Shown: positions 1 through 64,000 of the stretch, one piece after another
How positions within the stretch are numbered: position 1 is the stretch's first letter
Layout of the letters: each line of letters starts with the position of its first letter
Assembly (NCBI GenBank): GCA_964494945.1
Contig: CAZBTX010000004.1
Span: 27,385 to 91,384 of the forward strand
Reading direction: 5' to 3'
DNA length: 64,000 nucleotides
Source: an uncultured Candidatus Saccharibacteria bacterium
GTDB taxonomy: Bacteria; Patescibacteriota; Minisyncoccia; Sungbacterales; JACQCQ01
Position numbers and translations under genes: made by a program
The notes under the pieces: model-generated
What the model was told of the DNA's origin: nothing
Database searches by the model: none
Seen by the model: only the letters and a program-made list of their open reading frames with translations

Positions 1-4
1 GCGA

Positions 5-1330
5 ATGATAATGAAGGGTGACGCTCTACGGGGCGGAATGCCCTGGTGGAAATTCGTAGCTAATATTGGTCTTACGGCACTTGAAAATTTCATTCTTGGG
101 CTTGGTCTCACCGAGTATCATTCGGGTTTTCGTGCTTACAGCCGCGAAGTACTCTCTATTTTGCCTCTGCAAAAAAACGCCGACGGATTTGTATTTGACA
201 GCGAGATCATAGTGCAGCTTGGAATAGCGGGTTTTTCCATTAAGGAAATTCCCATTACCACTCGTTATTTCAAAGAGGCCTCCATGATAGGTTTCTGGAA
301 AAGCGTTCGTTACGGATTTTCCATACTACTCCTAATGGAGCATTATTTGCTGCACCGCAAAGGTTTTTACACGGACCCGCGTTTTGTCATCTCGCGCCAT
401 CCATGCCCCGTCTGCGCCGGCAAAGACACCCCACTTTTATATCCGCGCTCTACGGAGTTCATGGGACTTGCCGCCTATCGGATAACGGAAAATACTGTGG
501 GGGCGCACGATAACATTTTCCTCTGCCACGCCTGCGGCAGTGCTTTCTCGCGTTCTGGGCATAAGCCGTTGTCTCTGGTCGATTATTACACGTCCCAGCC
601 CTGCGATCCTGCTTATCTGGCCGAAGAGAAAGGCAGAAGAAAAAGCTTCAGGAGGATAATTAAAAGAATAGAAACGCATATTACCAAGGGCGCGATACTG
701 GAGGTGGGGTCCGGTCCTGGGTTTTTTCTGGCTGAAGCCAAAGAACGCGGCTGGAAAACTTCAGGTATTGAACTTTCGCGCCAGTCGGCGGATTTCGCGC
801 GTTCGCGTCTCGGTCTGGACGTCAAGGAGGGCGATGCTTCGCTTCTCTCCACATTTCCCGATAATACTCTGGACGCCGTTGCGGCTCTGGATGTGGTGGA
901 ACATCTGGCGGAGCCGCTGGTTTTCCTGAAAGAAGTGCGTAGAGTACTCAAACCCGGAGGGCTTTTTGTCTGGACCACCCCGCGCTTTGATAGCTGGCTT
1001 AGACGGATTCTGGGCAGGCGCTGGTATGCTATTTTGCCGTCTCATCTTGTCTATTTCAGCCGAAAAGGAATAATCATAGCCGCCCGCGCTACAGGGTTCA
1101 CACTAAAAGAATCACGGAGTTTCACCCGTTATTTTTCCCCCGCCTATGTTATTTTCCGTCTTAAGGGATATATTTCCGGCAGTAATCGCTCCTCGAAGAA
1201 AAGCGGCCCGCCGTTGGGCGCCCGCTCCGACTTGGAAACGAGGCGAGAGGCTCGCCCTGTAGGCGGCCTGCTTATCCCGCTTCAGCTTTTTGACGAATTT
1301 GAGCTTTATTTTGAAAAACCTATAAAATGA
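5..1330 (+). CDS. 5'-truncated fusion protein: C-terminal part of a GT2 glycosyltransferase, Cys4 zinc-ribbon, and class I SAM-dependent methyltransferase
   Basis: The ORF runs to the window edge. The N-terminal region has the hydrophobic/GT2 C-terminal character. It carries CPVC...CHAC, followed by the methyltransferase motif I ILEVGSGPGFF and VLKPGG. Confidence 0.6.
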   Translation: MIMKGDALRGGMPWWKFVANIGLTALENFILGLGLTEYHSGFRAYSREVLSILPLQKNADGFVFDSEIIVQLGIAGFSIKEIPITTRYFKEASMIGFWKSVRYGFSILLLMEHYLLHRKGFYTDPRFVISRHPCPVCAGKDTPLLYPRSTEFMGLAAYRITENTVGAHDNIFLCHACGSAFSRSGHKPLSLVDYYTSQPCDPAYLAEEKGRRKSFRRIIKRIETHITKGAILEVGSGPGFFLAEAKERGWKTSGIELSRQSADFARSRLGLDVKEGDASLLSTFPDNTLDAVAALDVVEHLAEPLVFLKEVRRVLKPGGLFVWTTPRFDSWLRRILGRRWYAILPSHLVYFSRKGIIIAARATGFTLKESRSFTRYFSPAYVIFRLKGYISGSNRSSKKSGPPLGARSDLETRREARPVGGLLIPLQLFDEFELYFEKPIK

Positions 1331-2472
1331 AAGTCATTTTTTTAAGTTCCGATCGTCTGATCCTGGGAGATTCTCCGGCGCGTCGTCGCATGGCGGAGTA
1401 CGGCAGGATATTTGATGAGGTGCACGTTATTGTTTTTGCGAAAGGAGTACGTCGCAAAGAAAATATTTCCGCGAATGTAAGCTACTATACCACGGGTTCA
1501 CTTTCGCGCTGGCGGTATCCCTTTGACGCATTTCTTATCGCCAAAGCAATTATCGCTAAGTCCGGCAGCGTAAAAGGCGACTTTATTGTCAGCGCTCAAG
1601 ACCCCTTTGAGGCCGGGGCAATAGCGTACTGGCTCAAAAAAAGAACCGGCGTGCCTTATCAGATACAAATCCATACAGATTTTCTTTCGCCTTATTTCGT
1701 AAAAGAACACTGGGAGAACCGATTACGTTTACTGACGGCCGGTTTTATATTAGAGAGAGCCGATTGCATACGCGCGGTTTCCCAACGCATCGTTCGTTCC
1801 TTGGTCCTTCGCTACCCCGCTATTTCCAGAGAACGGATTGCCGTACTTCCGGTTTGGGGCGAACCGTTTTCCATTCATCCGGTACCCGAAGCCGGGAGAT
1901 TCAACATTCTGGTTGTTTCCAGATTAGAACCGGAAAAAGGCATAGACGATGCCCTGTCTGCTTTTAAGATGTTCCACGCTCTCGGTGGGAGCGGGCGTCT
2001 GGTTATCGTGGGCAGCGGCAGTCAATATCAAAAACTTCGTAAACGCGCGGAGTCGCAAGACATAGCACCCTTTGTTTCTTTTGAGGGGTGGCAAGCAACA
2101 CTCGGCAAATACTATGAAACGGCCGATGTATTCCTTATGCCATCGCATTACGAAGGATGGGGTATGGCCGCATATGAAGCGGTACGTATTGGTATTCCGG
2201 TGGTTATAACAAATGTCGGACTTGCGGGAGAAGCGGTGAAAGACGGTGAGAACGGCCTCATTGTGCCCGTGGGAGACATAGAAGCCATGGCTCATGCTCT
2301 TCTTAAGGTATCTAGAGGTGAGTTGCGTTTTAGCGGGGCCGTAGGCGCGGATTTACCCCCACACCAGAAAATCACGGGCTTACGCCCGTGGTGTGGGGGT
2401 TTATCGGCAACGCAGGCGGAATATCTGGAACAATATCTTAAGGCAATGAAACTTTGCCAAAAACCAAGCTAA
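1327..2472 (+). CDS. Glycosyltransferase family 4 (GT-B); C-terminal tail reads through a palindromic repeat
   Basis: It carries EGWGMAAYEA..GIPVV.TNVGLAGE, typical of a GT4 C-domain. Its start overlaps the upstream stop as ATGA. The last ~40 codons are encoded by the TTTACCCCCACACC repeat element. Confidence 0.7.
   Translation: MKVIFLSSDRLILGDSPARRRMAEYGRIFDEVHVIVFAKGVRRKENISANVSYYTTGSLSRWRYPFDAFLIAKAIIAKSGSVKGDFIVSAQDPFEAGAIAYWLKKRTGVPYQIQIHTDFLSPYFVKEHWENRLRLLTAGFILERADCIRAVSQRIVRSLVLRYPAISRERIAVLPVWGEPFSIHPVPEAGRFNILVVSRLEPEKGIDDALSAFKMFHALGGSGRLVIVGSGSQYQKLRKRAESQDIAPFVSFEGWQATLGKYYETADVFLMPSHYEGWGMAAYEAVRIGIPVVITNVGLAGEAVKDGENGLIVPVGDIEAMAHALLKVSRGELRFSGAVGADLPPHQKITGLRPWCGGLSATQAEYLEQYLKAMKLCQKPS
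2351..2404. repeat. Palindromic element family 2 copy (ATTTACCCCCACACC-N24-GGTGTGGGGGTTTAT) inside 3' end of GT4 ORF
   Basis: It was verified. Confidence 0.7.
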
Positions 2473-2533
2473 TCATCTCGCCGTCTCGTAATATTTAAGA
2501 TATACTTATAAAAAGATTTTAATTCCCATTATT

Positions 2534-2908
2534 ATGTCGCTTATCACTCTCGGTCTTATAGCTTTCACGGTGCTTTCGGCGGTTTCAAGTCAAACGATAT
2601 TCAAATCCTGGTCCAACCAACTTGGTTCTCAAAGTATTTCGGCCGGGAATGTTCTGGATGTCTTTCTGAAGATTTTACAGAGCCCGCTGATGCTTTTGGC
2701 GCTTATTATCTATGGGCTGGGTTTTATGTCCTGGATCTTTTTGCTTTCCCGCAATGAACTTTCGCTGGTATACCCGGTGGTGCTTAGCGTAAATATCGTA
2801 GTTATGCTTTTTGCTTCCTCCATTTTTTTTCATGAGTCAATCAATTTTTTTCAGCTCCTGGGAACCTTCGTTGTCATAGCGGGCATATATCTGCTATTTG
2901 TCGCTTAA
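2534..2908 (+). CDS. Small 4-TM membrane protein, GtrA/SMR(ArnE/F)-like lipid-linked sugar flippase candidate
   Basis: It is 124 aa with four hydrophobic helices and lies inside a glycosylation locus. Confidence 0.45.
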   Translation: MSLITLGLIAFTVLSAVSSQTIFKSWSNQLGSQSISAGNVLDVFLKILQSPLMLLALIIYGLGFMSWIFLLSRNELSLVYPVVLSVNIVVMLFASSIFFHESINFFQLLGTFVVIAGIYLLFVA

Positions 2909-2915
2909 TACGGCG

Positions 2916-3040
2916 ATACGCCCGCCTAAGTCCGCCTAAATTTTTATAGTGGCGGGTAGGGCGTACGTATGTCTAGAATATTTTGTAGAGTATGATGAAT
3001 CCTGTATATAGATTAAAACTTAGGCGGATTTAGGCGGGTA
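2916..3040. promoter_or_regulatory. Intergenic inverted repeat (CCCGCCTAAGTCCGCCTAAATT / AACTTAGGCGGATTTAGGCGGG) flanking ~75 bp AT-rich spacer immediately upstream of GT4 start
   Basis: Arms of 22 bp at 2921-2942 and 3017-3038 are near-perfect reverse complements. The second arm abuts the ATG at 3040. Confidence 0.5.
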
Positions 3041-4083
3041 TGCGGCTTCTTATCGTAACCCACGCCCTTGATGCCCGGGATACTAATCTCGGGTTTTTCC
3101 ATGAATGGGTCAGGCGGTTCTCTGAAACGTTTGAAGAAGTATTTGTCATAGCGCAGCGCATCGGTTCCGTTGATCTGCCTTCAAACGTTTTTGTGGAATC
3201 TTCCGGAAAGGAGAGGGGCGCCGGCAGATTTATGAGATTTTCCCGTTTTTGGGCGGCCGAGCGGCGTTTTATTTCAAGGACCGATGCTGTTTTTGTGCAT
3301 ATGAGTCCTTTGTATGCGATACTCGCTTGGCCTATGGCCCGCTTTTACGGCCGACCGCTTTATTTTTGGTATGTTCACGGAAGTGTCACATTCTTGCTTC
3401 GCGCGGCAGAGCGCCTGGTAAAACGCGTATTCACGGCTTCTCCGGAAAGTTTTCGCATTCCTTCTAAAAAAACGATAGTGGTAGGGCACGGCGTTGATAC
3501 CGATGTCTACGCTCCGGGAACGCGGGAAAATCGCGGAATTCTAACCATTCGTACACTGGGCAGGATAAGCCGTTCCAAAAATCTGCATATACTGGTAAAA
3601 TCCGCCGTTCTGCTTAAAAAAACTAAACCATCGGGGTGGGGGTTAAGTATTATTGGGGATCCGCCCGATGAGGAGGGCAAGGTCTATCTCAAAGAATTGT
3701 TATCGCTTAGCGAAAAGGAAGGCGTTACTGGAGAGGTCATATTCCATCGGGGAGTTCCGCATTCAGAGACGCCAAAACTTTATCGGGATACCGACATCTT
3801 CGTTAATCTTTCCGAAACGGGGAGCATAGATAAAGCCGTACTGGAAGCCATGAGTTCTGGGTGCTCAATTGTGAGTTCCAACGAGGCCTTTTTCTCCGTA
3901 TTGCCGGAGTCATCGCTCGTAAGAGAATTAACACCCGAAAATGTTGCCGGAGCTATCTTGAAAGCGTGGGATGAAAGTAGACCGCGAATGGACATGCGCA
4001 GAGTTGTGGAAAAAAGATTCAATTTGAGGTCGTTGATAAAAAATATCTCGGAGACAATAAAAAAAGACCAAAGTGAGGCATGA
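3040..4083 (+). CDS. Glycosyltransferase family 4 (GT-B)
   Basis: Its architecture is GT4-like and the reading frame is clean. Confidence 0.6.
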   Translation: MRLLIVTHALDARDTNLGFFHEWVRRFSETFEEVFVIAQRIGSVDLPSNVFVESSGKERGAGRFMRFSRFWAAERRFISRTDAVFVHMSPLYAILAWPMARFYGRPLYFWYVHGSVTFLLRAAERLVKRVFTASPESFRIPSKKTIVVGHGVDTDVYAPGTRENRGILTIRTLGRISRSKNLHILVKSAVLLKKTKPSGWGLSIIGDPPDEEGKVYLKELLSLSEKEGVTGEVIFHRGVPHSETPKLYRDTDIFVNLSETGSIDKAVLEAMSSGCSIVSSNEAFFSVLPESSLVRELTPENVAGAILKAWDESRPRMDMRRVVEKRFNLRSLIKNISETIKKDQSEA

Positions 4084-4883
4084 AATCTTTTCTGCGCAAA
4101 CTGCTTACTTTGAAGCTGTGGATATTGCAAGCCGCACTGCGGCCATTTTTTAGTCAGCCGGTTGTGGCGGTCTTGGTCTACCACAGCGTTGACGATACGA
4201 ATTGGTTTTACGGCGTTTCTCCCGGTGCTTTCCGGCAGCAGATGGAATACCTAAAGCGTTACTGCCGGCCGGTTACATTCCAAGAAGTAGTAAGTTATGC
4301 CAAAGGTGAGATAAAACTTTCTCCGCGCTCCGTGGCTGTAACCTTTGATGACGGTTATGCCAATGTGGTGGAGGCGGCCTTTCCCGTTTTAAGGGATTAC
4401 GGCATACCCATGACCATATTTTTGACAACCTCTCCGGAGGCCAACCGAAAAGAACTGGACAACTCTTTCCCCATAGCAAGCTGGGACCAAATTCGCGACA
4501 TGGCGCGCTCCGGGCTTGTAACCGTGGGCGCTCACGGGGCTACGCATGTCCGCTTGGACACTATTCCCCCGGAGTTGCTGGAGCGGGAAATATACGAGTC
4601 GCAAAGAACAATTGAAAAAGAATTGGATGGTCCCCCCAAGTTCTTTGCTTACCCTAAGGGGTTATTTTCAAAAGAAGTGGTTGAAGCCGTTAAGCGTCAC
4701 GGCTTTGAAGCCGCGGCTGCCGCCAAGCAGGGCATAGTCCGACCGGGCGATGACCCTTATGCCATAAAAAGAGTGGCGGTGCACCGCGGCATCGGCGAGT
4801 GGGAATTTAAGGCGCGGCTTACGGCGGCCATTGATTGGATAACGTATTGGTGGGTATTATATCAGCGTCTTATTTCAAGATAA
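4080..4883 (+). CDS. Polysaccharide deacetylase (NodB-homology, CE4)
   Basis: It carries VTFDDGY...HGATH, the NodB motifs. Its start overlaps the upstream stop as ATGA. Confidence 0.7.
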   Translation: MKSFLRKLLTLKLWILQAALRPFFSQPVVAVLVYHSVDDTNWFYGVSPGAFRQQMEYLKRYCRPVTFQEVVSYAKGEIKLSPRSVAVTFDDGYANVVEAAFPVLRDYGIPMTIFLTTSPEANRKELDNSFPIASWDQIRDMARSGLVTVGAHGATHVRLDTIPPELLEREIYESQRTIEKELDGPPKFFAYPKGLFSKEVVEAVKRHGFEAAAAAKQGIVRPGDDPYAIKRVAVHRGIGEWEFKARLTAAIDWITYWWVLYQRLISR

Positions 4884-4887
4884 GTTT

Positions 4888-5736
4888 ATGGGGGGAATAC
4901 CGGCTTCAGTGAGCATTCTTACGTTTAACTCTGCCACGACTTTGCCGCGGGCGCTTGAATCCCTGAAAGATTTTGATGAGATCATTGTTTGTGATGGAGG
5001 CAGTACCGACGGAACATTAGCCATTGCCGAAAAATACGGCTCCAAGGTAATCTTTCAAAACGCAAAGTATAAAAATGCCGACGGCACAATTCGTGATTAT
5101 GCCGGAGTGCGTAACCAGTGTTTGGGTGCCGCAGAACATGACTGGTTCTTCTATTTGGATTCCGACGAGGTCATAACTCCCGAGCTGTGCGATGAGATCC
5201 GCGATATTATTGCTTCTCTCCCCAGTGTTCTTATATATGAAGTGAGTTTTGAGATGGAATTACCAGGCCGTTTGGTGCGTGAAAGTGCCGCCCTGCCGAG
5301 TTATCAATTGAGATTTTTCAACATCATGACGGGTGCGCGATTTACCAAAGAAGTCCATGAAAAGATTGTTTTTGACAGAAAGAAGTATAAAGTGGGCCGG
5401 CTTAAAGGCAAATGGCGCGTGATCTGGAACGAAGATAGAGTAAGGAACTACTGGAAGAGGGCCGACCGTTATCTGGCTATGGAGGTGCGCCGTCTCGGCC
5501 ATCAGACATTCCCGGAATTCATCGGGTTTGCTTTTGGGAACATACTGCAAATTGGTAAGCGAGCGTCAAAAATCGCCATTAATCTTTTGCGTTTGCCCGT
5601 GCGGTCGCGGATGCCCATACGCTTGGAACTCTACAGCATTGGCTATGCCGCCAAACTGATGTATCTTATGGCTAAAAAAGGGTTTACCCCCACACCCAAG
5701 AATACTTCACCCTTCAAGGTGAGGATGAGTAGATGA
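4888..5736 (+). CDS. Glycosyltransferase family 2 (GT-A)
   Basis: It carries ILTFNSATTLPRALESL...DGGSTDGT...YLDSDE, the DxD region. The C-terminal codons run into the palindromic repeat. Confidence 0.65.
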   Translation: MGGIPASVSILTFNSATTLPRALESLKDFDEIIVCDGGSTDGTLAIAEKYGSKVIFQNAKYKNADGTIRDYAGVRNQCLGAAEHDWFFYLDSDEVITPELCDEIRDIIASLPSVLIYEVSFEMELPGRLVRESAALPSYQLRFFNIMTGARFTKEVHEKIVFDRKKYKVGRLKGKWRVIWNEDRVRNYWKRADRYLAMEVRRLGHQTFPEFIGFAFGNILQIGKRASKIAINLLRLPVRSRMPIRLELYSIGYAAKLMYLMAKKGFTPTPKNTSPFKVRMSR

Positions 5737-5789
5737 TTAAATTTTCCCCCCAAATGCCCCATCTTTTAGGATGAGGTGTGGGGGTTTAC
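5683..5789. repeat. Palindromic element family 2 copy (GTTTACCCCCACACC ... GGTGTGGGGGTTTAC) spanning GT2 stop and AsnB-like start
   Basis: It was verified. Confidence 0.65.
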
Positions 5790-5794
5790 AAAAC

Positions 5795-7153
5795 ATGCAT
5801 AACTTACGCAATAATTTTGAAGGCGACCGATTGCTGTGGCACGACGAGGCGCGTAAGTTGCCGTTAATTTACGATTTTTTTGAGGCGCATAAGGCGATAG
5901 ACGTTTTTTCCATTTTTGATTTCATCCTTTACGGCGCGGTACTTCCGCCCCATGCCCCGCTTTTGGGCGTAAGGCAGCTTTTCCCGGGAGAGATGATCAA
6001 AAACGGAGAGAGAACCAATGAATACGTCAATCTTGATCTTACAGTGCGGCCGCGGAACATCGCGACTATGGCCGCCGAGTTCCAGAAACTCCTCGCGGAA
6101 TATTTTGCTTCGTTCCATGACACGGAGTCAGCCGTTTTGCTGTCCGGCGGCATTGATTCGGCTATCATAGCGAGCTTCTTGGGGTCAAGGGCGACAGCGT
6201 TCACTTGGGGCGGTTGGGGCGAACAATCCACCGATGTCCGCTACGCGAAAGAAACCAGAAAAACTTTTGGCTTGAAAGAACATCATTTCGTTTACGCCGA
6301 CTACAAAAAAGACCATGAGGGATACCGTAAAGCAGTTGAAGCGCTTGGCATACCTCTGCTTTTCCACAATGCGGTGCCCCATATAAGATTAGCTCAAGCC
6401 GCGGCGGAGCGCGGCGTCAAGAGCTGGTTTATGGGGCAGAACGCCGACACGGTGCTGGTTTCTTACCCGGCGCCGATAATCATAAGACGTCTCATAAGAT
6501 TGAAGAAAATTCTGCCGATAAATCCGCTTCATCTGTGGAAACGCAAAGGATTTTTGTTCTCTACCGCCAGCGTTGTTCGTCTTTTTGCCTACTTTAAGTC
6601 ATCCGGCGTTTTTCCGGGGCCTTGGATAAAAGTTCCTCATGGCTACTTTGAGGAAAAGGAAGAGATCATGCGGCGCTACGTGCCGCGCGGCACGCTGATG
6701 CAGAAAATAATCTTAATAGAAGAGCTTCTGACCGAAGCGAGGCGAAACCAGATACATCAAAACGAGATACCGCGGCTCTATAATATAGACGTTCGTTGCC
6801 CGTACTACACCAGAAAATTCATAGAGTTCGCTCTCTCTTTGCCGGATGGGGCGCGGAGAAAAGACCATTACGGCAAGGCGGTTTTCAAGGAACTGGCGCG
6901 CCTTAGGGGCGTACCCGATGTTGTCATAGAAAAAGGCAAAAAGGGCCTTTCCTACGGCTACAAGGAATTCATGGCCCGCAAGATGCATATCCCCATTTGG
7001 GACGTTATGGAAAAAGATGATTTCATGAACCACTTTCTTGATATGAGAAAGGCAAGAGCCGCCCTGCAGGATAATTTTCTGGCGTTTGACGTGCTGCGCA
7101 GTCTTTACTCTTGGGGAGAATGGGTTGCCAAAAAACGCGGATTAAAATTATAA
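5795..7153 (+). CDS. Asparagine-synthetase-like PP-loop amidotransferase lacking the N-terminal glutaminase (Ntn) domain
   Basis: It carries SGGIDS, the PP-loop, and an AsnB C-domain-like body. The ORF as listed starts at 5771 (MRCGG), but those codons are the repeat element. The start was therefore placed at the Met at 5795. Confidence 0.6.
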   Translation: MHNLRNNFEGDRLLWHDEARKLPLIYDFFEAHKAIDVFSIFDFILYGAVLPPHAPLLGVRQLFPGEMIKNGERTNEYVNLDLTVRPRNIATMAAEFQKLLAEYFASFHDTESAVLLSGGIDSAIIASFLGSRATAFTWGGWGEQSTDVRYAKETRKTFGLKEHHFVYADYKKDHEGYRKAVEALGIPLLFHNAVPHIRLAQAAAERGVKSWFMGQNADTVLVSYPAPIIIRRLIRLKKILPINPLHLWKRKGFLFSTASVVRLFAYFKSSGVFPGPWIKVPHGYFEEKEEIMRRYVPRGTLMQKIILIEELLTEARRNQIHQNEIPRLYNIDVRCPYYTRKFIEFALSLPDGARRKDHYGKAVFKELARLRGVPDVVIEKGKKGLSYGYKEFMARKMHIPIWDVMEKDDFMNHFLDMRKARAALQDNFLAFDVLRSLYSWGEWVAKKRGLKL

Positions 7154-7158
7154 CGCGT

Positions 7159-8286
7159 ATGCGTCTTATATATATAGCGTCAGCCCGTATTCCCACCGAA
7201 AAAGCGCACGGGCTTCAAATTATGAAAATGTGCGAAGCGCTGGCCGGCGCCGGCGCGGAAATTGAGCTTTGGACGGCGCGGAGGGAGTCAAGCGTCAAAT
7301 CCGACCCTTTCGCTTATTATGGTCTTAAGGCGCGTTTTCCCATACGGCGTTTCTTTGTCCTTGATTGGTTCTGGTTGCCGCGCTATTTGGGCTTCGGTCT
7401 TTTTGAGCTGACGTTCGCGCTCGGAATTCTCGCGGCCGCCGCGTTGCGTAAAGATGAAACCGTATATTACTCGCGCGACATCATGTCAGCCGCAATGCTC
7501 TCGCTCGCGGGCAAGAAAATATATCTTGAGCTTCACGACATCCCGCGTTCTCTAGCCGGTCTAAGGCTCGTATGGAAAAGGATAACGGGCATGGTCGCTA
7601 TCAGTTCCGGCATCGCCGCGGCGCTTGAGAAAAAAGGTTTCTCATCTTCCAAAATTAAGGTGTTACGCGACGGATTTGACGCCTCGCTTTTTCGTAGTTT
7701 ACCCAAAGAAGAAGCCAGACGACTTCTGGAACTTCCGGCCATGATGCGTATAGTTATTTACTGCGGGAGTGCGGAACCCTGGAAGGGGGTCTATACGCTT
7801 CTGGGCGCGGCTAGGACTTTTAAGGGGGAAGCCGAGTTCTATTTTATATTGGCGGGGGATAAGAAACTTGCCGAAGACTTTAAGCGCAAGGCCGAAAAAA
7901 TCCCCCATGTTAAGATATTGATGCAACGTCCCCATAGCGAGATACCTATGTGGCTTGCAGCGGCTGACGTGGCTGTTATCCCTAATCTGCCGGGTAAGGA
8001 AATTTCCCGGCTCTACACTTCACCTTTAAAGCTCTTTGAAGCGATGGCGGCCGGCAAACCTATTGTGGCCTCGCGGCTTCCTTCAATTACCGAGATACTT
8101 AACGACAATAACAGTTTTCTTTTTGAAGCGGGGGACCCGGTCTCACTTGCATCCACCGTTAAAGAAGCGCTTCGCGATATTGAGCGAGCGAGTGCTAGAG
8201 GAAACATGGCGATGTCCAAGAGCGTTAACTACAGCTGGGCGGCCAGAGCCGGGGAGCTTGTAAATTTCATAAGAGAAAAAGCGTAA
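7159..8286 (+). CDS. Glycosyltransferase family 4 (GT-B)
   Basis: It has the PTEKAHGLQI N-domain and a GT4-like C-terminus. The start was chosen at MRLIYIA to remove overlap with the upstream gene. Confidence 0.6.
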   Translation: MRLIYIASARIPTEKAHGLQIMKMCEALAGAGAEIELWTARRESSVKSDPFAYYGLKARFPIRRFFVLDWFWLPRYLGFGLFELTFALGILAAAALRKDETVYYSRDIMSAAMLSLAGKKIYLELHDIPRSLAGLRLVWKRITGMVAISSGIAAALEKKGFSSSKIKVLRDGFDASLFRSLPKEEARRLLELPAMMRIVIYCGSAEPWKGVYTLLGAARTFKGEAEFYFILAGDKKLAEDFKRKAEKIPHVKILMQRPHSEIPMWLAAADVAVIPNLPGKEISRLYTSPLKLFEAMAAGKPIVASRLPSITEILNDNNSFLFEAGDPVSLASTVKEALRDIERASARGNMAMSKSVNYSWAARAGELVNFIREKA

Positions 8287-8354
8287 ATTGGACAAATACG
8301 AGCTATGAATGAGGAAGTATTCCGGCTAAATATTTCAAGGGTTAAATGGGCTGA

Positions 8355-8423
8355 TTTACTGAAAGCGAGAATACCACTTCAATTTTGCTGGAAGTTTACT
8401 GAAAGCCAGAGTAACACTTCAAT
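8355..8423. promoter_or_regulatory. Imperfect 29-bp tandem direct repeats (TTTACTGAAAGCGAGAATACCACTTCAAT / TTTACTGAAAGCCAGAGTAACACTTCAAT) upstream of GT gene
   Basis: It was read from the sequence. The repeat starts are 40 bp apart. Confidence 0.55.
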
Positions 8424-8498
8424 ACTGTACAGTATTTAAGTGAAGGGGATGCGATGTAGGCATGGGATGCGGTTTAAGCATTTAAGTACAAAATCAGT

Positions 8499-9611
8499 TT
8501 GAGTATAAAATCAGAAAGTATGTCAGAAAGCATGAAGGCATTTATTGTTACACGGAACGCTCCGGGAAAGGATTTTATCGGCGGCGCCGAGCTGCAGGCG
8601 TGGCTTATCACGAAATACTTGCGTAAGGATTATGGGTGGGAAACACTGTATGTCGCGCTGGAAGGCGAAACAGTGGGCAAAGAAACCAGAGACGACGCCG
8701 AGTTTTGTTATCTTTCAAGTAAAGGTGAAGAATTTTGGAGAAGTTTCCGCCGTTTCAGTGAACTCATTCGTGAAGAAAAGCCAGACCTTTGTTATATACG
8801 GGATTTTCGCTATCTCTTCCCGCTTGCTGTTGTGGCATGGATGCGGGGCATCCCAGTCGTATACAACACGACTCACGAAAAGAATCTTTATTTTTATTGC
8901 GGCTGGCAGGGCGTAAAGGGAACTCTTTTGCACGCTTTGTCTTTTATTGCACTCCATTTCGTGACCGTTATCACCAATAATGAGTCGCATGCCAAGAATC
9001 TGGCGACCCGCGGCATTAAAGCCACCGCCATCATGAACAGCATTGAGGACAATTATCGCGAGGGTATCGCCAAGAAAAAGCGCGTGGTATGGGTTGCTAA
9101 CTTAAAACCGAGAAAACGCCCCGAGCTTTTTATTGAATTGGCAGGACGTTTTCGCGGCTCCGGTTATGAATTTGTGATGATCGGTCATCTTCAGGCGGAT
9201 ACCGCGCGGTACCTGCGCTTGATAGACGAGGAAAGTACCTACAATCCCAATTTCCGTTATATGGGCGGGTTATCTTTGCACGAGGTTGACGAAATTCTGG
9301 CAGAATCAGAGATCTTTGTTTCCACCTGCAAACCGGAAGGATTTCCCAATAACATCATTCAAGCCTGTTTCGCTAAATGTGTTATCGTCAGTTTCAATTA
9401 CGACCCTGATGGAGTTCTGCGCCGTTACGCCGCGGGCTACGTTCCCAAGACATTTGATAGCATGGTTGAAGTAATTCAAAATCTTATGGCGGGGAATGCG
9501 GACAAGGAAATGGCGGAGCGGGCTCGGGCTTATGCTTTGGAACATCACTCCATCAGGCGGAATATGGCCCGCTTTAACGATGTTTTCCAAAATATAGCAG
9601 CGTCCCGATGA
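8499..9611 (+). CDS. GT-B fold glycosyltransferase (GT1/GT4-like)
   Basis: The N-terminal motif GGAE...L...L is typical of GT4. The protein is 370 aa. Confidence 0.5.
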   Translation: MSIKSESMSESMKAFIVTRNAPGKDFIGGAELQAWLITKYLRKDYGWETLYVALEGETVGKETRDDAEFCYLSSKGEEFWRSFRRFSELIREEKPDLCYIRDFRYLFPLAVVAWMRGIPVVYNTTHEKNLYFYCGWQGVKGTLLHALSFIALHFVTVITNNESHAKNLATRGIKATAIMNSIEDNYREGIAKKKRVVWVANLKPRKRPELFIELAGRFRGSGYEFVMIGHLQADTARYLRLIDEESTYNPNFRYMGGLSLHEVDEILAESEIFVSTCKPEGFPNNIIQACFAKCVIVSFNYDPDGVLRRYAAGYVPKTFDSMVEVIQNLMAGNADKEMAERARAYALEHHSIRRNMARFNDVFQNIAASR

Positions 9612-9621
9612 CGTAATTCGC

Positions 9622-11004
9622 ATGTCTCAATTTATATCAGAAGAAAAAAGTGAGAGCGTGGGACGCGCTGTAGCGCGCGGGGTGGTGATTTCGGGTAGTA
9701 CGAATGTCATACTCCGTTTTCTTGAAGCCGCGGTCGCGGTTCTTTTGCTTTCTCGGCTGTCAATTTTCCAGTACGGGGCTTATCAGCTTACACTTTCCGC
9801 TTTTGAGCTTTTTGCCGGGTTTTTCTTTGCGGGACTTTCTTCGGTTATCATAGCCGATGTTTCTCGCGAGGCCGCCGGGGATAATAAGTTCCAAGCGAAT
9901 ACGCTTTTCGGCGCTTATGCTTATTTCCAATTCGCCGTCAGCGTTTTTCTTTGGGCGGTTTTTTTCTTCGGCGCGAATCTATTGACGTATTGGGTGGGAG
10001 GAGAGACACAGCTTATCCGCATCGTCTCCTTCCTTTTTCTGGCAAGCCCGGCGGAACAGCTTTTGGGGCTTCATCTTCAAATACAACTTAAATTTTGGTG
10101 GCTGAATGCCTACAAGATACTTTACATGATATCTCGTCTCGGCATGCTGACGACGGTGTTTTTCCTGGGACTGCTTGACGCGAAATGGGCCGTGGTGAGC
10201 TTGGTTTTTTCCTCGGTCGCTGCGTCCTTAGTCGTTATACCCTTCGTCAGTTTTGTAAGTTCCATCGGCGCGCCACAACCGATGCGCCGAGCCAAAGCAC
10301 TTTTTGCGGTTATTAAAGAACACGGCAAGTGGGCTATTGTAAATGATTTCATAGGGAACATCGGTTCCTCTATTCGGCCTTTTCTTATCCGCATCTTTGT
10401 GGGCGTGGAAGCGGTTGCCGTATTCACCGTGGCGCAGAACTTCGCCGGCTATCTAAGTTCGGCGTTTCCTATCAGAGAAGTATTGTCGCCCATATTTCCG
10501 CGTCAAGCCCATGACGCCAAAGCGCTGGCCGCGACTTTTAATCGCGTCTTGAAATATTCCACCCTGGCTTTTTTGCTGATTGCCGCAGCTGGCGCCGTGG
10601 CAGTTCCGTTATTCGTAAAATTAGCTTTTCCCAAATACGTTCTTTCGCTCCCGTATTTATTTGTCTATCTTTTTGCCATGCCGCTTCTTGGTTTCCGACT
10701 TGCCGTAACTCCGCTTTTTGCCGCGCTTAAAAACCAAAAATTATTCTTTTCCATTACAATTTACCGCACCGCTACTTCCGCGCTTTTAGGCGCTCTACTG
10801 ATATGGCTTTGGGGCCTTTGGGGGGCGGCGTTGGAGGCCTCGTTCGGCGTAAGTTTATTGCTCTTGCCCGTCTATACCAAGGCCCTGAGGCGGATGCTTC
10901 CCGACTGGAAGTTTTCCGCGCGTGAATTCTTTGCCTTTAATCAGGACGACCGCCGTCTTGCTTCTGCAATCGTAAGGCGACTTAAACCGGCTTTTTGGAG
11001 ATAA
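9622..11004 (+). CDS. Wzx-like oligosaccharide flippase (MOP superfamily polysaccharide biosynthesis protein)
   Basis: It is 460 aa with about 12 predicted TM helices and sits in a glycan locus. Confidence 0.55.
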   Translation: MSQFISEEKSESVGRAVARGVVISGSTNVILRFLEAAVAVLLLSRLSIFQYGAYQLTLSAFELFAGFFFAGLSSVIIADVSREAAGDNKFQANTLFGAYAYFQFAVSVFLWAVFFFGANLLTYWVGGETQLIRIVSFLFLASPAEQLLGLHLQIQLKFWWLNAYKILYMISRLGMLTTVFFLGLLDAKWAVVSLVFSSVAASLVVIPFVSFVSSIGAPQPMRRAKALFAVIKEHGKWAIVNDFIGNIGSSIRPFLIRIFVGVEAVAVFTVAQNFAGYLSSAFPIREVLSPIFPRQAHDAKALAATFNRVLKYSTLAFLLIAAAGAVAVPLFVKLAFPKYVLSLPYLFVYLFAMPLLGFRLAVTPLFAALKNQKLFFSITIYRTATSALLGALLIWLWGLWGAALEASFGVSLLLLPVYTKALRRMLPDWKFSAREFFAFNQDDRRLASAIVRRLKPAFWR

Positions 11005-12796
11005 TAAAATTTTCAATCACCAAGTAGTCCATTTCGGTCGCGAGGAAGCACCCCAAGGCGTCTTCTGGTGTTTCAATAATGGGGTCACCCGCGAGATTAA
11101 ATGAAGTATTTAGGATGAGCGGAACTCCAGTGATCTTTGCGAACTCGTTTATGAGCTCGTAATACCGACCGTTGGCTTCTTTGGTCACGGATTGAATCCG
11201 GCAAGTGCCGTCAACGTGGACTATGGATGGCACAAGCCGGCGTTTCTCCGGTACCACCAGAGCGGCGAGAAGCATAAAAGGGCTTTCTTCCAACAGTTCA
11301 AACCATTCAGACATCTTTTCGCGTAGCACTGCCGCGGCGAAGGGACGCCACGGTTCACGGTGTTTGACGCGGTTATTGAGAATATCCTTGGCATCTTCCG
11401 GCCGCGGGTCGCAAAGTATGGAACGATTTCCCAGAGCCCTCGGGCCGTATTCGGCACCCCCCTGGAACCAGCCGATAATTTTCTTTTCCGCCATCAGTTT
11501 GGCGGCTTCAGCCGATACATTTGGTGATTTTTGGGCGTTAACCCTGTCTTTGACCTTTGATATTGCTTCGGTAATTTCTTTTTCGGAATAACCGCGGCCA
11601 AGCGCGGCATTTTGCATTTTCCAGAATCTGGGACGGTCCAGTATCATGTGCCAGCCGTAAAGAGCGCACCCTAACGCCACGCCGGTGTCGGAACATCCCG
11701 GCTGAATGAATATTTTCTTGAATCCCGCCTTATCAAGAAAGTTCTTATTGGCGTCGATGTTCAGCCCCACGCCGCCCGCAACGCAAAGATTGGGGATATT
11801 CGTAAGTTCCCTAAGTTTTATGCCCCAGCTAACCGCCACTTCTTCCAGTACTTTTTGAGCGGCATAAGCCACCGAAGCGTAATAATCGTCCGGCAATTTT
11901 TCCGATTTTTCGCGCGGCGGGCGGGGGAGGCGAATTTCATCAAATACATGGGGTTCGGTCAGGCGCTCACCGGCGACACCCGAGACCTTCAAAAGTTTCA
12001 GCGCCATGGGGCGCAGAACCAAGCGGAGCTTCATGCGGAGTATATTTCGCGCTACCTCGGCTATTTCTCGTAAACTTTTATTTTTCAGGCGCGCGCCGTA
12101 TGAGCGCGAGGGGAAAGTTATTCTGGGATTGCATAAAATATGGCCGTACTTTTCCGCGTACCAGTGACTGGCGGGAAATTGCTTAAGAATTGAATCGTTG
12201 CCATAGGGGGCAAGTCCCATCATCTTGCCTTCGTTGTATTTGCCGAGTCCGATGTAACGCTCGGATATCAGCGAGTAAAGTTTCCCGATGCCGAAAGTGT
12301 AGGGGAATATCTTGCCTTCTCTTAAGTGCGTGGTCTTTTGTATCTGATACAGGCGATTGCCTCGGCCGACGTACATGGTCTCGGTTTCGGTGGCCGCGAC
12401 CCCAAGATGATTTTCAAATTTCTCTCCGGCGCCGTCGTATACCAGAACCGCCGCCTCTTCAAACGGAGAACAAAAGAACGCCGAGGCGGCGTGCGCGTCG
12501 TGATGGTTGATAATCTCAATTCTCGCCTTGGAAAAAGCGGCTCCGGTATGTTCCAGTAACCATTGCTTCATGGGGGCGTTCTTTCTCGTGTCTATCTGGT
12601 CAATTACAACAAGGTCAACTTCTTCCGGCTTAATACCCAGTGCCTCAAGACAATAAGGTATCGCTAAAACCGGGAACATATTGTGCGAATGCTTAACACG
12701 ATTCAGGCGCTCTTCGGCAATAGCGATTACTTTTCCGTCCGATATCAGGCAGGCGCCGGTATCATGCCCCGCGATTTTTAGTCCGAGTACGTTCAT
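10982..12796 (-). CDS. Carbamoyltransferase, NodU/CmcH/TobZ family
   Basis: The N-terminus MNVLGLKIAGHDTGACL...ERLNR.KH and the ~600 aa length are typical. Confidence 0.75.
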   Translation of the reverse strand: MNVLGLKIAGHDTGACLISDGKVIAIAEERLNRVKHSHNMFPVLAIPYCLEALGIKPEEVDLVVIDQIDTRKNAPMKQWLLEHTGAAFSKARIEIINHHDAHAASAFFCSPFEEAAVLVYDGAGEKFENHLGVAATETETMYVGRGNRLYQIQKTTHLREGKIFPYTFGIGKLYSLISERYIGLGKYNEGKMMGLAPYGNDSILKQFPASHWYAEKYGHILCNPRITFPSRSYGARLKNKSLREIAEVARNILRMKLRLVLRPMALKLLKVSGVAGERLTEPHVFDEIRLPRPPREKSEKLPDDYYASVAYAAQKVLEEVAVSWGIKLRELTNIPNLCVAGGVGLNIDANKNFLDKAGFKKIFIQPGCSDTGVALGCALYGWHMILDRPRFWKMQNAALGRGYSEKEITEAISKVKDRVNAQKSPNVSAEAAKLMAEKKIIGWFQGGAEYGPRALGNRSILCDPRPEDAKDILNNRVKHREPWRPFAAAVLREKMSEWFELLEESPFMLLAALVVPEKRRLVPSIVHVDGTCRIQSVTKEANGRYYELINEFAKITGVPLILNTSFNLAGDPIIETPEDALGCFLATEMDYLVIENFIISKKPV

Positions 12797-12863
12797 TCCT
12801 TACACACTATGCCGAAATGTCGGCTTGGTTTCAAGCCATAGCCAGGTATGATACATTCTTAAT

Positions 12864-15305
12864 ATGACCGAAGGCACACGGAGCAGTTTTATTAAAAAGG
12901 AGGCGCTAATTTTTCTCTTCCTTGCCGCATTGGTGATCGCAGCATTCGCTTCTCCTCTTTTTGAGGGAAAGCTTTTTTTTGACTCCGACACGACAAATGA
13001 GGACTATCCTCTCTACACCTTCTATGCCAAGGCATTGCGTACAGGGGAGCCATTTTGGTGGAATCCGTCATATTTGATGGGGTATCCTTCCTATGTTTCC
13101 GCCGCTTTTAATATGCTTGACCCGGTCAATTTGGCGTTATTCCGCTTGATTGAAAATCCGCTGACCGCTCATACCGTACGAGTTGCGGTTGACTACATAT
13201 TCTCACTTTGGCTCGGTTACGCTTTTGCGCGCCGCACCGGGCTTACTCGTCTCCCCAGCATCGTAGTGACGCTTGGCTATTTGGTCGGATTCTCTCTGCC
13301 TCATACGACGCAGAACTTAATGGGGAGCGGTTCTACCTTCGTCCTTCCCGGACTTCTTCTCTTGGTCTACAATCTAAGATTTTCCGAGCGTCGTTGGTTA
13401 TGGGTTATTTTAGGCGGGATATTCTGGGGGTTTTCCTGGCTGCATGCCTTTGCGAACTACGTATTCAACTTTTCGGCGGTTGCGTATCTTTTTGCTTTGT
13501 ATCTCGACATCGCTTATCCGAAAATTCCGGGGTGGGGAGTGCGGCGTTTCGGCACGTTAATACTAACTGCCGGCGCGAGTATCATGGGCATTGTCATCGG
13601 GTTGCCGTTCATATTGCCCGCGATGATATTGCGTCCCTTAACACGGCGTGTCGCGGGCTTCGGGCTCACTGATTTGGGCGGCATTGCCGTAGCCGACGTA
13701 TTGAATTTTTTCTTCCCGGATTATATCCGCATTCCCATGCTCTCAAGTTCCGGAGCTTTATACGGCTTTTATATCGGCGGCTTCGGCTTGATTACCGCGG
13801 GGCTTGGTTTTATTGCGATGCGGGCCAAAGAACGTTTGTGGTACGGCGGCATGTATCTTTTGACGCTAGCGCTTACCATTAAGCCGCTTGGGCTATCTTG
13901 GCTTCTTTTGCATATTCCGGTATTTTCGTATTTTCATACCATGCGGCGTTGGCTTTTGATCGGTATTTTTTTTCTTGCCTACGCTGCGGGGTATGGGTTA
14001 GAAGCGATACTTGCCGATGAGAAATTCCGCCAAAGCGCTGCTTTCAGGCGTTATATGATCGGTGCCTTTATAGTTGCCGGAGTCGTGGTTCTCGGGGTGG
14101 TTATCGTGAATCTCGGCTTTCTTCTCCTTCCCTGGAATGATCCCGTTTGGCTTACATCACTTTTCACCAAACTCTCCGGTTTTATTTCGATAACGGGCTC
14201 ATACCCGGAAGAGTATTATGTGGCGGTCCTCGCTAAGATTCTCAATCAAATTCGCGCTTCATTCTCCGTAACGAACTGGATGTTTGTTTTGCCGCTAATT
14301 TTATTTCTGACTTCGCTTGCATTTATTGCTCGTTTTTGGAAAGAGAAAATTTCGTACAGGAATTTCACAATTATAGGTCTTGTAATTATCTCGGCAAATT
14401 TTGTTTCGTATTACGCTCTCCAGCGTCCGTTGCTGATCGATAGGCGCGAATACGAAAATCCGCCCAATCTTGTTAAGACGCTGCAAAAGTACGAACCGGA
14501 TACTAATCAATATCGCCTGGTCAGTTTCCTCACGGGCGAGGCCGCTTTTAAAAAAATCCGGGCGCAAGAAATTCTCACCAATACCCGGGACTACGCCATT
14601 TCCAAAGAAATGCTTACGACGAACGTCAATATGTATTTCGGCATTCCCCGAGCTGACGGGTACGAACCATACTGGACAGAGCGCCAGTCCCATGTATGGC
14701 GTGAAATTATTGGGAATGAAGACCCGAAAGATAATATATCAAAGCAGGCAAAAGATTTTGTTGGATGGCTTCCGCTTCTTTCAGATTTTAATGTGAAATA
14801 CCTGCTTTCGGGATATCCGCTTATAGACGCGTCTCTCATTGAGATCCCCGTGGCAGCTGACAGTTTTCGCGAATTGGGCTTACATCTTTATCAAAATCAG
14901 AGCGTACGGCCGAGGGTCTATTCTCCAGAACGCGTGCGCCAGGTCTCGCAGTGGGACGAATCATATTTCCAGCTCTATAGAAAGAGAGGCGGGGTTTCGG
15001 ATATAGTTGAATGTGTTGAGTGTAAGGAGGAAATAATCCCCGGCGGGCTTTCGGTCAGTAATGTTTTTTACTCCGCCGGCGAGATCCGATTTCAAACAAA
15101 GGGTCGGAGTTCCGGCTGGGTCGTAATTTCAGAGTCGCACTTGCCGGGCTGGGAAGCTGTCGTAGACGGCGCGCCGGTCCCTATCCGCACCGCGAATTAC
15201 CTGACTCAAGCCGTAATGGCTCCGGCGGGAGAGCATAATGTAGAGCTGCGGTATCGGGGGGTCGTGTGGGAAAAAATCAAATTATACGGTTATGGGAATG
15301 AATAA
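12864..15305 (+). CDS. YfhO-like large polytopic membrane protein (GT-C-like glycosyltransferase)
   Basis: It is 813 aa, with a multi-TM N-terminal region carrying the FWWNP motif and a soluble C-terminal domain. Confidence 0.45.
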   Translation: MTEGTRSSFIKKEALIFLFLAALVIAAFASPLFEGKLFFDSDTTNEDYPLYTFYAKALRTGEPFWWNPSYLMGYPSYVSAAFNMLDPVNLALFRLIENPLTAHTVRVAVDYIFSLWLGYAFARRTGLTRLPSIVVTLGYLVGFSLPHTTQNLMGSGSTFVLPGLLLLVYNLRFSERRWLWVILGGIFWGFSWLHAFANYVFNFSAVAYLFALYLDIAYPKIPGWGVRRFGTLILTAGASIMGIVIGLPFILPAMILRPLTRRVAGFGLTDLGGIAVADVLNFFFPDYIRIPMLSSSGALYGFYIGGFGLITAGLGFIAMRAKERLWYGGMYLLTLALTIKPLGLSWLLLHIPVFSYFHTMRRWLLIGIFFLAYAAGYGLEAILADEKFRQSAAFRRYMIGAFIVAGVVVLGVVIVNLGFLLLPWNDPVWLTSLFTKLSGFISITGSYPEEYYVAVLAKILNQIRASFSVTNWMFVLPLILFLTSLAFIARFWKEKISYRNFTIIGLVIISANFVSYYALQRPLLIDRREYENPPNLVKTLQKYEPDTNQYRLVSFLTGEAAFKKIRAQEILTNTRDYAISKEMLTTNVNMYFGIPRADGYEPYWTERQSHVWREIIGNEDPKDNISKQAKDFVGWLPLLSDFNVKYLLSGYPLIDASLIEIPVAADSFRELGLHLYQNQSVRPRVYSPERVRQVSQWDESYFQLYRKRGGVSDIVECVECKEEIIPGGLSVSNVFYSAGEIRFQTKGRSSGWVVISESHLPGWEAVVDGAPVPIRTANYLTQAVMAPAGEHNVELRYRGVVWEKIKLYGYGNE

Positions 15306-16128
15306 AACAAAAAAGCCGGATATGTTTCGCTTTGGACGGAATTGGGATAACTATGACCGGATGTATTCGAACCGCGGTCGTATCGATGAGGCGAAGAGCT
15401 CTCTTACGCGTTTCTTGAACAAGGAATCGTTAAAAGGTTTATCGTTCCTTGATATTGGAAGCGGCAGCGGCATATTTTCACTGGCTGCCTTTGAGTTAGG
15501 CGCAACGGTGGTCAGTTTTGATATTGATAACGATTCAGTTCTTGTGACGGAGCGCGTCTGGAAAATGGCCGGGGCTCCTTCAAATTGGAAAGTATTCCAC
15601 GGCTCGATTCTTGATGAGAAGTTTATCCGTTCCCTGGGCGAGTTTGACATAGTGTATTCCTGGGGCGTTTTGCATCATACCGGGTCAATGTGGCAGGCGA
15701 TTAAGAATGCGGCAAGTCTGGTGCGACAGGGCGGCCTGCTCCATATCGCCATCTACAATAAGTCGGAGGGCTGGGGGTTGCATCCCGATGGACGTTTGTT
15801 CCCTTCAAAATTCTGGCTTTGGGAAAAGCGGTTCTATTCGCGTCTCCCATGGTTTTTACAAAATATCATTGATTGGTTTTTAATGGCTATTCTTGTTTTG
15901 GGCTATTTGATAACATTTCAAAATCCAATAACAAAGATTCGCGGGCATATACGATATCGCGGCATGTCGTGGCGGATCGATATTAAAGATTGGCTCGGGG
16001 GGTATCCCTATGAATTTGCGAGCGCGGGGGAGATTTTTCGGTTCGTGAAGCCGCTAAGCTTCGTTTTGGAGAATTTGAACACTAATGACGGTCTTCTGAA
16101 TAATGAATTTCTTTTTAAAAAGATATGA
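15292..16128 (+). CDS. Class I SAM-dependent methyltransferase with C-terminal TM segment
   Basis: It carries the motif LDIGSGSGIFS. Confidence 0.6.
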   Translation: MGMNKTKKPDMFRFGRNWDNYDRMYSNRGRIDEAKSSLTRFLNKESLKGLSFLDIGSGSGIFSLAAFELGATVVSFDIDNDSVLVTERVWKMAGAPSNWKVFHGSILDEKFIRSLGEFDIVYSWGVLHHTGSMWQAIKNAASLVRQGGLLHIAIYNKSEGWGLHPDGRLFPSKFWLWEKRFYSRLPWFLQNIIDWFLMAILVLGYLITFQNPITKIRGHIRYRGMSWRIDIKDWLGGYPYEFASAGEIFRFVKPLSFVLENLNTNDGLLNNEFLFKKI

Positions 16129-17711
16129 ACCGCCAAATCTATCTTGATCACGCACTCGCGGCCTTACCTCGGGTATTAAGCGCGCTGAATCGTACGAAAG
16201 GAATGGAAAGTTTCGGCTGTTTTGACCGAAACTGGTGGCACTATAAAATCACCGATTTCCCCTCGGCGCGTATGCAAGAAGGGGTTTTGACGCTTGCCAT
16301 TCTTTGGAAAGGAGAGTGGAGCCCGTATCGCAGCGATGAAAAGATCTTTGAATGTATCAACGCCGCAATCGACTTTTGGATCTCGCGACAGCATCGGGGC
16401 GGCTCGGTGGAGGAGTGGTACCCGGGCGAGCGAAGCTTTGTGGCAACCGCTTTTTCGCTCTACGCCGTCTCCGAAACTCTGCTGTTAATCCCGGAGCTTA
16501 AGAATCGGCAAATACTTACAGCACACATCCGGCGTTCGGCTGACTGGCTCTTGGGGCGTAGAGAGGAAACGGTAACAAACCAAAATAGCGGGGCGCTGGC
16601 GGCTTTGTATAACGCTTTCCTGCTGACGGGCGATGAACGATATCGTCAGGCCTCAAAAAATCTGGCTAGATTCATAGCCAGCCGCCAATCAAGCGAAGGC
16701 TGGTTTCCCGAATACGGCGGGCCGGACATCGGCTACCTTTCGCTGACCATCGACTATCTCGCCAAATATTATTTGAAATCAAAGGACGACGAGGTAAAAC
16801 CGATGCTTGAAAAAGCCCTAGAGTTCATTTCGCACTTTATTCACCCCGACGGCAGTGCGGGCGGCATTTACGCAAGCCGTAATACCGCCTATCTTATTCC
16901 TTCCGGTTTTGAGGCGCTGGCGAGTGAGTTTCCTATCGCGGCCGCAATCGCAAAAAAAGTTCGCGTGGGTTATCAAACCAACGCCTTGCCGACACCCGAA
17001 ACACTCGATGATCGGTATCTTCTCCAAAATGGATACACATTCTTGCAGGCGCATATGACGGGACTGGCGCGCGAGGAATCCAATGTGCCTGAATTGCCGT
17101 GTGAGACAGAGCGTACTTTCCAATTCCCGCAAGCCGGTATATTGGTGCATTCTGACTCTAAGGTATATTTCGTGGTTAATACTAAAAAGGGCGGCGTTTT
17201 TTACCTGTACGACAAAGAGATAGGAAAAGGAGAATCAAGAGGCGGGCTTGTCCTGCGGCGCGCAAAAAAAGTATATGTTTCCGGCTCGCTGCAAACTCGA
17301 TCAGGGCTAACGAATGATGCGCCTCTTACATTTTTAATCCAAGGAAGTTTGGTGAGAGAAAAAGAGACAAAAGTTTCCGGGACATTCTTCTTTCTCTTGC
17401 GAGCGGCTCACGTTGTCTTTTCTTTTCTGCCGAACGGCGAACAATTCTTAAAGGTCTTTCTGCGTCGGGTGCTTATTTTAAATCGGCGGGAGAGCCGTTG
17501 GAAATTCTCGCGTAAATTCATTTATCAAAATGGGAAACTTGAAGTTGCCGATTATTTCCCGCCGCATATTTTCGATAAAGGATATGCCGGCGGATACGAA
17601 GAGTTCGTTTATGTTCCCTCAAGCCGGCTGTTTCTGGGGTCGCAGCTAAATTCGGACACGCGCGATATAAGCTCTGCCGATCTGAAAATCGGAAAGGTCA
17701 GAGTTTTTTAA
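16125..17711 (+). CDS. Hypothetical protein (possible alpha/alpha-toroid, heparinase II/III-like) in glycan locus
   Basis: It is 528 aa with no TM segment and W/Y-rich helical repeats. Its start is ATGA-coupled to the upstream methyltransferase. Confidence 0.25.
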   Translation: MNRQIYLDHALAALPRVLSALNRTKGMESFGCFDRNWWHYKITDFPSARMQEGVLTLAILWKGEWSPYRSDEKIFECINAAIDFWISRQHRGGSVEEWYPGERSFVATAFSLYAVSETLLLIPELKNRQILTAHIRRSADWLLGRREETVTNQNSGALAALYNAFLLTGDERYRQASKNLARFIASRQSSEGWFPEYGGPDIGYLSLTIDYLAKYYLKSKDDEVKPMLEKALEFISHFIHPDGSAGGIYASRNTAYLIPSGFEALASEFPIAAAIAKKVRVGYQTNALPTPETLDDRYLLQNGYTFLQAHMTGLAREESNVPELPCETERTFQFPQAGILVHSDSKVYFVVNTKKGGVFYLYDKEIGKGESRGGLVLRRAKKVYVSGSLQTRSGLTNDAPLTFLIQGSLVREKETKVSGTFFFLLRAAHVVFSFLPNGEQFLKVFLRRVLILNRRESRWKFSRKFIYQNGKLEVADYFPPHIFDKGYAGGYEEFVYVPSSRLFLGSQLNSDTRDISSADLKIGKVRVF

Positions 17712-19557
17712 CCCAGTGCTCATACCAGACCTGAAAGATGAGCAGTGTCCAGAGTTCTAGGTAGCGGTTCTTGCTGCCGGAGAGATGCTCGTTCATAAGA
17801 GCGGTAACGGCCGCCGGTCTAAAGATATCCTGGCGCTTTAATTTTTGCGGGTCTAGGTATTCCCGGAGTACGGGCTTCAGTATGCCGGAAAACCAACGCG
17901 CGAGTGGCGGCGTTAAACCCTGCTTTTTTTTATCGACGATTTCAGTCCCAAGACGAGGCCGCATAAGTTCGCGCAAAATATATTTTCGTTTCAATCCGCG
18001 GACTTTGTAGCGTTGGGGGAGCGAGATGGCAAAATCAGCCACGCGGGGGTCAAGGAACGGAACGCGGACCTCAAGTGAGTGATACATGCCGGCCCGGTCG
18101 GTTTTCATTAAAATGTCGTCTTGCAGATAGCTCGAAATATAATAGTAAGCGCTTCTTTGAAAATCGTTGAGGTCTCGAGCTTCTCTGTTGCGGTTTGTCA
18201 CGGCCTTAAAGAGCGAATCGCCCAGCGGGCGTTGTACTATCTTGGAAATGAGGTCGGAGTTGATGGCCGATGTCCATTCGGCTTGCCGCAACATCACATC
18301 TTTCTTGTAATTTCCGAAAAAGCGTTCAGCCATAAAGGAAGCGCTCATATACTCACGTGAGGCCGGGAGCATGGTGCGAATCAACCCGCCGATGCCTTTC
18401 ACCGCGCCTTCCGGCAGAGTTCCAAGAATCCGAGCAACGGCCTGGGCCTTAAAGACCTCATACCCGCCGAATAGTTCGTCAGCTCCATCGCCGTCCAGAG
18501 CCACTGTTACTTCTTCCCGCGCGAAACGGCAGAGGAGCGCTGTCGGGAGAAGTGAAGCGTCCGCGAACGGCTCATCCAGCATGGTTGTCAGTTTTTCAAA
18601 CTCGTTCACAACCTCATGTTCGCTGAAGGTCTTCAGACGATGCGTAACACCGGTGCGTTGAGCGGCTAAGCGCGCCGTTTCCGATTCGTCATACGATCTT
18701 TCAGCAAAACCGATCGTGAAGGCCTTGATGTTCGGCGAAATTTTTCTTGCGTAGTAAGCAACAGTGCTTGAATCCACCCCGCCGGAAAGCAGGATTCCCA
18801 GGGGCACGTCGCTTATCATGCGCGACTCGACCGCGCCAGCCAGTTTCGCATCCAATTCGGCTTTGGCTGTTTCAAAAGGTATTTGATTCGCTCCCGGATT
18901 TTTAGGATATTCCCGCCAAGAAAATATCCGCTCCCTTCCGTCTTTGAAAATAAGCGCGTGTGCCGCCGGCAGACGAAAAACATTATTCCAGATGGTTTCC
19001 GGGGTTGGCGTGAAATGATGATAGAGATACCGCAGGGCTCCCGCTTCGTTGAATTCTTTTTTAAAGGCGGGGTGTGCCGCGAGTGCCTTCAGTTCCGAGC
19101 CGAAAAGGAATGTTTCCGGCGTTTTCGTCCAATACAGCGGTTTTTCCCCGAAGCGGTCGCGGGCGAGAAAGAGCATTTCTTTTTTGGCATCCCACAATGC
19201 GATAGCAAACATGCCATCAAGCTCGCTTACCATGTTTTCTCCTTTTTCTTCCCAGAGATGAACCAGTACCTCCGTATCCGAGCGCGTTTTAAAAGTATGC
19301 GTGCTCTCGAGTTTTTTGCGCAATGACGGATAGTTGTAAATCTCACCGTTAAACACCACGGTCACCGTTCCGTCCTCGTTTGATTGCGGCTGCTTGCCGG
19401 TTGAAAGATCAATGATTGAAAGGCGCCGCATGCCAAGATGCGTCCTGCCCGAAATGAAAAAGCCCTCATCATCGGGCCCGCGATGCCTTAAGGTATCCGT
19501 CATATGGCGGAGCGTTCTTTCGTCACCGTCGCCAATGAACCCGGCGATTCCGCACAT
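17698..19557 (-). CDS. asnB: Asparagine synthase (glutamine-hydrolysing) family amidotransferase
   Basis: It has the MCGIAGF N-terminal catalytic Cys2, the SGGVDSS PP-loop, and a length of 619 aa. Confidence 0.8.
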   Translation of the reverse strand: MCGIAGFIGDGDERTLRHMTDTLRHRGPDDEGFFISGRTHLGMRRLSIIDLSTGKQPQSNEDGTVTVVFNGEIYNYPSLRKKLESTHTFKTRSDTEVLVHLWEEKGENMVSELDGMFAIALWDAKKEMLFLARDRFGEKPLYWTKTPETFLFGSELKALAAHPAFKKEFNEAGALRYLYHHFTPTPETIWNNVFRLPAAHALIFKDGRERIFSWREYPKNPGANQIPFETAKAELDAKLAGAVESRMISDVPLGILLSGGVDSSTVAYYARKISPNIKAFTIGFAERSYDESETARLAAQRTGVTHRLKTFSEHEVVNEFEKLTTMLDEPFADASLLPTALLCRFAREEVTVALDGDGADELFGGYEVFKAQAVARILGTLPEGAVKGIGGLIRTMLPASREYMSASFMAERFFGNYKKDVMLRQAEWTSAINSDLISKIVQRPLGDSLFKAVTNRNREARDLNDFQRSAYYYISSYLQDDILMKTDRAGMYHSLEVRVPFLDPRVADFAISLPQRYKVRGLKRKYILRELMRPRLGTEIVDKKKQGLTPPLARWFSGILKPVLREYLDPQKLKRQDIFRPAAVTALMNEHLSGSKNRYLELWTLLIFQVWYEHWVKKL

Positions 19558-19558
19558 A

Positions 19559-20512
19559 TTAGAACCTCAAAGTTTCCTTAATGGGGAGTGCCGCGCCCGC
19601 TTCGGAAGTTTTGAATACGCGGTGCAACATTTCAGCCAAGAGTCCCATCAAAACGAATTGGACAGCGATCATGAAGAAAAATGTGGTGAGTACGGGCAAG
19701 GGGCTTTGGGTGAAGCGAAGCCCCTCGAGCAATTTGAGCAAGAGCATCCAAATAAAAGTTAGAAAGCCCAGAAATGCTGAAATAAATCCGGCTACTCCAA
19801 AAAAATGCATGGGCCGCGCCCCGTACTTCCCGAAGAAGTAAAAGACTATTACATCTAGAATCACGCGGAAAGTGCGCATCAGGCCGTATTTTGAAACCCC
19901 GTATCTCCGGCGCTGCCACGCGACCGGTACTTCGGCGACCCCGGCTCCGGCCGAGGCGGCGTAGGCGGGCATCAGGCGATGGATATCTCCCGAGAAGGGC
20001 AAAGACACCACCGATTCGCGCGCATAGGCCTTGAAAAACCCCCCATGGTCATGCAAGTGTACCCCGGTAACTTTGGAGATGAACCAGTTTGCCAGAACTG
20101 AAGGGATTTTGCGGGTTATCATCTCGCCCTGCCAGCGGTCTTTGCGCCAGCCGGATACGACGTCAAACCCCTCGTTCATTTTCTCCAAAAGAAGCGGTAT
20201 GTCTTCCGGAAGATTTTCCAAATCACCGTCCATAGTCACGATTATCTCGCCCTTTGACTCGCGCACCCCCGCCGCAGTTGCGGTAGTTTTGCCTGAATTA
20301 TGGGATAGCCGCACAATGGTGACGGGTCTTAGCACCTTTAACGCCTCAAGCGTACCGTCATTTGACCCGTCATCTACAAATATGATTTCAAAGCTTTTCA
20401 CGGCATCACTAAGGACCTTCGTCAGCCGTGCGTGAAGTTCCTTAACCGTCCCGGCTTCATTGCATACGGGAATGACTACCGAGACCTCCGTTTTCCTAGC
20501 TGAATCAGCCAT
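19559..20512 (-). CDS. GT2 polyprenyl-phosphate glycosyltransferase (Dpm1/GtrB/ArnC-like) with C-terminal TM helices
   Basis: It carries VVIPVCNE...DDGSNDGT...DGDL and two C-terminal TM segments. Confidence 0.7.
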   Translation of the reverse strand: MADSARKTEVSVVIPVCNEAGTVKELHARLTKVLSDAVKSFEIIFVDDGSNDGTLEALKVLRPVTIVRLSHNSGKTTATAAGVRESKGEIIVTMDGDLENLPEDIPLLLEKMNEGFDVVSGWRKDRWQGEMITRKIPSVLANWFISKVTGVHLHDHGGFFKAYARESVVSLPFSGDIHRLMPAYAASAGAGVAEVPVAWQRRRYGVSKYGLMRTFRVILDVIVFYFFGKYGARPMHFFGVAGFISAFLGFLTFIWMLLLKLLEGLRFTQSPLPVLTTFFFMIAVQFVLMGLLAEMLHRVFKTSEAGAALPIKETLRF

Positions 20513-20688
20513 TTTCGGTCAAGTGGATGATAGCTCAAATGCGGCGAGCGGACAACTTTCTTGATAAATTTGAACAATATTTATATAATTCCCTTCCTTG
20601 TTTTCTTCTAAAGCGATGGGGCCCAGAACGAATGCCTATAGTTCCTGCGTGTTGTCTCGCTATGGATGCCGAAGTAGAATAAAACAAT

Positions 20689-21411
20689 ATGTGGCCTCAA
20701 AAGATTGCCAGAGTCCTGGCGAATGAACTGCAGGTTTGGCGGCGCATGTTGTATAAAAAGACGGCAGTCGGTGGTGTCTCCGGAAAAACGCTGATTGATG
20801 CTTTTCATCGTCTTTACTACGATTCTTACGTTTGGAACGAAACAACTTGGTTCGGAGCCAAGGTAATGAAATATCCCGGAGACCTGGTTATTTATCAGCA
20901 GTTGGTGGCGGAAACTAAGCCGATGGTGATCATTGAAACAGGAACGGCACACGGCGGTTCAGCGCTTTTCTTCGCTCATCTCATGGATATTTTAGGTGGG
21001 GGAAAGGTGATTACGATTGATACCAAAGTTCAGCCCGGCCGTCCCGCGCATCCGAGAATTAAATATCTCACGGGATTTTCCACATCGCAGGATATAATGG
21101 AGCGGGTAAAAAATATGCTGCGACCCGGAGATAGAATAATGGCGGTGCTGGATTCGGATCACGGCAAAGATAACGTATCACGGGAATTGAAAGCATACTC
21201 GCCGCTCGTAACCCCAGGGAACTATCTTATTGTGGAAGACACGAACATCAACGGTCATCCGGTTTATCCGGCCTTCGGCCCCGGTCCCATGGAAGCGGTA
21301 GAGGAATTTTTGCGTGAGAACCATGATTTTGAGATTGACCGCGCTATGGAAAAGTTTTTGGTCACGTTCAATCCTTCCGGATTCTTAAAGAAGCGTAAAA
21401 CGGCAAAATGA
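20689..21411 (+). CDS. CmcI/cephalosporin-hydroxylase-family SAM-dependent O-methyltransferase
   Basis: It matches the family pattern IETGTAHGGSALFFA...DSDH. Confidence 0.65.
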   Translation: MWPQKIARVLANELQVWRRMLYKKTAVGGVSGKTLIDAFHRLYYDSYVWNETTWFGAKVMKYPGDLVIYQQLVAETKPMVIIETGTAHGGSALFFAHLMDILGGGKVITIDTKVQPGRPAHPRIKYLTGFSTSQDIMERVKNMLRPGDRIMAVLDSDHGKDNVSRELKAYSPLVTPGNYLIVEDTNINGHPVYPAFGPGPMEAVEEFLRENHDFEIDRAMEKFLVTFNPSGFLKKRKTAK

Positions 21412-22853
21412 ACATCATATATCGGCATATGAATAAATCCCCACACCTTCCCACGGGGTCTTCGGGAAGGTGTGGGGATAAATCGGAACGGCGAATATGG
21501 TTAGCCGCGCTAGCAGTTCGCCTTTTGGTGTTCGGTCTGATCATTTGGTCGCTCGGCGGCAACGGTCTTATATCGCTGGGAGACTCAAGTCAATATCTGC
21601 GTCTGGCTAAAGGGCTTTTGGATACCGGAACTCTTAGCGACCCCGGCTTTCCCGGTCTCATAGAGGGTACAAGGCCGCCTGGGTATCCCTTGTATCTCGC
21701 GGCATTCCTGTATTTCGGCGTTCCTTTATGGGTTGCTTCTCTTATTCAAATTATGGCGGCGAGTTTTATTCCCATTTTCGTAATGAAAATAGGAGTCCTT
21801 CTGGGTTTTGAGAGAAAGCTGGTTGCCATAGCCGGGTGGTTCACGACGCTTGAACCGCTTGAAGTTCTATACAGCGTAACGCTTCTTTCCGATGCCTTCG
21901 GCGCGCTTTTCTTTATCGCGGGAGCATATTTTCTGGTTCGTTTCTGGCGTACCAGAGCATGGAAAAATTTGATATTGGCATCGTTAATTTTGGGCGCGAT
22001 GAACTACGTACGACCCATCGCTCTATTTCTCTACATTTTGATACCGGCACTCATATTAGCAGCCGGTTTTATCCTTGAACGCTGGCGCTGGAAAGAGCAT
22101 TTAAAAGCCGCCGTCGTATTTGCCGCAGTTTTTTATTTGGTTTTAACACCTTGGCTCGCGCGAAATTATTACGATTTTAACCACTGGGGCTTCCTCTCCG
22201 CTAACAGCCGCCATCTTTATGATTATTCAGCGGTTGCCGTACGAGCGGCCGCAGAAGGAACAACGTATGAAGAGATGCGGCAAAAAATGAGAAGAGAGAT
22301 ACAGCCCCTGCTTCCTGAGCCGCGCGACATCCGGCAATTCGCTAATCAGGAAGTTTTAGGCAAGAAAGCGATTGAGATAATACTTCAGCATCCCAAAGAA
22401 TATGCCAAACTTTATTTTTTCTCCCTGCAAACATTTTTGATCTCCGGCAACTATCATTTCTTGATGGCTTTTTACGGTCTGATAGACGGCCCCAGTGCGG
22501 GGGATCAATCGTTCACGGTACTGCTTTCCAGCCGCAGTATCACCGATGGTTGGGCGGCGGTGAAGGCATTCATTAGTGAGCCCTATGGATTGATAGCGCT
22601 GATGGGTAGAGTCGTTTGGGGCCTGGTATTTGTTTTATCGCTTTTGGGGACGTGGGTCGCGTATAGGCGATATCCCGAGAGTCGTTTTGGCGCATTGTTT
22701 TATATTTTTCTCCTTTTTTATCTTGCGCTTATTACGTTGAGCTTAGTAACCGGCCTTGAGGCGCGGCACCGGCTGTTCGTGAACCCCTTCTACTTCCTGT
22801 TTATGTCTGCGGCTTTGACCTGGCTTTTTGGCAGATTAAGACGAGCGTCCTGA
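21408..22853 (+). CDS. ArnT/PMT-like (GT39/GT83) GT-C membrane glycosyltransferase
   Basis: It is polytopic and carries PPGYPLYLAAF. Its N-terminal tail contains a perfect 14-bp hairpin. Confidence 0.55.
   Translation: MNIIYRHMNKSPHLPTGSSGRCGDKSERRIWLAALAVRLLVFGLIIWSLGGNGLISLGDSSQYLRLAKGLLDTGTLSDPGFPGLIEGTRPPGYPLYLAAFLYFGVPLWVASLIQIMAASFIPIFVMKIGVLLGFERKLVAIAGWFTTLEPLEVLYSVTLLSDAFGALFFIAGAYFLVRFWRTRAWKNLILASLILGAMNYVRPIALFLYILIPALILAAGFILERWRWKEHLKAAVVFAAVFYLVLTPWLARNYYDFNHWGFLSANSRHLYDYSAVAVRAAAEGTTYEEMRQKMRREIQPLLPEPRDIRQFANQEVLGKKAIEIILQHPKEYAKLYFFSLQTFLISGNYHFLMAFYGLIDGPSAGDQSFTVLLSSRSITDGWAAVKAFISEPYGLIALMGRVVWGLVFVLSLLGTWVAYRRYPESRFGALFYIFLLFYLALITLSLVTGLEARHRLFVNPFYFLFMSAALTWLFGRLRRAS
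21439..21477. repeat. Perfect hairpin CCCCACACCTTCCC-N11-GGGAAGGTGTGGGG in N-terminal codons of GT-C gene (related CCCCACACC core)
   Basis: It was verified. Confidence 0.65.
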
Positions 22854-22881
22854 ATGGGTCGCGGCGCAATATACCGATAAA

Positions 22882-24192
22882 ATGGAATTTTCAAAGAAAA
22901 ACTATTTGATATTAGGCATAATTCTCGGCGCTATGATCCTGCGACTTTTTGCTTTTTCGTTCAATTATTTTACGCACGGGAACGTCAATGAGAACGCTAA
23001 AGCCGCCGTGGCTGTGGCATCGTCCTGGACGCTACGGGTAGCGGAGCCGTCTGATGAGCCGTACTGGTATTCCACCAAAGAATACGGCGGGAGGTATCTG
23101 GATTTGAACGCGCCTCTTTGGCCCACCATAGGGGGTGTATTGATGAAGTTCAGCGGTATTAAGCCGTCCGAGGCGAACGCATTCCTGCTTTTTAGAATAA
23201 TGTCATTGGTTGTAGGAATGGGCGTTGTGATATCGGGATATTTGGCCGGGAAAAGGATAATAAGTTCTGATGCCGGAATATTTCTTTCGGCGGTGCTGGG
23301 ACTTTCTTACGTCCTGGTAGATTATTCGGGGAACGGCGCCTTTTATATGGCGCAGGCCCTGCTTTATCTTCTTTGGGTTCTTGCGGCAATAAGTAGAATT
23401 CATTTTCGTGCGTTACTACTTGCCGTTCTTTCCGGCATCGGCTGGCTTTTGAATTATCAAGCCGTGGTGATGATCGCGGCAACCATAATCCTTATTCTTT
23501 GGGAGCGGCGTTTATGGAAAGAAAAGATGCAATCGGCGGGTTTGGCACTGGTTGTGTTTCTTCTGGTGATTTCGCCGCTTCTTATAAGAAATGCCCGGGT
23601 CTTCGGAGACCCTCTTCATACGACCAAAATAAATCTAACTTATGTCTGGAACAAAGCCGGGCTTACGCCGGTAATAGAAGGCCCAGTTAAAACTTTCCAC
23701 CTTGGTTTTGCGGATAAACTTCGCGTGGCCGAGAGCGCCCTTTTGGAATGGCTGCCGCACAACGCCTACTACGTCGCGAGGAAACTTTTTGTGCTTTTGC
23801 CCGTACTTTTTATCTTGGCGCTCTACGGCGCCGTAGACCTTGCTTTTTCTAAGGAACGCAGAAACCGTGTGTTCCCGGTTATTTTGCTCCTGGGGTTGGC
23901 CCTGTCGCAGATGCTGACCTGGCCCATTGTGCAATTCCGTTATTTCGTTCCTATAATCTCGTTGGCGGCACTTATAGGCGTTGAGTTCCTGTATAATTCT
24001 ATTCGGCAATCTGGTGCGAGATATCTCTTAATGGCGGGAACGCTGGCGGGGCTCGTACTCGTGGGATTTCTGTTGTTTAACTCCAATCCTCTTCATGTCT
24101 GTTATTATGATTGCGCGGTGACCACCGGCCCTTTAGGGAGAAACGAAGAGCTGGAACATTTGCGGGCCAATAATCCCTCGCTACTGCCATGA
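22882..24192 (+). CDS. Polytopic membrane protein, possible second GT-C/ArnT-like transferase
   Basis: It is 436 aa with many TM helices. Confidence 0.3.
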   Translation: MEFSKKNYLILGIILGAMILRLFAFSFNYFTHGNVNENAKAAVAVASSWTLRVAEPSDEPYWYSTKEYGGRYLDLNAPLWPTIGGVLMKFSGIKPSEANAFLLFRIMSLVVGMGVVISGYLAGKRIISSDAGIFLSAVLGLSYVLVDYSGNGAFYMAQALLYLLWVLAAISRIHFRALLLAVLSGIGWLLNYQAVVMIAATIILILWERRLWKEKMQSAGLALVVFLLVISPLLIRNARVFGDPLHTTKINLTYVWNKAGLTPVIEGPVKTFHLGFADKLRVAESALLEWLPHNAYYVARKLFVLLPVLFILALYGAVDLAFSKERRNRVFPVILLLGLALSQMLTWPIVQFRYFVPIISLAALIGVEFLYNSIRQSGARYLLMAGTLAGLVLVGFLLFNSNPLHVCYYDCAVTTGPLGRNEELEHLRANNPSLLP

Positions 24193-24299
24193 GACCGGAA
24201 AGCATCAAATTCTTAAAACGTATCCTCCAGTGGTTTGTTGCCGCTGGTCTCGTTTTCATATTTATTGAAGGAGTGCTTTTACGACTACACTAGCGAAAC

Positions 24300-24333
24300 A
24301 ACATTCTCATATTCTCAAGAATATGAGAATGTT
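24300..24333. promoter_or_regulatory. 34-bp perfect palindrome AACATTCTCATATTCT-CA-AGAATATGAGAATGTT 10 bp upstream of oxidoreductase ATG
   Basis: This was checked base by base. The arms are 16 bp with a 2-bp centre. Confidence 0.8.
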
Positions 24334-24342
24334 TTGAACTCA

Positions 24343-25770
24343 ATGGATAAAGGAGAAAATAAAGCAGTAGTTATTATCGGAGCCGGGCCGGCAGGGCTTA
24401 CGGCCGCGTATGAATTGGCTAAACGCGGCACCCGTTCAATTATTCTTGAAAAGGACTCGGTGGTCGGCGGCATCGCGCGCACGGTTCTCTATAAAGGATA
24501 TCGTTTTGACATCGGCGGGCACCGCTTTTTCACAAAAGTGGAGTGCGTGTTCAAAATGTGGCAGGAGGTGCTCGGTGCCGATTTTCTGAAACGCCCCCGG
24601 CTTTCCAGGATATATTACAAAGGAAAGTTCTTTTTTTATCCCTTAAAGGCGCTGGATGTCGTAAGAAAGCTTGGGTTGAAAGAAACATTTCTATCGGGTC
24701 TTTCCTACGTTTGGGCGCGCGTAAAAAAGCGGCCGAGGGAAGATTCGTTCGAAGATTACATTATCAATCACTTCGGGACTCGGTTATATCGCACTTTTTT
24801 CAAATCATATACCGAAAAGGTCTGGGGGATACCCTGTACCGAGATCAAGGCCGAGTGGGCGGCACAGCGCATCAAGGGACTTTCGCTTACGAGCCTTTTG
24901 AAGGCGACCCTCTTCGGCAACCGGAGAAATAAAATAAAGACCCTGATAGAAGAATTTTATTATCCCCGGCTTGGGCCCGGCATGATGTGGCAGAAAACCA
25001 AGGACTTGGCGGAACATTCCGGTTACGGAAAAGTGCTTTTTAAGACGGTGCCGGTTGCCATCCATCATGACAGTTCGCGAATAACCGCCGTTACGATACG
25101 CGGCGATAACGGCAAGGAAGAAACCATTGAAACAGACGCGGTGATATCAAGCATGCCGCTTTCCGAACTTTTCCGGCTTTTCCGGCCAGAGCTTGACGGG
25201 AAGATACTCAAAGCCGCCGCTTCTCTTCATTATCGGGATTTTATAACCGTAGCGCTTGTGCTGGATAAAGAGCATCTTTTTGGAGACAACTGGATATACG
25301 TGCACGAGCCGGGCGTGCTGCTCGGCCGCATTCAAAATTTCAAGAACTGGTCTCCAAGCATGGTGCCGGATGCTTCTAAAACCTGCCTGGGTCTTGAGTA
25401 TTTTTGTTTTACCTCGGACCCTATATGGAAAATGACGGACGAGGTCCTGGTGAATCTCGGCGCCGCAGAACTTGAGAAAATCGGCCTTGCCCAAAAGTCG
25501 GATGTCGTTGACGGAGCGGTGGTGCGGATGGAGAAAACCTATCCCGTGTACGACGATGCCTATGAAAAAGCCATGCCGCTCATAAAAGACGCGGCGGCGA
25601 AATTTCCCAATCTCTATCCGGTAGGCCGGAACGGCATGCACAAATACAACAATCAGGATCACGCTATGTATACCGCCATGCTGGCGGTAGAGAATATTTT
25701 CGGCGCGCGGCATAATCTCTGGGATGTCAACGTGGAGCGGGTGTATCACGAGGAGGTTCAGCGTACTTAG
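24343..25770 (+). CDS. FAD/NAD(P)-binding oxidoreductase (amine-oxidase/phytoene-desaturase-like)
   Basis: It carries [12 protein letters not shown]....GG, the dinucleotide-binding motif. The start was chosen at MDKGENK rather than the read-through at 24235. Confidence 0.6.
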
Positions 25771-25826
25771 AGAAACTTGATGGCTTGCTGGGCAGTTTCA
25801 CTAATTAGTTGTATAAATATTTTGGT

Positions 25827-26555
25827 ATGGAAATACTCGCAGTCATTCCCGCCAGAGGCGGGTCAAAGGGCATACCGCGGAAAAATATTAAACTGCTTTG
25901 CGGCAAGCCATTGATTGCTTGGACGATTGAGGAAGCAAAAAAGTCAAAGCATTTGACTCGCGTTATCGTTTCCACCGACGACGAAGAGATCGCGGAAGTT
26001 GCGAAACGATACGGCGCGGAAGTGCCTTTTATGCGTCCTCCCGAAATTTCCGGCGATTTGGCTACCGATGTAGAATTTCTGACGCACGCGCTGGATTTTT
26101 TGAAAGAAAAAGAAAATTACGAACCGGAAATAATTTTGCGTTTGCCGCCGACCTCACCCCTCCGCACGGCGGCGCATATTGATGAAGGCATAGAAGTTTT
26201 ATTAAAAAATCCCGAGGCTGACGCCTCGCGGCCCATGACGGAGGCTCCCAAGCATCCATATAAAATGTGGCGCGTTTCTGCGGAAGATGAGCGTTTTGTG
26301 GAGCCGTTTCTGCCAAAGTCATTTACTCAAATAGACGAACCGTATAACTTGCCGCGCCAGGCCTTGCCGAAAGCCCATATTCATACGGGTGCTATGGATG
26401 TGATGCGGCTTCGCACCGTACGTGAAATGAAATCAACCTCGGGCAAAAAGCTCGCGTATTTTTTCATGAAGCCGGAAGATTCCATAAATATTGATACGCC
26501 GGTTGATTTTGAATTGGCCGAGATCCTGCTGAAAAAGAGGATCGCGCAAGGGTAA
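25827..26555 (+). CDS. CMP-nonulosonic acid synthetase (acylneuraminate cytidylyltransferase family, NeuA/PseF/LegF-like)
   Basis: It carries ILAVIPARGGSKGIPRKN. Confidence 0.75.
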   Translation: MEILAVIPARGGSKGIPRKNIKLLCGKPLIAWTIEEAKKSKHLTRVIVSTDDEEIAEVAKRYGAEVPFMRPPEISGDLATDVEFLTHALDFLKEKENYEPEIILRLPPTSPLRTAAHIDEGIEVLLKNPEADASRPMTEAPKHPYKMWRVSAEDERFVEPFLPKSFTQIDEPYNLPRQALPKAHIHTGAMDVMRLRTVREMKSTSGKKLAYFFMKPEDSINIDTPVDFELAEILLKKRIAQG

Positions 26556-26642
26556 ATTCCGGGAAACCGGCGCCTTGCCAAAGTGGTTTCAAGTATATAG
26601 AATCTATCGGTCAATTTGGTATTGCGAAATTAAATATTCTTA

Positions 26643-27995
26643 ATGAGTGAGAAGAAGATTATTTTCATGACGGTGGAGACCAGCATGGCGGCCAAGGAGT
26701 TTTTGCGCTCGGGAGCGTTTCCTATTCTGAAATCCAAACGCCGCGTGGTGCTCTTCGTTCCGGCCGACAAAGTCGCTTACTACCAGAAGCAGTACGGCGG
26801 AGATTCGGTCTTCATTGAGCCCTTGCCGGAGATTAAGCGCCAAGGGCTGCATTTGATTATTAAAAATGTTGCCTTCAACAGTCTTTCTACGGCGAGCGTC
26901 TGGTATCGCATCTGGGAATCGTATTATTTGACCCATCGGCCGTGGAATCTTGCCATGCGCATTATTTTCTGGCACCTCGGCAAACTAAGAATTTGGCGCG
27001 AAGCCACACGCTTGGCCGAATGGCTGATGCGAGATGATGAGATCTGGCGAACAGTTTTTAATAAATACAATCCGGATTTTGTGCTGTGCACTAATGTCAT
27101 CGGCGAAGCCGACATCTCGTTGATGAAACATGCCAGGCGCCGCGGCAGGGGGGCTTACGCCATGATCCGCGGTTGGGACAACTTAACCTCCAAGGGCACC
27201 ATTCGCTTCAAGCCCGATCAGTTGATGGTTTATAACGAGAATATTAAGCGAGAGGCCGTTGAGTACGGCGACATGCGCGCCGAAAGGATAACCGTTGTAG
27301 GTATGCCGCATTATGATTCATACGTTAATTCCGGATTCTATTGGACGCGGGAGGAATTTTTTCTCCGCCTTGGTCTTGACCCGGCCAAAAAGCTGATTGT
27401 GTATGCCATGGGCGGCAATATCGCGGTTGAGGATCCTTACAATCACGCCAAGATGATAAATGACGCCATTGACAGAGGCGACTTGCCCCCAACTCAGCTT
27501 CTTATAAGAGCTCATCCCAAGTACGATATGACCGTATCGGATATCAGCCAGCTTAAGCACGTGAAATTTTATCAGCCCGGCAAAAAGGTCGCCGGCACCA
27601 GGGGCTGGGAGTTCGAAAAGGAAGACACGATGATCTTGATCAATACGGTTCGCTGGAACGACATTAACATCAACTCGGGTTCCGGCCAGACCCTGGAATC
27701 AGTCATGTTTGACCGGCCGGTGGTGATTTTGGGATTCAACGGATACAAACCCGTGCCTTGGCATAAAAATGTCGGAACCGGGCTCGATCTTTTCACGCAT
27801 TATCGGTACATTGTCCGTTCCGGCGGGGTTACCCGCGCCAATAACGAGCAAGAATTGATTGCGGCCTGTCGCGCCTATCTTGCAAATCCCGCATTGCATC
27901 GAGACGGCAGAAAGCGCATGGTGGAAGATATCGCGGGCAAACTCGATGGCAAATCCAGCGAGCGTCTGGCTACGGCGATTTTGTCGTTGGCGTAA
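26643..27995 (+). CDS. GT-B-like capsule/teichoic-type glycosyltransferase (TagF/KpsS-like); candidate nonulosonic-acid transferase
   Basis: It is 450 aa with no TM segment. Its position right after the CMP-sugar synthetase supports the call. The family assignment is inferred. Confidence 0.3.
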   Translation: MSEKKIIFMTVETSMAAKEFLRSGAFPILKSKRRVVLFVPADKVAYYQKQYGGDSVFIEPLPEIKRQGLHLIIKNVAFNSLSTASVWYRIWESYYLTHRPWNLAMRIIFWHLGKLRIWREATRLAEWLMRDDEIWRTVFNKYNPDFVLCTNVIGEADISLMKHARRRGRGAYAMIRGWDNLTSKGTIRFKPDQLMVYNENIKREAVEYGDMRAERITVVGMPHYDSYVNSGFYWTREEFFLRLGLDPAKKLIVYAMGGNIAVEDPYNHAKMINDAIDRGDLPPTQLLIRAHPKYDMTVSDISQLKHVKFYQPGKKVAGTRGWEFEKEDTMILINTVRWNDININSGSGQTLESVMFDRPVVILGFNGYKPVPWHKNVGTGLDLFTHYRYIVRSGGVTRANNEQELIAACRAYLANPALHRDGRKRMVEDIAGKLDGKSSERLATAILSLA

Positions 27996-28016
27996 CGTGA
28001 TAAGGCGGACAGTGCT

Positions 28017-28934
28017 ATGAATTTTGGCCGATCTATTTTAGGAACATTGTGGAATTCTTCCTCGGTCATGAGCTTAAGGGGTCTTTTCTTTGATTTATGG
28101 GAAATATTATCCAGATATCGTCACGAGAAACAGCGATTCATAAAGATGATGGGTTATCCTCTGGATCTCAAAAACCCGCGAAGTTTCAGCCAGCGTATAG
28201 TTTGGAAAAAAATTTACGACCGGAATCCTCTTTTGCCGATCGTCTGCGATAAATACAGGGTGAGGCAGTATATCAAAGATGTTTTGGGCGAAGAAGAAGC
28301 AGAGAAAGTCCTCATCCCGCTGCTGTATGCTTCTGATAATCCCGACACAATTCCTTTTGATAGTTTAAGCGGAGGATACATCGTGAAGCCCAATCATAAC
28401 TCGGGATCCAATATTATAGTTGAAAAAGGAGTAGCCCCTGACAGGGAAAAAATCATTTCAGATCTAAAAAAGCAGCTTAAATCGGCTTACGGGGTCTTTA
28501 AGCACGAGTGGGCTTACAAAAAAATAAAAAAAAGAATGTTTGTGATCGAAAAGCTGCTTAAAGACGCGAATGGGGGGATACTAAAAGATTATAAATTCCA
28601 TATGATCCATGGAAAATGCGCCTTTATACAAGTTGATTACGACCGATTTTCTAGTCATTCCAGGTCTCTTTACGACAGCAACTGGAATTTCATTAAAACG
28701 ACGCTGAAATATAAACAAGGCCCGATAACGTCCAGACCTTATGAGTTGGGAAAAATGCTTTTGCTGGCCGCCAAATTATCGAAAGGTTTTGATTATATAC
28801 GAGTAGATCTTTACAATATCGGGGATCGGATCTACTTTGGCGAACTGACCCAATATCCCGGATCGGGCGTAGAAAGGTTTACACCTCAGTCCTTTGATTT
28901 TGAACTTGGGAAGTATTGGACAAATAAAAAATGA
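28017..28934 (+). CDS. TupA-like ATP-grasp ligase
   Basis: It is ~300 aa with ..KPNHNSGSNIIV. and KYRVRQYI, the TupA pattern. It is strongly AT-rich at ~38% GC. Confidence 0.55.
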   Translation: MNFGRSILGTLWNSSSVMSLRGLFFDLWEILSRYRHEKQRFIKMMGYPLDLKNPRSFSQRIVWKKIYDRNPLLPIVCDKYRVRQYIKDVLGEEEAEKVLIPLLYASDNPDTIPFDSLSGGYIVKPNHNSGSNIIVEKGVAPDREKIISDLKKQLKSAYGVFKHEWAYKKIKKRMFVIEKLLKDANGGILKDYKFHMIHGKCAFIQVDYDRFSSHSRSLYDSNWNFIKTTLKYKQGPITSRPYELGKMLLLAAKLSKGFDYIRVDLYNIGDRIYFGELTQYPGSGVERFTPQSFDFELGKYWTNKK

Positions 28935-28965
28935 CAGAAAGAAAATTAAAAATCCGCTTTAAGGC

Positions 28966-30855
28966 ATGTGTGGAATCGTAGGCATCAGAGATCCTCGCGG
29001 CGTCCCCTCGGACGTTCTCCAGGCAATGACGCGCGAGCTCGTGCACCGCGGACCCGACGACGAGGGTTTCCTCTATCTCGATAAGGCGAAAGGCGAGTAT
29101 GTCGACGCGCCGAGTGCGCATGCGACCCTTGGCTTCCGGTTCCGGCGGCTCTCCATCGTTGACCTCGGCGCGACCGGCCACCAGCCGATGCTGACACCGG
29201 ACCGCGGCGCGGCGATCATCTTCAACGGCGAGATTTACAATTACCTCGAGCTCCGCGCGGAATTGGAGGCACGCGGTGTGCACTTCCGGGGACGCAGCGA
29301 CTCCGAAGTGATCCTCCACCTGCTCGCCCTTGAAGGTCTGGCCGCTCTCCCGCGCCTCAACGGGATGTTCGCCCTTGCCTTCCATGACCGTCGCACGGGG
29401 ACGCTAATCCTCGCGCGCGACCACGTCGGTATTAAACCGCTCTACTGGCTCCGCGAAGGCCCCGCGATTGTCTGGGCGAGCGAGCCAAAGGCCTTTCTCC
29501 ACTACCCCTCGTTCCGACCAGATGTCAACCGCGAGCGCCTCCACGAATTTTTCCTTTTCCGCCACGTCATTGGACCCGACACGCTTCTCCGCGGCGTGCA
29601 CTCGGTGGAGCCGGGAGGGTACGTACTTATTCGCGACGGCGAAGCGCGGGAAGTGCGCTGGTACAAGCCGCCACCGCACGAGCCCGAGCCATTAACGGAG
29701 GACGAGGCGGCGGCGCGCGTTGATGCCGCCGTCGGCGAAAGCGTGAAGGCGCAGCTCATGAGCGACGTGAAAGTCGGCTGTCAATTGTCCGGCGGTATTG
29801 ATTCCACCCTCATTTCCTGGTGGGCCGCGCGCCATCACGGCTCGCTTTTTGACTCCTTCTCCGTAAGCTTCGACGACCCGCGTTACGACGAGAGTCCGTT
29901 CATAGATGCCGTCGTCGCTAAGTTAGGGCTCGTCGGTCACACTACGCGCCTTGCCACTGATGAAATGGCGGCCTCGCTCCTCGACGCGGCGTGGCATCAC
30001 GATTTCCCCATCAGCCACCCCAACGCTCTCGGTATTTACGCGCTCGCTCGCGAGGCCCGCCGCCACCACGTAACTGTACTTCTCAGTGGCGAGGGCGCGG
30101 ACGAGGTGTTCGGCGGATACGCGCACTACAACCGCGCCGCGTGGCTCGCGCGCCTCAATGCTCTACCCGGCGGCCTCGAACTCGCCCGGTGCCGCGGCCT
30201 CGCGCGCGCGGGCGACCTCGCTCGGGCACTCGTTCTGCTCTCCGCTATCTACGACCCCAAAGTGGTGCGCGAGGCCTGTCCATGGTTCGACGGCGAGCAG
30301 GCACTCCGCGAGCGTCTTGAGCTTTGGGCGGCGACGCCGGAGACGGACGCCCTCGAGCACCTCATGGCCTATGAGCGGCGCGCGTACATGGAGGAATTAC
30401 TCCACCGCCAGGACCGCATGTCGATGACGCACTCTATCGAGAACCGCGTGCCGTACCTCGATCCGCGCGTCCTCGCACTCGCCCGGCGTCTCCCCACGCG
30501 CCTCAAGGTTGCCGTCGGGTTGTTCCCACGCCGCGGCACAGCACCCCGCGCCACGAAGCCGATACTTAAGCGCCTCGTCGCGAACCGCTTCGGCGATAAT
30601 TTCGCCTACCGCGCGAAGTCCGGCTTCGCGTTACCGCTCCGCGCGATCTTCGTAGCACCCGCGTTCGAGGCGACGTGGCCGGCGATCCGCGACGCTGTCG
30701 TCGCACTCTCTGTCGCGGAGGCGCCCGCACTCGATGCCTTGAAGGAGCAGGCACTCCGCGAGGGCGGCGACGCGGCGAAGCTTCTATGGACATTTACAGC
30801 GCTCGGCGCGTGGTGGCGCGGCATCTCGCGCGTAGGCGCGGTATTACGGACGTGA
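28966..30855 (+). CDS. asnB: Asparagine synthase (glutamine-hydrolysing) family amidotransferase, compositionally foreign (~65-70% GC)
   Basis: It has the MCGIVGI start and the SGGIDS PP-loop. Many spurious ORFs overlap it on both strands, as expected for a high-GC segment. Confidence 0.8.
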   Translation: MCGIVGIRDPRGVPSDVLQAMTRELVHRGPDDEGFLYLDKAKGEYVDAPSAHATLGFRFRRLSIVDLGATGHQPMLTPDRGAAIIFNGEIYNYLELRAELEARGVHFRGRSDSEVILHLLALEGLAALPRLNGMFALAFHDRRTGTLILARDHVGIKPLYWLREGPAIVWASEPKAFLHYPSFRPDVNRERLHEFFLFRHVIGPDTLLRGVHSVEPGGYVLIRDGEAREVRWYKPPPHEPEPLTEDEAAARVDAAVGESVKAQLMSDVKVGCQLSGGIDSTLISWWAARHHGSLFDSFSVSFDDPRYDESPFIDAVVAKLGLVGHTTRLATDEMAASLLDAAWHHDFPISHPNALGIYALAREARRHHVTVLLSGEGADEVFGGYAHYNRAAWLARLNALPGGLELARCRGLARAGDLARALVLLSAIYDPKVVREACPWFDGEQALRERLELWAATPETDALEHLMAYERRAYMEELLHRQDRMSMTHSIENRVPYLDPRVLALARRLPTRLKVAVGLFPRRGTAPRATKPILKRLVANRFGDNFAYRAKSGFALPLRAIFVAPAFEATWPAIRDAVVALSVAEAPALDALKEQALREGGDAAKLLWTFTALGAWWRGISRVGAVLRT

Positions 30856-31049
30856 TGCGGCTTCGCACCATACGTGAAATGAGATCCACCTCGGGCAGAA
30901 AACTCACGTATTTTTTAATGAAGCTCGAGGATTCCATAAATATAGACAATCCGATTGATTTTGAGTTGGCAGGGCTTATTCTGCGGCGTCGCCTCGGGGA
31001 CGCATCCTGGAAAACCGGGAGGTCTCTTTTGCGGTTCTATAAAATATAG
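30847..31049 (+). pseudogene. Remnant 3' fragment of a second cytidylyltransferase gene (~85% nt identity to 26395-26540)
   Basis: The remnant translates as DVMRLRTIREMRSTSGRKLTYFLMKLEDSINIDNPIDFELA. This parallels the intact gene's DVMRLRTVREMKSTSGKKLAYFFMKPEDSINIDTPVDFELA. Confidence 0.75.
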
Positions 31050-31108
31050 GCCCGTATTGACGTTTTTGTGGTTTAAGGGTACTAATAGCAAGTATTTAGA
31101 ACTATCGG

Positions 31109-32698
31109 ATGGGTGACCACGCGATGCAGTCAACACTAGGGAACAAAGGAAAATTTGACTTCAACGGCCTTTTTACCTTTGAGATGGCGAACAACCATCA
31201 GGGGTCGGTGGAGCACGGAAAACGCATCATCCAGGAGATGGCGGCTTTGGCGCGAAAACACGGTGTTCGCGCCGCGGTTAAACTCCAATTCAGGGACTTG
31301 GATACCTTTATTCATCCCGATTACCGCGAGAGCACCGAAAATAAGCACATTCAGCGTTTTCTTTCTACGCGGCTTTCGGAGGATGAATTCGGTGAACTTT
31401 TGGCGGAAATAAAAAGCCACGGACTGCTTACGATGGTAACGCCCTTTGACGAAGCGTCCGTGGACGCGATTGAGCGTCTGGGCGCGGATATCATAAAGAT
31501 AGGCAGTTCATCGGCGCATGATTGGCCACTGCTTGAAAGAATTGCCGATACGGGAAAGCCGGTGATTTGCTCCACCGGGGGTTTAATGATCCGTGATATT
31601 GACAGAGTTGTCTCGTTTTTTCAGCACCGCGGCGTGCATTTTGCCATAATGTACTGTGTTTCCATGTACCCGACGCCGAATAATAAACTTCATTTGAATC
31701 AAATTGCCATCATGCGCAATCGTTATCCGGACATAACGGTTGGATGGTCCACGCACGAAAGCCCGTCGGATACCCATACGGTGCGCCTGGCTTACGCCAA
31801 GGGCGCCAGGATATTTGAAAAACACGTGGGAGTGCCGACGGATGAGATTAAATTGAATGCTTACTCCGCAACACCCGAAGAAGCAGACGCCTGGGTCGCG
31901 GCTTATAAGGAAGCGGTTGAGGCCTGCGGTGATAACGCGGAACGCGAAATTGATGAGAAAGAAACAGCCGATTTGAAGTCCCTGATGCGCGGAGTTTACG
32001 CCAAAAAGGAAATTAAAGCCGGTGAGCCGATAAAACGCTCGGACGTATTTTTCGCCATGCCGATAATGGAGGGGCAATTAACCAGTGGCAAATGGAAAGA
32101 GGGGCTTTTGGCTGACCGCGATTATCACGTTCACAAACCCGTAAGCGAGCGCATTTACCCCAATCATAAAAGTAAGAAAGAAATAATTTACTCCACCATA
32201 CACGCCGTAAAGGGCATGCTGAATACCGCGCGCATCCCGCTGGGGCATGATTTTTCCGTGGAGATCTCGCATCACTACGGCGTGGAAAACCTGCATAAGA
32301 TAGGATGCCTTTTGATAGAATGCATTAACCGCGAATACGCCAAGAAGATAATTGTCCAGTTGCCGGGACAGTGGAACCCGGTGCACTACCATAAGAAAAA
32401 GGATGAAACGTTCCAACTGCTTTACGGCGAGTTGTATGTGGAAATTGAAGGCAAAAAGAAAATGCTCTATCCCGGCGATTCGCTTTGGGTTCCTCGTGGC
32501 GTTTGGCACTCTTTCGGTACGGCGACTGGAGCCATCTTTGAAGAAATTTCCACCGCGAGTTTCAACGACGATTCATTTTATGTTGACCGCGAGATAGCCA
32601 AAATGGCTAGGGACGACAGGAAGACCCGGCTCCAAAATTGGGGTCGGCATCAGTTTGATGAGGTTAAAGAAGAAGAGCTAGCTAAGAGTTTGCGCTGA
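31109..32698 (+). CDS. NeuB-family nonulosonic acid synthase fused to C-terminal cupin domain
   Basis: It carries FEMANNHQGS and has the NeuB TIM-barrel length. The C-terminus carries the cupin signature HYH...LYPGDSLWVPRGVWHSF. Confidence 0.7.
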   Translation: MGDHAMQSTLGNKGKFDFNGLFTFEMANNHQGSVEHGKRIIQEMAALARKHGVRAAVKLQFRDLDTFIHPDYRESTENKHIQRFLSTRLSEDEFGELLAEIKSHGLLTMVTPFDEASVDAIERLGADIIKIGSSSAHDWPLLERIADTGKPVICSTGGLMIRDIDRVVSFFQHRGVHFAIMYCVSMYPTPNNKLHLNQIAIMRNRYPDITVGWSTHESPSDTHTVRLAYAKGARIFEKHVGVPTDEIKLNAYSATPEEADAWVAAYKEAVEACGDNAEREIDEKETADLKSLMRGVYAKKEIKAGEPIKRSDVFFAMPIMEGQLTSGKWKEGLLADRDYHVHKPVSERIYPNHKSKKEIIYSTIHAVKGMLNTARIPLGHDFSVEISHHYGVENLHKIGCLLIECINREYAKKIIVQLPGQWNPVHYHKKKDETFQLLYGELYVEIEGKKKMLYPGDSLWVPRGVWHSFGTATGAIFEEISTASFNDDSFYVDREIAKMARDDRKTRLQNWGRHQFDEVKEEELAKSLR

Positions 32699-32757
32699 AA
32701 CGCCGAACTTTTTGCTTGCTCTTTTTCAGGTATGCGAAACCAAAGGAGACAACTCTC

Positions 32758-33402
32758 ATGATAAAAGTAGTGGTGTTTGACTTCGACGACACGCTGGTTC
32801 GCGGGACGGAGTGGAAGAAACAAACCGCGTTTTGGAGTATATTCTGCGACATTCCCGGCGCGGAGGATAAAGCACGGGCGTTCACGATAGAACACCCGGG
32901 CACGGGTCGTCTGGACATGATAACTGGCATTCTGGCGGAACTGGAGCGTTTCGGCATTTTGGACGGCCCCGCTTCGGCAGAATACTATCTAGCGCGCTAT
33001 ACTAAGGCGGCAGAAGACCTACAATCGGCTGCGCCGGCGACGCCGGGTGCCGAAAAAGCGCTTGATGACCTGGTTCGGGCAGGCATCTTGGTCGCTTTGA
33101 ATTCCGCGACGCCCCAGGAGGCGATAGAGCGAGTGCTGGAGATTCGGGGCTGGCGGCATAAATTTGCGGCAGTATGCGGTGCCCCACCCGGCACCAAGAT
33201 GGAGAATCTCGGCAAGATTCTGGCACTCCTCGGCGTTCAAGGACACGAGACCGCGGTTGTCGGAGACGGGCAATCGGACTTGGACGCGGCGATGCGGCAC
33301 GACTGCCGTTTTGTAGCCATTCGCGGCGGGTTATCTCGTTTCGGCCGTAAGGATATGATGATACTGGACGACCTTAACGGCCTCCTGACGGCGTTGGATT
33401 AA
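32758..33402 (+). CDS. HAD-superfamily hydrolase/phosphatase
   Basis: It carries VVVFDFDDTLV, motif I. The start was chosen at MIKVVV. Confidence 0.65.
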   Translation: MIKVVVFDFDDTLVRGTEWKKQTAFWSIFCDIPGAEDKARAFTIEHPGTGRLDMITGILAELERFGILDGPASAEYYLARYTKAAEDLQSAAPATPGAEKALDDLVRAGILVALNSATPQEAIERVLEIRGWRHKFAAVCGAPPGTKMENLGKILALLGVQGHETAVVGDGQSDLDAAMRHDCRFVAIRGGLSRFGRKDMMILDDLNGLLTALD

Positions 33403-33405
33403 GGA

Positions 33406-33445
33406 CGGCCCGCCCCGATGACCATCGGGGCGGGCTACAAAATTT
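33406..33445 (+). terminator. GC hairpin GCCCGCCCCGAT-GACC-ATCGGGGCGGGC followed by A/T-rich tract
   Basis: It is a perfect 12-bp stem. Confidence 0.5.
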
Positions 33446-33483
33446 TAATGATATAATCATTCAATATTCGGTCTATTTACTTT

Positions 33484-34542
33484 ATGAAAATAAAAATAAT
33501 CGGAGCGGGTTCCATAGGCAATCATTTAGCCCAGGCCTCTCGCAGGATGGGCTGGGACGTAGTGGTTGTGGATAAAGACTCGGAAGCGCTTCGGCGCATG
33601 AAAGAGGATATTTATCCGAAGCGTTACGGCGCTTGGGATGAGACCATTCAGCTTTTTACAAGCGATAAAGAACCTAGGGGTGGATTTGACATAATAGCGA
33701 TAGGCACGCCGCCGGATGCGCGGATGAAGCTGGCGCTGGCCGCACTTCGCGAAGAACCTAAAATACTGCAACTGGAAAAACCGCTTTGTCCTCCAACTCT
33801 GGATGGTCTTCAGGAATTTCTTGATGCAGCGGCAAAGCAACCGGAAACGGTGGTAATTGTAGGGTATGACCACGCAGTTGCCGAATCTATCGGCGAGGTG
33901 GTAAGTATTTTGACAGAAAAAAAGATAGGCGAAGTGGAAACGCTGGATGTTGAGTTCCGGGAACACTGGGGCGGTATTTTTGCCGCACATCCATGGCTTA
34001 GCGGTCCGCAAGATTCATATCTCGGTTTTTGGAAGCGGGGAGGGGGTGCGGGCGGAGAACATTCACACGCGTTGCATCTTTGGCAGTTTCTTGCTGGAAA
34101 AGCTGGGATTGGCGCTTGGAAGAAAATGGGGGTTTCCATGGAGATAAAAACCGATGGCGGCACCGAATATGATTCGGTTTCGGCATTTCTCGTAAACACC
34201 GACAAGGGGAAAGTCGGACGGATAGTGCAGGATGTGGTTACCAAACCAGTGCGGAAATGGATGCGAGCCCAGGGCAGTAACGGGTTCGTTGAGTGGTTTT
34301 GCGGTGGGGTACCCGAAGGAGATCTAGTCAGGTTCTCACTCAGTGGGGGAGAGGTCTCGGAAAAGGTATTCCCCAAAAAACGTCCTGACGATTTTTATCG
34401 TGAGATGCTTCATATGCAGGATATTCTTGATGGTAAAATTAAAGCATCGGAGTCGCCGCTTTCGCTTGATAGCGCTTTATCGGTAATAAAAATATTAAAC
34501 AAGGCCTATCAAGCGCGGTCAGGTACTTTCGAGGTTCTCTAG
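33484..34542 (+). CDS. Gfo/Idh/MocA-family NAD(P)-dependent oxidoreductase
   Basis: It has the Rossmann motif IIGAGSIGNH and the EKPL motif. Confidence 0.6.
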   Translation: MKIKIIGAGSIGNHLAQASRRMGWDVVVVDKDSEALRRMKEDIYPKRYGAWDETIQLFTSDKEPRGGFDIIAIGTPPDARMKLALAALREEPKILQLEKPLCPPTLDGLQEFLDAAAKQPETVVIVGYDHAVAESIGEVVSILTEKKIGEVETLDVEFREHWGGIFAAHPWLSGPQDSYLGFWKRGGGAGGEHSHALHLWQFLAGKAGIGAWKKMGVSMEIKTDGGTEYDSVSAFLVNTDKGKVGRIVQDVVTKPVRKWMRAQGSNGFVEWFCGGVPEGDLVRFSLSGGEVSEKVFPKKRPDDFYREMLHMQDILDGKIKASESPLSLDSALSVIKILNKAYQARSGTFEVL

Positions 34543-34675
34543 CATGCGAGGTTCTCTAGCACGGAAGAAAAAACCATCTTCATAACGGAGCCGCATTTGA
34601 ATGGACTGACTTGGCTACGCGTTACGAAAGATTTACTTATTTGCCTTTTCCCCATCAATTCGTAGAATAGGTCTT

Positions 34676-36928
34676 ATGCGTTTACAAGACCTTGAGCGGT
34701 ATCTCTCAAATACAATTAAAACGGGATTGTATTTTATTTTGCCGTTGCCGCTATATATTTCCACCTCCATGCTCTTCCCGTTCATTACGGGAAGGAATTT
34801 TGCTTTTAGGATAATAATTGAAATTCTGGCTATTGCCTGGGTTGGACTGCTTGTAATGTCCCGCGAATACCGGCCGCGCTTAACGCCGCTCGTGAAAGCG
34901 GTGATCGTACTCCTTTTTATCGTGACACTCGCGGACATTTTAGGGGTCAATCCCTACCGCAGTTTTTGGTCCAATTACGAACGCATGGAGGGACTTCTGG
35001 GACTGATCCATATGGTTCTTTTCTTCCTGATCGCCGCGTCCATGTTCCGCAAGGTTTCTGATTGGAGATTGTACCTTTACGGTTCCTCTATTGTAAGCGT
35101 CTTCGTCGCGCTTACGGCACTTTTCCAGAACCTCGGCCTTGCCCGATCATACCAAGGGGGTGTGCGCGTTGACGGGACCATAGGCAATCCGGCCTACCTC
35201 GCGTCTTACCTGATGTTCCATGTGTTCTTCCTGCTTTTTCTGGCGTACCGCGAAAGACGTTCCTGGCTTCGCTGGGCGGCAATAAGCGCGGCGGTTTTTG
35301 AACTCGTCATTATTTATCTGACCGCGACTAGAGGCGTGATACTTGCCATGGGCGGCGTGGCGGCTCTCGTAGCGATCTTTTTCGCATTTAAGAGACCGGC
35401 TGAACCAAGAGGGCGCGTAGTCCGCGACATTTCTATGGGGATACTTGCAGTCGGCATTGCGGTTGCCGCCGGTTTTTTCCTTTTGAGAAGTACCGCTTTC
35501 GTAAAAGAAAATCCGGTCCTCGCGCGTTTTGCTTCACTTTCTTCCAGTGAGCGCACTGTGCAGTCGCGCATTATGATCTGGAAAATCGCCTGGCAGGGAG
35601 TCAAGGAACGTCCGATTCTCGGGTGGGGTCAGGAGAATTTCTACGCTGCTTTCAATAAATATTTTGACCCCAAGCTCTGGAACAGCGAGCCCTGGTTTGA
35701 TAGGTCGCATAATTTCTTTTTTGACTGGTTGATACACGCCGGCGTCTTGGGACTGGCCGCATATCTCACGGTTATCGGCGTTGGAGTGTTAAATATCAAG
35801 CGAGCTTGGATGAAAGGTAACTTTGCCTCTTTGGAAGGAGGCCTGCTTGTGGGGCTTTCGGCCGCTTATCTCGCGCAGAATTTTTTCGTGTTTGATAATT
35901 TCCAAAGCTACTTTTTTCTCTTTACGCTGTTAGGTTTCTCTGATTTTATGGCTCATCGCGTTTCGCCCGGGGAAGCAAATCGATCAAACCGAGAACCGGC
36001 TCCCCTCAAGGATGTTGGCCGCGTATGGATTCTCATGGGCGGCACGGGAATTTTCATTTTGGCTTCGCTTTATTATTTCAATCTGAAACCGATACTGGCG
36101 TCGCGCGAGATAATTCAAGGCCTTAGCCAAGCGAATCCCCGGATTCTTCCTGAAGTGCAAAGGCATTTTGAGAATGCATTGAGCTATGAGACCTTCGGTA
36201 GCGGCGAAGCCCGGGAACAACTTGCTTCGCTTTCCAGGGTATTCGTTGCGCGCCCACCCCAAGTAAGCGCGGAGGATTACGGGCGCTATGTTGAATTCAC
36301 GGTGCGCGAAGTGGAAAAATTGGCGGTGACTCCCGCAGCTGACGCCAAGTATTTTCTCTTTTTAGGGTCAATCTACAATAACTATCTTGGATTAAATGGC
36401 GATTACGCCCGCCGTGCGGTTGACGCGCTGGAGTCCGGAATAAAGCTTTCTCCGAATAAACAGCAGTTATATTTTGAGTTGGCCTCGGTTTATCTGTCAG
36501 TTGGCCAACCCGCCCGGGCGCTTGAACTTATGCAAAAGGCGGTTGAGCTTGACCCGACATTTCACGGCGCCCAGCTCAATCTGGCCGTTACGGCTATAGT
36601 CGCTAAAAAGAAGGACATTGCCGACAAGGCGCTTGCGGAATACCGCCGGCTGATTCCGGCCGTAGATGTCCCATCTATCCAGCGTCTTATCCAGGCCTAT
36701 TCCAGCGCTAATGACGTGGTGAGCATCAAGCCACTAATTGAAGAAGCACTTAAGCTTGAGCCGCGAAACGGCGCGTTATATGGCCAATACGCCGCCGTTT
36801 TGTATGCCCTTGGAGACCGTGAAGGGGCGAGGGCCGCAGCTCGCCAGGCAGGCGAGCTCGCTCCTGAACTCAAAGCGGAAGCGGAGCGGTTCATTAAAGA
36901 ACTTGATTCCGGCAAACCCTTGCGTTAG
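34676..36928 (+). CDS. O-antigen ligase/polymerase-like (Wzy_C) membrane protein with C-terminal TPR repeats
   Basis: It is polytopic. The Wzy_C-like loop with RSHN/FDWLIHAG and the TPR-like C-terminus support the call. Confidence 0.55.
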   Translation: MRLQDLERYLSNTIKTGLYFILPLPLYISTSMLFPFITGRNFAFRIIIEILAIAWVGLLVMSREYRPRLTPLVKAVIVLLFIVTLADILGVNPYRSFWSNYERMEGLLGLIHMVLFFLIAASMFRKVSDWRLYLYGSSIVSVFVALTALFQNLGLARSYQGGVRVDGTIGNPAYLASYLMFHVFFLLFLAYRERRSWLRWAAISAAVFELVIIYLTATRGVILAMGGVAALVAIFFAFKRPAEPRGRVVRDISMGILAVGIAVAAGFFLLRSTAFVKENPVLARFASLSSSERTVQSRIMIWKIAWQGVKERPILGWGQENFYAAFNKYFDPKLWNSEPWFDRSHNFFFDWLIHAGVLGLAAYLTVIGVGVLNIKRAWMKGNFASLEGGLLVGLSAAYLAQNFFVFDNFQSYFFLFTLLGFSDFMAHRVSPGEANRSNREPAPLKDVGRVWILMGGTGIFILASLYYFNLKPILASREIIQGLSQANPRILPEVQRHFENALSYETFGSGEAREQLASLSRVFVARPPQVSAEDYGRYVEFTVREVEKLAVTPAADAKYFLFLGSIYNNYLGLNGDYARRAVDALESGIKLSPNKQQLYFELASVYLSVGQPARALELMQKAVELDPTFHGAQLNLAVTAIVAKKKDIADKALAEYRRLIPAVDVPSIQRLIQAYSSANDVVSIKPLIEEALKLEPRNGALYGQYAAVLYALGDREGARAAARQAGELAPELKAEAERFIKELDSGKPLR

Positions 36929-38352
36929 CGTCCGCGCCTTCCCAATATAGAGAATACGGTGCGCAATGCTATCAAAAGGTCTAAGATCAAAGAGCGGTTC
37001 TTGATGTAATAAAGGTCGTACTGCATCTTTTCCGGCGCGTCATCCACCGCGGCATCATTTTCCATATTGATCTGCGCCCAACCCGTAATACCGGGTTTTA
37101 CCAGAAGGCGCATTTCGTAAAATGGTACTTTCTCTTTTAATTTTTCAACATACTGCGGGCGTTCCGGCCGCGGGCCGACAAACGACATTTCCCCCTTTAA
37201 TACGTTCCATACCTGCCCCAGCTCATCCAGATATGACTTTCGCATAAAAGTGCCGAAAGCGTACTGGCGCGGGTCATTTATGGCTTCTTTGGTCTCGTTC
37301 ATAGCTGCGCTTAGGCGCTCCGCCCCCAGTACCTGGCTTCTGAATTTAACAAAATTGAAAATTCGTCCGTTCTTACCCACGCGTTCCTGACGAAAGAAAA
37401 ATATGCCGTCTCCCGGACGCGCACGTTTTTGTTTGTAGCGTAAAATATCTCTGGGATTTGAAATAAATATTCCGAGAGCAATCAAGGGAAAAAGAATAAG
37501 AGCCAACGCGCCAACCGCAACACTGAACAGAATATCAAGAACGCGCTTGAAGAATTCATATCTGGTATTTCTACCGCCTATCAGATTTTCTAAGAACCAA
37601 ACTTCTTCTATCAAATAAAGAGAAATTTTCCCCGTCAGCATTTCATGAAAAGACGGAAATTCCACGATGTTCACCCCCATGGGAACCACTTGGAATAAGG
37701 ACTTCACTAATTCCCGGTTCTCTTTCATGACCGGCGAGATGACAACCGTATTGGCTTTCGTGTCTTGGACTATCTTCAGGAAATTTTGCTGACTCAACGA
37801 GATAACGGGTAGCGGCAAGTCCCCGATGCTATTTGACCCGCCATTAACTATAAAAGCTGCGGGTTTTTGCCCGAGTTGCGGATTTTTCAGAAGATATTCG
37901 GCAAGATCCACGGTCTCTTGGTTGGCGCCAAAAAATATAACGCGGTCAGCTGGAGCTCTAATCACGAGGGCATTAAAGCAGTATCGCCAGGTGGCCATGA
38001 GAATTGTTGATATCAGAGTAATCATTAAAAGATTGCGCCGCGGTTCAATTTCAAATATCGGTAGCGACGAATAGAGTATCAAAACGGCTACTAGAGTATT
38101 GATGATACCCACCCATATCAGGCGGTAGAGGAATATTTTACTGTTTTTTATGAAACGGAGGTCATAAAGCCCGAAAGCGCCGAAAAACACGGCCCAGGCA
38201 AAAAACACAATACTGAAGGGTACGGCGTGAAGCTCTAAAAGCTCCAATATGTCTTCTGTGGGGTAATAGCGGAAAAAAAGCGTAAGCCAAAGCGTCCCGT
38301 ACCAGATGATAAGGTCTCCCGCCAACAGAATGAGAACTTTGCCTCGTTGTTT
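36925..38352 (-). CDS. Polyprenyl-phosphate hexose-1-phosphate transferase (bacterial sugar transferase, WbaP/PglC family)
   Basis: It carries the conserved C-terminal domain LLVKPGITGWAQI and has N-terminal TM helices. Confidence 0.8.
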   Translation of the reverse strand, partial: KQRGKVLILLAGDLIIWYGTLWLTLFFRYYPTEDILELLELHAVPFSIVFFAWAVFFGAFGLYDLRFIKNSKIFLYRLIWVGIINTLVAVLILYSSLPIFEIEPRRNLLMITLISTILMATWRYCFNALVIRAPADRVIFFGANQETVDLAEYLLKNPQLGQKPAAFIVNGGSNSIGDLPLPVISLSQQNFLKIVQDTKANTVVISPVMKENRELVKSLFQVVPMGVNIVEFPSFHEMLTGKISLYLIEEVWFLENLIGGRNTRYEFFKRVLDILFSVAVGALALILFPLIALGIFISNPRDILRYKQKRARPGDGIFFFRQERVGKNGRIFNFVKFRSQVLGAERLSAAMNETKEAINDPRQYAFGTFMRKSYLDELGQVWNVLKGEMSFVGPRPERPQYVEKLKEKVPFYEMRLLVKPGITGWAQINMENDAAVDDAPEKMQYDLYYIKNRSLILDLLIALRTVFSILGRRGR

Positions 38353-38371
38353 CATATATATCAAGTTAGTA

Positions 38372-39538
38372 TCAGTTAGATACTTCCCTGTAAAGGCGGC
38401 GAGTTTCTTCAATCATAGCGTTTATATTGAATAATTTTTCAACGCGATACCTCGCATTTTTTGCCAAATTATCACGGAGCTGACCATCCTCCGCTAGTTT
38501 TCGTATGGCTGCCGCAAGCATTTCCGGGTCTTTCGGCGCAACAAGAATACCCGATTCATTTTGAACCAAGAGATCAGGGATTCCGCCAATATTGGTTGCA
38601 ATAATGGGAAGTCCCGCTGCCATAGCTTCCATAATAACGTAGGGCAGACCCTCTTTTACGGAAGTCAGAATAAAACAGTCAAGCCCCCTTAAGAGGCGCC
38701 AAGCATCCTTCACAAACCCGGTCAAGAAAACCTTATGAGCAGCGTCCAGTTCTTCTATTAATTTTCTTAAGCGGGTCTCATCCTCACCGCCTCCGATAAT
38801 GATGGAAACGGCGTTTTGGGGCAGTTTAGCGGCGGCCCGTATCAGTGTCGGCAGGTCTTTGTTCGCGGTCAGTTCCGTGATAGTCCCGATTATAAAAGGA
38901 GTGTCGTAAAAACTTGCTAAGTCGCGCAGTTCCTTTCTCGCGATGGTACGCTCTACGAAATTTCCGTATTCTCCAATGCCGTTCGGTATCAATGTGAATT
39001 TCCGTTTAGCGATGAAGGGAAAATCTTGGGCCGCCAGATAATCGCGATGAGTAATGACAATGACCTTGTGGGTGAATACCGCGGTAAACCATGAAAAAAA
39101 CCATATGATAGTTCTTGCGACAGTGTTCCTATCTTCGAAGAACGACCAGCCATGTATAGTGACGACTATTTTTGGCACGCCTAGAATCCGTCCCGCCAGT
39201 GCTCCCAGCCCCGCCATTTTGGGGCTATTTAGGTGAAGAATATCCGGCCGCTCGCTTCGTAAAATTGAGATAAGTCGTTTAAGGATTAGAAGCTCACCCA
39301 GCCATCTGATATCACGCCTCATGCCGGAGATAATAATTACTCGTATACCAATGGCCTTGAGGCGTTCAGCGAGTAACCCGGACTCGCCAGCGACGAGAAC
39401 GACATCAAATTGGTTTTTAGCAAGATGCGTCGCCAGATCAAAACAATAGCGCTGCGCGCCGCCCCAGGTGGCCTTGGTAATACCTATGACAACTTTTTTT
39501 CTGCGTTTTGAGTTAGTATCTTCTATTTCCGTCGGCAT
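38372..39538 (-). CDS. Glycosyltransferase family 4 (GT-B)
   Basis: It carries EGLPYVIMEAMAAGLPIIATNIGG. Confidence 0.7.
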   Translation of the reverse strand: MPTEIEDTNSKRRKKVVIGITKATWGGAQRYCFDLATHLAKNQFDVVLVAGESGLLAERLKAIGIRVIIISGMRRDIRWLGELLILKRLISILRSERPDILHLNSPKMAGLGALAGRILGVPKIVVTIHGWSFFEDRNTVARTIIWFFSWFTAVFTHKVIVITHRDYLAAQDFPFIAKRKFTLIPNGIGEYGNFVERTIARKELRDLASFYDTPFIIGTITELTANKDLPTLIRAAAKLPQNAVSIIIGGGEDETRLRKLIEELDAAHKVFLTGFVKDAWRLLRGLDCFILTSVKEGLPYVIMEAMAAGLPIIATNIGGIPDLLVQNESGILVAPKDPEMLAAAIRKLAEDGQLRDNLAKNARYRVEKLFNINAMIEETRRLYREVSN

Positions 39539-39639
39539 AGTCGGATTCTATCACATTCATAATATATAACTCTAAAATAACCGCCGTAGTTCCTTTCGCC
39601 AGATTTTGATTTTTATTGCCGCGATTCCAAGAATTCTAT

Positions 39640-39661
39640 AAGTTTGAGTTATCCACACTTG
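39640..39661. promoter_or_regulatory. Repeated 22-bp motif AAGTTTGAGTTATCCACACTTG containing a consensus DnaA box (TTATCCACA)
   Basis: A second copy lies at 41142-41163 with one mismatch. Confidence 0.5.
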
Positions 39662-39814
39662 CTTCTCAAATCAAATTTCAGTACGATAGAAGTAATTCTA
39701 TTAAGGATTAGGAACGGATTTTATTTCCGAATCGTATTAAGAGCATATGCGGTGGTCGGCATATGCTCGCGTCCCTAGCGACGGGTTAACTTAGAATTAA
39801 TTTAGAATATTATC

Positions 39815-39874
39815 ATGGCAAAGAGAAGAAAGGCGTCCAAGAAGGCCAGAAAGGGCGGCAAGAGGCGAAGATAA
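39815..39874 (+). CDS. Candidate 19-aa Lys/Arg-rich peptide MAKRRKASKKARKGGKRRR followed by a perfect hairpin
   Basis: The ORF was read directly from the sequence. The hairpin AGAAACACCCCC-GCTA-GCGGGGGTGTTTCT lies at 39888-39921. No clear Shine-Dalgarno sequence is present. Confidence 0.25.
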   Translation: MAKRRKASKKARKGGKRRR

Positions 39875-39972
39875 GCCGATTCCCACTATAGAAACACCCC
39901 CGCTAGCGGGGGTGTTTCTATATACGAGGGTTCATAAATTAGCTATATTTAAGTTAATCTAGTTGGTTTTTT

Positions 39973-40094
39973 AACGGCATGATCCCGTTAGAAGCCGCGA
40001 TTGCGAAAGATAGGTTAAAAGTATGTCAATTTTTTCATTTAATATTCTATAAAGCAGAAAATGCGTTTGATCGTGATCTGCTTCTAACGGGATG
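39973..40094. repeat. Palindromic TIR element copy A (ATCCCGTTAGAAGC ... GCTTCTAACGGGAT), hpf ATG inside right arm
   Basis: The 14-bp perfect terminal inverted repeats at 39982-39995 and 40080-40093 were verified. Confidence 0.75.
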
Positions 40095-40505
40095 AGATAC
40101 CAAATTCGTTATACAAAAGTTGACCCCTCGCCGGCGCTCACCGACTATATTGAGAAAAAAATTGTTGATGCCCTACAAAGATTGATCGGCGGGACGGGAG
40201 AGACGCCTTGGCAGATCTTGATAGAAGTGGGGCGCGATACCCTGCATCACAAAAAGGGCAATGTTTGGTTTGCTGAAGTATCCGGCGCCGGTCCTTATGG
40301 GCCACTCCGCGTTCGGGCCGAGGGGTCCGATATACATGAAGCGATTGATATTGCCGAAGACGACTTAAAGGCCAACCTTTCCAAATTAAAAGGCAGAATT
40401 GTCGCTAAGGGTCTGCGTGCCGCGCGCCGGGTGAAACGCATTATGCGCCTTTCGCGCTTCGCTCGTTTTTTCCGCAAAGGCAGAATTCGCGAAGAGGGCA
40501 TCTAA
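40092..40505 (+). CDS. hpf: Ribosome hibernation promoting factor / RaiA (S30EA family)
   Basis: It carries ALTDYIEKK and HEAIDIAEDDL..L.KLK, typical of the S30EA family. Confidence 0.65.
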   Translation: MRYQIRYTKVDPSPALTDYIEKKIVDALQRLIGGTGETPWQILIEVGRDTLHHKKGNVWFAEVSGAGPYGPLRVRAEGSDIHEAIDIAEDDLKANLSKLKGRIVAKGLRAARRVKRIMRLSRFARFFRKGRIREEGI

Positions 40506-40551
40506 TTTCCATATTCTTATAAAATTGCGTATCATGCCCTAATGAAAGGAG

Positions 40552-40974
40552 GTGGTTTTCGTGCCTTCCATACCGCTCGTTAACAAGTTCCAGCCGCTTA
40601 CCGAAGCGCCGCCGGAAGTTGCAGCGCTTCTTGACCGCACCAAAAGCACAAGTCATGCAAGGGCGCTGTTGTCGCTTCTCATTCAGTCCCCGGCGGGGAT
40701 TCAGATCGGCACATGCACAGGGGGCGCAGATGTAATCAAACTTCAGAAGTGCATCTCTTGGCTTGGTCGGGAGCCGGGAGCATTTCTTCGCTGGGGCGAA
40801 CTGCTTTCGGCAAAAAACGGGATTCGCTATCTTCTTCAGAGTGCCGGTCTCCAGTACGGCATCTGGTGCTCATGCCCCGACTGGCTTGGCGGACGAAGAA
40901 AAGGAAACTACCGCGGCGGGGAAGTTCCAGTTTCCGTAGGTCTTGTCGACAAACAGAAACCAGTAACAGAGTGA
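40552..40974 (+). CDS. Hypothetical protein
   Basis: It is an ORF only, with a terminator immediately downstream. Confidence 0.3.
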   Translation: MVFVPSIPLVNKFQPLTEAPPEVAALLDRTKSTSHARALLSLLIQSPAGIQIGTCTGGADVIKLQKCISWLGREPGAFLRWGELLSAKNGIRYLLQSAGLQYGIWCSCPDWLGGRRKGNYRGGEVPVSVGLVDKQKPVTE

Positions 40975-40975
40975 C

Positions 40976-41012
40976 CGGGGCCGCATTCTTCGGGGTGCGG
41001 CCGCTTTTTTTA
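40976..41012 (+). terminator. Rho-independent terminator (GGCCGCA-loop-TGCGGCC + T8)
   Basis: It is a hairpin followed by GCTTTTTTTA. Confidence 0.7.
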
Positions 41013-41141
41013 TTTAAACTTTATGACTATTATTGGTTTTTGTCATAGCAAAGTTCGTGAATAGAAAATCTGAATTATAAAATGCGAAATTTATTTTAAA
41101 GTTGTCAAGAATATTCACATTGCCATCGTTGGTTTTTCGTC

Positions 41142-41163
41142 AAGTTTGAGTTATCCACAGTTG
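41142..41163. promoter_or_regulatory. Second copy of DnaA-box-containing motif AAGTTTGAGTTATCCACAGTTG
   Basis: It was read from the sequence. Confidence 0.5.
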
Positions 41164-41312
41164 AAGTTTTACGGGATTCTTGCAAAAATGAGAGCAGGAG
41201 TGAAAAAGAACGCTGAGACACTTAACGAAAGCGTTTAACATAAGGAAGTGCGAAACCAACGTCGTTCGGCGCGGTACGCGCTACCCCATGCGGAACGTTT
41301 CTCGAAAAGGAA

Positions 41313-41687
41313 ATGCATAAGTCGCTTCATATCCTCGCGGACCTCTATAACTGTCGCGGGGACGAAAAATATCTCACAAAGGTAAGCACGGTAAAAAAGA
41401 AAGTTTTGCAGATGATAAAGCGGGCCGGCTTTAAAGTTGTGGCTTCGCGTTTTCATAAATTTCCACCCGGCTCCAACGCGACCGAAGGCGGTATTACGGG
41501 CGTTATCGTGGTTTCGGAGTCGCACTTGACCATCCATACCTGGCCGGAAAAACATTACGTCAATTTTGACGTGTTCTTTTGCAGTTATTCGCGGGACAAC
41601 TCGCATAAGACCAGAAACATCTTCCGCGAATTTTCCTCGCTCTATAAACCAAAAAAACTTCGTAAGCGTGAAGTTTGGAGGGATTAA
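41313..41687 (+). CDS. speH: S-adenosylmethionine decarboxylase proenzyme, small bacterial/archaeal type
   Basis: It has the ESHLTIHTWPE signature with the pyruvoyl-precursor Ser. Confidence 0.75.
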   Translation: MHKSLHILADLYNCRGDEKYLTKVSTVKKKVLQMIKRAGFKVVASRFHKFPPGSNATEGGITGVIVVSESHLTIHTWPEKHYVNFDVFFCSYSRDNSHKTRNIFREFSSLYKPKKLRKREVWRD

Positions 41688-41822
41688 TCCCGTTAGAGGT
41701 CAGGTTTGCTCCGCGCAAACCGGCGGCAACCAAAACGGTTCCATAATAAGTAGTTTTAGAAAGGGTACTCGGTATTTCAAAGCAAGTTAACTTTCGAGGT
41801 TAGTTGCCTACCTCTAACGGGA
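41688..41822. repeat. Palindromic TIR element copy C (TCCCGTTAGAGG ... CCTCTAACGGGA) between speH and secA
   Basis: The 12-bp perfect terminal inverted repeats were verified. It is a variant of the 39982 and 49318 element. Confidence 0.7.
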
Positions 41823-41909
41823 CTAACCCAAGGCTCTAAAATAGCCCCGATGAGCCGGGGTCGTTTTTGGCTTCCTATAATCGCTTTTTTGTCTTAGAAT
41901 AATCCAGTT

Positions 41910-44642
41910 ATGGCCCTATTGGCTAAGATTTTCGGAGACGCCAATGAGCGCGCGGTGCGTGAGTATTTACCTATGGTGGCGGGTATCAACGCGCTTGAGC
42001 CGGAATTTAAAAAGTTATCGGAGGAGAATTTAAAAGCAAAAACAGCCGAATTCAAAGAGCGGATGAGCAAAGGAGAAACGTTGGATGACCTGCTCCCGGA
42101 GGCCTTTGCGACCGTTCGCGAAGCGTCCCAAAGAACGCTCGGCCAGCGGCATTTTGACGTGCAGTTAATGGGCGGTATGGCTTTGCACCAAGGAAAAATT
42201 TCAGAGATGAGGACAGGCGAAGGCAAAACTCTGGTAGCCACACTACCCGCGTATCTGAACGCGCTATTGAGTAAGGGAGTTCATATCGTAACGGTTAACG
42301 ACTATTTGGCGCGGAGAGACGCCGTGTGGATGGGGCAGATTCATCATGCCTTGGGGCTGACAGTGGGAGTATTGAATCATGAGGCGTCGTATATTTATGA
42401 TCCAACACACGAAAATCCAAATGATCAAAACAACTTAGACAAAACACGGGATACATTAGGAGCATTTAAGGTGGTGCATGAATTTTTGCGTCCCGTGACG
42501 CGCCGCGAAGCGTATGAGGCCGACATAACTTACGGCACCAATAATGAATACGGTTTTGATTATCTTCGCGACAACATGGTGTATGCAACGGCCCAACTCT
42601 CTCAAAGAGAGCACAATTTCGCCATCATTGACGAGGTGGACTCCATTTTAATAGATGAAGCCAGAACCCCGCTGATAATTTCGGCTCCCGATGAGGAATC
42701 CGGCGAGCTTTACAAGACCTTTTCGCAATTTGTGCCGCGCCTTTCAGCGCCCGACGACTTCACGATTGACGAAAAACTAAAAGCCGTGGCTATTACAGAG
42801 CATGGCATTGATAAGGTGGAGGGCATCATCGGCAAGAAACTTTACGAAGGCGGGCACGAAGCCGAGTCCATTAAATTAGTGCATCATCTAGAGCAAGCCC
42901 TAAGAGCTCATTCTTTGTATTTAAGAGATAGGGATTATGTGGTTAAGGATGGCGAGGTAATTATTGTTGACGAATTTACGGGGCGTTTAATGCCGGGCAG
43001 GCGCTGGTCGGAGGGATTGCATCAAGCGATTGAAGCCAAAGAGGGAGTTCAAATTCAGCGCGAATCAAAGACACTTGCCACTATTACCTTCCAGAATTAT
43101 TTCCGCATGTACCCGAAGTTAGCTGGTATGACGGGAACGGCCGCGACCAACGCCGAAGAATTTCATAAGGTTTATAAATTGGAAGTTGTTTCCGTTCTCA
43201 CTCACCGTCCTAATGTCCGCGAGGACAGGTCGGACCTGGTATTTCGCACCGAGAAGGGGAAATTCACAGCGCTGGCTCGAGAAATAAAACGTCTTAATCA
43301 AATTGAGGCGTCGGTGTTAATCGGCACTGTTTCCATTGAAAAGAACGAGCGGCTTTCCGAGATATTAAAGCGTGAAGGCGTGCCGCATAGGGTGTTAAAC
43401 GCCAAGAATCATGAAGAGGAAGCGGCGATTATCGCGCAAGCCGGGCGCAAGGGAGCTGTCACGGTTGCCACAAACTTAGCCGGTAGAGGTGTGGACATAA
43501 TTTTAGGCGGTAATCCACCAACCGCTGAAGAAGCGGAATTGGTAAAACAAAATGGGGGATTGCATGTTTTCGGCACGGAGCGGCACGAAGCGCGCCGCAT
43601 TGATAACCAGTTAAGAGGCCGCTCCGGACGCCAAGGCGACCCCGGCGTTACTCAATTTTATCTTTCACTGGAAGACGACCTAATGCGCGTTTTCGGCTCT
43701 TCACGCATTAAAAGCATGATGGAAAGTTTCGGCATTCCCGAAGACGAGCCGATAGAAAATCGCATGGTCTCTAAAGCCATTGAATCGGCCCAGGCCAAAA
43801 TTGAAGGATTCCATTTTGACGCCCGGAAGCATGTCTTGGAATACGACGACGTTATGAATAAACAGCGCGAAGCGATTTACAGAATGCGGAAATCCATTTT
43901 AGGTACAGCCGAAAATCCCGCGGTGCTACAGGTTCAAGTGCATGTAATGATACGCGACGAGGCATCAGCCATTGCCGAGGCACATGCAGCTGCTGAAAAT
44001 TTGGAAGAAGGCATTGATGAATTGAAGAAATTTATTGCCGCGTTCATCCCCGGCGATTTTGAGAACGAAGACCTTAAAAAACTGGATGAGGCCAAGAATC
44101 TCGGACGAGAAGGCGCGCGCGAGTTTTTGCAAGAAATAGTCGCCGAAATTTTGACGGCGGCGTATACGAGAAGAGAGAAGGATTTGGGTGAGCCGTTCTC
44201 GCAAGCGGTGCGAACGGTGATGCTCCAAACCATTGATTTTATTTGGATAGACCATCTGACGGAAATGGACCATTTACGCGATTCGGTGCGACTCCGCGCC
44301 TACGGCCAGCGCGACCCGTTGGTGGAATATAAAAATGAATCGGTGCGACTCTTTAGATTATTGCAAGCCAGCATCCGCCAATATTCCATCCAAACAATAT
44401 TTAGGGTGGGGGAGAAAACAGGAAACAGAACACAGGACACAGCGCGTCAAGAACCCAACTTGATTTTCCAATCGGCTAAAGATGAATCAAATTCCGCCGG
44501 CGCTAAAGTATATACGCCGTCAGCCAAAAAAGAACCCGGCCGCAACGACCCCTGCCCGTGTGGAGCGGTCAATCCCGCGACAGGGGAAGTATATAAATGG
44601 AAGAAATGTGGCATGGTTAATGCCTCATATCATAAGAAGTGA
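41910..44642 (+). CDS. secA: Preprotein translocase ATPase SecA
   Basis: It has the DEAD-like motor motifs and the C-terminal zinc motif CPCG...C. The protein is 910 aa. Confidence 0.9.
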   Translation: MALLAKIFGDANERAVREYLPMVAGINALEPEFKKLSEENLKAKTAEFKERMSKGETLDDLLPEAFATVREASQRTLGQRHFDVQLMGGMALHQGKISEMRTGEGKTLVATLPAYLNALLSKGVHIVTVNDYLARRDAVWMGQIHHALGLTVGVLNHEASYIYDPTHENPNDQNNLDKTRDTLGAFKVVHEFLRPVTRREAYEADITYGTNNEYGFDYLRDNMVYATAQLSQREHNFAIIDEVDSILIDEARTPLIISAPDEESGELYKTFSQFVPRLSAPDDFTIDEKLKAVAITEHGIDKVEGIIGKKLYEGGHEAESIKLVHHLEQALRAHSLYLRDRDYVVKDGEVIIVDEFTGRLMPGRRWSEGLHQAIEAKEGVQIQRESKTLATITFQNYFRMYPKLAGMTGTAATNAEEFHKVYKLEVVSVLTHRPNVREDRSDLVFRTEKGKFTALAREIKRLNQIEASVLIGTVSIEKNERLSEILKREGVPHRVLNAKNHEEEAAIIAQAGRKGAVTVATNLAGRGVDIILGGNPPTAEEAELVKQNGGLHVFGTERHEARRIDNQLRGRSGRQGDPGVTQFYLSLEDDLMRVFGSSRIKSMMESFGIPEDEPIENRMVSKAIESAQAKIEGFHFDARKHVLEYDDVMNKQREAIYRMRKSILGTAENPAVLQVQVHVMIRDEASAIAEAHAAAENLEEGIDELKKFIAAFIPGDFENEDLKKLDEAKNLGREGAREFLQEIVAEILTAAYTRREKDLGEPFSQAVRTVMLQTIDFIWIDHLTEMDHLRDSVRLRAYGQRDPLVEYKNESVRLFRLLQASIRQYSIQTIFRVGEKTGNRTQDTARQEPNLIFQSAKDESNSAGAKVYTPSAKKEPGRNDPCPCGAVNPATGEVYKWKKCGMVNASYHKK

Positions 44643-44718
44643 AGCGGAGTCCATCCGTAGCGAAGCGTAGGAGGATGGAAGCGGGAAGAAATATAAAAAG
44701 TGTCACGGAACGTAAAAT

Positions 44719-44752
44719 AACATTCCAACATTCTGCAGAATGTTGGAATGTT
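44719..44752. promoter_or_regulatory. 34-bp perfect palindrome AACATTCCAACATTCTG/CAGAATGTTGGAATGTT
   Basis: It was verified. It shares its AACATTC...GAATGTT ends with the 24300 palindrome. Confidence 0.75.
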
Positions 44753-44805
44753 TAGGGGTTTATCTTAAGCGAATTGAGGTGTGGCGCAGAGATATAGAGC
44801 AATAA

Positions 44806-44814
44806 TGGTATTAT
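44806..44814 (+). promoter_or_regulatory. Extended -10 TGGTATTAT 7 nt upstream of ATG (possible leaderless transcript)
   Basis: It matches a sequence motif. The same TGGTATAAT is seen at 48926. Confidence 0.3.
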
Positions 44815-44820
44815 CCTTAT

Positions 44821-45168
44821 ATGACTATGGAAGTTGTTAGAGAGCTGATATCGCGCGAGAAACTTAAAAGTATTGCCGAGAATCAATTTGGTAATTTGGT
44901 GAAGGCCGTAGTTGACATAGAACAAGAGATTATGGTCATTGGCGGGGAATTGCACGCGGATGAAGAAGCCGTATTGATTGAGCAAGGATCAAATCAGCGA
45001 AATCTTTGGGGCATTAATCTCTATCCCGCCAAAACCGGAGACGATTTTATAGAGTTTGATTCAATGATCAATATACGTCCTTCGCAAAATAATAACTCAG
45101 GAAGCGTGGGAGATGCTGGAATACGGGAGAAAATACGCGCTATCATCGCAAAATTAATAAAGGATTAA
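44821..45168 (+). CDS. Hypothetical small protein
   Basis: It is an ORF only. Confidence 0.35.
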   Translation: MTMEVVRELISREKLKSIAENQFGNLVKAVVDIEQEIMVIGGELHADEEAVLIEQGSNQRNLWGINLYPAKTGDDFIEFDSMINIRPSQNNNSGSVGDAGIREKIRAIIAKLIKD

Positions 45169-45169
45169 T

Positions 45170-45502
45170 ATGCTGCATCAGCACGCAGAACTTTCAAGGG
45201 GCGGATGGCAGAAACTTTCTTTGGTGGAACAACTTGGGAATATCGGGAGCGAAGTTGGAAGAGCCGCGAAGTGGCAAGGGAAGGATGACGAGAACTTCAA
45301 AGCGTCTTTCGTGCGCGCGCTGGATTTATTAGATCTAACCATGCAGGATCCGCGCTGGAGCAAGAGCTTAAAAGAAATCGCTAGAGTCCGGGAGCTGTTG
45401 TGTGAAGCGGTATTCGGCGACAGAAAAAAATATAATACAACACTCGAGGACATCGATCGCTATTTTTACCAGTTTGCGCTAGCCGCACGTTTAAAAACTT
45501 AG
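45170..45502 (+). CDS. Hypothetical small helical protein
   Basis: It is an ORF only and sits 2 nt after the previous gene. Confidence 0.35.
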   Translation: MLHQHAELSRGGWQKLSLVEQLGNIGSEVGRAAKWQGKDDENFKASFVRALDLLDLTMQDPRWSKSLKEIARVRELLCEAVFGDRKKYNTTLEDIDRYFYQFALAARLKT

Positions 45503-46100
45503 TTTCATTTATATCGCATAACAAAAAGTGACAACCGATTCGCGCGTCTCAACACAAACCTAACCACTACCATACTCTAGAGTATGGTAGTGGAACAAAG
45601 TTGAGGGTTTTTTAATACAGAGGGGTATCGGAAGATGGTTGCGATAAAATAAATCTTTGTTTGACAGGATTTTGTGACTTTGCTATAAAGGATTTGCTAT
45701 GCAGATAGCAGTACGACAATTGAAGCATTGGTGGCATCCTCTTTGTGAGAGAGGCCAGTGAGTTGTCGTCCCAATAGGCGGAAAAGCTCCCCAAGAACGT
45801 TGGCCTCTTTCAAAAGAGGTTTTCGCGTTTTTAGGGAGCTTTTTGCGTATATCGCGCCAGGAGGTGCGAAAAACTAAGAAAGGGGGTGGTGCCGCATGCA
45901 CGGCCACGGCGGAAAGTAACTGGGGGTCGAGAAGTTTACTCAATCCATGAAAGGGGGTGAGAATAATGCACGGCTGGGGCAAGTAGGCAGTACGGAGGTG
46001 CGGACATCGGTCCGCACCTCCCCATAAATCCCCTATGATACAATTTATGTTTATTGAAACAAGCCGCAAAAAGATTTAGACTAAGCCAACTCTCAAAAAC

Positions 46101-48686
46101 ATGCCTAGTCCGAAGAAATTAAATGTACGTCTCCCCAGGAACGTAAAACCCGAGCGTTATCGTTTGGTACTTCACCCAGATCTAAAGCGTTTTACCTTCC
46201 AGTGCGAGGAGACGGCTTATTTAAACCTTGCGAAGCCGACAAGGGAAATTGTTTTGCATGGGAAGGATTTAAGAGTTTCTTCAGCGAAAGCCGCGCGGGG
46301 AAAAGAAGAAATTAAGGCAAAGAAAATTTCATATGACGCGAAAGCTGAAACTATAACGTTTTCGTTCCCCTGGGTGATTCCAAAGGGGAAAATCGAACTT
46401 CAATTGGAGTTTACGGGTACTTTAAATGATCAGATGCGCGGGTTTTATCGAAGCCGCTATGAGAAAGATGGTAAAGAGCATTGGCTTGCGACAACGCAAT
46501 TTGAAGCGACAGACGCGAGAAGGGCATTTCTCTGCGTTGATGAGCCGGAAGCAAAAGCGGTTTTTGATGTAACACTCATGACTCCGCGGGGGCATACGGC
46601 AATTTCCAACACGCTGCCCGTGCATGTGGCGGAACATGAATCCGGATACCAAATCGTGAAATTTGCCCCGACGCCAAAAATGTCAACCTATCTTCTGGTG
46701 TTCATCGTGGGCGATTTCGAATTTGTAGAAAAAAAGACCTCCCGCGGGACACTGGTGCGGGTGTTCGTAACCCCCGGGAAAAAACATCAGGCCATGTTCG
46801 CGCTTGATGTAGCCGCGAAAGTCCTTACGTTCTTTGAAAATTACTTTGCGATCAAGTATCCGTTGCCGGTGCTCGATATGATTGCCATTCCGGATTTCTC
46901 CGCCGGAGCGATGGAAAACTGGGGAGCGGTAACTTATCGGGAGTCCGCGATTTTATTCGATCCGAAACATTCTTCGACCGGGAACAAACAATGGATTGCC
47001 TTGGTAATCTCGCATGAGTTAGCCCATCAGTGGTTCGGGAATTTAGTAACGATGGAGTGGTGGACCCATCTCTGGTTGAATGAAGGATTTGCTTCTTATA
47101 TTGAATACTTGGCAGTGGATCATCTCTTCCCGGAATGGGATATCTGGACCCAATTTGTGGTGCTTGATCTTGGCGCAGCCCTGAATCTGGATGCTCTAAA
47201 AAATACCCACCCCATTGAAGTGGAAGTCCATCATCCTTCTGAAATCAGTGAGATATTCGATGCCGTCTCATACCAAAAGGGTGCGTCCATTATTCGCATG
47301 CTTGCCGATTATCTGGGAGAGAAAAGTTTCCGCGACGGACTCCGGCACTATCTGAAAAAGCATGCCTATGCCAACGCAAGGACCGAAGATCTTTGGCTTG
47401 CGCTGGAACACGTCACAAAAAAGCCCGTGCGGAAGATTATGGCGGCATGGACGGGAAAGGCAGGTTATCCCCTGGTAAGAGCCAAGGAAACGAAAAAGGG
47501 CGTCGTGATTTTGCAGTCGCGGTTTTTCTCAAGCGCTATTATTCGGAAACAGACGAAAGATTCTACGGTTTGGAATATTCCGATTAATTTTCTGAAAGAG
47601 AGCGCCTCAAAACCCGAACGATTTCTTTTGGATAAAAGAGAAAAGCCATTTCCGGTCCGTCTAGAAGACGGCGAATGGGTATCATTGAATGCTGGAGCCT
47701 CAGGCGTTTATCGGGTTGATTATCCTGCTCCGATGTTGCATCGCCTTCGCGAAGCCATCGAAGAAAGGTCGCTTTCAGCGCGGGAGCGCCTGGCGATCGG
47801 ATCGGATACTTTTTCGCTTGCGGAATCCAGCGAACTTCCGACAACCGAGGCGCTTCTTCTTGCTAAAGCATACAAGGAAGAAACGGATTACTCTGTCTGG
47901 TCGGATTTGGATTCACATTTTAGTTATTTGGAAGGCTTACTGGCGGATGAGAATTTTTTAGATTCGTATCGGACGTATCTTCGCGGTATATATCAGGCAA
48001 TTGCGAAGCGAATGGGTTGGGAGAAAAAGAAAGGCGAAAAACATACAGATTCGCTACTGCGAAGTTTAGCGCTGTGGGGGTTTGGCTCTCGCGGGGAAGA
48101 TGAAAATACAGTCAAAGAGGCGAAACGTAGGTTCCGTGAGCTGCAAAAAGGGAAGCATCTTGATCCCGATATTCGCGGAGTTGTCTATGGTTTAGCAGCT
48201 CAACATGGCGGAAAAGCCGAGTATGATTGGTTTGTGAAGAGACACCAAGCCGAGCGATTGAACGAAGAAAAAGTGCGCCTTCTCCGGACATTGGGAAGGT
48301 TTTCCAATACATCGCTTCTTCGTAAAACTCTTAATTACACATTTTCAAAACATGTGCGCACTCAAGACGATATCTTCGGAATTCAGAGTGTTGCCGGAAA
48401 TCCGAAAGGCAGAGGACTCGCCTGGAATTTTGTAAAAGCGAATTGGAAAAAAATTCTAGAGCGGCACGGAAGGGGCGGACACGTACTCCCGAATTTTGTG
48501 AAGGTCGCTCAAATTTTCAATACCAAAGAAAAAGCAAAGGACGTGCGAGAGTTCTTTCGAACACACGAAGCGCCCGGCGCTATTCGCGCGGTGGAGCAAA
48601 CTATTGAGCGCATTGAGTCAAAAGCAGATTGGCTTTCCCGCGACCGGACAAAAATTAGAGAATGGCTAAAAAATACAAAAATTTAG
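46101..48686 (+). CDS. pepN: Aminopeptidase N (M1 family zinc metallopeptidase)
   Basis: It carries GAMEN and HELAHQWFGN...E, the HEXXH-18-E motif. Confidence 0.9.
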   Translation: MPSPKKLNVRLPRNVKPERYRLVLHPDLKRFTFQCEETAYLNLAKPTREIVLHGKDLRVSSAKAARGKEEIKAKKISYDAKAETITFSFPWVIPKGKIELQLEFTGTLNDQMRGFYRSRYEKDGKEHWLATTQFEATDARRAFLCVDEPEAKAVFDVTLMTPRGHTAISNTLPVHVAEHESGYQIVKFAPTPKMSTYLLVFIVGDFEFVEKKTSRGTLVRVFVTPGKKHQAMFALDVAAKVLTFFENYFAIKYPLPVLDMIAIPDFSAGAMENWGAVTYRESAILFDPKHSSTGNKQWIALVISHELAHQWFGNLVTMEWWTHLWLNEGFASYIEYLAVDHLFPEWDIWTQFVVLDLGAALNLDALKNTHPIEVEVHHPSEISEIFDAVSYQKGASIIRMLADYLGEKSFRDGLRHYLKKHAYANARTEDLWLALEHVTKKPVRKIMAAWTGKAGYPLVRAKETKKGVVILQSRFFSSAIIRKQTKDSTVWNIPINFLKESASKPERFLLDKREKPFPVRLEDGEWVSLNAGASGVYRVDYPAPMLHRLREAIEERSLSARERLAIGSDTFSLAESSELPTTEALLLAKAYKEETDYSVWSDLDSHFSYLEGLLADENFLDSYRTYLRGIYQAIAKRMGWEKKKGEKHTDSLLRSLALWGFGSRGEDENTVKEAKRRFRELQKGKHLDPDIRGVVYGLAAQHGGKAEYDWFVKRHQAERLNEEKVRLLRTLGRFSNTSLLRKTLNYTFSKHVRTQDDIFGIQSVAGNPKGRGLAWNFVKANWKKILERHGRGGHVLPNFVKVAQIFNTKEKAKDVREFFRTHEAPGAIRAVEQTIERIESKADWLSRDRTKIREWLKNTKI

Positions 48687-48940
48687 CTACCTTTTCTCTC
48701 TGTATTGCACATCAAAAAACGCCACGGGGAGTAAGTGCCACAAACATCCTTACATACTTGAGAATATAAGGATGTTTGTGGAAATGAAATATAAAAATGC
48801 GGGGTGTTAGATACGGAGGAGCGTATAAAAAGAATTCAAAAATAGACCTGCGGATGTTTTTAAACCCCTGCCCCGCGATTCGCGGGGCAGGGGTTTTATT
48901 AGAACATACAATCCCACAATTTTTATGGTATAATTTGACA

Positions 48941-49070
48941 CTATTGACTTTTCATTTTGAATTCGATATAAGAAATGAAGTTTCCAGGAAGCTCTAACAG
49001 CGCGCCAACAACAGCACGTGGGTGACCGAAACATTGGTCATTAGTACCCACGTGCTGTTTTCTTTTTTCA
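48941..49070 (+). ncRNA. Candidate small RNA: extended -10 (TGGTATAAT 48926-48934) to rho-independent terminator (stem 49010-49059 + T-run)
   Basis: A promoter-like element and a strong terminator bracket about 130 nt. It holds only a 16-codon ORF. Confidence 0.35.
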
Positions 49071-49169
49071 AAAAATTATTTAGTACGTGATACACTTAGC
49101 GTCAGTCAAAACGGTTCTTCGTCAACTTTAACTTTCGTAAAAGGGGGGATGCGGATTAGTATTCAACAC

Positions 49170-49298
49170 ATGAATAAGTTAGTATTTTTATTAATAATGG
49201 CAGCGTTAGTATGGGGGGCTTATAAACTTGTCTCGCCTTACTTTTTTACCGACCAGGCGGGTGGGAAACTTAATGAATTCAAAGCCATGGGGCAATAA
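49170..49298 (+). CDS. Candidate 42-aa single-TM peptide
   Basis: The ORF reads MNKLVFLLIMAALVWGAYKLVSPYFFTDQAGGKLNEFKAMGQ, with a G-rich stretch upstream. Confidence 0.2.
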   Translation: MNKLVFLLIMAALVWGAYKLVSPYFFTDQAGGKLNEFKAMGQ

Positions 49299-49303
49299 TA
49301 ATT

Positions 49304-49433
49304 TTCTAACGGGGATGATCCCGTTAGAAGCCGCGATCGCGGAAGCGGGATTTAAAGTTAAAGGATGTTATATTCAAAGAAAATAATATGGGCAGATTTG
49401 CGCGTTTGATCGCGATCTGCTTCTAACGGGATG
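49304..49433. repeat. Palindromic TIR element copy B with extra half-site; CYTH gene ATG inside right arm
   Basis: The arms are ATCCCGTTAGAAGC at 49318-49331 and GCTTCTAACGGGAT at 49419-49432. An upstream half-site TTCTAACGGG lies at 49304-49313. Confidence 0.75.
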
Positions 49434-49949
49434 AAGGAAATAGAGCTAAAATTCAGGGTTGCCAATTTTAAGGAAATTATTCCCAAATTAAAGAAGTTGG
49501 GCGGTAAATGCGTTTGGCGTGGGATAGAAGAAAGTTATTTTTACGATACACCCGCCAAAACCTTAAAAAGAAAGCATCAAATGCTGCGACTACGTTCATG
49601 GGCGGAGCATAGCTATTCGCTGGCGTTAAAATTGGAGCCGGAGCATTCGCACAAACGTTATAAGGTAAGAGATGAATTTCAGATAATTGTGGATGACATT
49701 AATGCGACCCGCGAAATCTTAAAGCATTTGGGATTCGTGGAATATATAAGATACAAGAAATATCGCGAGCATTGGAAACTGCCCGGGGCCTTCATAGAAC
49801 TTGATACTCTAAAACATCTGCATTTCGTGGAAATTGAAGCGTCTAAGGATCGTATTAATCAATTAGCTCAAATTTTGCGATTGGACTGGGGCCAAACTAC
49901 AACTCAAGGTTACCTTTCAATTTTAAGGGATTTAAATAGGGACGCTTGA
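49431..49949 (+). CDS. CYTH-domain protein (class IV adenylate cyclase / triphosphatase-like)
   Basis: The N-terminal EIELKF motif (ExExK) is present. The protein is 172 aa. Confidence 0.6.
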   Translation: MKEIELKFRVANFKEIIPKLKKLGGKCVWRGIEESYFYDTPAKTLKRKHQMLRLRSWAEHSYSLALKLEPEHSHKRYKVRDEFQIIVDDINATREILKHLGFVEYIRYKKYREHWKLPGAFIELDTLKHLHFVEIEASKDRINQLAQILRLDWGQTTTQGYLSILRDLNRDA

Positions 49950-50051
49950 ACGGCAAAAATATTGTGGATACCGAGATTGACGGACTATGTATTTTCCAGG
50001 TAAAATGAATTCTACGGAGGCCCGTTTAGGGCTTCACTTAATTTTCTGAAT

Positions 50052-50879
50052 ATGCATAAACTATCAACTTTAATCGTAGGCAGTTCTTTGGCTCTAGGGT
50101 TAGTATTGCCGGTAGCAGTATTGGCGGAGGATTCTGCCGGTGCTACAGCTGGCGGCACGTCATCCGACGGCGCGGCTAATACGTCGGTTACACCCGTAAA
50201 ACCGCCATTGCCGGGTGTTCGTGGCGAGCTCAAGGATTTGCGCCAAACCATCAACAAAGAGCGCGAGGGTATTTTGCAGAAAGCGGCCGAAACCCGTAAA
50301 AACATCATAGAAGGCGCCAAAGAAGCGCGTGAGAATATCAAAAATCAAGTGATGGAAAAGAGAAAAACTCTGGAAGCCGAGATAAAAGAAAAGCGCGCCG
50401 ATATTAAAGATAAGTTCAAAGAACGGCAGGAAGAATTGAAAAAGAAATTCGGCGAGGAGCGCTTAAGGCGCATTCAGGAAGTGGCCGCCCGCATGTTCAA
50501 GCATTTTGAGGATGCCATTGATAAATTGAGCAACGTGGCTGACCGCATAAGTTCCCGCATTGACAAACTGGCCGCAGACGGCGTTGACGTAACGGCCGCC
50601 AATGCCCAGTTTGAAATCGCTAAAACCGCCACTATGTCCGCTAAAACTGCGCTGGAGGATGCTAAGACCAAACTCACCTCGGCCCTTACTTCCAATAACG
50701 TCGGCCAGGGAGTTAAAAACATGCGTGAAGTATTGAAGGGCGTTGAGGACGCCTTGAAGAAAGCGCGTGAAGAATTGCGGAAAACCGTAGATGAAATAAA
50801 AAAGCTTAAGCCGCCGGTTCCTGCCACGACGGGTACTACGACGCCTGCTTCTACTGAATCAACAGCACCTGCTCAATAA
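50052..50879 (+). CDS. Secreted coiled-coil protein (signal peptide, K/E-rich helical repeats)
   Basis: The N-terminal hydrophobic signal and heptad-like composition support the call. Confidence 0.4.
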   Translation: MHKLSTLIVGSSLALGLVLPVAVLAEDSAGATAGGTSSDGAANTSVTPVKPPLPGVRGELKDLRQTINKEREGILQKAAETRKNIIEGAKEARENIKNQVMEKRKTLEAEIKEKRADIKDKFKERQEELKKKFGEERLRRIQEVAARMFKHFEDAIDKLSNVADRISSRIDKLAADGVDVTAANAQFEIAKTATMSAKTALEDAKTKLTSALTSNNVGQGVKNMREVLKGVEDALKKAREELRKTVDEIKKLKPPVPATTGTTTPASTESTAPAQ

Positions 50880-50907
50880 TCATTAATAAACTCTAAACTG
50901 AAAAAAT

Positions 50908-51216
50908 ATGGAGCCAATCTATCAATCAAATCAGACACCGAGAAACACAATACCCCCAATGTCTCCAGTATCTACGCCGGGAAGCGGGTCTTCCATCAAA
51001 TATGTTTGGGTGGTTGTCGCTGTCATCGTGCTTTTGGCAATAGCATATTTCTGGTATTCGGGGACGTTTTCGTTGTATCAGCCGAATGAAACCGCGACAG
51101 AAGAAACAGCGCCAGCGGCTGATGATGTTACCTCAATTGAGGCCGACCTGGGCACAACCGACCTGGACAATCTTGGGGCTGATTTGAACAGTTTGGAAAC
51201 GGAGCTCAATCAATAA
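50908..51216 (+). CDS. Small single-TM protein
   Basis: It is an ORF with one TM helix. Confidence 0.3.
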   Translation: MEPIYQSNQTPRNTIPPMSPVSTPGSGSSIKYVWVVVAVIVLLAIAYFWYSGTFSLYQPNETATEETAPAADDVTSIEADLGTTDLDNLGADLNSLETELNQ

Positions 51217-51288
51217 GGATCAAATCAGGCAATTCAAAAAAGTCCGGAGGGACTTTTTTGAATTGTGGTACTATGCTTATAACTTCGT

Positions 51289-51696
51289 ATGAACCAAAGA
51301 AGAATGCCGCGGGACGACGATAAGTACCAATGGACCAATCACGTTGTTGAGAAAATGCGCCATTATGGGCTTTCAGAGGGAAGAGTCAGGCGCGTGTTGT
51401 ATTCTCCCAAGCGTGTGGAAAGTGGCGTGGCCCCCGGAACCACCGCCGTCATGCAGCCGGGCGGGACCGCGAAACATCCATATGAGGTGTGGGTAATGTA
51501 TCAGGACATAAAATCAAAAATCAAAATGTCCCGACATATCGAGGATCCTCGATTCTCTAAAGCAGAATCGGGACAAAAATCAAAATTGCGGAAACGGATT
51601 ATTAGCGCTTGGAAATATCCGGGAGTTTCCAAGCGGAGGGGCGAAGTGCCCGTGCCGGATGATATTCGCCGCTATGTGGCCAATTTAAAAGATTGA
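51289..51696 (+). CDS. Hypothetical protein, DUF4258-like (toxin-like fold)
   Basis: It carries WTNHVVEKMRHYGLSEGRVRRVL, which resembles the DUF4258 N-terminal motif. Confidence 0.3.
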   Translation: MNQRRMPRDDDKYQWTNHVVEKMRHYGLSEGRVRRVLYSPKRVESGVAPGTTAVMQPGGTAKHPYEVWVMYQDIKSKIKMSRHIEDPRFSKAESGQKSKLRKRIISAWKYPGVSKRRGEVPVPDDIRRYVANLKD

Positions 51697-51721
51697 CCCA
51701 TTGATGTAAGGTTATAAGCGT

Positions 51722-52402
51722 ATGAATATGAAGATTTTAGGAGTCATCGTTGGTTTAGCGCTTGTTTTTATAATAGGAGCTGTCTATTATCTTTCCGGCG
51801 GCAAAACCGTTGAATCGTCGCCGGGCTCAACAGAAAGTGCCATATCGGATCAAACAAAAACTATGGAGACAAAAATAAAAACATATAAGGTTTCAATGAA
51901 AACCGACGCGGGCGTTATTCAGCTGGGACTCTATTCAGCAGTGGCGCCAAAAACGGTGGATAATTTTATAACACTCGCAAAAAAAGGATTTTATGACGGC
52001 ATAAAGTTCCATCGCGTAGTTCCGGGCTTTGTAATCCAGGGCGGCGACCCGTTATCAAAAACCAATGACCCCAGAACGGGGAGCGGGGGCCCCGGGTACC
52101 AATTTGAAGATGAGATAAATCCCAAGGCCCTCGGCCTCTCTGATGCTGAAATTAAAGTTCTAGAATCACAGGGCTACAAATACGATTTCAGTTTGCCGTC
52201 TTTGCAGATGGAAGTAGGGGCTCTCGCCATGGCTAATGCCGGCCCTGATACCAACGGGTCTCAGTTCTTTATTGTTAGCGATTCGCCGCAGCCCTATTTG
52301 AACGGCAAGCATACGGTTTTTGGCAAAGTTACCGATGGCATGGATGTGGTTAAGAAAATAAAACAGGGCGATGTCATTCAATCAGTTGTGGTTATTGAAT
52401 AA
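51722..52402 (+). CDS. ppiB: Cyclophilin-type peptidyl-prolyl cis-trans isomerase with N-terminal membrane anchor
   Basis: It carries FHRVVPGFVIQGGDP and QFFIV. Confidence 0.85.
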   Translation: MNMKILGVIVGLALVFIIGAVYYLSGGKTVESSPGSTESAISDQTKTMETKIKTYKVSMKTDAGVIQLGLYSAVAPKTVDNFITLAKKGFYDGIKFHRVVPGFVIQGGDPLSKTNDPRTGSGGPGYQFEDEINPKALGLSDAEIKVLESQGYKYDFSLPSLQMEVGALAMANAGPDTNGSQFFIVSDSPQPYLNGKHTVFGKVTDGMDVVKKIKQGDVIQSVVVIE

Positions 52403-52408
52403 TTCGAT

Positions 52409-53095
52409 ATGCATAAAATTTCTCCTTCGGGTATTAGTTCTCTCTTAGAATGCTCCCGATGCCTTTGGTTGCAGTTTAACAAAGACATCAAGCGTCCGCG
52501 CGGCATTTATCCATCACTGCCTGACGGCATGGATAATGCCTTCAAAAATTATTTTGACCAGTTTCGCGATAAAGGTATATTGCCGCCAGAGCTGGACGGC
52601 AAAGTGGATGCCAAGCTTTTTGGAGATGTGAAGCAGTTACATACTTGGAGAGAATTTAATTTTGGGCGTGGCGGTATCCGGGCGGAAATTAGTGAGTATG
52701 AAATGACGGTGGCGGGAGCGATTGATGATATTTTAGTAGCACCCGATGGTTCTTTGATCCCCCTTGACTTTAAAACCAGAGGATATCCCACCAAAGAAGA
52801 TACTCATAAACATTATCAATCCCAACTGGATCTTTACGCCTTATTATTTGAGAGAAACGGCCAGCGGGTTGCGACCAAAGGTTACCTCCTCTTTTTTTGG
52901 CCGGATGTATATCATAAGGACGGCGTTCACCTGAAAACTGATCTTGTGGAAGTAAGCGTTTCTTCCAAACGTGCTATGGCAGTGCTCAAGCATGTTCACT
53001 CTCTTATTATGGGGGAATTGCCCCTGGCGGCCCCCACTTGCGAATACTGTAGTTATCGCGAAGCCGCGGCGGGAGCGGTGGAAAACGAATCATGA
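52409..53095 (+). CDS. PD-(D/E)XK nuclease, Cas4/RecB-like with Fe-S cysteines
   Basis: It has an N-terminal CxxC-like motif (ECSRC), a D...LDFKT (D/E-x-K) motif, and a C-terminal CEYCSY. Confidence 0.5.
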   Translation: MHKISPSGISSLLECSRCLWLQFNKDIKRPRGIYPSLPDGMDNAFKNYFDQFRDKGILPPELDGKVDAKLFGDVKQLHTWREFNFGRGGIRAEISEYEMTVAGAIDDILVAPDGSLIPLDFKTRGYPTKEDTHKHYQSQLDLYALLFERNGQRVATKGYLLFFWPDVYHKDGVHLKTDLVEVSVSSKRAMAVLKHVHSLIMGELPLAAPTCEYCSYREAAAGAVENES

Positions 53096-54153
53096 TACTT
53101 CGTGGAGTAATTGCTTTTCTGGCGCTTTTTGCCATTTTTACTTCACCTTTATGGCAGAAGATTATTTTTAATGGGGCCCAACCATCTAAAAATAGCTTAA
53201 TCGAGGATTTGGTTTCCCATAATTTAATAACAGAGCTCTTTTTTCCGAAAACCACATCAACGCCAAATACAAAAGGCACAATTGCAGATACCCAAAATTA
53301 TTTGCCGAGTAAAGCCCCATTGATTGATAAAAAAACACTACCCGTATCTAAAGAAATTCCGGTTCCATCAAAAAGCCAGCCGCCAGTATCACCACAGCCA
53401 AAAATTGTTCCTCCAACTCCGCTCTTAACATCTAAAGAAATTTACGCTCTCTTGGATACGGCCATAGTGCAGATAGTATGCAAGGCCGGTGATAATCTTT
53501 ACGTTTCCGGGAGCGGGGTAGTGGTTTCTGATAAGGGCGTGGTATTAACTAACGCTCACGTGGTTGAGAATGGCAAGGATTGTTTTGTAAAGACCGGAAA
53601 CCCCGCCGTTATTTCCGGCAAAGCTGAAGCGCGTTTTATTGGGAATACAAAAAACTTTATTACTGACACTAAAATTCCCAAAGAAGATTTTGCGTTTATG
53701 AAAATTACGGAGAGAACCCCAAACTCCATGTTTGCGGAGCCGTTTAAATATTTGCGTCTGTCGTATACGTATACGCCGCAGTCCGGCGACGGATTTTATC
53801 TGGCGGCTTACGCGTCGGAATTCGTCGGCGGAGGCATTCCCTCCGGCGGCCAAAATCTGGTTTTCACTATCGCGAGGGTTCTTGATCTTTACACCGTGGA
53901 CGGGTCAGGTACGGATGTAGCAGAGCTTGAGGGGAATATTTCCACCCAGGAGGGCGCTTCGGGCAGCCCCGTAATTTCTCCCGTTGATGGGAGCGTTATT
54001 GGGCTTGTTTTCGGCCAAAATAAGGGCGAGGGCGGCGCCAGCGTCACCAGTCAAAGAACGGAATTCGCTTTTTTGATTTCCTACATCAATCGAGTTCTGG
54101 AAAGTACCAGAAACACAACTTTAGCGGATTTGATCGCGGAAGCAGGCCGTTAG
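53092..54153 (+). CDS. Trypsin-like (S1/HtrA-like) serine protease with N-terminal TM anchor, no PDZ
   Basis: It carries TNAHVV (His), D, and GASGSPV (Ser). Its start overlaps the nuclease stop as ATGA. Confidence 0.65.
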   Translation: MILRGVIAFLALFAIFTSPLWQKIIFNGAQPSKNSLIEDLVSHNLITELFFPKTTSTPNTKGTIADTQNYLPSKAPLIDKKTLPVSKEIPVPSKSQPPVSPQPKIVPPTPLLTSKEIYALLDTAIVQIVCKAGDNLYVSGSGVVVSDKGVVLTNAHVVENGKDCFVKTGNPAVISGKAEARFIGNTKNFITDTKIPKEDFAFMKITERTPNSMFAEPFKYLRLSYTYTPQSGDGFYLAAYASEFVGGGIPSGGQNLVFTIARVLDLYTVDGSGTDVAELEGNISTQEGASGSPVISPVDGSVIGLVFGQNKGEGGASVTSQRTEFAFLISYINRVLESTRNTTLADLIAEAGR

Positions 54154-54196
54154 TTGCGGTTGCGGCCTATTTTTGGTATTTTCCGTAGGTTAGATA

Positions 54197-55570
54197 ATGG
54201 CGCTTCAAGCTAAAACGTATTCGGCGGCAAAAAGGCGCGTAATAGCCGCTCTTCTTTTATTGGTGGCGGCACTCATCGGCATTTATGATGGCGCCGAAGT
54301 TTGGAACAAATATGTTCCCGCGACTTTGCGTTTGGGCGGCAATTTATCCGAGCCATATCGTTTAGGTCTTGATCTCCAGGGCGGGACGCATTTGGTTTAT
54401 CAGGCGGATTTTTCCAACGTTGATGTTTCCGACAAGAACGAGGCCATGCAGGGACTTAGGGACGTGATAGAACGTAGAGTTAATCGCTTCGGCGTTACCG
54501 AGCCGGTGGTGCAAGTTAACCACGTGGGAGAAAATTGGCGGCTGATAGTGGAGCTAGCCGGCATTAAAGATGTGGGTGAGGCCATAAAATACATAGGCGC
54601 CACGCCGCTTCTGGAATTTCGTGAAACGCGTGATGCTTCAACCACCGATATTATTCTTGAAGCCCAGAAAAAGGGTGAGCGAATCGGCGAAAATCCTTAT
54701 TTCCTTCCGGCACTCCTTACTGGTCGCTACTTCAAACGAGCCGAACTGCAGTTTGACCAAAATGTTCCCAATACGCCGATTATCGGCATTGAATTTAACG
54801 ATGACGGCGTCAAGATCTTCGAAACACTGACAAGTACTAATGTAGGAAAACCGCTTGGCATATTCATAGATAATGAGTTAATCAGCGCCCCCAACGTCAA
54901 TGAAGAGATTTCCGGCGGCAAAGCCGTGATCACCGGCCAATTTAGCGTTGATGAGGCCAAGACCCTGGTACGGAATTTGAATTCCGGAGCCCTTCCCGTA
55001 CCCATCAATTTGGTATCCCAGCAATCAGTAGAGGCCTCATTGGGCCTTACTTCATTGAAAGCATCATTGAAAGCCGGACTTATCGGATTCTTGATCGTGG
55101 CGCTATTCATGCTCTTTTGGTATAGATTACCTGGAGTTTTGGCGGTAGTGGCCCTTACGGTTTATGCCGTAATCACACTGGCGCTTTTTAAACTTATCGG
55201 TGTGACTTTAACAGTCGCGGGTATCGCGGGCTTTATTCTTTCCGTCGGCATGGCGGTAGATGCCAATATCCTTATATTTGAGCGCCTAAAAGAAGAAATT
55301 CTTCGCGGCCGCGCTCTTTCGGATGCTGTACACGAAGGATTCGCGAGGGCTTGGACTTCCATACGCGATTCCAACGTTTCCAGTTTGATAACCGCGGGTA
55401 TTCTTTATTGGCTGGGGACTTCCGTGGTTCAAGGATTCGCCACCACCCTGATTTTGGGGATTTTGGTCAGTATGTTTACGGCCCTGACTGTCACGCGCAC
55501 TTTCCTTTACGCGGTCTTGCGGAAAAATGCCGGGACTTTCTGGTATCTGTCAGGAGTTTCAAGGACATAA
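54197..55570 (+). CDS. secD: Protein translocase subunit SecD
   Basis: It carries LGLDLQGG and C-terminal TM helices. Confidence 0.85.
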   Translation: MALQAKTYSAAKRRVIAALLLLVAALIGIYDGAEVWNKYVPATLRLGGNLSEPYRLGLDLQGGTHLVYQADFSNVDVSDKNEAMQGLRDVIERRVNRFGVTEPVVQVNHVGENWRLIVELAGIKDVGEAIKYIGATPLLEFRETRDASTTDIILEAQKKGERIGENPYFLPALLTGRYFKRAELQFDQNVPNTPIIGIEFNDDGVKIFETLTSTNVGKPLGIFIDNELISAPNVNEEISGGKAVITGQFSVDEAKTLVRNLNSGALPVPINLVSQQSVEASLGLTSLKASLKAGLIGFLIVALFMLFWYRLPGVLAVVALTVYAVITLALFKLIGVTLTVAGIAGFILSVGMAVDANILIFERLKEEILRGRALSDAVHEGFARAWTSIRDSNVSSLITAGILYWLGTSVVQGFATTLILGILVSMFTALTVTRTFLYAVLRKNAGTFWYLSGVSRT

Positions 55571-55728
55571 ATCAAAATTCAAAATGCAAGGGAGAACGAC
55601 TAATTAATCTAATTTCTAATTATTCTAATCAAATCCCAATAACCCGAAATAATAACTAATGAGTCATTAGACATTAAGGCATTAGACATTGATTAGGTTA
55701 ATTAGAATAATTAGGTCAATTTTAATTT
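55571..55728. repeat. AT-rich secD-secF spacer built of CTAAT/ATTAG pentamer repeats and duplicated CATTAGACATT
   Basis: It was read directly from the sequence. Confidence 0.6.
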
Positions 55729-56628
55729 ATGTTTCTGATTAAACATCGCAAACTCACCTATATCATCTCCGGGACGCTGGTTTTGCTTTCAATTTTATTT
55801 GTGTCTTGGTGGGGCTTAAAACTGGGTATTGATTTTACCGGCGGGTCGTTCATGGAGGTTGAATATCAAAATACCCGGCCGCCTATGGACGAAGTTAAGA
55901 TGAATATTGAAAATGCCGGAATCCCGCACGCCGCCGTGCAACCAACGGGGGAGCGCGGATTTTTCATACGCACCGGGCACCTTACCGAAGACCAACATCA
56001 GGTACTTTTAAATGCCATGCGCGGCGATGATAAAAATGAAGTATTGGAAAAACGCTTTGACGCCATCGGCCCCACCATAGGCCAGGAGCTTAAAAGAAAG
56101 TCCGTTTGGGCGATAGGGCTTGTTATACTTTTGATCGTGCTTTACATTGCCTGGGCTTTTCGCAAGGTTTCGGAGCCGGTGGCTTCCTGGAAATACGGAG
56201 TGGCGACAATCATCGCGCTGGTGCATGACGTAATGATACCTGTCGGTATTTTTTCCATACTGGGACATTTTTACGGAGTGGAAGTGGATACTCTTTTTGT
56301 GACGGCCCTGCTTACGATTCTTGGATTTTCCGTGCATGACACCATCGTGGTTTTTGATCGTATTCGCGAGAATTTGAAGAATAGCCGCTCAAAGTCCGAT
56401 TTTGAAATGATAGTGGGTAGTAGCATTTCGCAAACTATCGTGCGTTCCGTAAATACTTCGTTTACGGTGCTTTTGGTGATGCTCGCGATTTACTTTTTTG
56501 GGGGGTCTTCCATCAGTATTTTCGCCTTAACCCTGATTATCGGCATATTTTTTGGGACTTATTCTTCAATTTGTCTTGCATCGCCCATTTTAGTGACCTG
56601 GCAGAAGTGGTCGGGAAAACGAGCATAA
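55729..56628 (+). CDS. secF: Protein translocase subunit SecF
   Basis: It carries GIDFTGGS. Confidence 0.85.
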   Translation: MFLIKHRKLTYIISGTLVLLSILFVSWWGLKLGIDFTGGSFMEVEYQNTRPPMDEVKMNIENAGIPHAAVQPTGERGFFIRTGHLTEDQHQVLLNAMRGDDKNEVLEKRFDAIGPTIGQELKRKSVWAIGLVILLIVLYIAWAFRKVSEPVASWKYGVATIIALVHDVMIPVGIFSILGHFYGVEVDTLFVTALLTILGFSVHDTIVVFDRIRENLKNSRSKSDFEMIVGSSISQTIVRSVNTSFTVLLVMLAIYFFGGSSISIFALTLIIGIFFGTYSSICLASPILVTWQKWSGKRA

Positions 56629-56629
56629 G

Positions 56630-56660
56630 AAAAACCCCGCCTTGCGGGGTTTTTCTTATC
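56630..56660 (+). terminator. Rho-independent terminator AAAACCCCGC-CTTG-CGGGGTTTTT
   Basis: It is a perfect hairpin plus a T-run. Confidence 0.8.
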
Positions 56661-56696
56661 TTTTCAATTCTGAATAGTGTCAGCGCTGAAAAGAGT

Positions 56697-56740
56697 GGGG
56701 GAGCGCGCCCCGATGGTCATCGGGGCGCGCTCCTTTTCGA
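56697..56740. terminator. Second GC hairpin GAGCGCGCCCCGATG-GTC-ATCGGGGCGCGCTC (same CCCCGATG(A/G)(C/T)CATCGGGG core as 33408)
   Basis: It was verified. It is bidirectional in principle. Confidence 0.5.
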
Positions 56741-56748
56741 GCTACTAC

Positions 56749-57048
56749 TTATCCGTAAACAAGAAGACGCTTCGTGCCGTCCTTTTCCACGACGACCGCA
56801 CGAGAGAGCGGACCGGTACTGTCACTTTCCGTGGTTCGCCATTCGCGGACGACGAAGCCCTGCGCCTTGAGTGCCGGGGTCGCGGCCTTCTCTTCCCAGT
56901 CCAGATACCGCCCTCGAGAACCACAGTAGTTCGTCATCGAGACCGGTCCGAGCACTGTCAGTAGGTCTTCTGGCACCATGCCGTACATAAGCCCTCCCTC
57001 GGTGTGAGTTATTGCAAGTGAACCTGTTCTCTGAAAGAACCTAAGCAC
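56749..57048 (-). CDS. Hypothetical protein (GC-rich island)
   Basis: It is an ORF in a high-GC segment and may be a gene fragment. Confidence 0.2.
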   Translation of the reverse strand: MLRFFQRTGSLAITHTEGGLMYGMVPEDLLTVLGPVSMTNYCGSRGRYLDWEEKAATPALKAQGFVVREWRTTESDSTGPLSRAVVVEKDGTKRLLVYG

Positions 57049-57057
57049 AAATCATTG

Positions 57058-57137
57058 CGCTCTTCTGAATCTCAAAAAATTTTCTGAAACTCGGAAGAAC
57101 GGAGCGGCGGGACGAAGACTTCTCGCCCGCGCCGCTC
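57058..57137. repeat. 80-bp direct repeat copy 1 (identical to 58151-58230), immediately 3' of minus-strand gene
   Basis: The sequence CGCTCTTCTGAATCTCAAAAAATTTTCTGAAACTCGGAAGAACGGAGCGGCGGGACGAAGACTTCTCGCCCGCGCCGCTC is identical at both sites. Confidence 0.9.
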
Positions 57138-57149
57138 TTCGAAACTTAC

Positions 57150-57557
57150 TTATTGCCGAAGAACTTCTGCGAAGAACTTGGCTCCGGCAGTGCCGATCTC
57201 CGCAGATACAAACTGGTATCCCGGCTCCACGCGGAACGCGAAGCGTGGTACTTCAGGGAGGTGATCTGCGCATACGGTTGCCGAAACCGGACTCCACCCG
57301 GCCGATGACCCGCCATGCAACCCTCGACCTTTCAGGAATCGGCAGTAGATCGCGGATTCCTTGGGCCAGCGTGCGGGACGGATTATAACATCAAGATCAT
57401 CGTCCGCACCGAGTCTCCCAACGAACTCATAGTCGAAGCCACTCGCTACATCCCATCCCCTCACCCGAAGGGCAAAGAGAATGTTCAGTCGCGCGAGAAG
57501 CTCAGCAACGGCGAAGTCGAGAGCTCCGAGCTTCCGCTCTGTGGCCTTCTGGCGCAT
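57150..57557 (-). CDS. Hypothetical protein (GC-rich island), 6 nt downstream of REC-like gene
   Basis: The ORF on this strand is protein-like. The antisense ORF 57315-58004 was rejected. Confidence 0.35.
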   Translation of the reverse strand: MRQKATERKLGALDFAVAELLARLNILFALRVRGWDVASGFDYEFVGRLGADDDLDVIIRPARWPKESAIYCRFLKGRGLHGGSSAGWSPVSATVCADHLPEVPRFAFRVEPGYQFVSAEIGTAGAKFFAEVLRQ

Positions 57558-57563
57558 GGCGGG

Positions 57564-58067
57564 CTACTTCCACCACTTCGCACTGCGCGTGAGGCAGATG
57601 TCGTACCGCTGATGCTCTGCGCACCGGCCCTTCTCGGTGAGCCACTTCAGCAGCTTGAACGCCAAGTCCCATCGCTTCTCGGGTGCGTCCTTGAAGAGGT
57701 CGCGCGACGCGTCGATGATACCCGGCCAGCGAAGAGCGAGCGACAGCTCGTGGATCCACTGGTACTTCGGTCCGTGGTGATACCCCGCGGTGTTCAGAGT
57801 ACATGGGATCCCGCGCTCCCAGCAGATCATCATGACACTGACACCGATCGGCTCGGGCGTGGTGTACGTGTCGCCCTGATACTTGCTGTACGGAGCGAAC
57901 GGGAAGTAGATGTCGGAGATTACGCCATCGACCATGCCAGGCATGAGATGCTCGATTGCCCCGTGCATGGTACTGACGTAGACCACTTCGATCCCTTCCT
58001 GTGACGCGAAAAACTGCTTTGCGTCGGCCACGTGCTTGGCATCATCCTCGATCACAAGGATCTTCAT
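57564..58067 (-). CDS. Stand-alone CheY-like receiver (REC)-fold domain protein
   Basis: It has the MKILVIEDD N-terminus, an Asp at the ISDIYFP position, and a later Thr and Lys. An AGGAGG sequence lies 8 nt upstream. Confidence 0.4.
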   Translation of the reverse strand: MKILVIEDDAKHVADAKQFFASQEGIEVVYVSTMHGAIEHLMPGMVDGVISDIYFPFAPYSKYQGDTYTTPEPIGVSVMMICWERGIPCTLNTAGYHHGPKYQWIHELSLALRWPGIIDASRDLFKDAPEKRWDLAFKLLKWLTEKGRCAEHQRYDICLTRSAKWWK

Positions 58068-58150
58068 TTCCGAACCTCCTGAGGCATCGCGCCTCAGTAA
58101 GCGTTAAGGAACGCCTGCCGCCCTCACGGCAGCATAGAGCAGGCCAATCC

Positions 58151-58230
58151 CGCTCTTCTGAATCTCAAAAAATTTTCTGAAACTCGGAAGAACGGAGCGG
58201 CGGGACGAAGACTTCTCGCCCGCGCCGCTC
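58151..58230. repeat. 80-bp direct repeat copy 2
   Basis: It is identical to 57058-57137. Confidence 0.9.
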
Positions 58231-58237
58231 GCTTTGC

Positions 58238-58706
58238 TCATACGCCGAGGCTTTCGCTCTGAAGGAGAACCACAACTGCCTTGCCGTCTTCGATGGCGAA
58301 GCGGATGCGGTCACCCGGCCCCGTCCACTTGCGGATCTTCCGGCCATCCTCCGTCTGTACGTCCTCCGGCAGGTACCAGGCGCGCCCCTCGGTGTCTTCC
58401 ACGATGATTCCATAGGGAAGCGCATAGGAGCCGCCGTCCATGAGTCGCCTCGCGACAGTGAACTCCGTGCCGACATGCTCGGCGCGGATTCCTCGGCTGA
58501 TGCCGTTCACGGCCCGAGCCTTGATGGTGCTCACTTCAGCCCAGTACGGCCCCCACTTCTCTCGCCACTCGGCGATGGCACGATGGCCTTCGGCGACACG
58601 CGCCTCCGCTTCCTGTCGCTTGCGCTCTCTCGTCTCTCGCCGCTTCGTGGGGGAGAGGAGCCAGTGAAGGCCGTCCGCGATGAGCATGAACATATCTTGG
58701 ATCATT
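58238..58706 (-). CDS. Hypothetical protein (GC-rich island); alternative start at 58786
   Basis: It is an ORF with a basic, helical N-terminal half and a beta-rich C-terminal half. Confidence 0.3.
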
Positions 58707-58965
58707 GCGCACCTCCATGTTTTTTGGGTGAATATCACCCTGCAGGCTTGTGAAATAACACAAGCACCAAATAGAACTTCTGTCAAGTTTTTGGGCAGGG
58801 GGTAATCTAGGTCTGTTAGCGCATATCATAGATAACTTCTAGGCCTTGAAGTCATTAAGCTGCCCTCCAAAATCCCCTTATTGACAAGATTGTCAAACCG
58901 GTGCTACTCTATACGCGCACTGATTTTCGGCCTATTTTTAGCCAAAACACACAGTAGCGCGAAAA

Positions 58966-60015
58966 ATGCTGCAACCCATTAAAACATCAATCAAACCGCG
59001 CGAAGTTTCCCAAAAATTGCTCGCCAACGTGGAGAATAAACGCGTGCGCGAAGTACTGGAAAAACGCTTCGGTTTGAAAAACAGCGCCAAAAAGACGCTG
59101 GATGCCATCGGAAAAGAATACGGAATTACAAGAGAACGCGTTCGCCAAATTGAAGCGGACGGTCTTCGCGTGCTGGCTTCTCCGGCAATATATGGCACGG
59201 CCGATTTGGTTTTCAAAGCGTTAAAAGAACATTTGGACGAGCACGGAGGTGTCGCCGCTGAAGACCATTTGCTGGGTAGCATAGCCGATGAAAAAGACCA
59301 TCCTCATGTTTCATTTTTGCTGACAGTCGGCAAACCCTTCCAAAAAAAGCAGGAAACCGATGGTTTGCGTTCTGCGTGGTTTACCAATAAGAACGCGCAT
59401 GATGCCGTGGGGAAAATCTTGGACGGAGTTCATCGCGAGCTGGACTCAAAGAAAAATCCCGTAGCCAAGGAAGTACTTTTGGATATGATAGCAACTCACG
59501 CGGAAAAAATTCTGGGCGCGCGTCCCAGGGAGCACGTGGCCCGCAATTTTCTGGGTCTCGCCAATCAAATTGGGGAAAATCCCTACCGCGAATACGGGCT
59601 GGTTTCCTGGTCAACCATTCGCCCCAAGGGCGTTCGCGACAAGGCCTACTTGGTTCTGCAAAAAGCCGGAAAGCCTATGCACTTTAGGGAAGTGGCGAGT
59701 GCCATCAACGGCATGAATTGGATGAAAAAAGCCGCGCATCCGCAAACGGTGCATAACGAGCTTATCAAAGCTGGAGACCGCTTTGTGCTGGTGGGTCGCG
59801 GACTTTACGCGCTTCGCGAATGGGGTTATACGCCGGGGACAGTCGCGGATGTCATGAAAGGAGTTCTTACAAGTGCCGCCAAACCCATGGCTAAAGATGA
59901 ACTGGTACAGAAAGTCATGGAGAAGCGATTTGTCAAAGAGAATACCATTCTTTTGAACCTGCAAAATAAGTCCCTTTTCAAAAAGGGGGCTGACGGTAAG
60001 TATTTTTTGGCGTGA
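58966..60015 (+). CDS. Sigma-70 region-4-like HTH domain protein with ~270-aa C-terminal domain
   Basis: It carries KTLDAIGKEYGITRERVRQIEADGLRVL. A TTGACA motif lies at 58882. Confidence 0.5.
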   Translation: MLQPIKTSIKPREVSQKLLANVENKRVREVLEKRFGLKNSAKKTLDAIGKEYGITRERVRQIEADGLRVLASPAIYGTADLVFKALKEHLDEHGGVAAEDHLLGSIADEKDHPHVSFLLTVGKPFQKKQETDGLRSAWFTNKNAHDAVGKILDGVHRELDSKKNPVAKEVLLDMIATHAEKILGARPREHVARNFLGLANQIGENPYREYGLVSWSTIRPKGVRDKAYLVLQKAGKPMHFREVASAINGMNWMKKAAHPQTVHNELIKAGDRFVLVGRGLYALREWGYTPGTVADVMKGVLTSAAKPMAKDELVQKVMEKRFVKENTILLNLQNKSLFKKGADGKYFLA

Positions 60016-60016
60016 A

Positions 60017-60130
60017 ATAGCGCATAGCGTGTAGGGGATAGCGTATGGCGTATAGCGTCCAGATAAATTGGGTGGCCGCGAACATGTTGCCGTCCTCTGT
60101 ACGCTATCCGCTATTCGCTATACGCTATTA
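60017..60130. promoter_or_regulatory. Composite inverted repeat built from ATAGCGT heptamers between sigma-like gene and downstream membrane-protein gene
   Basis: The left arm at 60025-60058 carries four ATAGCGT-like units. The right arm at 60101-60128 carries four ACGCTAT-like units. Confidence 0.6.
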
Positions 60131-60153
60131 TAAGAAGGAAGACCTTCTATTGT

Positions 60154-61596
60154 ATGGATTTTTTAATTGAAAGTTTCGGAACTATTCTACAGCTGGCCAT
60201 AGAGCTTTGGTGGATTATTTTGCCGTTGATCGTAGTGCCGCTGGCGGCACACACTTGGAAATATTATTTAGTTTCAAAAAAATTAAAAGAGACGGAGTGG
60301 TTGCTTTTAGAAATTCAAATCCCGCGGGAAATAATGAAATCCCCCGAGGCCATGGAGCGGGTGTTTGCCGGACTCCACGGCCCCTACGACCCGCCGCAAT
60401 ATTTTAAAGATAATTATTTGAAGATCAAAGTCCGCCTTTGGTACAATTTTGAGATTGTGGGGCAGGGCGGCGATATGCGTTTTTTCATGCGTCTGCCCAA
60501 GGGCTGGCGCAAAGCGGCGGAAGCGCAAATGCACGCCCAGTATCCCGGCGTCACCATCCGCGAGGCCGAGGACTACGCCAAATCCCTTCCCGAAAATATG
60601 CCCAATGATGACTATGATCTTTGGGGAATGGAGATGCAGTTCGCCAAAGACAATCCTTATCCCATTTTAACTTACAAGGACTTCACGACGCTTACCGAGG
60701 CGAAATTGGAGGAAGTGAAGGTTGACCCCTTGTCGGCTTTTGCCGAGGCGTTGGCCAAACTGCGCCCCGGCGAGCAAATTTGGTTCCAGATCATGGCGCG
60801 TCCCTGCGGTTTACCCGGTAAGGGGCCCAATGATGATTGGCAGAAAAAGGGCGAGGAGCTGGTAAATAAACTGGCAGGGCGGGAAAAACCCAAAGCCAAA
60901 CCCTGGTGGCATTGGCTCGCTGATCTCTTTGCGGCCCTTGTGGAAGAAATCCCGGAGCACCTATCGGAGCTCGCCAAACCCGGCACTTCTTCGCCGGAGC
61001 AGGGACTGGGACGACTGAACGTGGCAGCTAAAAAGGACGAAACAAAAAAGGACCCGTCAAAGCTGATGCATATCACGCAAGGCGAGAAAGACGTGATTTC
61101 CGCCATTGAGAGCAAGATTTCCAAGATGGGATTTGAATGCGTGGTGCGCCTGATTTATGTGGCGCGAAGGGACGTCATGGACCTGGGCGCCATCGGCTCG
61201 CTTTTTGGCATTATCAAACAATTCAATACCCAGCATTTGAACGCTTTTCGCCCCAACGGCGCGGCGTTAACCAGGCCCCAGGATTATCTTTGGGGATTTT
61301 TCCAGTCAAAACGATATCTGACGCGTATAAAACGCGGGCTTCTGCGCGCCTATAGAGCGAGAAACCTTTTTTACGATTCAAAAGATTTCTTGCCCGGGCA
61401 AACTTTTCCGGAGACCGCGAGTGTTATTGAACGTATTTTCCCGAACAGTATGACGATGTTGCGTTCCAAACCCGTCGTTTTAAATATTGAAGAAATGGCG
61501 ACTTTGTTCCATTTCCCGGGTGCTACCGTGTCTTCGCCCACTATGCCGAAAATTGAGGCCAAGCAGGCCGAGCCGCCGGTAAACTTACCCCTCTGA
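60154..61596 (+). CDS. Membrane-anchored hypothetical protein (N-terminal TM pair, large soluble domain)
   Basis: It is an ORF with TM helices. Confidence 0.35.
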   Translation: MDFLIESFGTILQLAIELWWIILPLIVVPLAAHTWKYYLVSKKLKETEWLLLEIQIPREIMKSPEAMERVFAGLHGPYDPPQYFKDNYLKIKVRLWYNFEIVGQGGDMRFFMRLPKGWRKAAEAQMHAQYPGVTIREAEDYAKSLPENMPNDDYDLWGMEMQFAKDNPYPILTYKDFTTLTEAKLEEVKVDPLSAFAEALAKLRPGEQIWFQIMARPCGLPGKGPNDDWQKKGEELVNKLAGREKPKAKPWWHWLADLFAALVEEIPEHLSELAKPGTSSPEQGLGRLNVAAKKDETKKDPSKLMHITQGEKDVISAIESKISKMGFECVVRLIYVARRDVMDLGAIGSLFGIIKQFNTQHLNAFRPNGAALTRPQDYLWGFFQSKRYLTRIKRGLLRAYRARNLFYDSKDFLPGQTFPETASVIERIFPNSMTMLRSKPVVLNIEEMATLFHFPGATVSSPTMPKIEAKQAEPPVNLPL

Positions 61597-61658
61597 TATG
61601 AATAAAAAACAAGAAGCAAAAAACAAAACACATAAAACGGATTCTTGTTTCTTGTTTC

Positions 61659-63614
61659 TTGTTTCTTATTTTAACTTTCATGATTGACGACATCACCTAT
61701 TTCGCTGAAACCAATTACCGGGGCGATAAAAAACGCTTCGGCATTAAGCACGCGGACCGCCGCCGCCACATGTACATCATCGGTAAAACCGGCACCGGCA
61801 AAACCACGCTCTTGGATAATATGACGGTACAAGACATCCAGCGTGGGAACGGGGTGGCCGTGATTGACCCGCACGGCGAATATGCCGAGCGCATGCTCTC
61901 ATTCGTGCCCAAGGAGCGCATTCAGGATGTGGTCTATTTCAATCCGGCGGACCTGGAATATCCCTTTGGATTCAATATGCTGGAGCAGACCAAAATTGAA
62001 CTGCGTCACTTTGTGGCCTCGGGTCTTATGAGCGTTTTCAAAAAACTCTGGATAGACGCTTGGTCGGCCAGAATGGAATATTTTCTTTCTAATTCCATCC
62101 TTTCGCATCTGGAAGTTGAAGGGTCAACTCTCATGGGCGTGCACCGGATGTTCGGCGATAAGGCCTATAGAAAAACCATCGTATCTCAATTACGGGACCC
62201 GGTGATCAAGGCCTTCTGGGAGAATGAATTTGACAAACTGCCGGAGCAGTTCATGCGCGAGGCCATTGCTGCCATTCAAAATAAAGTCGGCCAGTTCATT
62301 GCCAATCCCTTAATTAGAAATATCACAGGTCAGCCGCATTCCACTTTCAATTTGCGCGATATCATGGATAAGAAAAAGATCCTGATCGTCAACCTCGCTA
62401 AAGGCAAGATAGGCGAGGAGAACTCCAAGCTTTTGGGAGCTATGCTGGTGACGCGAATTTATTTGGCGGCCATGTCCAGAGTGGATCTGCCCGAAGATGA
62501 GCGTGAAGATTTTTACGTCTATGTGGACGAGTTCCAAAATTTTGCCACGGAGGCCTTTGCTTCTATTCTTTCCGAGGCGCGCAAGTACCGCCTGAATCTT
62601 ACGCTGGCTAATCAATACATGGCGCAATTAGTGGACGACAAAACAAAGTCAGCGGTCCTGCGAGACGCCATTATCGGGAATGTGGGTACCATGATAAGTT
62701 TTCGCATTGGCGGGGAAGACGCAGAGGTGCTGGAGAAGGAGTTCATGCCGGAGTTCCTGATCCAGGATTTCGTTTCGCTGGGATTCGCCAATATTTATTT
62801 GAAACTCATGATTGATAACGTGGCCTCGCGCCCCTTTTCCGCCGTAACGCTCCCGCCCATTCCCGCGCCGCACGAAAATTACGCTAAAGAAATTATTGAG
62901 CACTCGCGGCTTACCTACGGCAAGCCCGTAGTCGAAGTGGACACGGCTATTCGCGTCTGGGGCGGATTTGTTCTCAGAACTTCTCCGGCGTCCCCCGGCG
63001 CGGAAGCTGCCGGAGTAAGTCAAGCGCCTGCCCGAGAACCGGAAAGAAAAAGAAGTGAAACGGAAAAGCCGCCAAGAAAAAAAGAAGAAAAAGGACAATA
63101 TCCGGCGGTTTGTGCCGTGGATGGAAAGCCGATAATGTTGCCATTCAAACCAGATAATCGCAGGCCTGTTTATTGCCAGGAGCATTTGAGCCAGATCCAG
63201 CGCATGCCTGCGCATGCAGGCGGCGGCCAAACCAACGCACCCAAACCAATACCGAGAGAAAACAGAAATTCCATGCCGCAAGCTGCTTCGTTTCCATCTC
63301 AATCCGCCCCGGCTATTCGCGCCGACCCCAACGCCAGACACATTTCACTTAATGACCTTAAGCCAAGAAATGAGGCATCACCTAATCGAAATCAAACGCC
63401 AAGAGAAAACAATACTGGGACAAGTCATGATTGGTCGCCTAGCCGTCGTTCGGAAGCCCCCAAAAAGTCAGTTGACCTTGGCGAACTCCGCAAAGTTTTG
63501 CAGGAGTCTCTACAAAAGCCCGTTGCCGAACCCCCCGAAGCAGAATCGGTTCCAAAATCTTCGGATGTACCACAAGCCGGCGCTCTAAAACCCGGAGAAA
63601 CAGTCAATTTTTAG
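61659..63614 (+). CDS. FtsK/HerA-superfamily ATPase, TraD/TraG/VirD4-like (type IV coupling-protein-like) with C-terminal low-complexity tail
   Basis: It has the Walker A motif GKTGTGKTT, AVIDPHGEY, and the Walker B motif YVYVDEFQNF. Confidence 0.55.
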   Translation: MFLILTFMIDDITYFAETNYRGDKKRFGIKHADRRRHMYIIGKTGTGKTTLLDNMTVQDIQRGNGVAVIDPHGEYAERMLSFVPKERIQDVVYFNPADLEYPFGFNMLEQTKIELRHFVASGLMSVFKKLWIDAWSARMEYFLSNSILSHLEVEGSTLMGVHRMFGDKAYRKTIVSQLRDPVIKAFWENEFDKLPEQFMREAIAAIQNKVGQFIANPLIRNITGQPHSTFNLRDIMDKKKILIVNLAKGKIGEENSKLLGAMLVTRIYLAAMSRVDLPEDEREDFYVYVDEFQNFATEAFASILSEARKYRLNLTLANQYMAQLVDDKTKSAVLRDAIIGNVGTMISFRIGGEDAEVLEKEFMPEFLIQDFVSLGFANIYLKLMIDNVASRPFSAVTLPPIPAPHENYAKEIIEHSRLTYGKPVVEVDTAIRVWGGFVLRTSPASPGAEAAGVSQAPAREPERKRSETEKPPRKKEEKGQYPAVCAVDGKPIMLPFKPDNRRPVYCQEHLSQIQRMPAHAGGGQTNAPKPIPRENRNSMPQAASFPSQSAPAIRADPNARHISLNDLKPRNEASPNRNQTPRENNTGTSHDWSPSRRSEAPKKSVDLGELRKVLQESLQKPVAEPPEAESVPKSSDVPQAGALKPGETVNF

Positions 63615-63724
63615 CTTTATACAGCCGAGTTGACATTTTATCAGTTATGTGATAGTGTTTTTACATTGTTCTTTGTGTGCCTGAATTGTGGAAGTGAAAA
63701 TAGTTCGTTGAGGAGGTATGAAAG

Positions 63725-63862
63725 ATGTTCGACTGCATCCTTAGAGTATTCATCTGGGTTGCGCTGATTTACTTCGTGTCCCTAGAAGTTGTCGGTGTTG
63801 CTGGTTTGTGCGGCATCGGGCCGTGGGCGACGAAGAAGGACAGTGAAGGAGACATCTACTAA
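63725..63862 (+). CDS. Candidate 45-aa membrane peptide with strong SD (GAGGAGGT)
   Basis: It translates as MFDCILRVFIWVALIYFVSLEVVGVAGLCGIGPWATKKDSEGDIY. It is flanked by the 12-bp inverted repeat CCTGAATTGTGG/CCACAATTCAGG. Confidence 0.3.
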   Translation: MFDCILRVFIWVALIYFVSLEVVGVAGLCGIGPWATKKDSEGDIY

Positions 63863-64000
63863 CCCTGGGGAGGCCGTCCTCCCCTCCACAATTCAGGTAC
63901 ACACTAAAAATTCAGCGAAGCGGTTAGGTCATAAGGAACGACAGACAAGCATCCAGACATTACCAGAATTGGAATTTGACGCTTAATGCCTTAGAGAATT

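Follow-up and report, generated by a model that had tools for sequence, protein, structure and literature searches.

In the window analysed here, a contiguous stretch of DNA of 64,000 nucleotides, three palindromic repeats adjoin housekeeping genes, and at two of them the start codon of the downstream gene begins on the last base of the right repeat arm. This arrangement raises the question of whether the repeats are mobile elements that settle on start codons, structures acting in the transcript or binding sites for a regulator, and of how a gene behind such a repeat comes to be translated.

Anatomy of the three window copies

The original prediction of a three-copy family with terminal inverted repeats is borne out by the window, which contains three elements of 110, 113 and 135 bp, each bounded by perfect 13-bp terminal inverted repeats (TCCCGTTAGARGY...RCYTCTAACGGGA). 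The sequence CCCGTTAGA occurs seven times in the window against an expectation of 0.42, with all seven matches inside the three elements and none of 100 shuffled sequences reaching seven. The elements contain short incidental upstream ORFs and code for nothing longer, and the genes that surround them are not integron cassettes.

Copy A (110 bp, ORF-less, subfamily type 1; 39983..40092, + strand) has its left repeat at 39983-39995 (TCCCGTTAGAAGC) and its right repeat at 40080-40092 (GCTTCTAACGGGA), and precedes hpf (HPF/RaiA, PF02482; 40092..40505, + strand). Directly to its left lies the original ATG plus an A (39979..39982, + strand), of which the TGA at 39980-39982 forms the left target-site duplication, and the hpf ATG (40092-40094) takes its A from the last base of the right repeat (40092) and its TG from the right-hand duplication (TGA, 40093-40095). 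Copy B (113 bp, ORF-less, subfamily type 1; 49319..49431, + strand) shows the same layout in front of a CYTH-domain gene (PF01928; 49431..49949, + strand), with repeats at 49319-49331 and 49419-49431, an original ATG plus A at 49315..49318 (+ strand) that includes the left duplication (TGA, 49316-49318), and a CYTH ATG (49431-49433) whose A is the last base of the right repeat (49431) and whose TG belongs to the right-hand duplication (TGA, 49432-49434). The two copies resemble each other over about 56 nt at the left (79%) and 33 nt at the right (97%). The proposal that the right arm supplies the start codon thus holds for the A of the ATG only, since the duplicated target provides the TG, and the recurrence of the gene's first bases, ATGA, immediately before the left repeat of both copies had been missed.

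Copy C (135 bp, ORF-less; 41688..41822, + strand) lies between the speH stop codon and its terminator, and the TAC plus arm signature at its right end indicates + polarity. Its repeats span 41688-41700 (TCCCGTTAGAGGT) and 41810-41822 (ACCTCTAACGGGA). The element, predicted to begin at the speH stop codon, starts directly after that TAA (41685-41687), which forms part of the left target duplication TTAA (41684..41687, + strand); the right duplication, CTAA (41823..41826, + strand), differs from it by one mismatch. The predicted start of copy A (39973) falls about 10 nt upstream of the true repeat at 39983, because a decayed solo right arm (TTTAACGGC; 39970..39978, + strand) precedes that repeat. 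This decayed arm aligns with a perfect solo right arm upstream of copy B (family D3), the extra half-site noted previously, which is real (TTCTAACGGGG; 49304..49314, + strand) and can pair with the left repeat, giving a hairpin of 10 bp around a loop of 6 nt. From their sequence, the solo arms are read as traces of an earlier insertion at the same ATG, and tandem or nested insertions at a rebuilt ATG are found in other genomes (L052, L086, L094 and L107).

The closely spaced palindrome of copy B, with its 10-6-10 layout, and the strict conservation of the arm sequence between distant lineages might suggest paired operator half-sites for a dimeric DNA-binding regulator, as the original prediction also envisaged. 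Tandem insertion, however, accounts for the close spacing, some 90 bp separate the two half-sites of an element and their variable positions covary, and a full-length form of the element translates the same arms as protein tails. No support was found for the operator reading, which is the least credible of those considered here.

Family distribution, target sites and base pairing

Further copies, which the original prediction had proposed to seek beyond the window, are plentiful. A paired-arm pattern scan of genome contigs matched at least 120 stretches outside this genome, and among the matches listed almost all came from CPR MAGs. A scan of viral contigs for the ORF-less and full-length patterns returned no match to either. 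Family statistics were derived from 130 non-redundant elements, 123 of which have an ATG at exactly one junction and make up the oriented set. A flanking direct repeat of 3-5 bp, mostly TGAA, is present in 103 of the 130 (4 bp in 79, 3 bp in 16 and 5 bp in 8), and 23 elements show no target duplication. An exact duplication of the gene start is seen in 93 of the 123 oriented elements, against a permutation mean of 32.6 and a maximum of 45. Target duplication also preserves the original ATG on the left flank: it is retained, 1-3 nt from the left repeat, in 100 of the 123, and several of the losses are changes to GTG, CTG or TTG.

The genes behind the elements are real and diverse (topA, ssb, hpf, pilC, glyS, infC, dnaB, ribosomal proteins and others), spanning replication, translation, secretion, glycolysis, pili and cell wall synthesis without a common function. 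Gene starts harbor 95% of the copies, though they make up only about 9% of ATG[AG]A sites, and the polarity of the element relative to the gene is fixed (97:2). Neither the bias towards gene starts nor the fixed orientation is predicted by symmetric cut-and-paste transposition, and both hence call for selection or a directional mechanism; insertion may well be directional. The family signature comprises the 13-bp repeats TCCCGTTAGARGY and RCYTCTAACGGGA and an insertion site 5'-A^TGNA-3' (the caret marking the insertion point), with a target duplication of 3-5 bp, usually 4 bp. Because A is the last base of the right repeat and TG opens the duplicated target, insertion into a start codon rebuilds an ATG at the right and keeps the original one at the left.

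Orthologous sites, located through hpf orthologues in related Sungbacteria and covering the hpf and speH positions, reveal insertion polymorphism. At the hpf start, the window and L224 carry the element and L221 and L223 lack it; behind speH none of the three relatives has one, the L223 site orthologous to copy C reading GATTAAGAAG, without an element. Insertion is not confined to gene boundaries, as a 71-nt subfamily resides in frame inside the coding sequences of secA (L128) and yidD (L066), adding 25 residues to each with a 4-bp duplication. Such in-frame coding insertions are a minority of copies and include none of the three in the window.

RNA folding is more stable than that of shuffled sequence in all three window copies (z = -3.3, -4.8 and -4.3), with stems of -36 to -51 kcal/mol, and the arms covary across the family, with Watson-Crick pairs at positions 1-13 in 116 or more of 123 relatives, but the bias typical of RNA pairing is lacking. 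At arm position 11, Watson-Crick pairs number 118 (AT 99, GC 19) and mismatches comprise two G.U and three A.C; at position 13, there are 116 Watson-Crick pairs (CG 65, TA 51), four G.U and three A.C, so that, on these small numbers, neither position shows an excess of G.U over A.C. Compensatory changes are found in the arm extensions and in a subterminal hairpin. A hairpin in the transcript is an unavoidable result of the repeats, even without a regulatory role.

Strong predicted stems, together with the location of elements upstream of hpf and the CYTH gene, would be compatible with a cis-regulatory RNA, that is, a riboswitch- or thermometer-like leader heading a regulon of stress and signalling genes. 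Yet no Rfam family falls on the elements in scans of the whole window (at gathering thresholds) and of six element-bearing loci (at E-value thresholds), the AT-rich core is not conserved across copies, and the downstream genes belong to all housekeeping classes. Furthermore, copies also lie at stop codons and within ORFs, target duplications are present and orthologous sites are empty. A leader of this kind is therefore very improbable, and the long-stem 5'-UTR regulator of the original prediction, against which the lack of G.U bias also speaks, is not sustained as the primary nature of the element.

The full-length form and its nuclease

Full-length members of the family measure 277-280 bp and consist of a single ORF for a GIY-YIG nuclease of 93-95 residues, similar to SLX1 and UPF0213. 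The six checked as DNA all have a left flank [A/G]TGAA, an element TCCCGTTAGAG...CTCTAACGGG[A/G] and a right flank TGAA. The nuclease ORF takes the ATG of the host gene as its start codon, and its stop codon, a TGA, shares bases with the rebuilt start (ATGA). This overlap of nuclease stop and host start is found in five of the six, the junction of L113 being ATGG and so providing no TGA. The repeats are translated as the tails of the nuclease (N-terminal M-N-P-V-R-D and C-terminal F-L-S-L-T-G), and among the 2296 matching clusters an N-terminal MNPVRD and a C-terminal RFLSLTG are nearly invariant. Some nuclease matches are embedded in long proteins. The protein of the full-length relatives matches the Pfam GIY-YIG family (PF01541, E = 1e-16) and conserves the catalytic residues Y13, Y24, R32, H38, E70 and N84. 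Its predicted fold (pLDDT 87) is nearest to UPF0213 and Slx1, the best sequence and fold matches being 1zg2 (E = 4e-11) and Slx1 (TM ~0.6, rmsd ~3 A), and corresponds to a bare catalytic domain without a separate DNA-binding domain.

Full-length and ORF-less forms are linked by their termini. A full-length (L217) and an ORF-less (L016) element have exactly 13 nt in common at the left and 23 nt at the right, and comparison of ORF-less interiors with the nuclease ORF revealed no extended homology, the termini alone matching over at most 17 nt at the left and 23 nt at the right. Copy A also shows the layout of the full-length ORFs: an upstream ORF of 38 codons (MIPLEAA...LLLTG and a stop; 39979..40095, + strand) runs from the original ATG across the element to a TGA overlapping the hpf ATG (ATGA), and a member of the nuclease family (P0043) starts with MIPLE in the same frame. 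The existence of full-length relatives with the same repeats implies that the window copies are ORF-less, MITE-like derivatives. Terminal repeats, target duplication, small non-coding size, dispersed copies and presence/absence polymorphism are the features of a MITE, and the 277-280-bp elements with identical termini, whose sole product is the GIY-YIG nuclease, a putative transposase, are its candidate autonomous partner. The mobile-element reading of the original prediction is hence upheld and extended, and the window elements are very probably non-autonomous, ORF-less members of a small palindromic mobile family spread across the Patescibacteria (CPR), in which full-length members carry a GIY-YIG nuclease ORF. 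A literature search and Rfam yielded no description of the element, which is apparently undescribed so far.

The anatomy, distribution and insertion polymorphism of the family, the link between its two forms and the nuclease fold, all established in this analysis, outline a possible mode of propagation. By starting at the host ATG, the nuclease ORF would borrow the promoter and start codon of the host gene, and its ATGA stop-start overlap with that gene has the layout typical of translational coupling. The nuclease might drive mobility, possibly by acting on a hairpin or cruciform formed by the repeats. Whether the full-length form is an autonomous DNA transposon with a 94-residue, SLX1-like GIY-YIG nuclease as its sole protein, and thus a new class of prokaryotic mobile element, a start-codon parasite with the window repeats as its non-autonomous offspring, is at present an evenly balanced proposition. 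Counting against the mobile-family reading as a whole are the variable length of the duplication (3-5 bp) and its absence from 23 of the 130 elements, the bias towards gene starts and the fixed orientation, the early stops of most upstream ORFs in ORF-less copies, the absence of a recognizable promoter upstream of copies A and B, the bare nuclease domain and the lack of a nuclease in the window. GIY-YIG proteins are not known to serve as stand-alone transposases, and the smallest known insertion sequences, at about 700 bp, are larger than the 277-280-bp full-length form. If the nuclease does mobilize these elements, transposition would take place without a DDE, HUH, serine or tyrosine enzyme and in an element of less than 300 bp.

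The nuclease could instead be a secondary passenger of the mobile elements, an invader of a pre-existing palindromic element after the manner of homing endonucleases, with another enzyme mobilizing both forms. A 94-residue catalytic domain devoid of a DNA-binding module would fit such a role, as would the small, repeat-less GIY-YIG genes related to it that stand free beside tRNA genes, and no nuclease copy was found within the 64-kb window. The ORF, however, fills the entire full-length element, with the repeats inside its reading frame family-wide, no other gene is consistently near the full-length elements at the loci inspected, and ORF-less copies have up to 23 nt in common with the 3' end of the full-length coding sequence. 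The passenger role is accordingly improbable, though less so than a cis-regulatory RNA.

Translation across the element and comparison with known systems

In ORF-less copies, ribosomes initiating at the left ATG might unwind the stem in which the right ATG is hidden, or re-initiate, allowing the host gene to be translated. Only 27 of 100 ORF-less copies have an upstream ORF that runs as far as the right arm or the ATGA; in the other 73 it stops early, at scattered positions, as in copy B, where the ORF from 49315 terminates within the element at 49384-49386; the stop-start overlap seen in copy A occurs in three of the 100. Given the early stops, tight stop-start coupling cannot explain host-gene translation generally, and it was discarded as a general rule. 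A TANNNT box lies 12-15 nt upstream of the left ATG in 47 of 100 copies, at the spacing expected for leaderless transcripts. A sigma-70 consensus scan around the three window copies detected no promoter, returning only the terminator downstream of copy C and the mini-hairpin of copy B, and an AT-rich box seen by eye about 40 nt upstream of the right ATG in type-1 copies was too inconsistent to be accepted as an internal promoter. Two further readings, ribosomal bypass or shunting and cleavage by RNase III to give a leaderless mRNA, were considered and set aside.

These observations also bear on the notion that the element is a module for translation or transcript stability retained by the host, in which ribosomes from the 5'-proximal ATG melt the stem over the true ATG and the hairpin tunes expression. 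The stable stems, the retention of the left ATG or its replacement by GTG, CTG or TTG, the fixed polarity, the TANNNT box and the compensatory changes in arm extensions and subterminal hairpin are all consistent with it. Against this stand the absence of a common function among the genes served, the orthologous genes that manage without an element, the lack of G.U over A.C asymmetry and the scattered ends of the upstream ORFs. A role of this type is, moreover, compatible with mobility, and leaves the target duplications and the coding insertions unexplained. It is a rather unlikely primary explanation, if the strongest of the alternatives weighed here.

Among known systems, the mobile family is most readily set beside several groups of small repeats. 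The Correia elements of Neisseria (CREE/NEMIS) are likewise 100-150 bp long and ORF-less, with terminal inverted repeats, a short target duplication and many dispersed, gene-proximal copies that undergo co-transcription, the repeats then folding into a hairpin in the RNA. Correia elements, however, duplicate TA and have no tie to start codons, whereas the present family targets A^TGNA and in 95% of copies sits exactly on a start codon that it rebuilds, with a fixed polarity relative to the gene; its arms are conserved over a superphylum instead of one genus, and its putative autonomous partner encodes a GIY-YIG nuclease and not a DDE transposase. Rickettsia palindromic elements (RPE) are also small palindromes that add peptides through in-frame insertion, as the 71-nt subfamily does in secA and yidD, but they occur in unrelated taxa, and coding insertions are a minority here and unrepresented in the window. 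No mobilizing protein is known for RPEs. Other assignments were rejected. Integron attC sites have the inverse core RYYYAAC at the 5' end and the core GTTRRRY at the 3' end and form cassette arrays; here the order is reversed, with GTTAGAA at the 5' end and TTCTAAC at the 3' end, and the neighbors are housekeeping genes. REPINs are inverted REP doublets associated with a single-copy RAYT (Y1 HUH) gene and make no target duplication, while the present elements do and have as associated protein a GIY-YIG nuclease embedded in the element. A Xer/dif-like site and an IS200/IS605-type hairpin element were dismissed from the sequence.

The nuclease invites comparison with the homing endonuclease genes of GIY-YIG type, both free-standing and intron-encoded (I-TevI, the T4 seg genes), which are likewise selfish, share the catalytic domain and are placed where they do little harm. 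Homing endonucleases, in contrast, possess an extra DNA-binding domain, recognize one long cognate site and spread to the same locus through homology-directed repair, whereas the protein described here is a bare domain with a fold closer to UPF0213 and Slx1 than to I-TevI, and its ORF is bounded by terminal repeats, overlaps the host start and is inserted with target duplications into many unrelated genes that share only A^TGNA. Homing endonuclease genes reside in self-splicing introns or inteins or stand free between genes; here none of the six element-bearing loci searched gave an Rfam intron match, and assignment to these genes was rejected in spite of the domain. SLX1 and UPF0213 (YhbQ-like) proteins are the closest in sequence and fold, and an enzyme that favors branched or hairpin DNA would be well matched to a palindromic element, but SLX1 is a host repair enzyme that works with its partner SLX4 outside any mobile element. 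Penelope-like retroelements use a GIY-YIG endonuclease for integration (PMC8557442); they are eukaryotic and carry a reverse transcriptase, unlike the present elements, which have none and bear terminal repeats like those of DNA transposons.

A start codon that is rebuilt, with translation coupled across the insertion, would represent a way for selfish DNA to limit harm that differs from the splicing of introns and inteins. In CPR genomes, gene callers confronted with these elements can be expected to mis-place starts, fuse ORFs and overlook 25-residue inserts in essential proteins such as SecA. The fixed position of the elements beside -10-like boxes offers a handle on leaderless translation in CPR bacteria that cannot be cultured alone, and their copies are natural markers for strain-level population genetics. 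Lastly, non-intron insertions with GIY-YIG genes have been reported in CPR rRNA genes (PMC11270868), and the family may account for them.

Three palindromic elements in the window

Seven occurrences of the 9-mer CCCGTTAGA were counted in the window, where 0.42 would be expected, and every one of them lies within three ORF-less palindromic elements located at 39983-40092 (copy A, before hpf), 49319-49431 (copy B, before a CYTH gene) and 41688-41822 (copy C, directly 3' of the speH stop codon). The terminal inverted repeats are perfect over 13 bp in all three copies, and the last A of the right, gene-proximal repeat is the start-codon A of hpf in copy A and of the CYTH gene in copy B; both proteins have sensible N-termini from these start codons. 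These observations confirm the original prediction regarding the three elements, the start codons supplied by the right arm and the placement of copy C at the speH stop. What it had missed is that ATGA, the first four bases of hpf and of the CYTH gene, is repeated immediately left of the left repeat in copies A and B. The extra half-site it had described is present as a solo right arm just 5' of copy B, with a decayed counterpart 5' of copy A. At a rebuilt ATG, other genomes frequently carry several copies in tandem or nested in one another, and this accounts for the additional half-sites.

A long-stem 5'-UTR structure was among the proposed roles, and all three copies do fold better than shuffled sequence. 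Furthermore, the arms covary at variable positions, and compensatory changes are seen in the stem extension of type 1, the subfamily including copies A and B, and in the subterminal hairpin of type 2. Among arm mismatches, however, A.C is as frequent as G.U, and this lack of the G.U excess expected of RNA, though based on small numbers, speaks for a palindrome at the DNA level, or for concerted evolution, more than for selection on the sense RNA. No Rfam family matches the elements in the window or in the six element-bearing loci searched, and the riboswitch reading is not supported.

Insertion and rebuilding of the start codon

Comparison with related Sungbacteria that share the gene order shows no element at the hpf start at two loci (L221 and L223), both with the same upstream terminator hairpin, and a decayed type-1 element there at a third (L224), while the speH 3' end is empty at all three. 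The elements are therefore insertions, and the MITE-like reading of the original prediction is both upheld and extended by these empty orthologous sites, by target duplications and by full-length relatives with the same repeats. Downstream of speH in L221, at about 1.6 kb, a reverse-transcriptase gene (RVT_1, 13110-14213) stands where the window has secA, with an opposite-strand MFS gene in between.

A search of species-representative genomes for both arms, 84-114 nt apart, matched at least 120 stretches. Among the matches listed, almost all are from Patescibacteria (Paceibacteria, Kaiser-, Nomura-, Jorgensen-, Yanofsky-, Sung-, Lipton-, Levy- and Moranbacteria), and 123 of 130 non-redundant elements have an ATG at exactly one junction, so that orientation can be assigned to these 123. 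No copies were found in the viral contigs searched. The ORFs starting at element ends are genuine and diverse (e.g., topA, ssb, hpf, pilC, glyS, infC, dnaB, trpS, ribosomal proteins, adk, smc, secE/G, gyrA, tpiA and pgk); they do not form a regulon, and the suggested role as a regulator's operator finds no support.

An ATG is retained 1-3 nt before the left repeat in 100 of the 123 oriented elements, and in 93 the opening 4-6 nt of the gene recur without mismatch in the left flank (permutation mean 32.6, maximum 45). Target-site duplications outside the repeats are usually 4 bp long (79 of the 130 elements), less often 3 bp (16) or 5 bp (8), TGAA being the most frequent sequence. Because the gene start is duplicated at both flanks, the rebuilt codon takes its A from the element and its TG from the duplicated target; a variant with C/G for T/A at the tips yields GTG starts (L130, L215). 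A minority class (L015:1064, L028:4812, L103:6667 on the minus strand, L126:4392) has the left flank ACTTG|TCCCG instead of ATGNA, and may represent a TTG start or another junction type.

The few copies away from start codons also show 4-bp duplications (TCAA, TAAG, TTGA). At L066:1164-1273 an element with a TCAA duplication occupies the stop codon of rnpA, a TAG within the left repeat (TCC CGT TAG) providing a new stop that makes RnpA two residues longer. A 71-nt GC-rich member lies at an internal ATG of secA (L128:12304-12374) with a TGCG duplication, in frame and lacking stop codons, and adds 25 residues (PVRSLARAEGASPQDLGEATSNGMR); a near-identical 71-nt member near the yidD C-terminus (L066:1501-1571), also in frame, free of stop codons and with a 4-bp duplication, likewise adds 25 residues (PVRSLSRDKSASPEDLGEATSNGID). 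This subfamily seems specialised for being translated.

Across the element-bearing loci, 95% of elements lie at gene starts, although no more than some 9% of the ATG[AG]A sites there are plausible gene starts. Furthermore, subfamily-specific internal features fall at the end facing the gene in 97 of 99 oriented elements (L007-L126; 59:1 in type 1, 38:1 in type 2). Simple transposition does not explain this start-codon bias and fixed polarity despite symmetric repeats: either insertion events are themselves directional and targeted, or all others have been purged by selection. Directionality could arise through copying from a donor whose flanks share ATGNA microhomology. Regarding translation, about half of the left ATGs have a TANNNT box 12-15 nt 5' of them, the spacing of leaderless promoters, and in the window organism some starts are Shine-Dalgarno-led and others look leaderless. 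The right arm contains no Shine-Dalgarno sequence, and most upstream ORFs in ORF-less copies end early; our best inference for use of the right ATG is that ribosomes loaded at the left ATG would melt the stem.

The nuclease-bearing form and known systems

The same repeats bound full-length elements of 277-280 bp with a single ORF each, arranged at six loci as [A/G]TGAA|TCCCGTTAGAG...CTCTAACGGG[A/G]|TGAA. As its start codon the ORF uses the left ATG, the host's original one, and its TGA overlaps the new start of the host gene at five of the six loci, the sixth (L113) having an ATGG junction and hence no TGA. Copy A keeps this layout in miniature: a 38-codon ORF begins at its left ATG and ends with a TGA that overlaps the start codon of hpf. 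The ends of full-length and ORF-less copies are identical over as many as 17 nt on the left and 23 nt on the right. The full-length ORF encodes a GIY-YIG domain protein (PF01541, E = 1e-16) whose nearest solved relatives, by sequence and by predicted fold, are UPF0213 proteins and the Slx1 nuclease domain; the predicted model has a pLDDT of 87 with flexible tails. A family search matched 2296 clusters, and among the best 120 of these almost all measure 93-95 residues, with nearly invariant catalytic residues and repeat-encoded tails (MNPVRD and RFLSLTG). The full-length element may well represent a new class of transposon.

In some cluster representatives (P0143, P0144, P0145, of 600 aa, and P0180, of 655 aa with the match at 212-295) the nuclease match lies inside a much longer predicted protein, which may reflect read-through host-gene fusions or in-frame full-length insertions. 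Distant small GIY-YIG genes devoid of terminal repeats (L121:5541-5783, L124:3002-3229, L191:1084-1335, L112:3514-3723) directly adjoin tRNA genes and seem to form a free-standing subfamily of their own.

By descriptive criteria the window copies match MITEs. They resemble Correia elements, and the 71-nt coding subfamily resembles Rickettsia palindromic elements in its in-frame insertion, but target, polarity, breadth of distribution and putative partner enzyme differ here. The partner does not qualify as a classical homing endonuclease, since there is no DNA-binding domain, single cognate site or intron. A full-text literature search found no description of the element; GIY-YIG ORFs have been noted in non-intron insertions of CPR rRNA genes (PMC11270868), which may belong to the same family.

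Other repeats in the window

A perfect 80-nt direct repeat with an internal GC-rich hairpin is found between minus-strand genes at 57058-57137 and 58151-58230, 1093 bp apart; two 2-kb bins across 56-60 kb have 53-54% GC, above most of the window. The 144-nt direct repeat at 26388-26531 and 30840-30983 (82% identity, 4452 bp apart) probably reflects paralogous coding regions. Far apart, at 24300-24334 and 48742-48776, lie two 35-nt palindromes that resemble each other (AACATTCTCATATTCTCAAGAATATGAGAATGTTT-like), possibly a terminator common to both sites or a further small repeat. Lastly, an inverted repeat with 30-nt arms (87% complementary), a 54-nt spacer and TAGCG-like units lies at 60016-60129.

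Follow-up and report, generated by a model that had tools for sequence, protein, structure and literature searches.

Results

Location and composition of the island

The window analysed here (the whole 64-kb stretch of DNA, from a Candidatus Sungbacteria contig) contains an island of ~2.1 kb (56661-58800), located between secF and a sigma70_r4/HARE-HTH gene. A preliminary description, made from the sequence letters, had named the secF terminator and a sigma-like gene as its neighbours. This was borne out by the flanking proteins, which matched PF02355 (SecF) and Sigma70_r4 plus HARE-HTH, respectively. The GC content of the island had been put at ~63%, which proved too high: we found 58.4% for 56661-58800 as compared with 48.7% for the remainder of the window, and values of 0.62-0.65 only in 400-nt sub-windows. 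The composition was nonetheless atypical, as had been proposed. GC3 amounted to 0.60-0.82 in the four genes of the island, as compared with 0.53 ± 0.06 in the 39 other ORFs. Judged from its composition, the island was probably acquired horizontally by the Candidatus Sungbacteria genome. All of its proteins were singletons at 90% identity.

The left limit is the intrinsic terminator of secF (56625-56659, plus strand), which belongs to the host side and comprises a perfect, bidirectional 16-bp hairpin followed by a T tract. A contig of the same population available at NCBI (JACOYZ010000015.1) stops within this terminator, at 56643. The right edge probably lies in 58706-58804 (minus strand), which reads as the upstream region of the operon, with TTGACA (58786-58781), a weak -10 and a Shine-Dalgarno GGAGG (58716-58712); Logan contig L007 begins at 58805. 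A scan for the sigma-70 consensus called no promoter-like site on either strand of 56500-59000.

Genes of the island

The four genes of the island all lie on the minus strand and form an accessory operon, with the order P155, R, leader, REC167-P135, R, leader, P79, terminator-like hairpin, where R is an 80-bp repeat. The chain of four small minus-strand ORFs first described was found again, but two of them have likelier starts that make them shorter. The 182-aa ORF begins with TTG, and an ATG at 58705 behind GGAGG leads to a protein of 155 aa, as in the Logan call (P155, 58238-58705, minus strand). Similarly, the 99-aa ORF begins with GTG, and an ATG at 56988 behind GGGAGGG leads to 79 aa (P79, 56749-56988, minus strand); both forms are used by gene callers.

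REC167 (57564-58067, minus strand) is a stand-alone protein of 167 aa, for which a receiver-like nature had been suggested. This was confirmed by its AF2 model (pLDDT 86.3, pTM 0.83), which has a (beta-alpha)5 CheY-like fold, by Foldseek and by conserved residues. All top PDB matches in Foldseek were receiver domains, with E values down to 4e-5 and, among the best-ranked receiver chains, TM-scores (normalised to target length) of 0.65-0.74. Residues E7, D8, D52, T93 and K131, at the ends of strands 1, 3, 4 and 5, are invariant in 37 family members and are consistent, by position only, with a phospho-acceptor pocket. REC167 thus shares with CheY-like receivers (PF00072) the predicted (beta-alpha)5 fold, and its best PDB matches include the receiver domains of DesR, MicA and PhoB. 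It differs from them by family-specific invariant residues (H12, H97-H98, W104 and W133), by an insertion between strand 3 and helix 3, and by a PF00072 score under the gathering threshold (20.5 vs 30.2 bits), with a match limited to residues 3-56. Only 7 of the 37 family members matched PF00072 at E<0.01. The family consists of receiver-like proteins of ~145 aa and is confined to CPR and DPANN MAGs. No histidine kinase was found near REC167. A role of the pair as a defence module, which had been considered, received no support, as PADLOC gave no match below E = 0.05; the best one (PDC-M60B, E = 0.059) involved only the N-terminus of REC167.

The partner of the receiver protein, P135 (135 aa, 57150-57557, minus strand), starts 6 nt past the REC167 stop codon, as first reported. 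A search of 5.8 G clusters provided a single homologue (P0046, 70% identity), on locus L022, where it also directly follows a stand-alone receiver-like gene; Pfam, PHROG, PADLOC, NCBIfam and PDB provided no match. P155 also had a single homologous cluster (P0048, 61% identity), present on Rifle groundwater contigs, where it is again bounded by SL2, the second hairpin of R. P79 belongs to a conserved small-protein family, as indicated by homologue clusters (95 representatives at E<=1e-3), by an alignment (A2) with the motif WE..VA.P.L..GY....W.T.E.DSFGPL.R...V.KDG....YG, and by an AF2 model with a pLDDT of 90. The family occurs on 22 IMG/VR contigs and had no relatives in Pfam, PHROG or PDB. 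All four proteins had initially been considered unassignable; REC167 and P79 now have families, while P155 and P135 are still of no known family. We also observed that a P135-family gene lies directly downstream of two unrelated receiver-like proteins, each in its own locus.

Both downstream units are preceded by a leader. The one of P79 (56989-57057, minus strand) carries the Shine-Dalgarno GGGAGGG at 56998-56992. The one of REC167 (58068-58150, minus strand) is structured, with hairpins at 58133-58115 and 58097-58081, the second of which abuts the Shine-Dalgarno AGGAGG (58080-58075). It is homologous to the leader on L022 (75% identity to positions 609-727), with compensatory changes between the two, and the 201-nt stretch spanning this leader and the R2 copy of the repeat had a fold z-score of -5.6.

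Sequence and fold of the repeat

The two copies of R, R1 (57058-57137) and R2 (58151-58230), are exact 80-bp direct repeats with a spacing of 1093, and no such match was found in shuffled sequence (0/100). Their identity and their distance from the preceding stop codons (7 and 12 nt) were as previously stated. On the gene-sense (minus) strand, R consists of exactly two adjacent hairpins, the GC-rich SL1 (57137-57102 in R1 and 58230-58195 in R2) and then SL2 (57101-57058 and 58194-58151, respectively), and the covariance model R1 gave 66.6 bits for R1 and 55.2 bits for R2. Pairing in SL1 begins at the very first base of the repeat and pairing in SL2 ends at the very last one; the flanks diverge at once on both sides. 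R had first been taken for the 3' element of one gene plus a motif, a description that these tandem hairpins replace; the supposed iterated motif TTCTGAAnCTC corresponds to both arms of SL2, which are G.U-paired on the minus strand. SL2 is a 44-nt hairpin with the base GTTCTTCCGA-N21-TTCAGAAGAGCG. Its stem comprises 8 bp, a 1x1 mismatch and 11 bp, the sequence of the base being invariant while the apex is variable and co-varies.

Due to the G.U pairs, the hairpins are much more stable as sense RNA than as antisense RNA. This was observed for all five family-A hairpins, the family to which SL2 belongs (-21.3 vs -10.0, -17.2 vs -8.5, -18.5 vs -11.9, -23.0 vs -14.3 and -16.1 vs -14.3 kcal/mol). 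The long variant on L022 and the degenerate hairpin at the end of the array, which is about equally stable on both strands, were exceptions.

Neither SL1 nor SL2 was called by a scan for intrinsic terminators. There is no T tract after either hairpin, SL1 being followed by CGUUCUUCC and SL2 by CAAU or GGAU, so that SL1 is non-canonical as a terminator. A weak terminator-like call (57062-57043) overlaps the boundary between R1 and the leader. As already noticed in the preliminary description, R lacks a canonical attC core: a regular-expression search for GTTRRRY and RYYYAAC was negative on both strands. No Rfam family matched the window at gathering thresholds, and an E-value scan of the island gave only generic hairpin matches far below threshold. 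When use of R as a genome-wide generic terminator was checked with a 3-mismatch search and the covariance model, only two copies were found in the 64-kb window. No integrase or transposase was present among the 34 Pfam-annotated ORFs of the window, where four ORFs had no family, nor in the fetched parts of loci L035 and L036. We could not match the hairpin family to any described element.

Downstream of P79, an inverted repeat and the predicted fold delineate a further structure (56668-56733, minus strand). It opens with an SL1-like GC hairpin (56733-56700), formed by the perfect 16-bp inverted repeat I3. After a run rich in U comes a degenerate hairpin resembling SL2, which ends with ATTCAGAA (56675-56668) and adjoins host sequence. 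The terminal fold amounts to -13.0 kcal/mol, and we infer that this structure is a terminator or the end of the array.

SL2 in other CPR genomes

Family A comprises only six distinct SL2 sequences, those of the window, of four Rifle variants and of L009, a locus of a Saccharibacteria MAG. The Rifle contigs and L009 were reached through protein homologues of the island genes and not through the motif. On the Rifle contigs with a P155 homologue (61% amino-acid identity), the basal arms of SL2 were 22/22 identical to those of the window, the arms of variants L031 and L032 having been ascertained with the arm pattern itself. On L009, which encodes a REC167 homologue (52% identity), SL2 scored 31.8 bits with the covariance model (E = 5e-7 to 1e-5), and 21/22 basal positions were identical. 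Locus L022, which carries the P135 homologue, has a longer variant hairpin (533-607) followed by the homologous leader, and the 3'-arm motif is duplicated past the hairpin.

A GC hairpin, different in each case, precedes every SL2, and a leader of 70-136 nt connects SL2 to a small co-directional gene; at least 7 different cargo genes are involved. In the SL2 alignment, 94.7% of the cells were paired, as compared with at most 53% in slid controls. Compensatory changes had altered both sides of 8 of the 19 pairs between the window type and the Rifle type, all eight stemming from one lineage split. The base of SL2 has diverged far less than the linked proteins. The likeness to a cassette array that had been proposed is strengthened by these comparisons, in that SL2 recurs in other CPR genomes at junctions with differing gene units.

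An analogous module in a second sequence family (family B) is present at the REC167-homologue loci L010 and L038, where a GC hairpin is followed by a long AU-rich hairpin, TCCCACCAAA..TTTGGTGGGA. The three family-B hairpins were likewise more stable as sense RNA. For the element itself, there were only about six true matches in the JGI metagenome collection, and no copy was found in IMG/VR. The module was absent from the REC167 homologues in DPANN archaea and in L039-L044.

Gain and loss of a gene unit in Rifle variants

Variants of the Rifle locus differ by one gene unit. The order is 103aa-SL1'-SL2-P155hom-SL1-SL2-172aa in variant V3 and 103aa-SL1'-SL2-172aa in variant V2, indicating presence or absence of a unit exactly between two SL2 copies. 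The 48-nt repeats in V3 were spanned by the assembly k-mer, since the contigs carry MEGAHIT k141 names. In the window, the REC167-P135 pair sits between the R copies as the unit does in the Rifle variants. V1 and V2 occupy the same chromosomal site. A deletion separates V1 from V3, and there is no SL2 at its left end. V1 has a promoter-like sequence (TTGCTT-N15-GATAAT) 8 nt upstream of SL2, which would therefore be the 5' end of the primary transcript. The SL2 family marks points of gain and loss of small genes in several CPR bacteria, as seen directly in the Rifle variants.

Discussion

A proposed transcribed boundary module between gene units

We tentatively favour the view, to which we would give not quite an even chance, that R is a transcribed boundary module between genes, serving RNA processing or stability and providing in addition a portable homology for the shuffling of cassettes. 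R would be a bipartite intergenic module co-transcribed with the genes of the operon, in which SL1 would close the upstream cistron and SL2 would follow directly. The polycistronic RNA may be cut at or beside the SL1/SL2 junction, or both hairpins may merely block exonucleases; each gene unit would thereby begin with an SL2 hairpin (5') and end with an SL1 hairpin (3') of its own. Conservation of the SL2 base goes far beyond that of the linked proteins, so that a sequence-specific reader is needed, and a putative factor would read this base. As every unit carries the same module, the modules could act as portable homology. Recombination between two copies would delete a unit, in principle as a circle, and the reverse event would insert one. 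Insertion of the REC167-P135 unit between P155 and P79 would have left two identical copies of R.

REP/BIME and other intercistronic hairpins partition mRNA stability, for instance in malEFG, and RNase III processing sites separate the early genes of phage T7. R can be likened to both as an intercistronic hairpin within one operon, putatively transcribed, that would remain at the 3' end of the upstream message. As in these hairpins, an internal mismatch interrupts the stem of SL2, whose length of ~20 bp matches that of RNase III substrates, and processing of R is predicted. However, REPs are dispersed in high copy number and have a RAYT transposase, whereas R has two copies in 64 kb and no transposase was found; T7 sites lack both the bipartite structure and the association with gain or loss of cassettes.

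A further parallel is provided by the PeSLs of T4-type phages, described as 'mobile regulatory cassettes' (Arbiol et al. 2010, PMC2839356; Comeau et al. 2014, PMC4122927). A PeSL associates a strong sigma-70 early promoter with a terminator stem-loop, and a gene flanked by two neighbouring copies can be released as a mini-circle when these recombine (PMC2839356; PMC4122927). R and PeSLs are both short composite stem-loop repeats of hyper-variable regions, where they separate small genes to which no function has been assigned. Where close relatives carrying PeSLs differ by insertions, deletions or replacements, the repeats form the limits of these changes, a picture that the window and the Rifle variants match. 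R differs in having neither a promoter consensus nor a T tract, in comprising two hairpins of which only the second has a conserved base, and in being present in a CPR chromosome rather than in phage, no copy having been found in IMG/VR.

Alternative explanations

The main alternative, which we consider unlikely though deserving of attention, is that R or its SL2 half is the DNA site of an undescribed site-specific recombination system and folds as single-stranded DNA, as attC sites and IS200/IS605-REP hairpins do. The REC167-P135 unit would then be a mobile cassette that leaves as a circle of 1093 nt and is integrated by a recombinase whose gene lies elsewhere. A recombinase would fit the need for a reader of the SL2 base as well as an RNase, the more so as the basal arms are 22/22 identical next to diverged proteins, and G.T wobble together with the strand bias would be compatible with single-stranded DNA as the substrate, too, by analogy with attC and IS200/IS605-type hairpins. 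SL2 resembles attC in being a separating imperfect palindrome that folds on one strand, with a conserved base, a conserved internal mismatch and a variable apex. As in integrons and CALINs, the units are co-oriented, and the promoter scan found none before the downstream ones; as in integrons, the cassette content of the Rifle variants (V2 vs V3) changes at the element. The identical flanking copies have edges that match the element exactly, the partial 3'-arm motif ATTCAGAA is found at the island/host junction (56668-56675), and the 3'-arm motif is duplicated in L022.

Several observations argue against this site being of the attC type. The R''/R' cores RYYYAAC and GTTRRRY are absent. An attC site is 57-141 nt long, whereas SL2 has only 44 nt and is always fused to another, cassette-specific hairpin. 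One unit comprises two genes, a structured leader of 70-136 nt follows the element, and the array lies between secF and the sigma-like gene with no IntI found; the lack of an integrase nearby is shared with CALINs. Against any site-specific recombination stand the absence of integrases and transposases from the 34 Pfam-annotated ORFs and from the fetched parts of L035 and L036, and the G.U-rich stems, which are more typical of RNA. Moreover, the copies in the window share SL1 while the Rifle units own separate SL1 hairpins, a pattern more in keeping with homologous exchange than with a fixed crossover point. The apparently circular Logan contigs are uninformative in this respect. The broader form of this proposal, in which the SL1+SL2 and family-B modules would both be recombination sites of a new CPR gene-cassette system that excises circles of ~1 kb, with a recombinase or nuclease encoded elsewhere, has in our opinion a similarly modest chance of being right.

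It is quite improbable that the arrangement is in part an assembly artefact, the true chromosome being P155-R-P79 and REC167-P135-R a separate circular or tandem molecule, or a piece of another strain, threaded in through R. Closed Logan contigs (k=31) of the unit, of 1093+30 nt, were indeed present in runs SRR12113385 and SRR12113430, the flanks came from other runs (383, 384, 420 and 424) in contigs ending exactly on the R edges, and a second MAG from this population is interrupted at the island's left edge. However, the 1123-nt contigs with their 30-nt end overlap are no proof of circles, because a k=31 graph yields such contigs for repeats of 31 bp or more. L001 and L002 end exactly on R edges, which points to chromosomal branches in those runs too. 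Typical reads, like the final k of IDBA, MEGAHIT or SPAdes, are longer than 80 bp, so that the ~100 kb contig, which crosses the repeat twice, is probably supported by reads. Finally, the Rifle MEGAHIT k141 contigs display the same layout of a unit between two identical elements.

We attach equally little likelihood to SL2 being a double-stranded DNA operator, with an inverted repeat GYTCTTCYGA that would be bound by a regulator and mark co-regulated genes, the identical copies arising by simple local duplication. Read as an inverted repeat, the half-sites agree at 8/10 positions, their sequence is conserved across lineages, and many different small genes have the element upstream of them. Yet covariation preserves the pairing of the apex, for which an operator has no use, and the differences between arms are G.U-compatible on one strand. 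Furthermore, the 33-bp spacing of the half-sites is unusual for an operator, most copies have no adjoining promoter consensus, and a GC hairpin is invariably attached to the element on its upstream side.

Lastly, that R would be a generic host terminator or REP-like extragenic palindrome unrelated to the island genes is very improbable, despite its intergenic position 7-12 nt past stop codons, its GC-rich hairpin and the weak terminator-like call at 57062-57043, since host terminators such as that of secF are canonical hairpins with a T tract, which SL1 and SL2 lack, and since R has two copies in 64 kb, ~six true matches in the JGI metagenomes and none in IMG/VR, and copies elsewhere track homologous cargo genes.

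Implications

CPR bacteria have tiny genomes and few recognised mobile elements, and the exchange of accessory genes among them is poorly understood. A portable hairpin module that delimits small gene units in Sungbacteria, Saccharibacteria and unclassified CPR-like Rifle groundwater contigs would be a concrete, searchable marker of the CPR flexible gene pool, and the covariance model built here can be applied to complete genomes. Two mechanisms are suggested, an insulation of cassettes at the RNA level, as in the boundary module that we favour, or a new recombination site. If true, the latter would mean that ultra-small symbiotic bacteria possess a functional counterpart of integrons, based on other sites and another enzyme. 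The REC167 family adds receiver-like proteins restricted to CPR and DPANN organisms, and the pairing of a receiver with a P135-family protein is a lead on signalling in organisms with almost no two-component systems.

Composition and surroundings of the island

The island of small minus-strand genes (56661–58800) had a GC content of 58.4%, versus 48.7% over the remaining window; the value of about 63% given in the preliminary description was approached only by some 400-nt sub-windows. GC3 was 0.60–0.82 across the four island genes, as compared with 0.53 ± 0.06 in 39 further ORFs of the window. Composition is the only ground for calling the island foreign, because the collections searched contain no close relative. 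SecF, the sigma-like protein and the island proteins were all singletons at 90% identity, and exact look-ups of the first two did not find an island-free contig joining both. The window contains a second compositional outlier, a glutamine-dependent asparagine-synthase-like gene (28966–30855, +; GC 0.65, GC3 0.77), which is surrounded by a glycosyltransferase/polysaccharide-synthesis cluster (~1–40 kb) with a GC content of about 49%.

Read along its sense (minus) strand, the island starts with an upstream region containing TTGACA and the Shine-Dalgarno GGAGG (58804–58706), followed by the gene for P155 (58705–58238; the proteins are named by their length in aa). Seven nt further lies R2 (58230–58151), one of the two copies of the 80-bp repeat R, then an 83-nt leader (58150–58068), the gene for the receiver-like REC167 (58067–57564) and, after a gap of 6 nt, that for P135 (57557–57150). 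The other copy, R1 (57137–57058), comes 12 nt after P135 and is separated by a 69-nt leader (57057–56989) from P79 (56988–56749). Behind P79 are a GC hairpin (56733–56700) and a degenerate AU-rich hairpin, which terminates in ATTCAGAA and ends at 56668. No sigma-70 promoter consensus was found in the whole island.

On the left, the island borders on SecF, whose canonical bidirectional terminator (56625–56659) belongs to the host; the deposited source of this SecF protein (MBI2055030.1) is Candidatus Sungbacteria. The right neighbor is a 349-aa protein with Sigma70_r4 and HARE-HTH domains, encoded by the first of three plus-strand genes (58966–63614). The second is a 480-aa ORF without family, and the third encodes a 651-aa coupling ATPase of the TraG/VirD4/TrwB type with a HerA-like domain and a zinc finger. 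These genes may represent a DNA-transfer module adjoining a variable locus. In further assemblies from this population, contigs end at both edges of the island (56643 and 58805): the NCBI contig JACOYZ010000015.1 stops at 56643, within the secF terminator, and Logan contig L007 (SRR12113424) begins at 58805. This may reflect an island-free variant or a drop in coverage. No integrase or transposase was found among the 34 Pfam-annotated ORFs of the window, which largely comprised a polysaccharide-synthesis cluster, SecA, SecDF, peptidases and a TraG/VirD4-like ATPase.

The repeat consists of two adjacent hairpins

The two direct repeats were indeed byte-identical (57058–57137 and 58151–58230; start-to-start distance, 1093). 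A third copy was not found in the 64-kb window when up to 3 mismatches were allowed, and no comparable exact repeat occurred in 100 shuffles. All 80 nt were taken up by two adjacent hairpins, SL1 (GAGCGGCG.GGGCGAG-loop-CUUCGUCCCGCCGCUC) and SL2 (CGUUCUUC-C-GAGUUUCAGAA-AAUU-UUUUGAGAUUC-A-GAAGAGCG), and larger stretches containing R folded far better than shuffled sequences (z-scores of −5.6 and −4.3). The sequence TTCTGAAnCTC, previously described as an iterated motif, was present, but it corresponds to the two arms of SL2 rather than to a separate motif. Because these arms pair via three G.U pairs, the hairpin is confined to the sense strand (−21.3 kcal/mol, versus −10.0 kcal/mol on the antisense strand). 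Neither SL1 nor SL2 was followed by a T tract, and, as already stated in the preliminary description, integron attC cores were absent from R.

When R2 was folded in a 201-nt context, the 3' basal arm of SL2 (AGAGCGGG) could alternatively pair with CCUGCUCU of the REC leader (58151–58110, −), while the centroid structure retained the full SL2. R1 has no such alternative partner. The predicted pairing may be a conformational switch particular to the REC unit.

The island proteins and their leaders

The model of REC167 (pLDDT 86) had only receiver domains as its best PDB neighbors, which bears out the earlier assignment as REC-like, and its score against PF00072 was under the Pfam threshold. Its family consists of proteins of ~145 aa encoded in CPR and DPANN MAGs and has E7, D8, H12, D52, T93, H97, H98, K131 and W133 as invariant residues. 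Most aligned homologs lack its C-terminal tail of ~20 aa (residues 148–167; 57564–57630, −), for which pLDDT was <50 from residue 156 on. The start codon of P135 lies 6 nt past the end of this tail, without intervening Shine-Dalgarno, a sequence arrangement suggesting that translational coupling arose by read-through into a former spacer. REC167 homologs from DPANN archaeal MAGs (L013, L016 and L017) are divergently oriented beside a gene that, by eye from N-terminal sequences, resembles those of TrmB-family HTH regulators; their GC is just above the locus average, and the hairpin module is absent. On Logan contig L038, which contains a hairpin of the second family described below, a TrmB gene (Pfam) is found ~2 kb upstream of the REC167 homolog, on the same strand.

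P135 had a single homolog (70% identity), on Logan contig L022, which likewise lies directly 3' of a stand-alone receiver-like gene preceded by a homologous structured leader. This receiver matched cREC_REC weakly (E = 0.002, below the cut-off) and had no detectable sequence similarity to REC167. The receiver + P135 pairing has therefore been conserved while the receiver itself was exchanged. The same contig carries 55-nt direct repeats (1675–1729 and 2359–2413; 78% identical) on either side of a small-gene pair, which is on the opposite strand and by eye HicA- and HicB-like. A leader hairpin, GAGGCG-N-GATGCCTC, directly adjoins the Shine-Dalgarno GGAGG in the window (58097–58075, −), in L022 (675–697) and in the Saccharibacteria MAG contig L009 (4280–4302). 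Three CPR loci without relation to one another thus keep this hairpin ahead of the gene that opens a small-gene operon. The hairpin has a Shine-Dalgarno-like 5' arm and an anti-Shine-Dalgarno-like 3' arm.

For P155, the homologs formed one cluster (61% identity), located on contigs from Rifle groundwater. The P79 family comprised ~95 cluster representatives and was also found on 22 IMG/VR contigs; its AF2 model was a confident small alpha/beta fold without significant neighbor among PDB structures (best E = 0.12). Searches of P135, P155 and P79 in Pfam, PHROGs, PADLOC, NCBIfam and PDB sequences yielded nothing usable, in agreement with the earlier failure to assign them to a known family, and none of the four island proteins had a useful match in PADLOC, PHROGs or NCBIfam.

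Related hairpins at other loci

Contig L023 was fetched solely because it encodes a P155 homolog, and SL2 was noticed on reading it: the SL2 base is present on both sides of the P155 homolog gene, with N21 spacing and arms 22/22 identical. Scanning the JGI metagenome collection with the exact SL2 pattern gave eight stretches, six of them true (N21 and the same hairpin in all), at least three of which share Rifle JGI samples with P155-homolog contigs. A covariance model built from five distinct SL2 copies recognized no window sequence other than R1 and R2 and identified a new copy in L009 (31.8 bits, E = 5e-7 to 1e-5), a contig fetched via REC167 homology. This copy is a 68-nt hairpin with the same SL2 base and a GC hairpin in front. 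In every case, SL2 was immediately preceded by a differing GC hairpin and followed by a 70–136-nt leader and a small gene; the cargo to date comprises P155, REC + P135, P79 and 172-aa DUF5680-like, 103-aa, 202-aa and 60-aa proteins.

Of the cells in the five distinct copies, 94.7% were paired (≤53% in slid controls), and eight apical pairs were altered on both sides. The SL2 base was conserved at 22/22 and 21/22 positions, as against 52–61% identity for the linked proteins.

A second sequence family with the same bipartite architecture and a long hairpin (TCCCACCAAA...TTTGGTGGGA) was found at two further REC167-homolog loci, L010 (Zambryskibacteria; 708–739, 1014–1054 and 1518–1561) and L038 (1923–1975). 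These AU-rich hairpins are far stabler on the sense strand, sit between small co-directional genes and mostly have a short GC hairpin before them. Rfam contained no family for the R/SL2 element, and a search of the literature on CPR integrons or cassette hairpins found nothing relevant and no description of the SL2 element.

TIGR arrays were dismissed, the copies of R being ~1.1 kb apart and flanking protein-coding genes. A viral origin was likewise rejected: the strict SL2 pattern and the REC167 family were both missing from IMG/VR, and P79 was missing from INPHARED. Relaxed patterns of both hairpin families matched IMG/VR about as often as estimated by chance, and the covariance model rejected all relaxed-pattern SL2 loci (25/25).

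Gain and loss of gene units

Two Logan contigs, L001 and L002, appeared circular: both are 1123 nt long (1093 + 30), with 30-nt terminal overlaps and 100% identity to the window. An initial reading of them as evidence for a free circle of R, REC167 and P135 was rejected, since each contig starts or ends precisely at an edge of R. Three flank contigs (L004, L005 and L006) terminate exactly 30 nt into R. Ends at R edges are expected of a k=31 de Bruijn graph when a unit flanked by an 80-bp repeat loses one branch, and were therefore not counted as evidence; the pattern is the same whether the unit is integrated once, repeated in tandem or free as a circle.

Rifle groundwater contigs showed three alternative contents. 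V1 has the order promoter-like region, SL2, P155 homolog, SL1, SL2, 172-aa gene; V2 has 103-aa gene, SL1', SL2, 172-aa gene; and V3 has 103-aa gene, SL1', SL2, P155 homolog, SL1, SL2, 172-aa gene. V1 and V2 occupy one chromosomal site, in that the gene upstream, the terminator and the promoter-like region are common to both; this was demonstrated for these two only, the V3 contigs being too short for upstream context. Compared with V2, V3 has one extra unit enclosed by two identical SL2 copies, and the window has the same geometry, with REC167-P135 enclosed by two identical copies of R. The V3 contigs bear MEGAHIT k141 names, meaning that 48-nt repeats were spanned in assembly, so that their architecture is not a short-k-mer artefact. 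The deletion that distinguishes V1 from V3 does not have its left end at an SL2, indicating that not all rearrangements use the element. The earlier cassette-like reading is partly supported, now by comparative evidence.

Discussion

In the way it works, the SL2 element family resembles known cassette systems bounded by repeats, but it does not pass the tests by which each of these is defined. From its sequence features, we favor the view that R is a transcribed boundary module between genes, because the edges of the repeat are those of two hairpins, because their stability is sense-strand-specific and G.U-dependent, and because SL1 comes right after stop codons and the SL2 of V1 is at the probable 5' end of a transcript. 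The RNA would be cleaved at or close to the SL1/SL2 junction; SL1 would shield the upstream message at its 3' end, and SL2 would become the 5' end of the downstream message. That the SL2 base is far better conserved than the linked proteins implies a putative sequence-specific reader of this base. Copies of the module would exchange homologously, leading to gain or loss of units. As the module is common to all units, such exchange would explain both these changes and the presence of two identical copies in the window. It is also how PeSL cassettes in T4-type phages behave (PMC2839356, PMC4122927).

In the main rival reading to a transcribed boundary module, SL2 may itself be the site at which some enzyme recombines single-stranded DNA. 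If true, this would be the more novel outcome.
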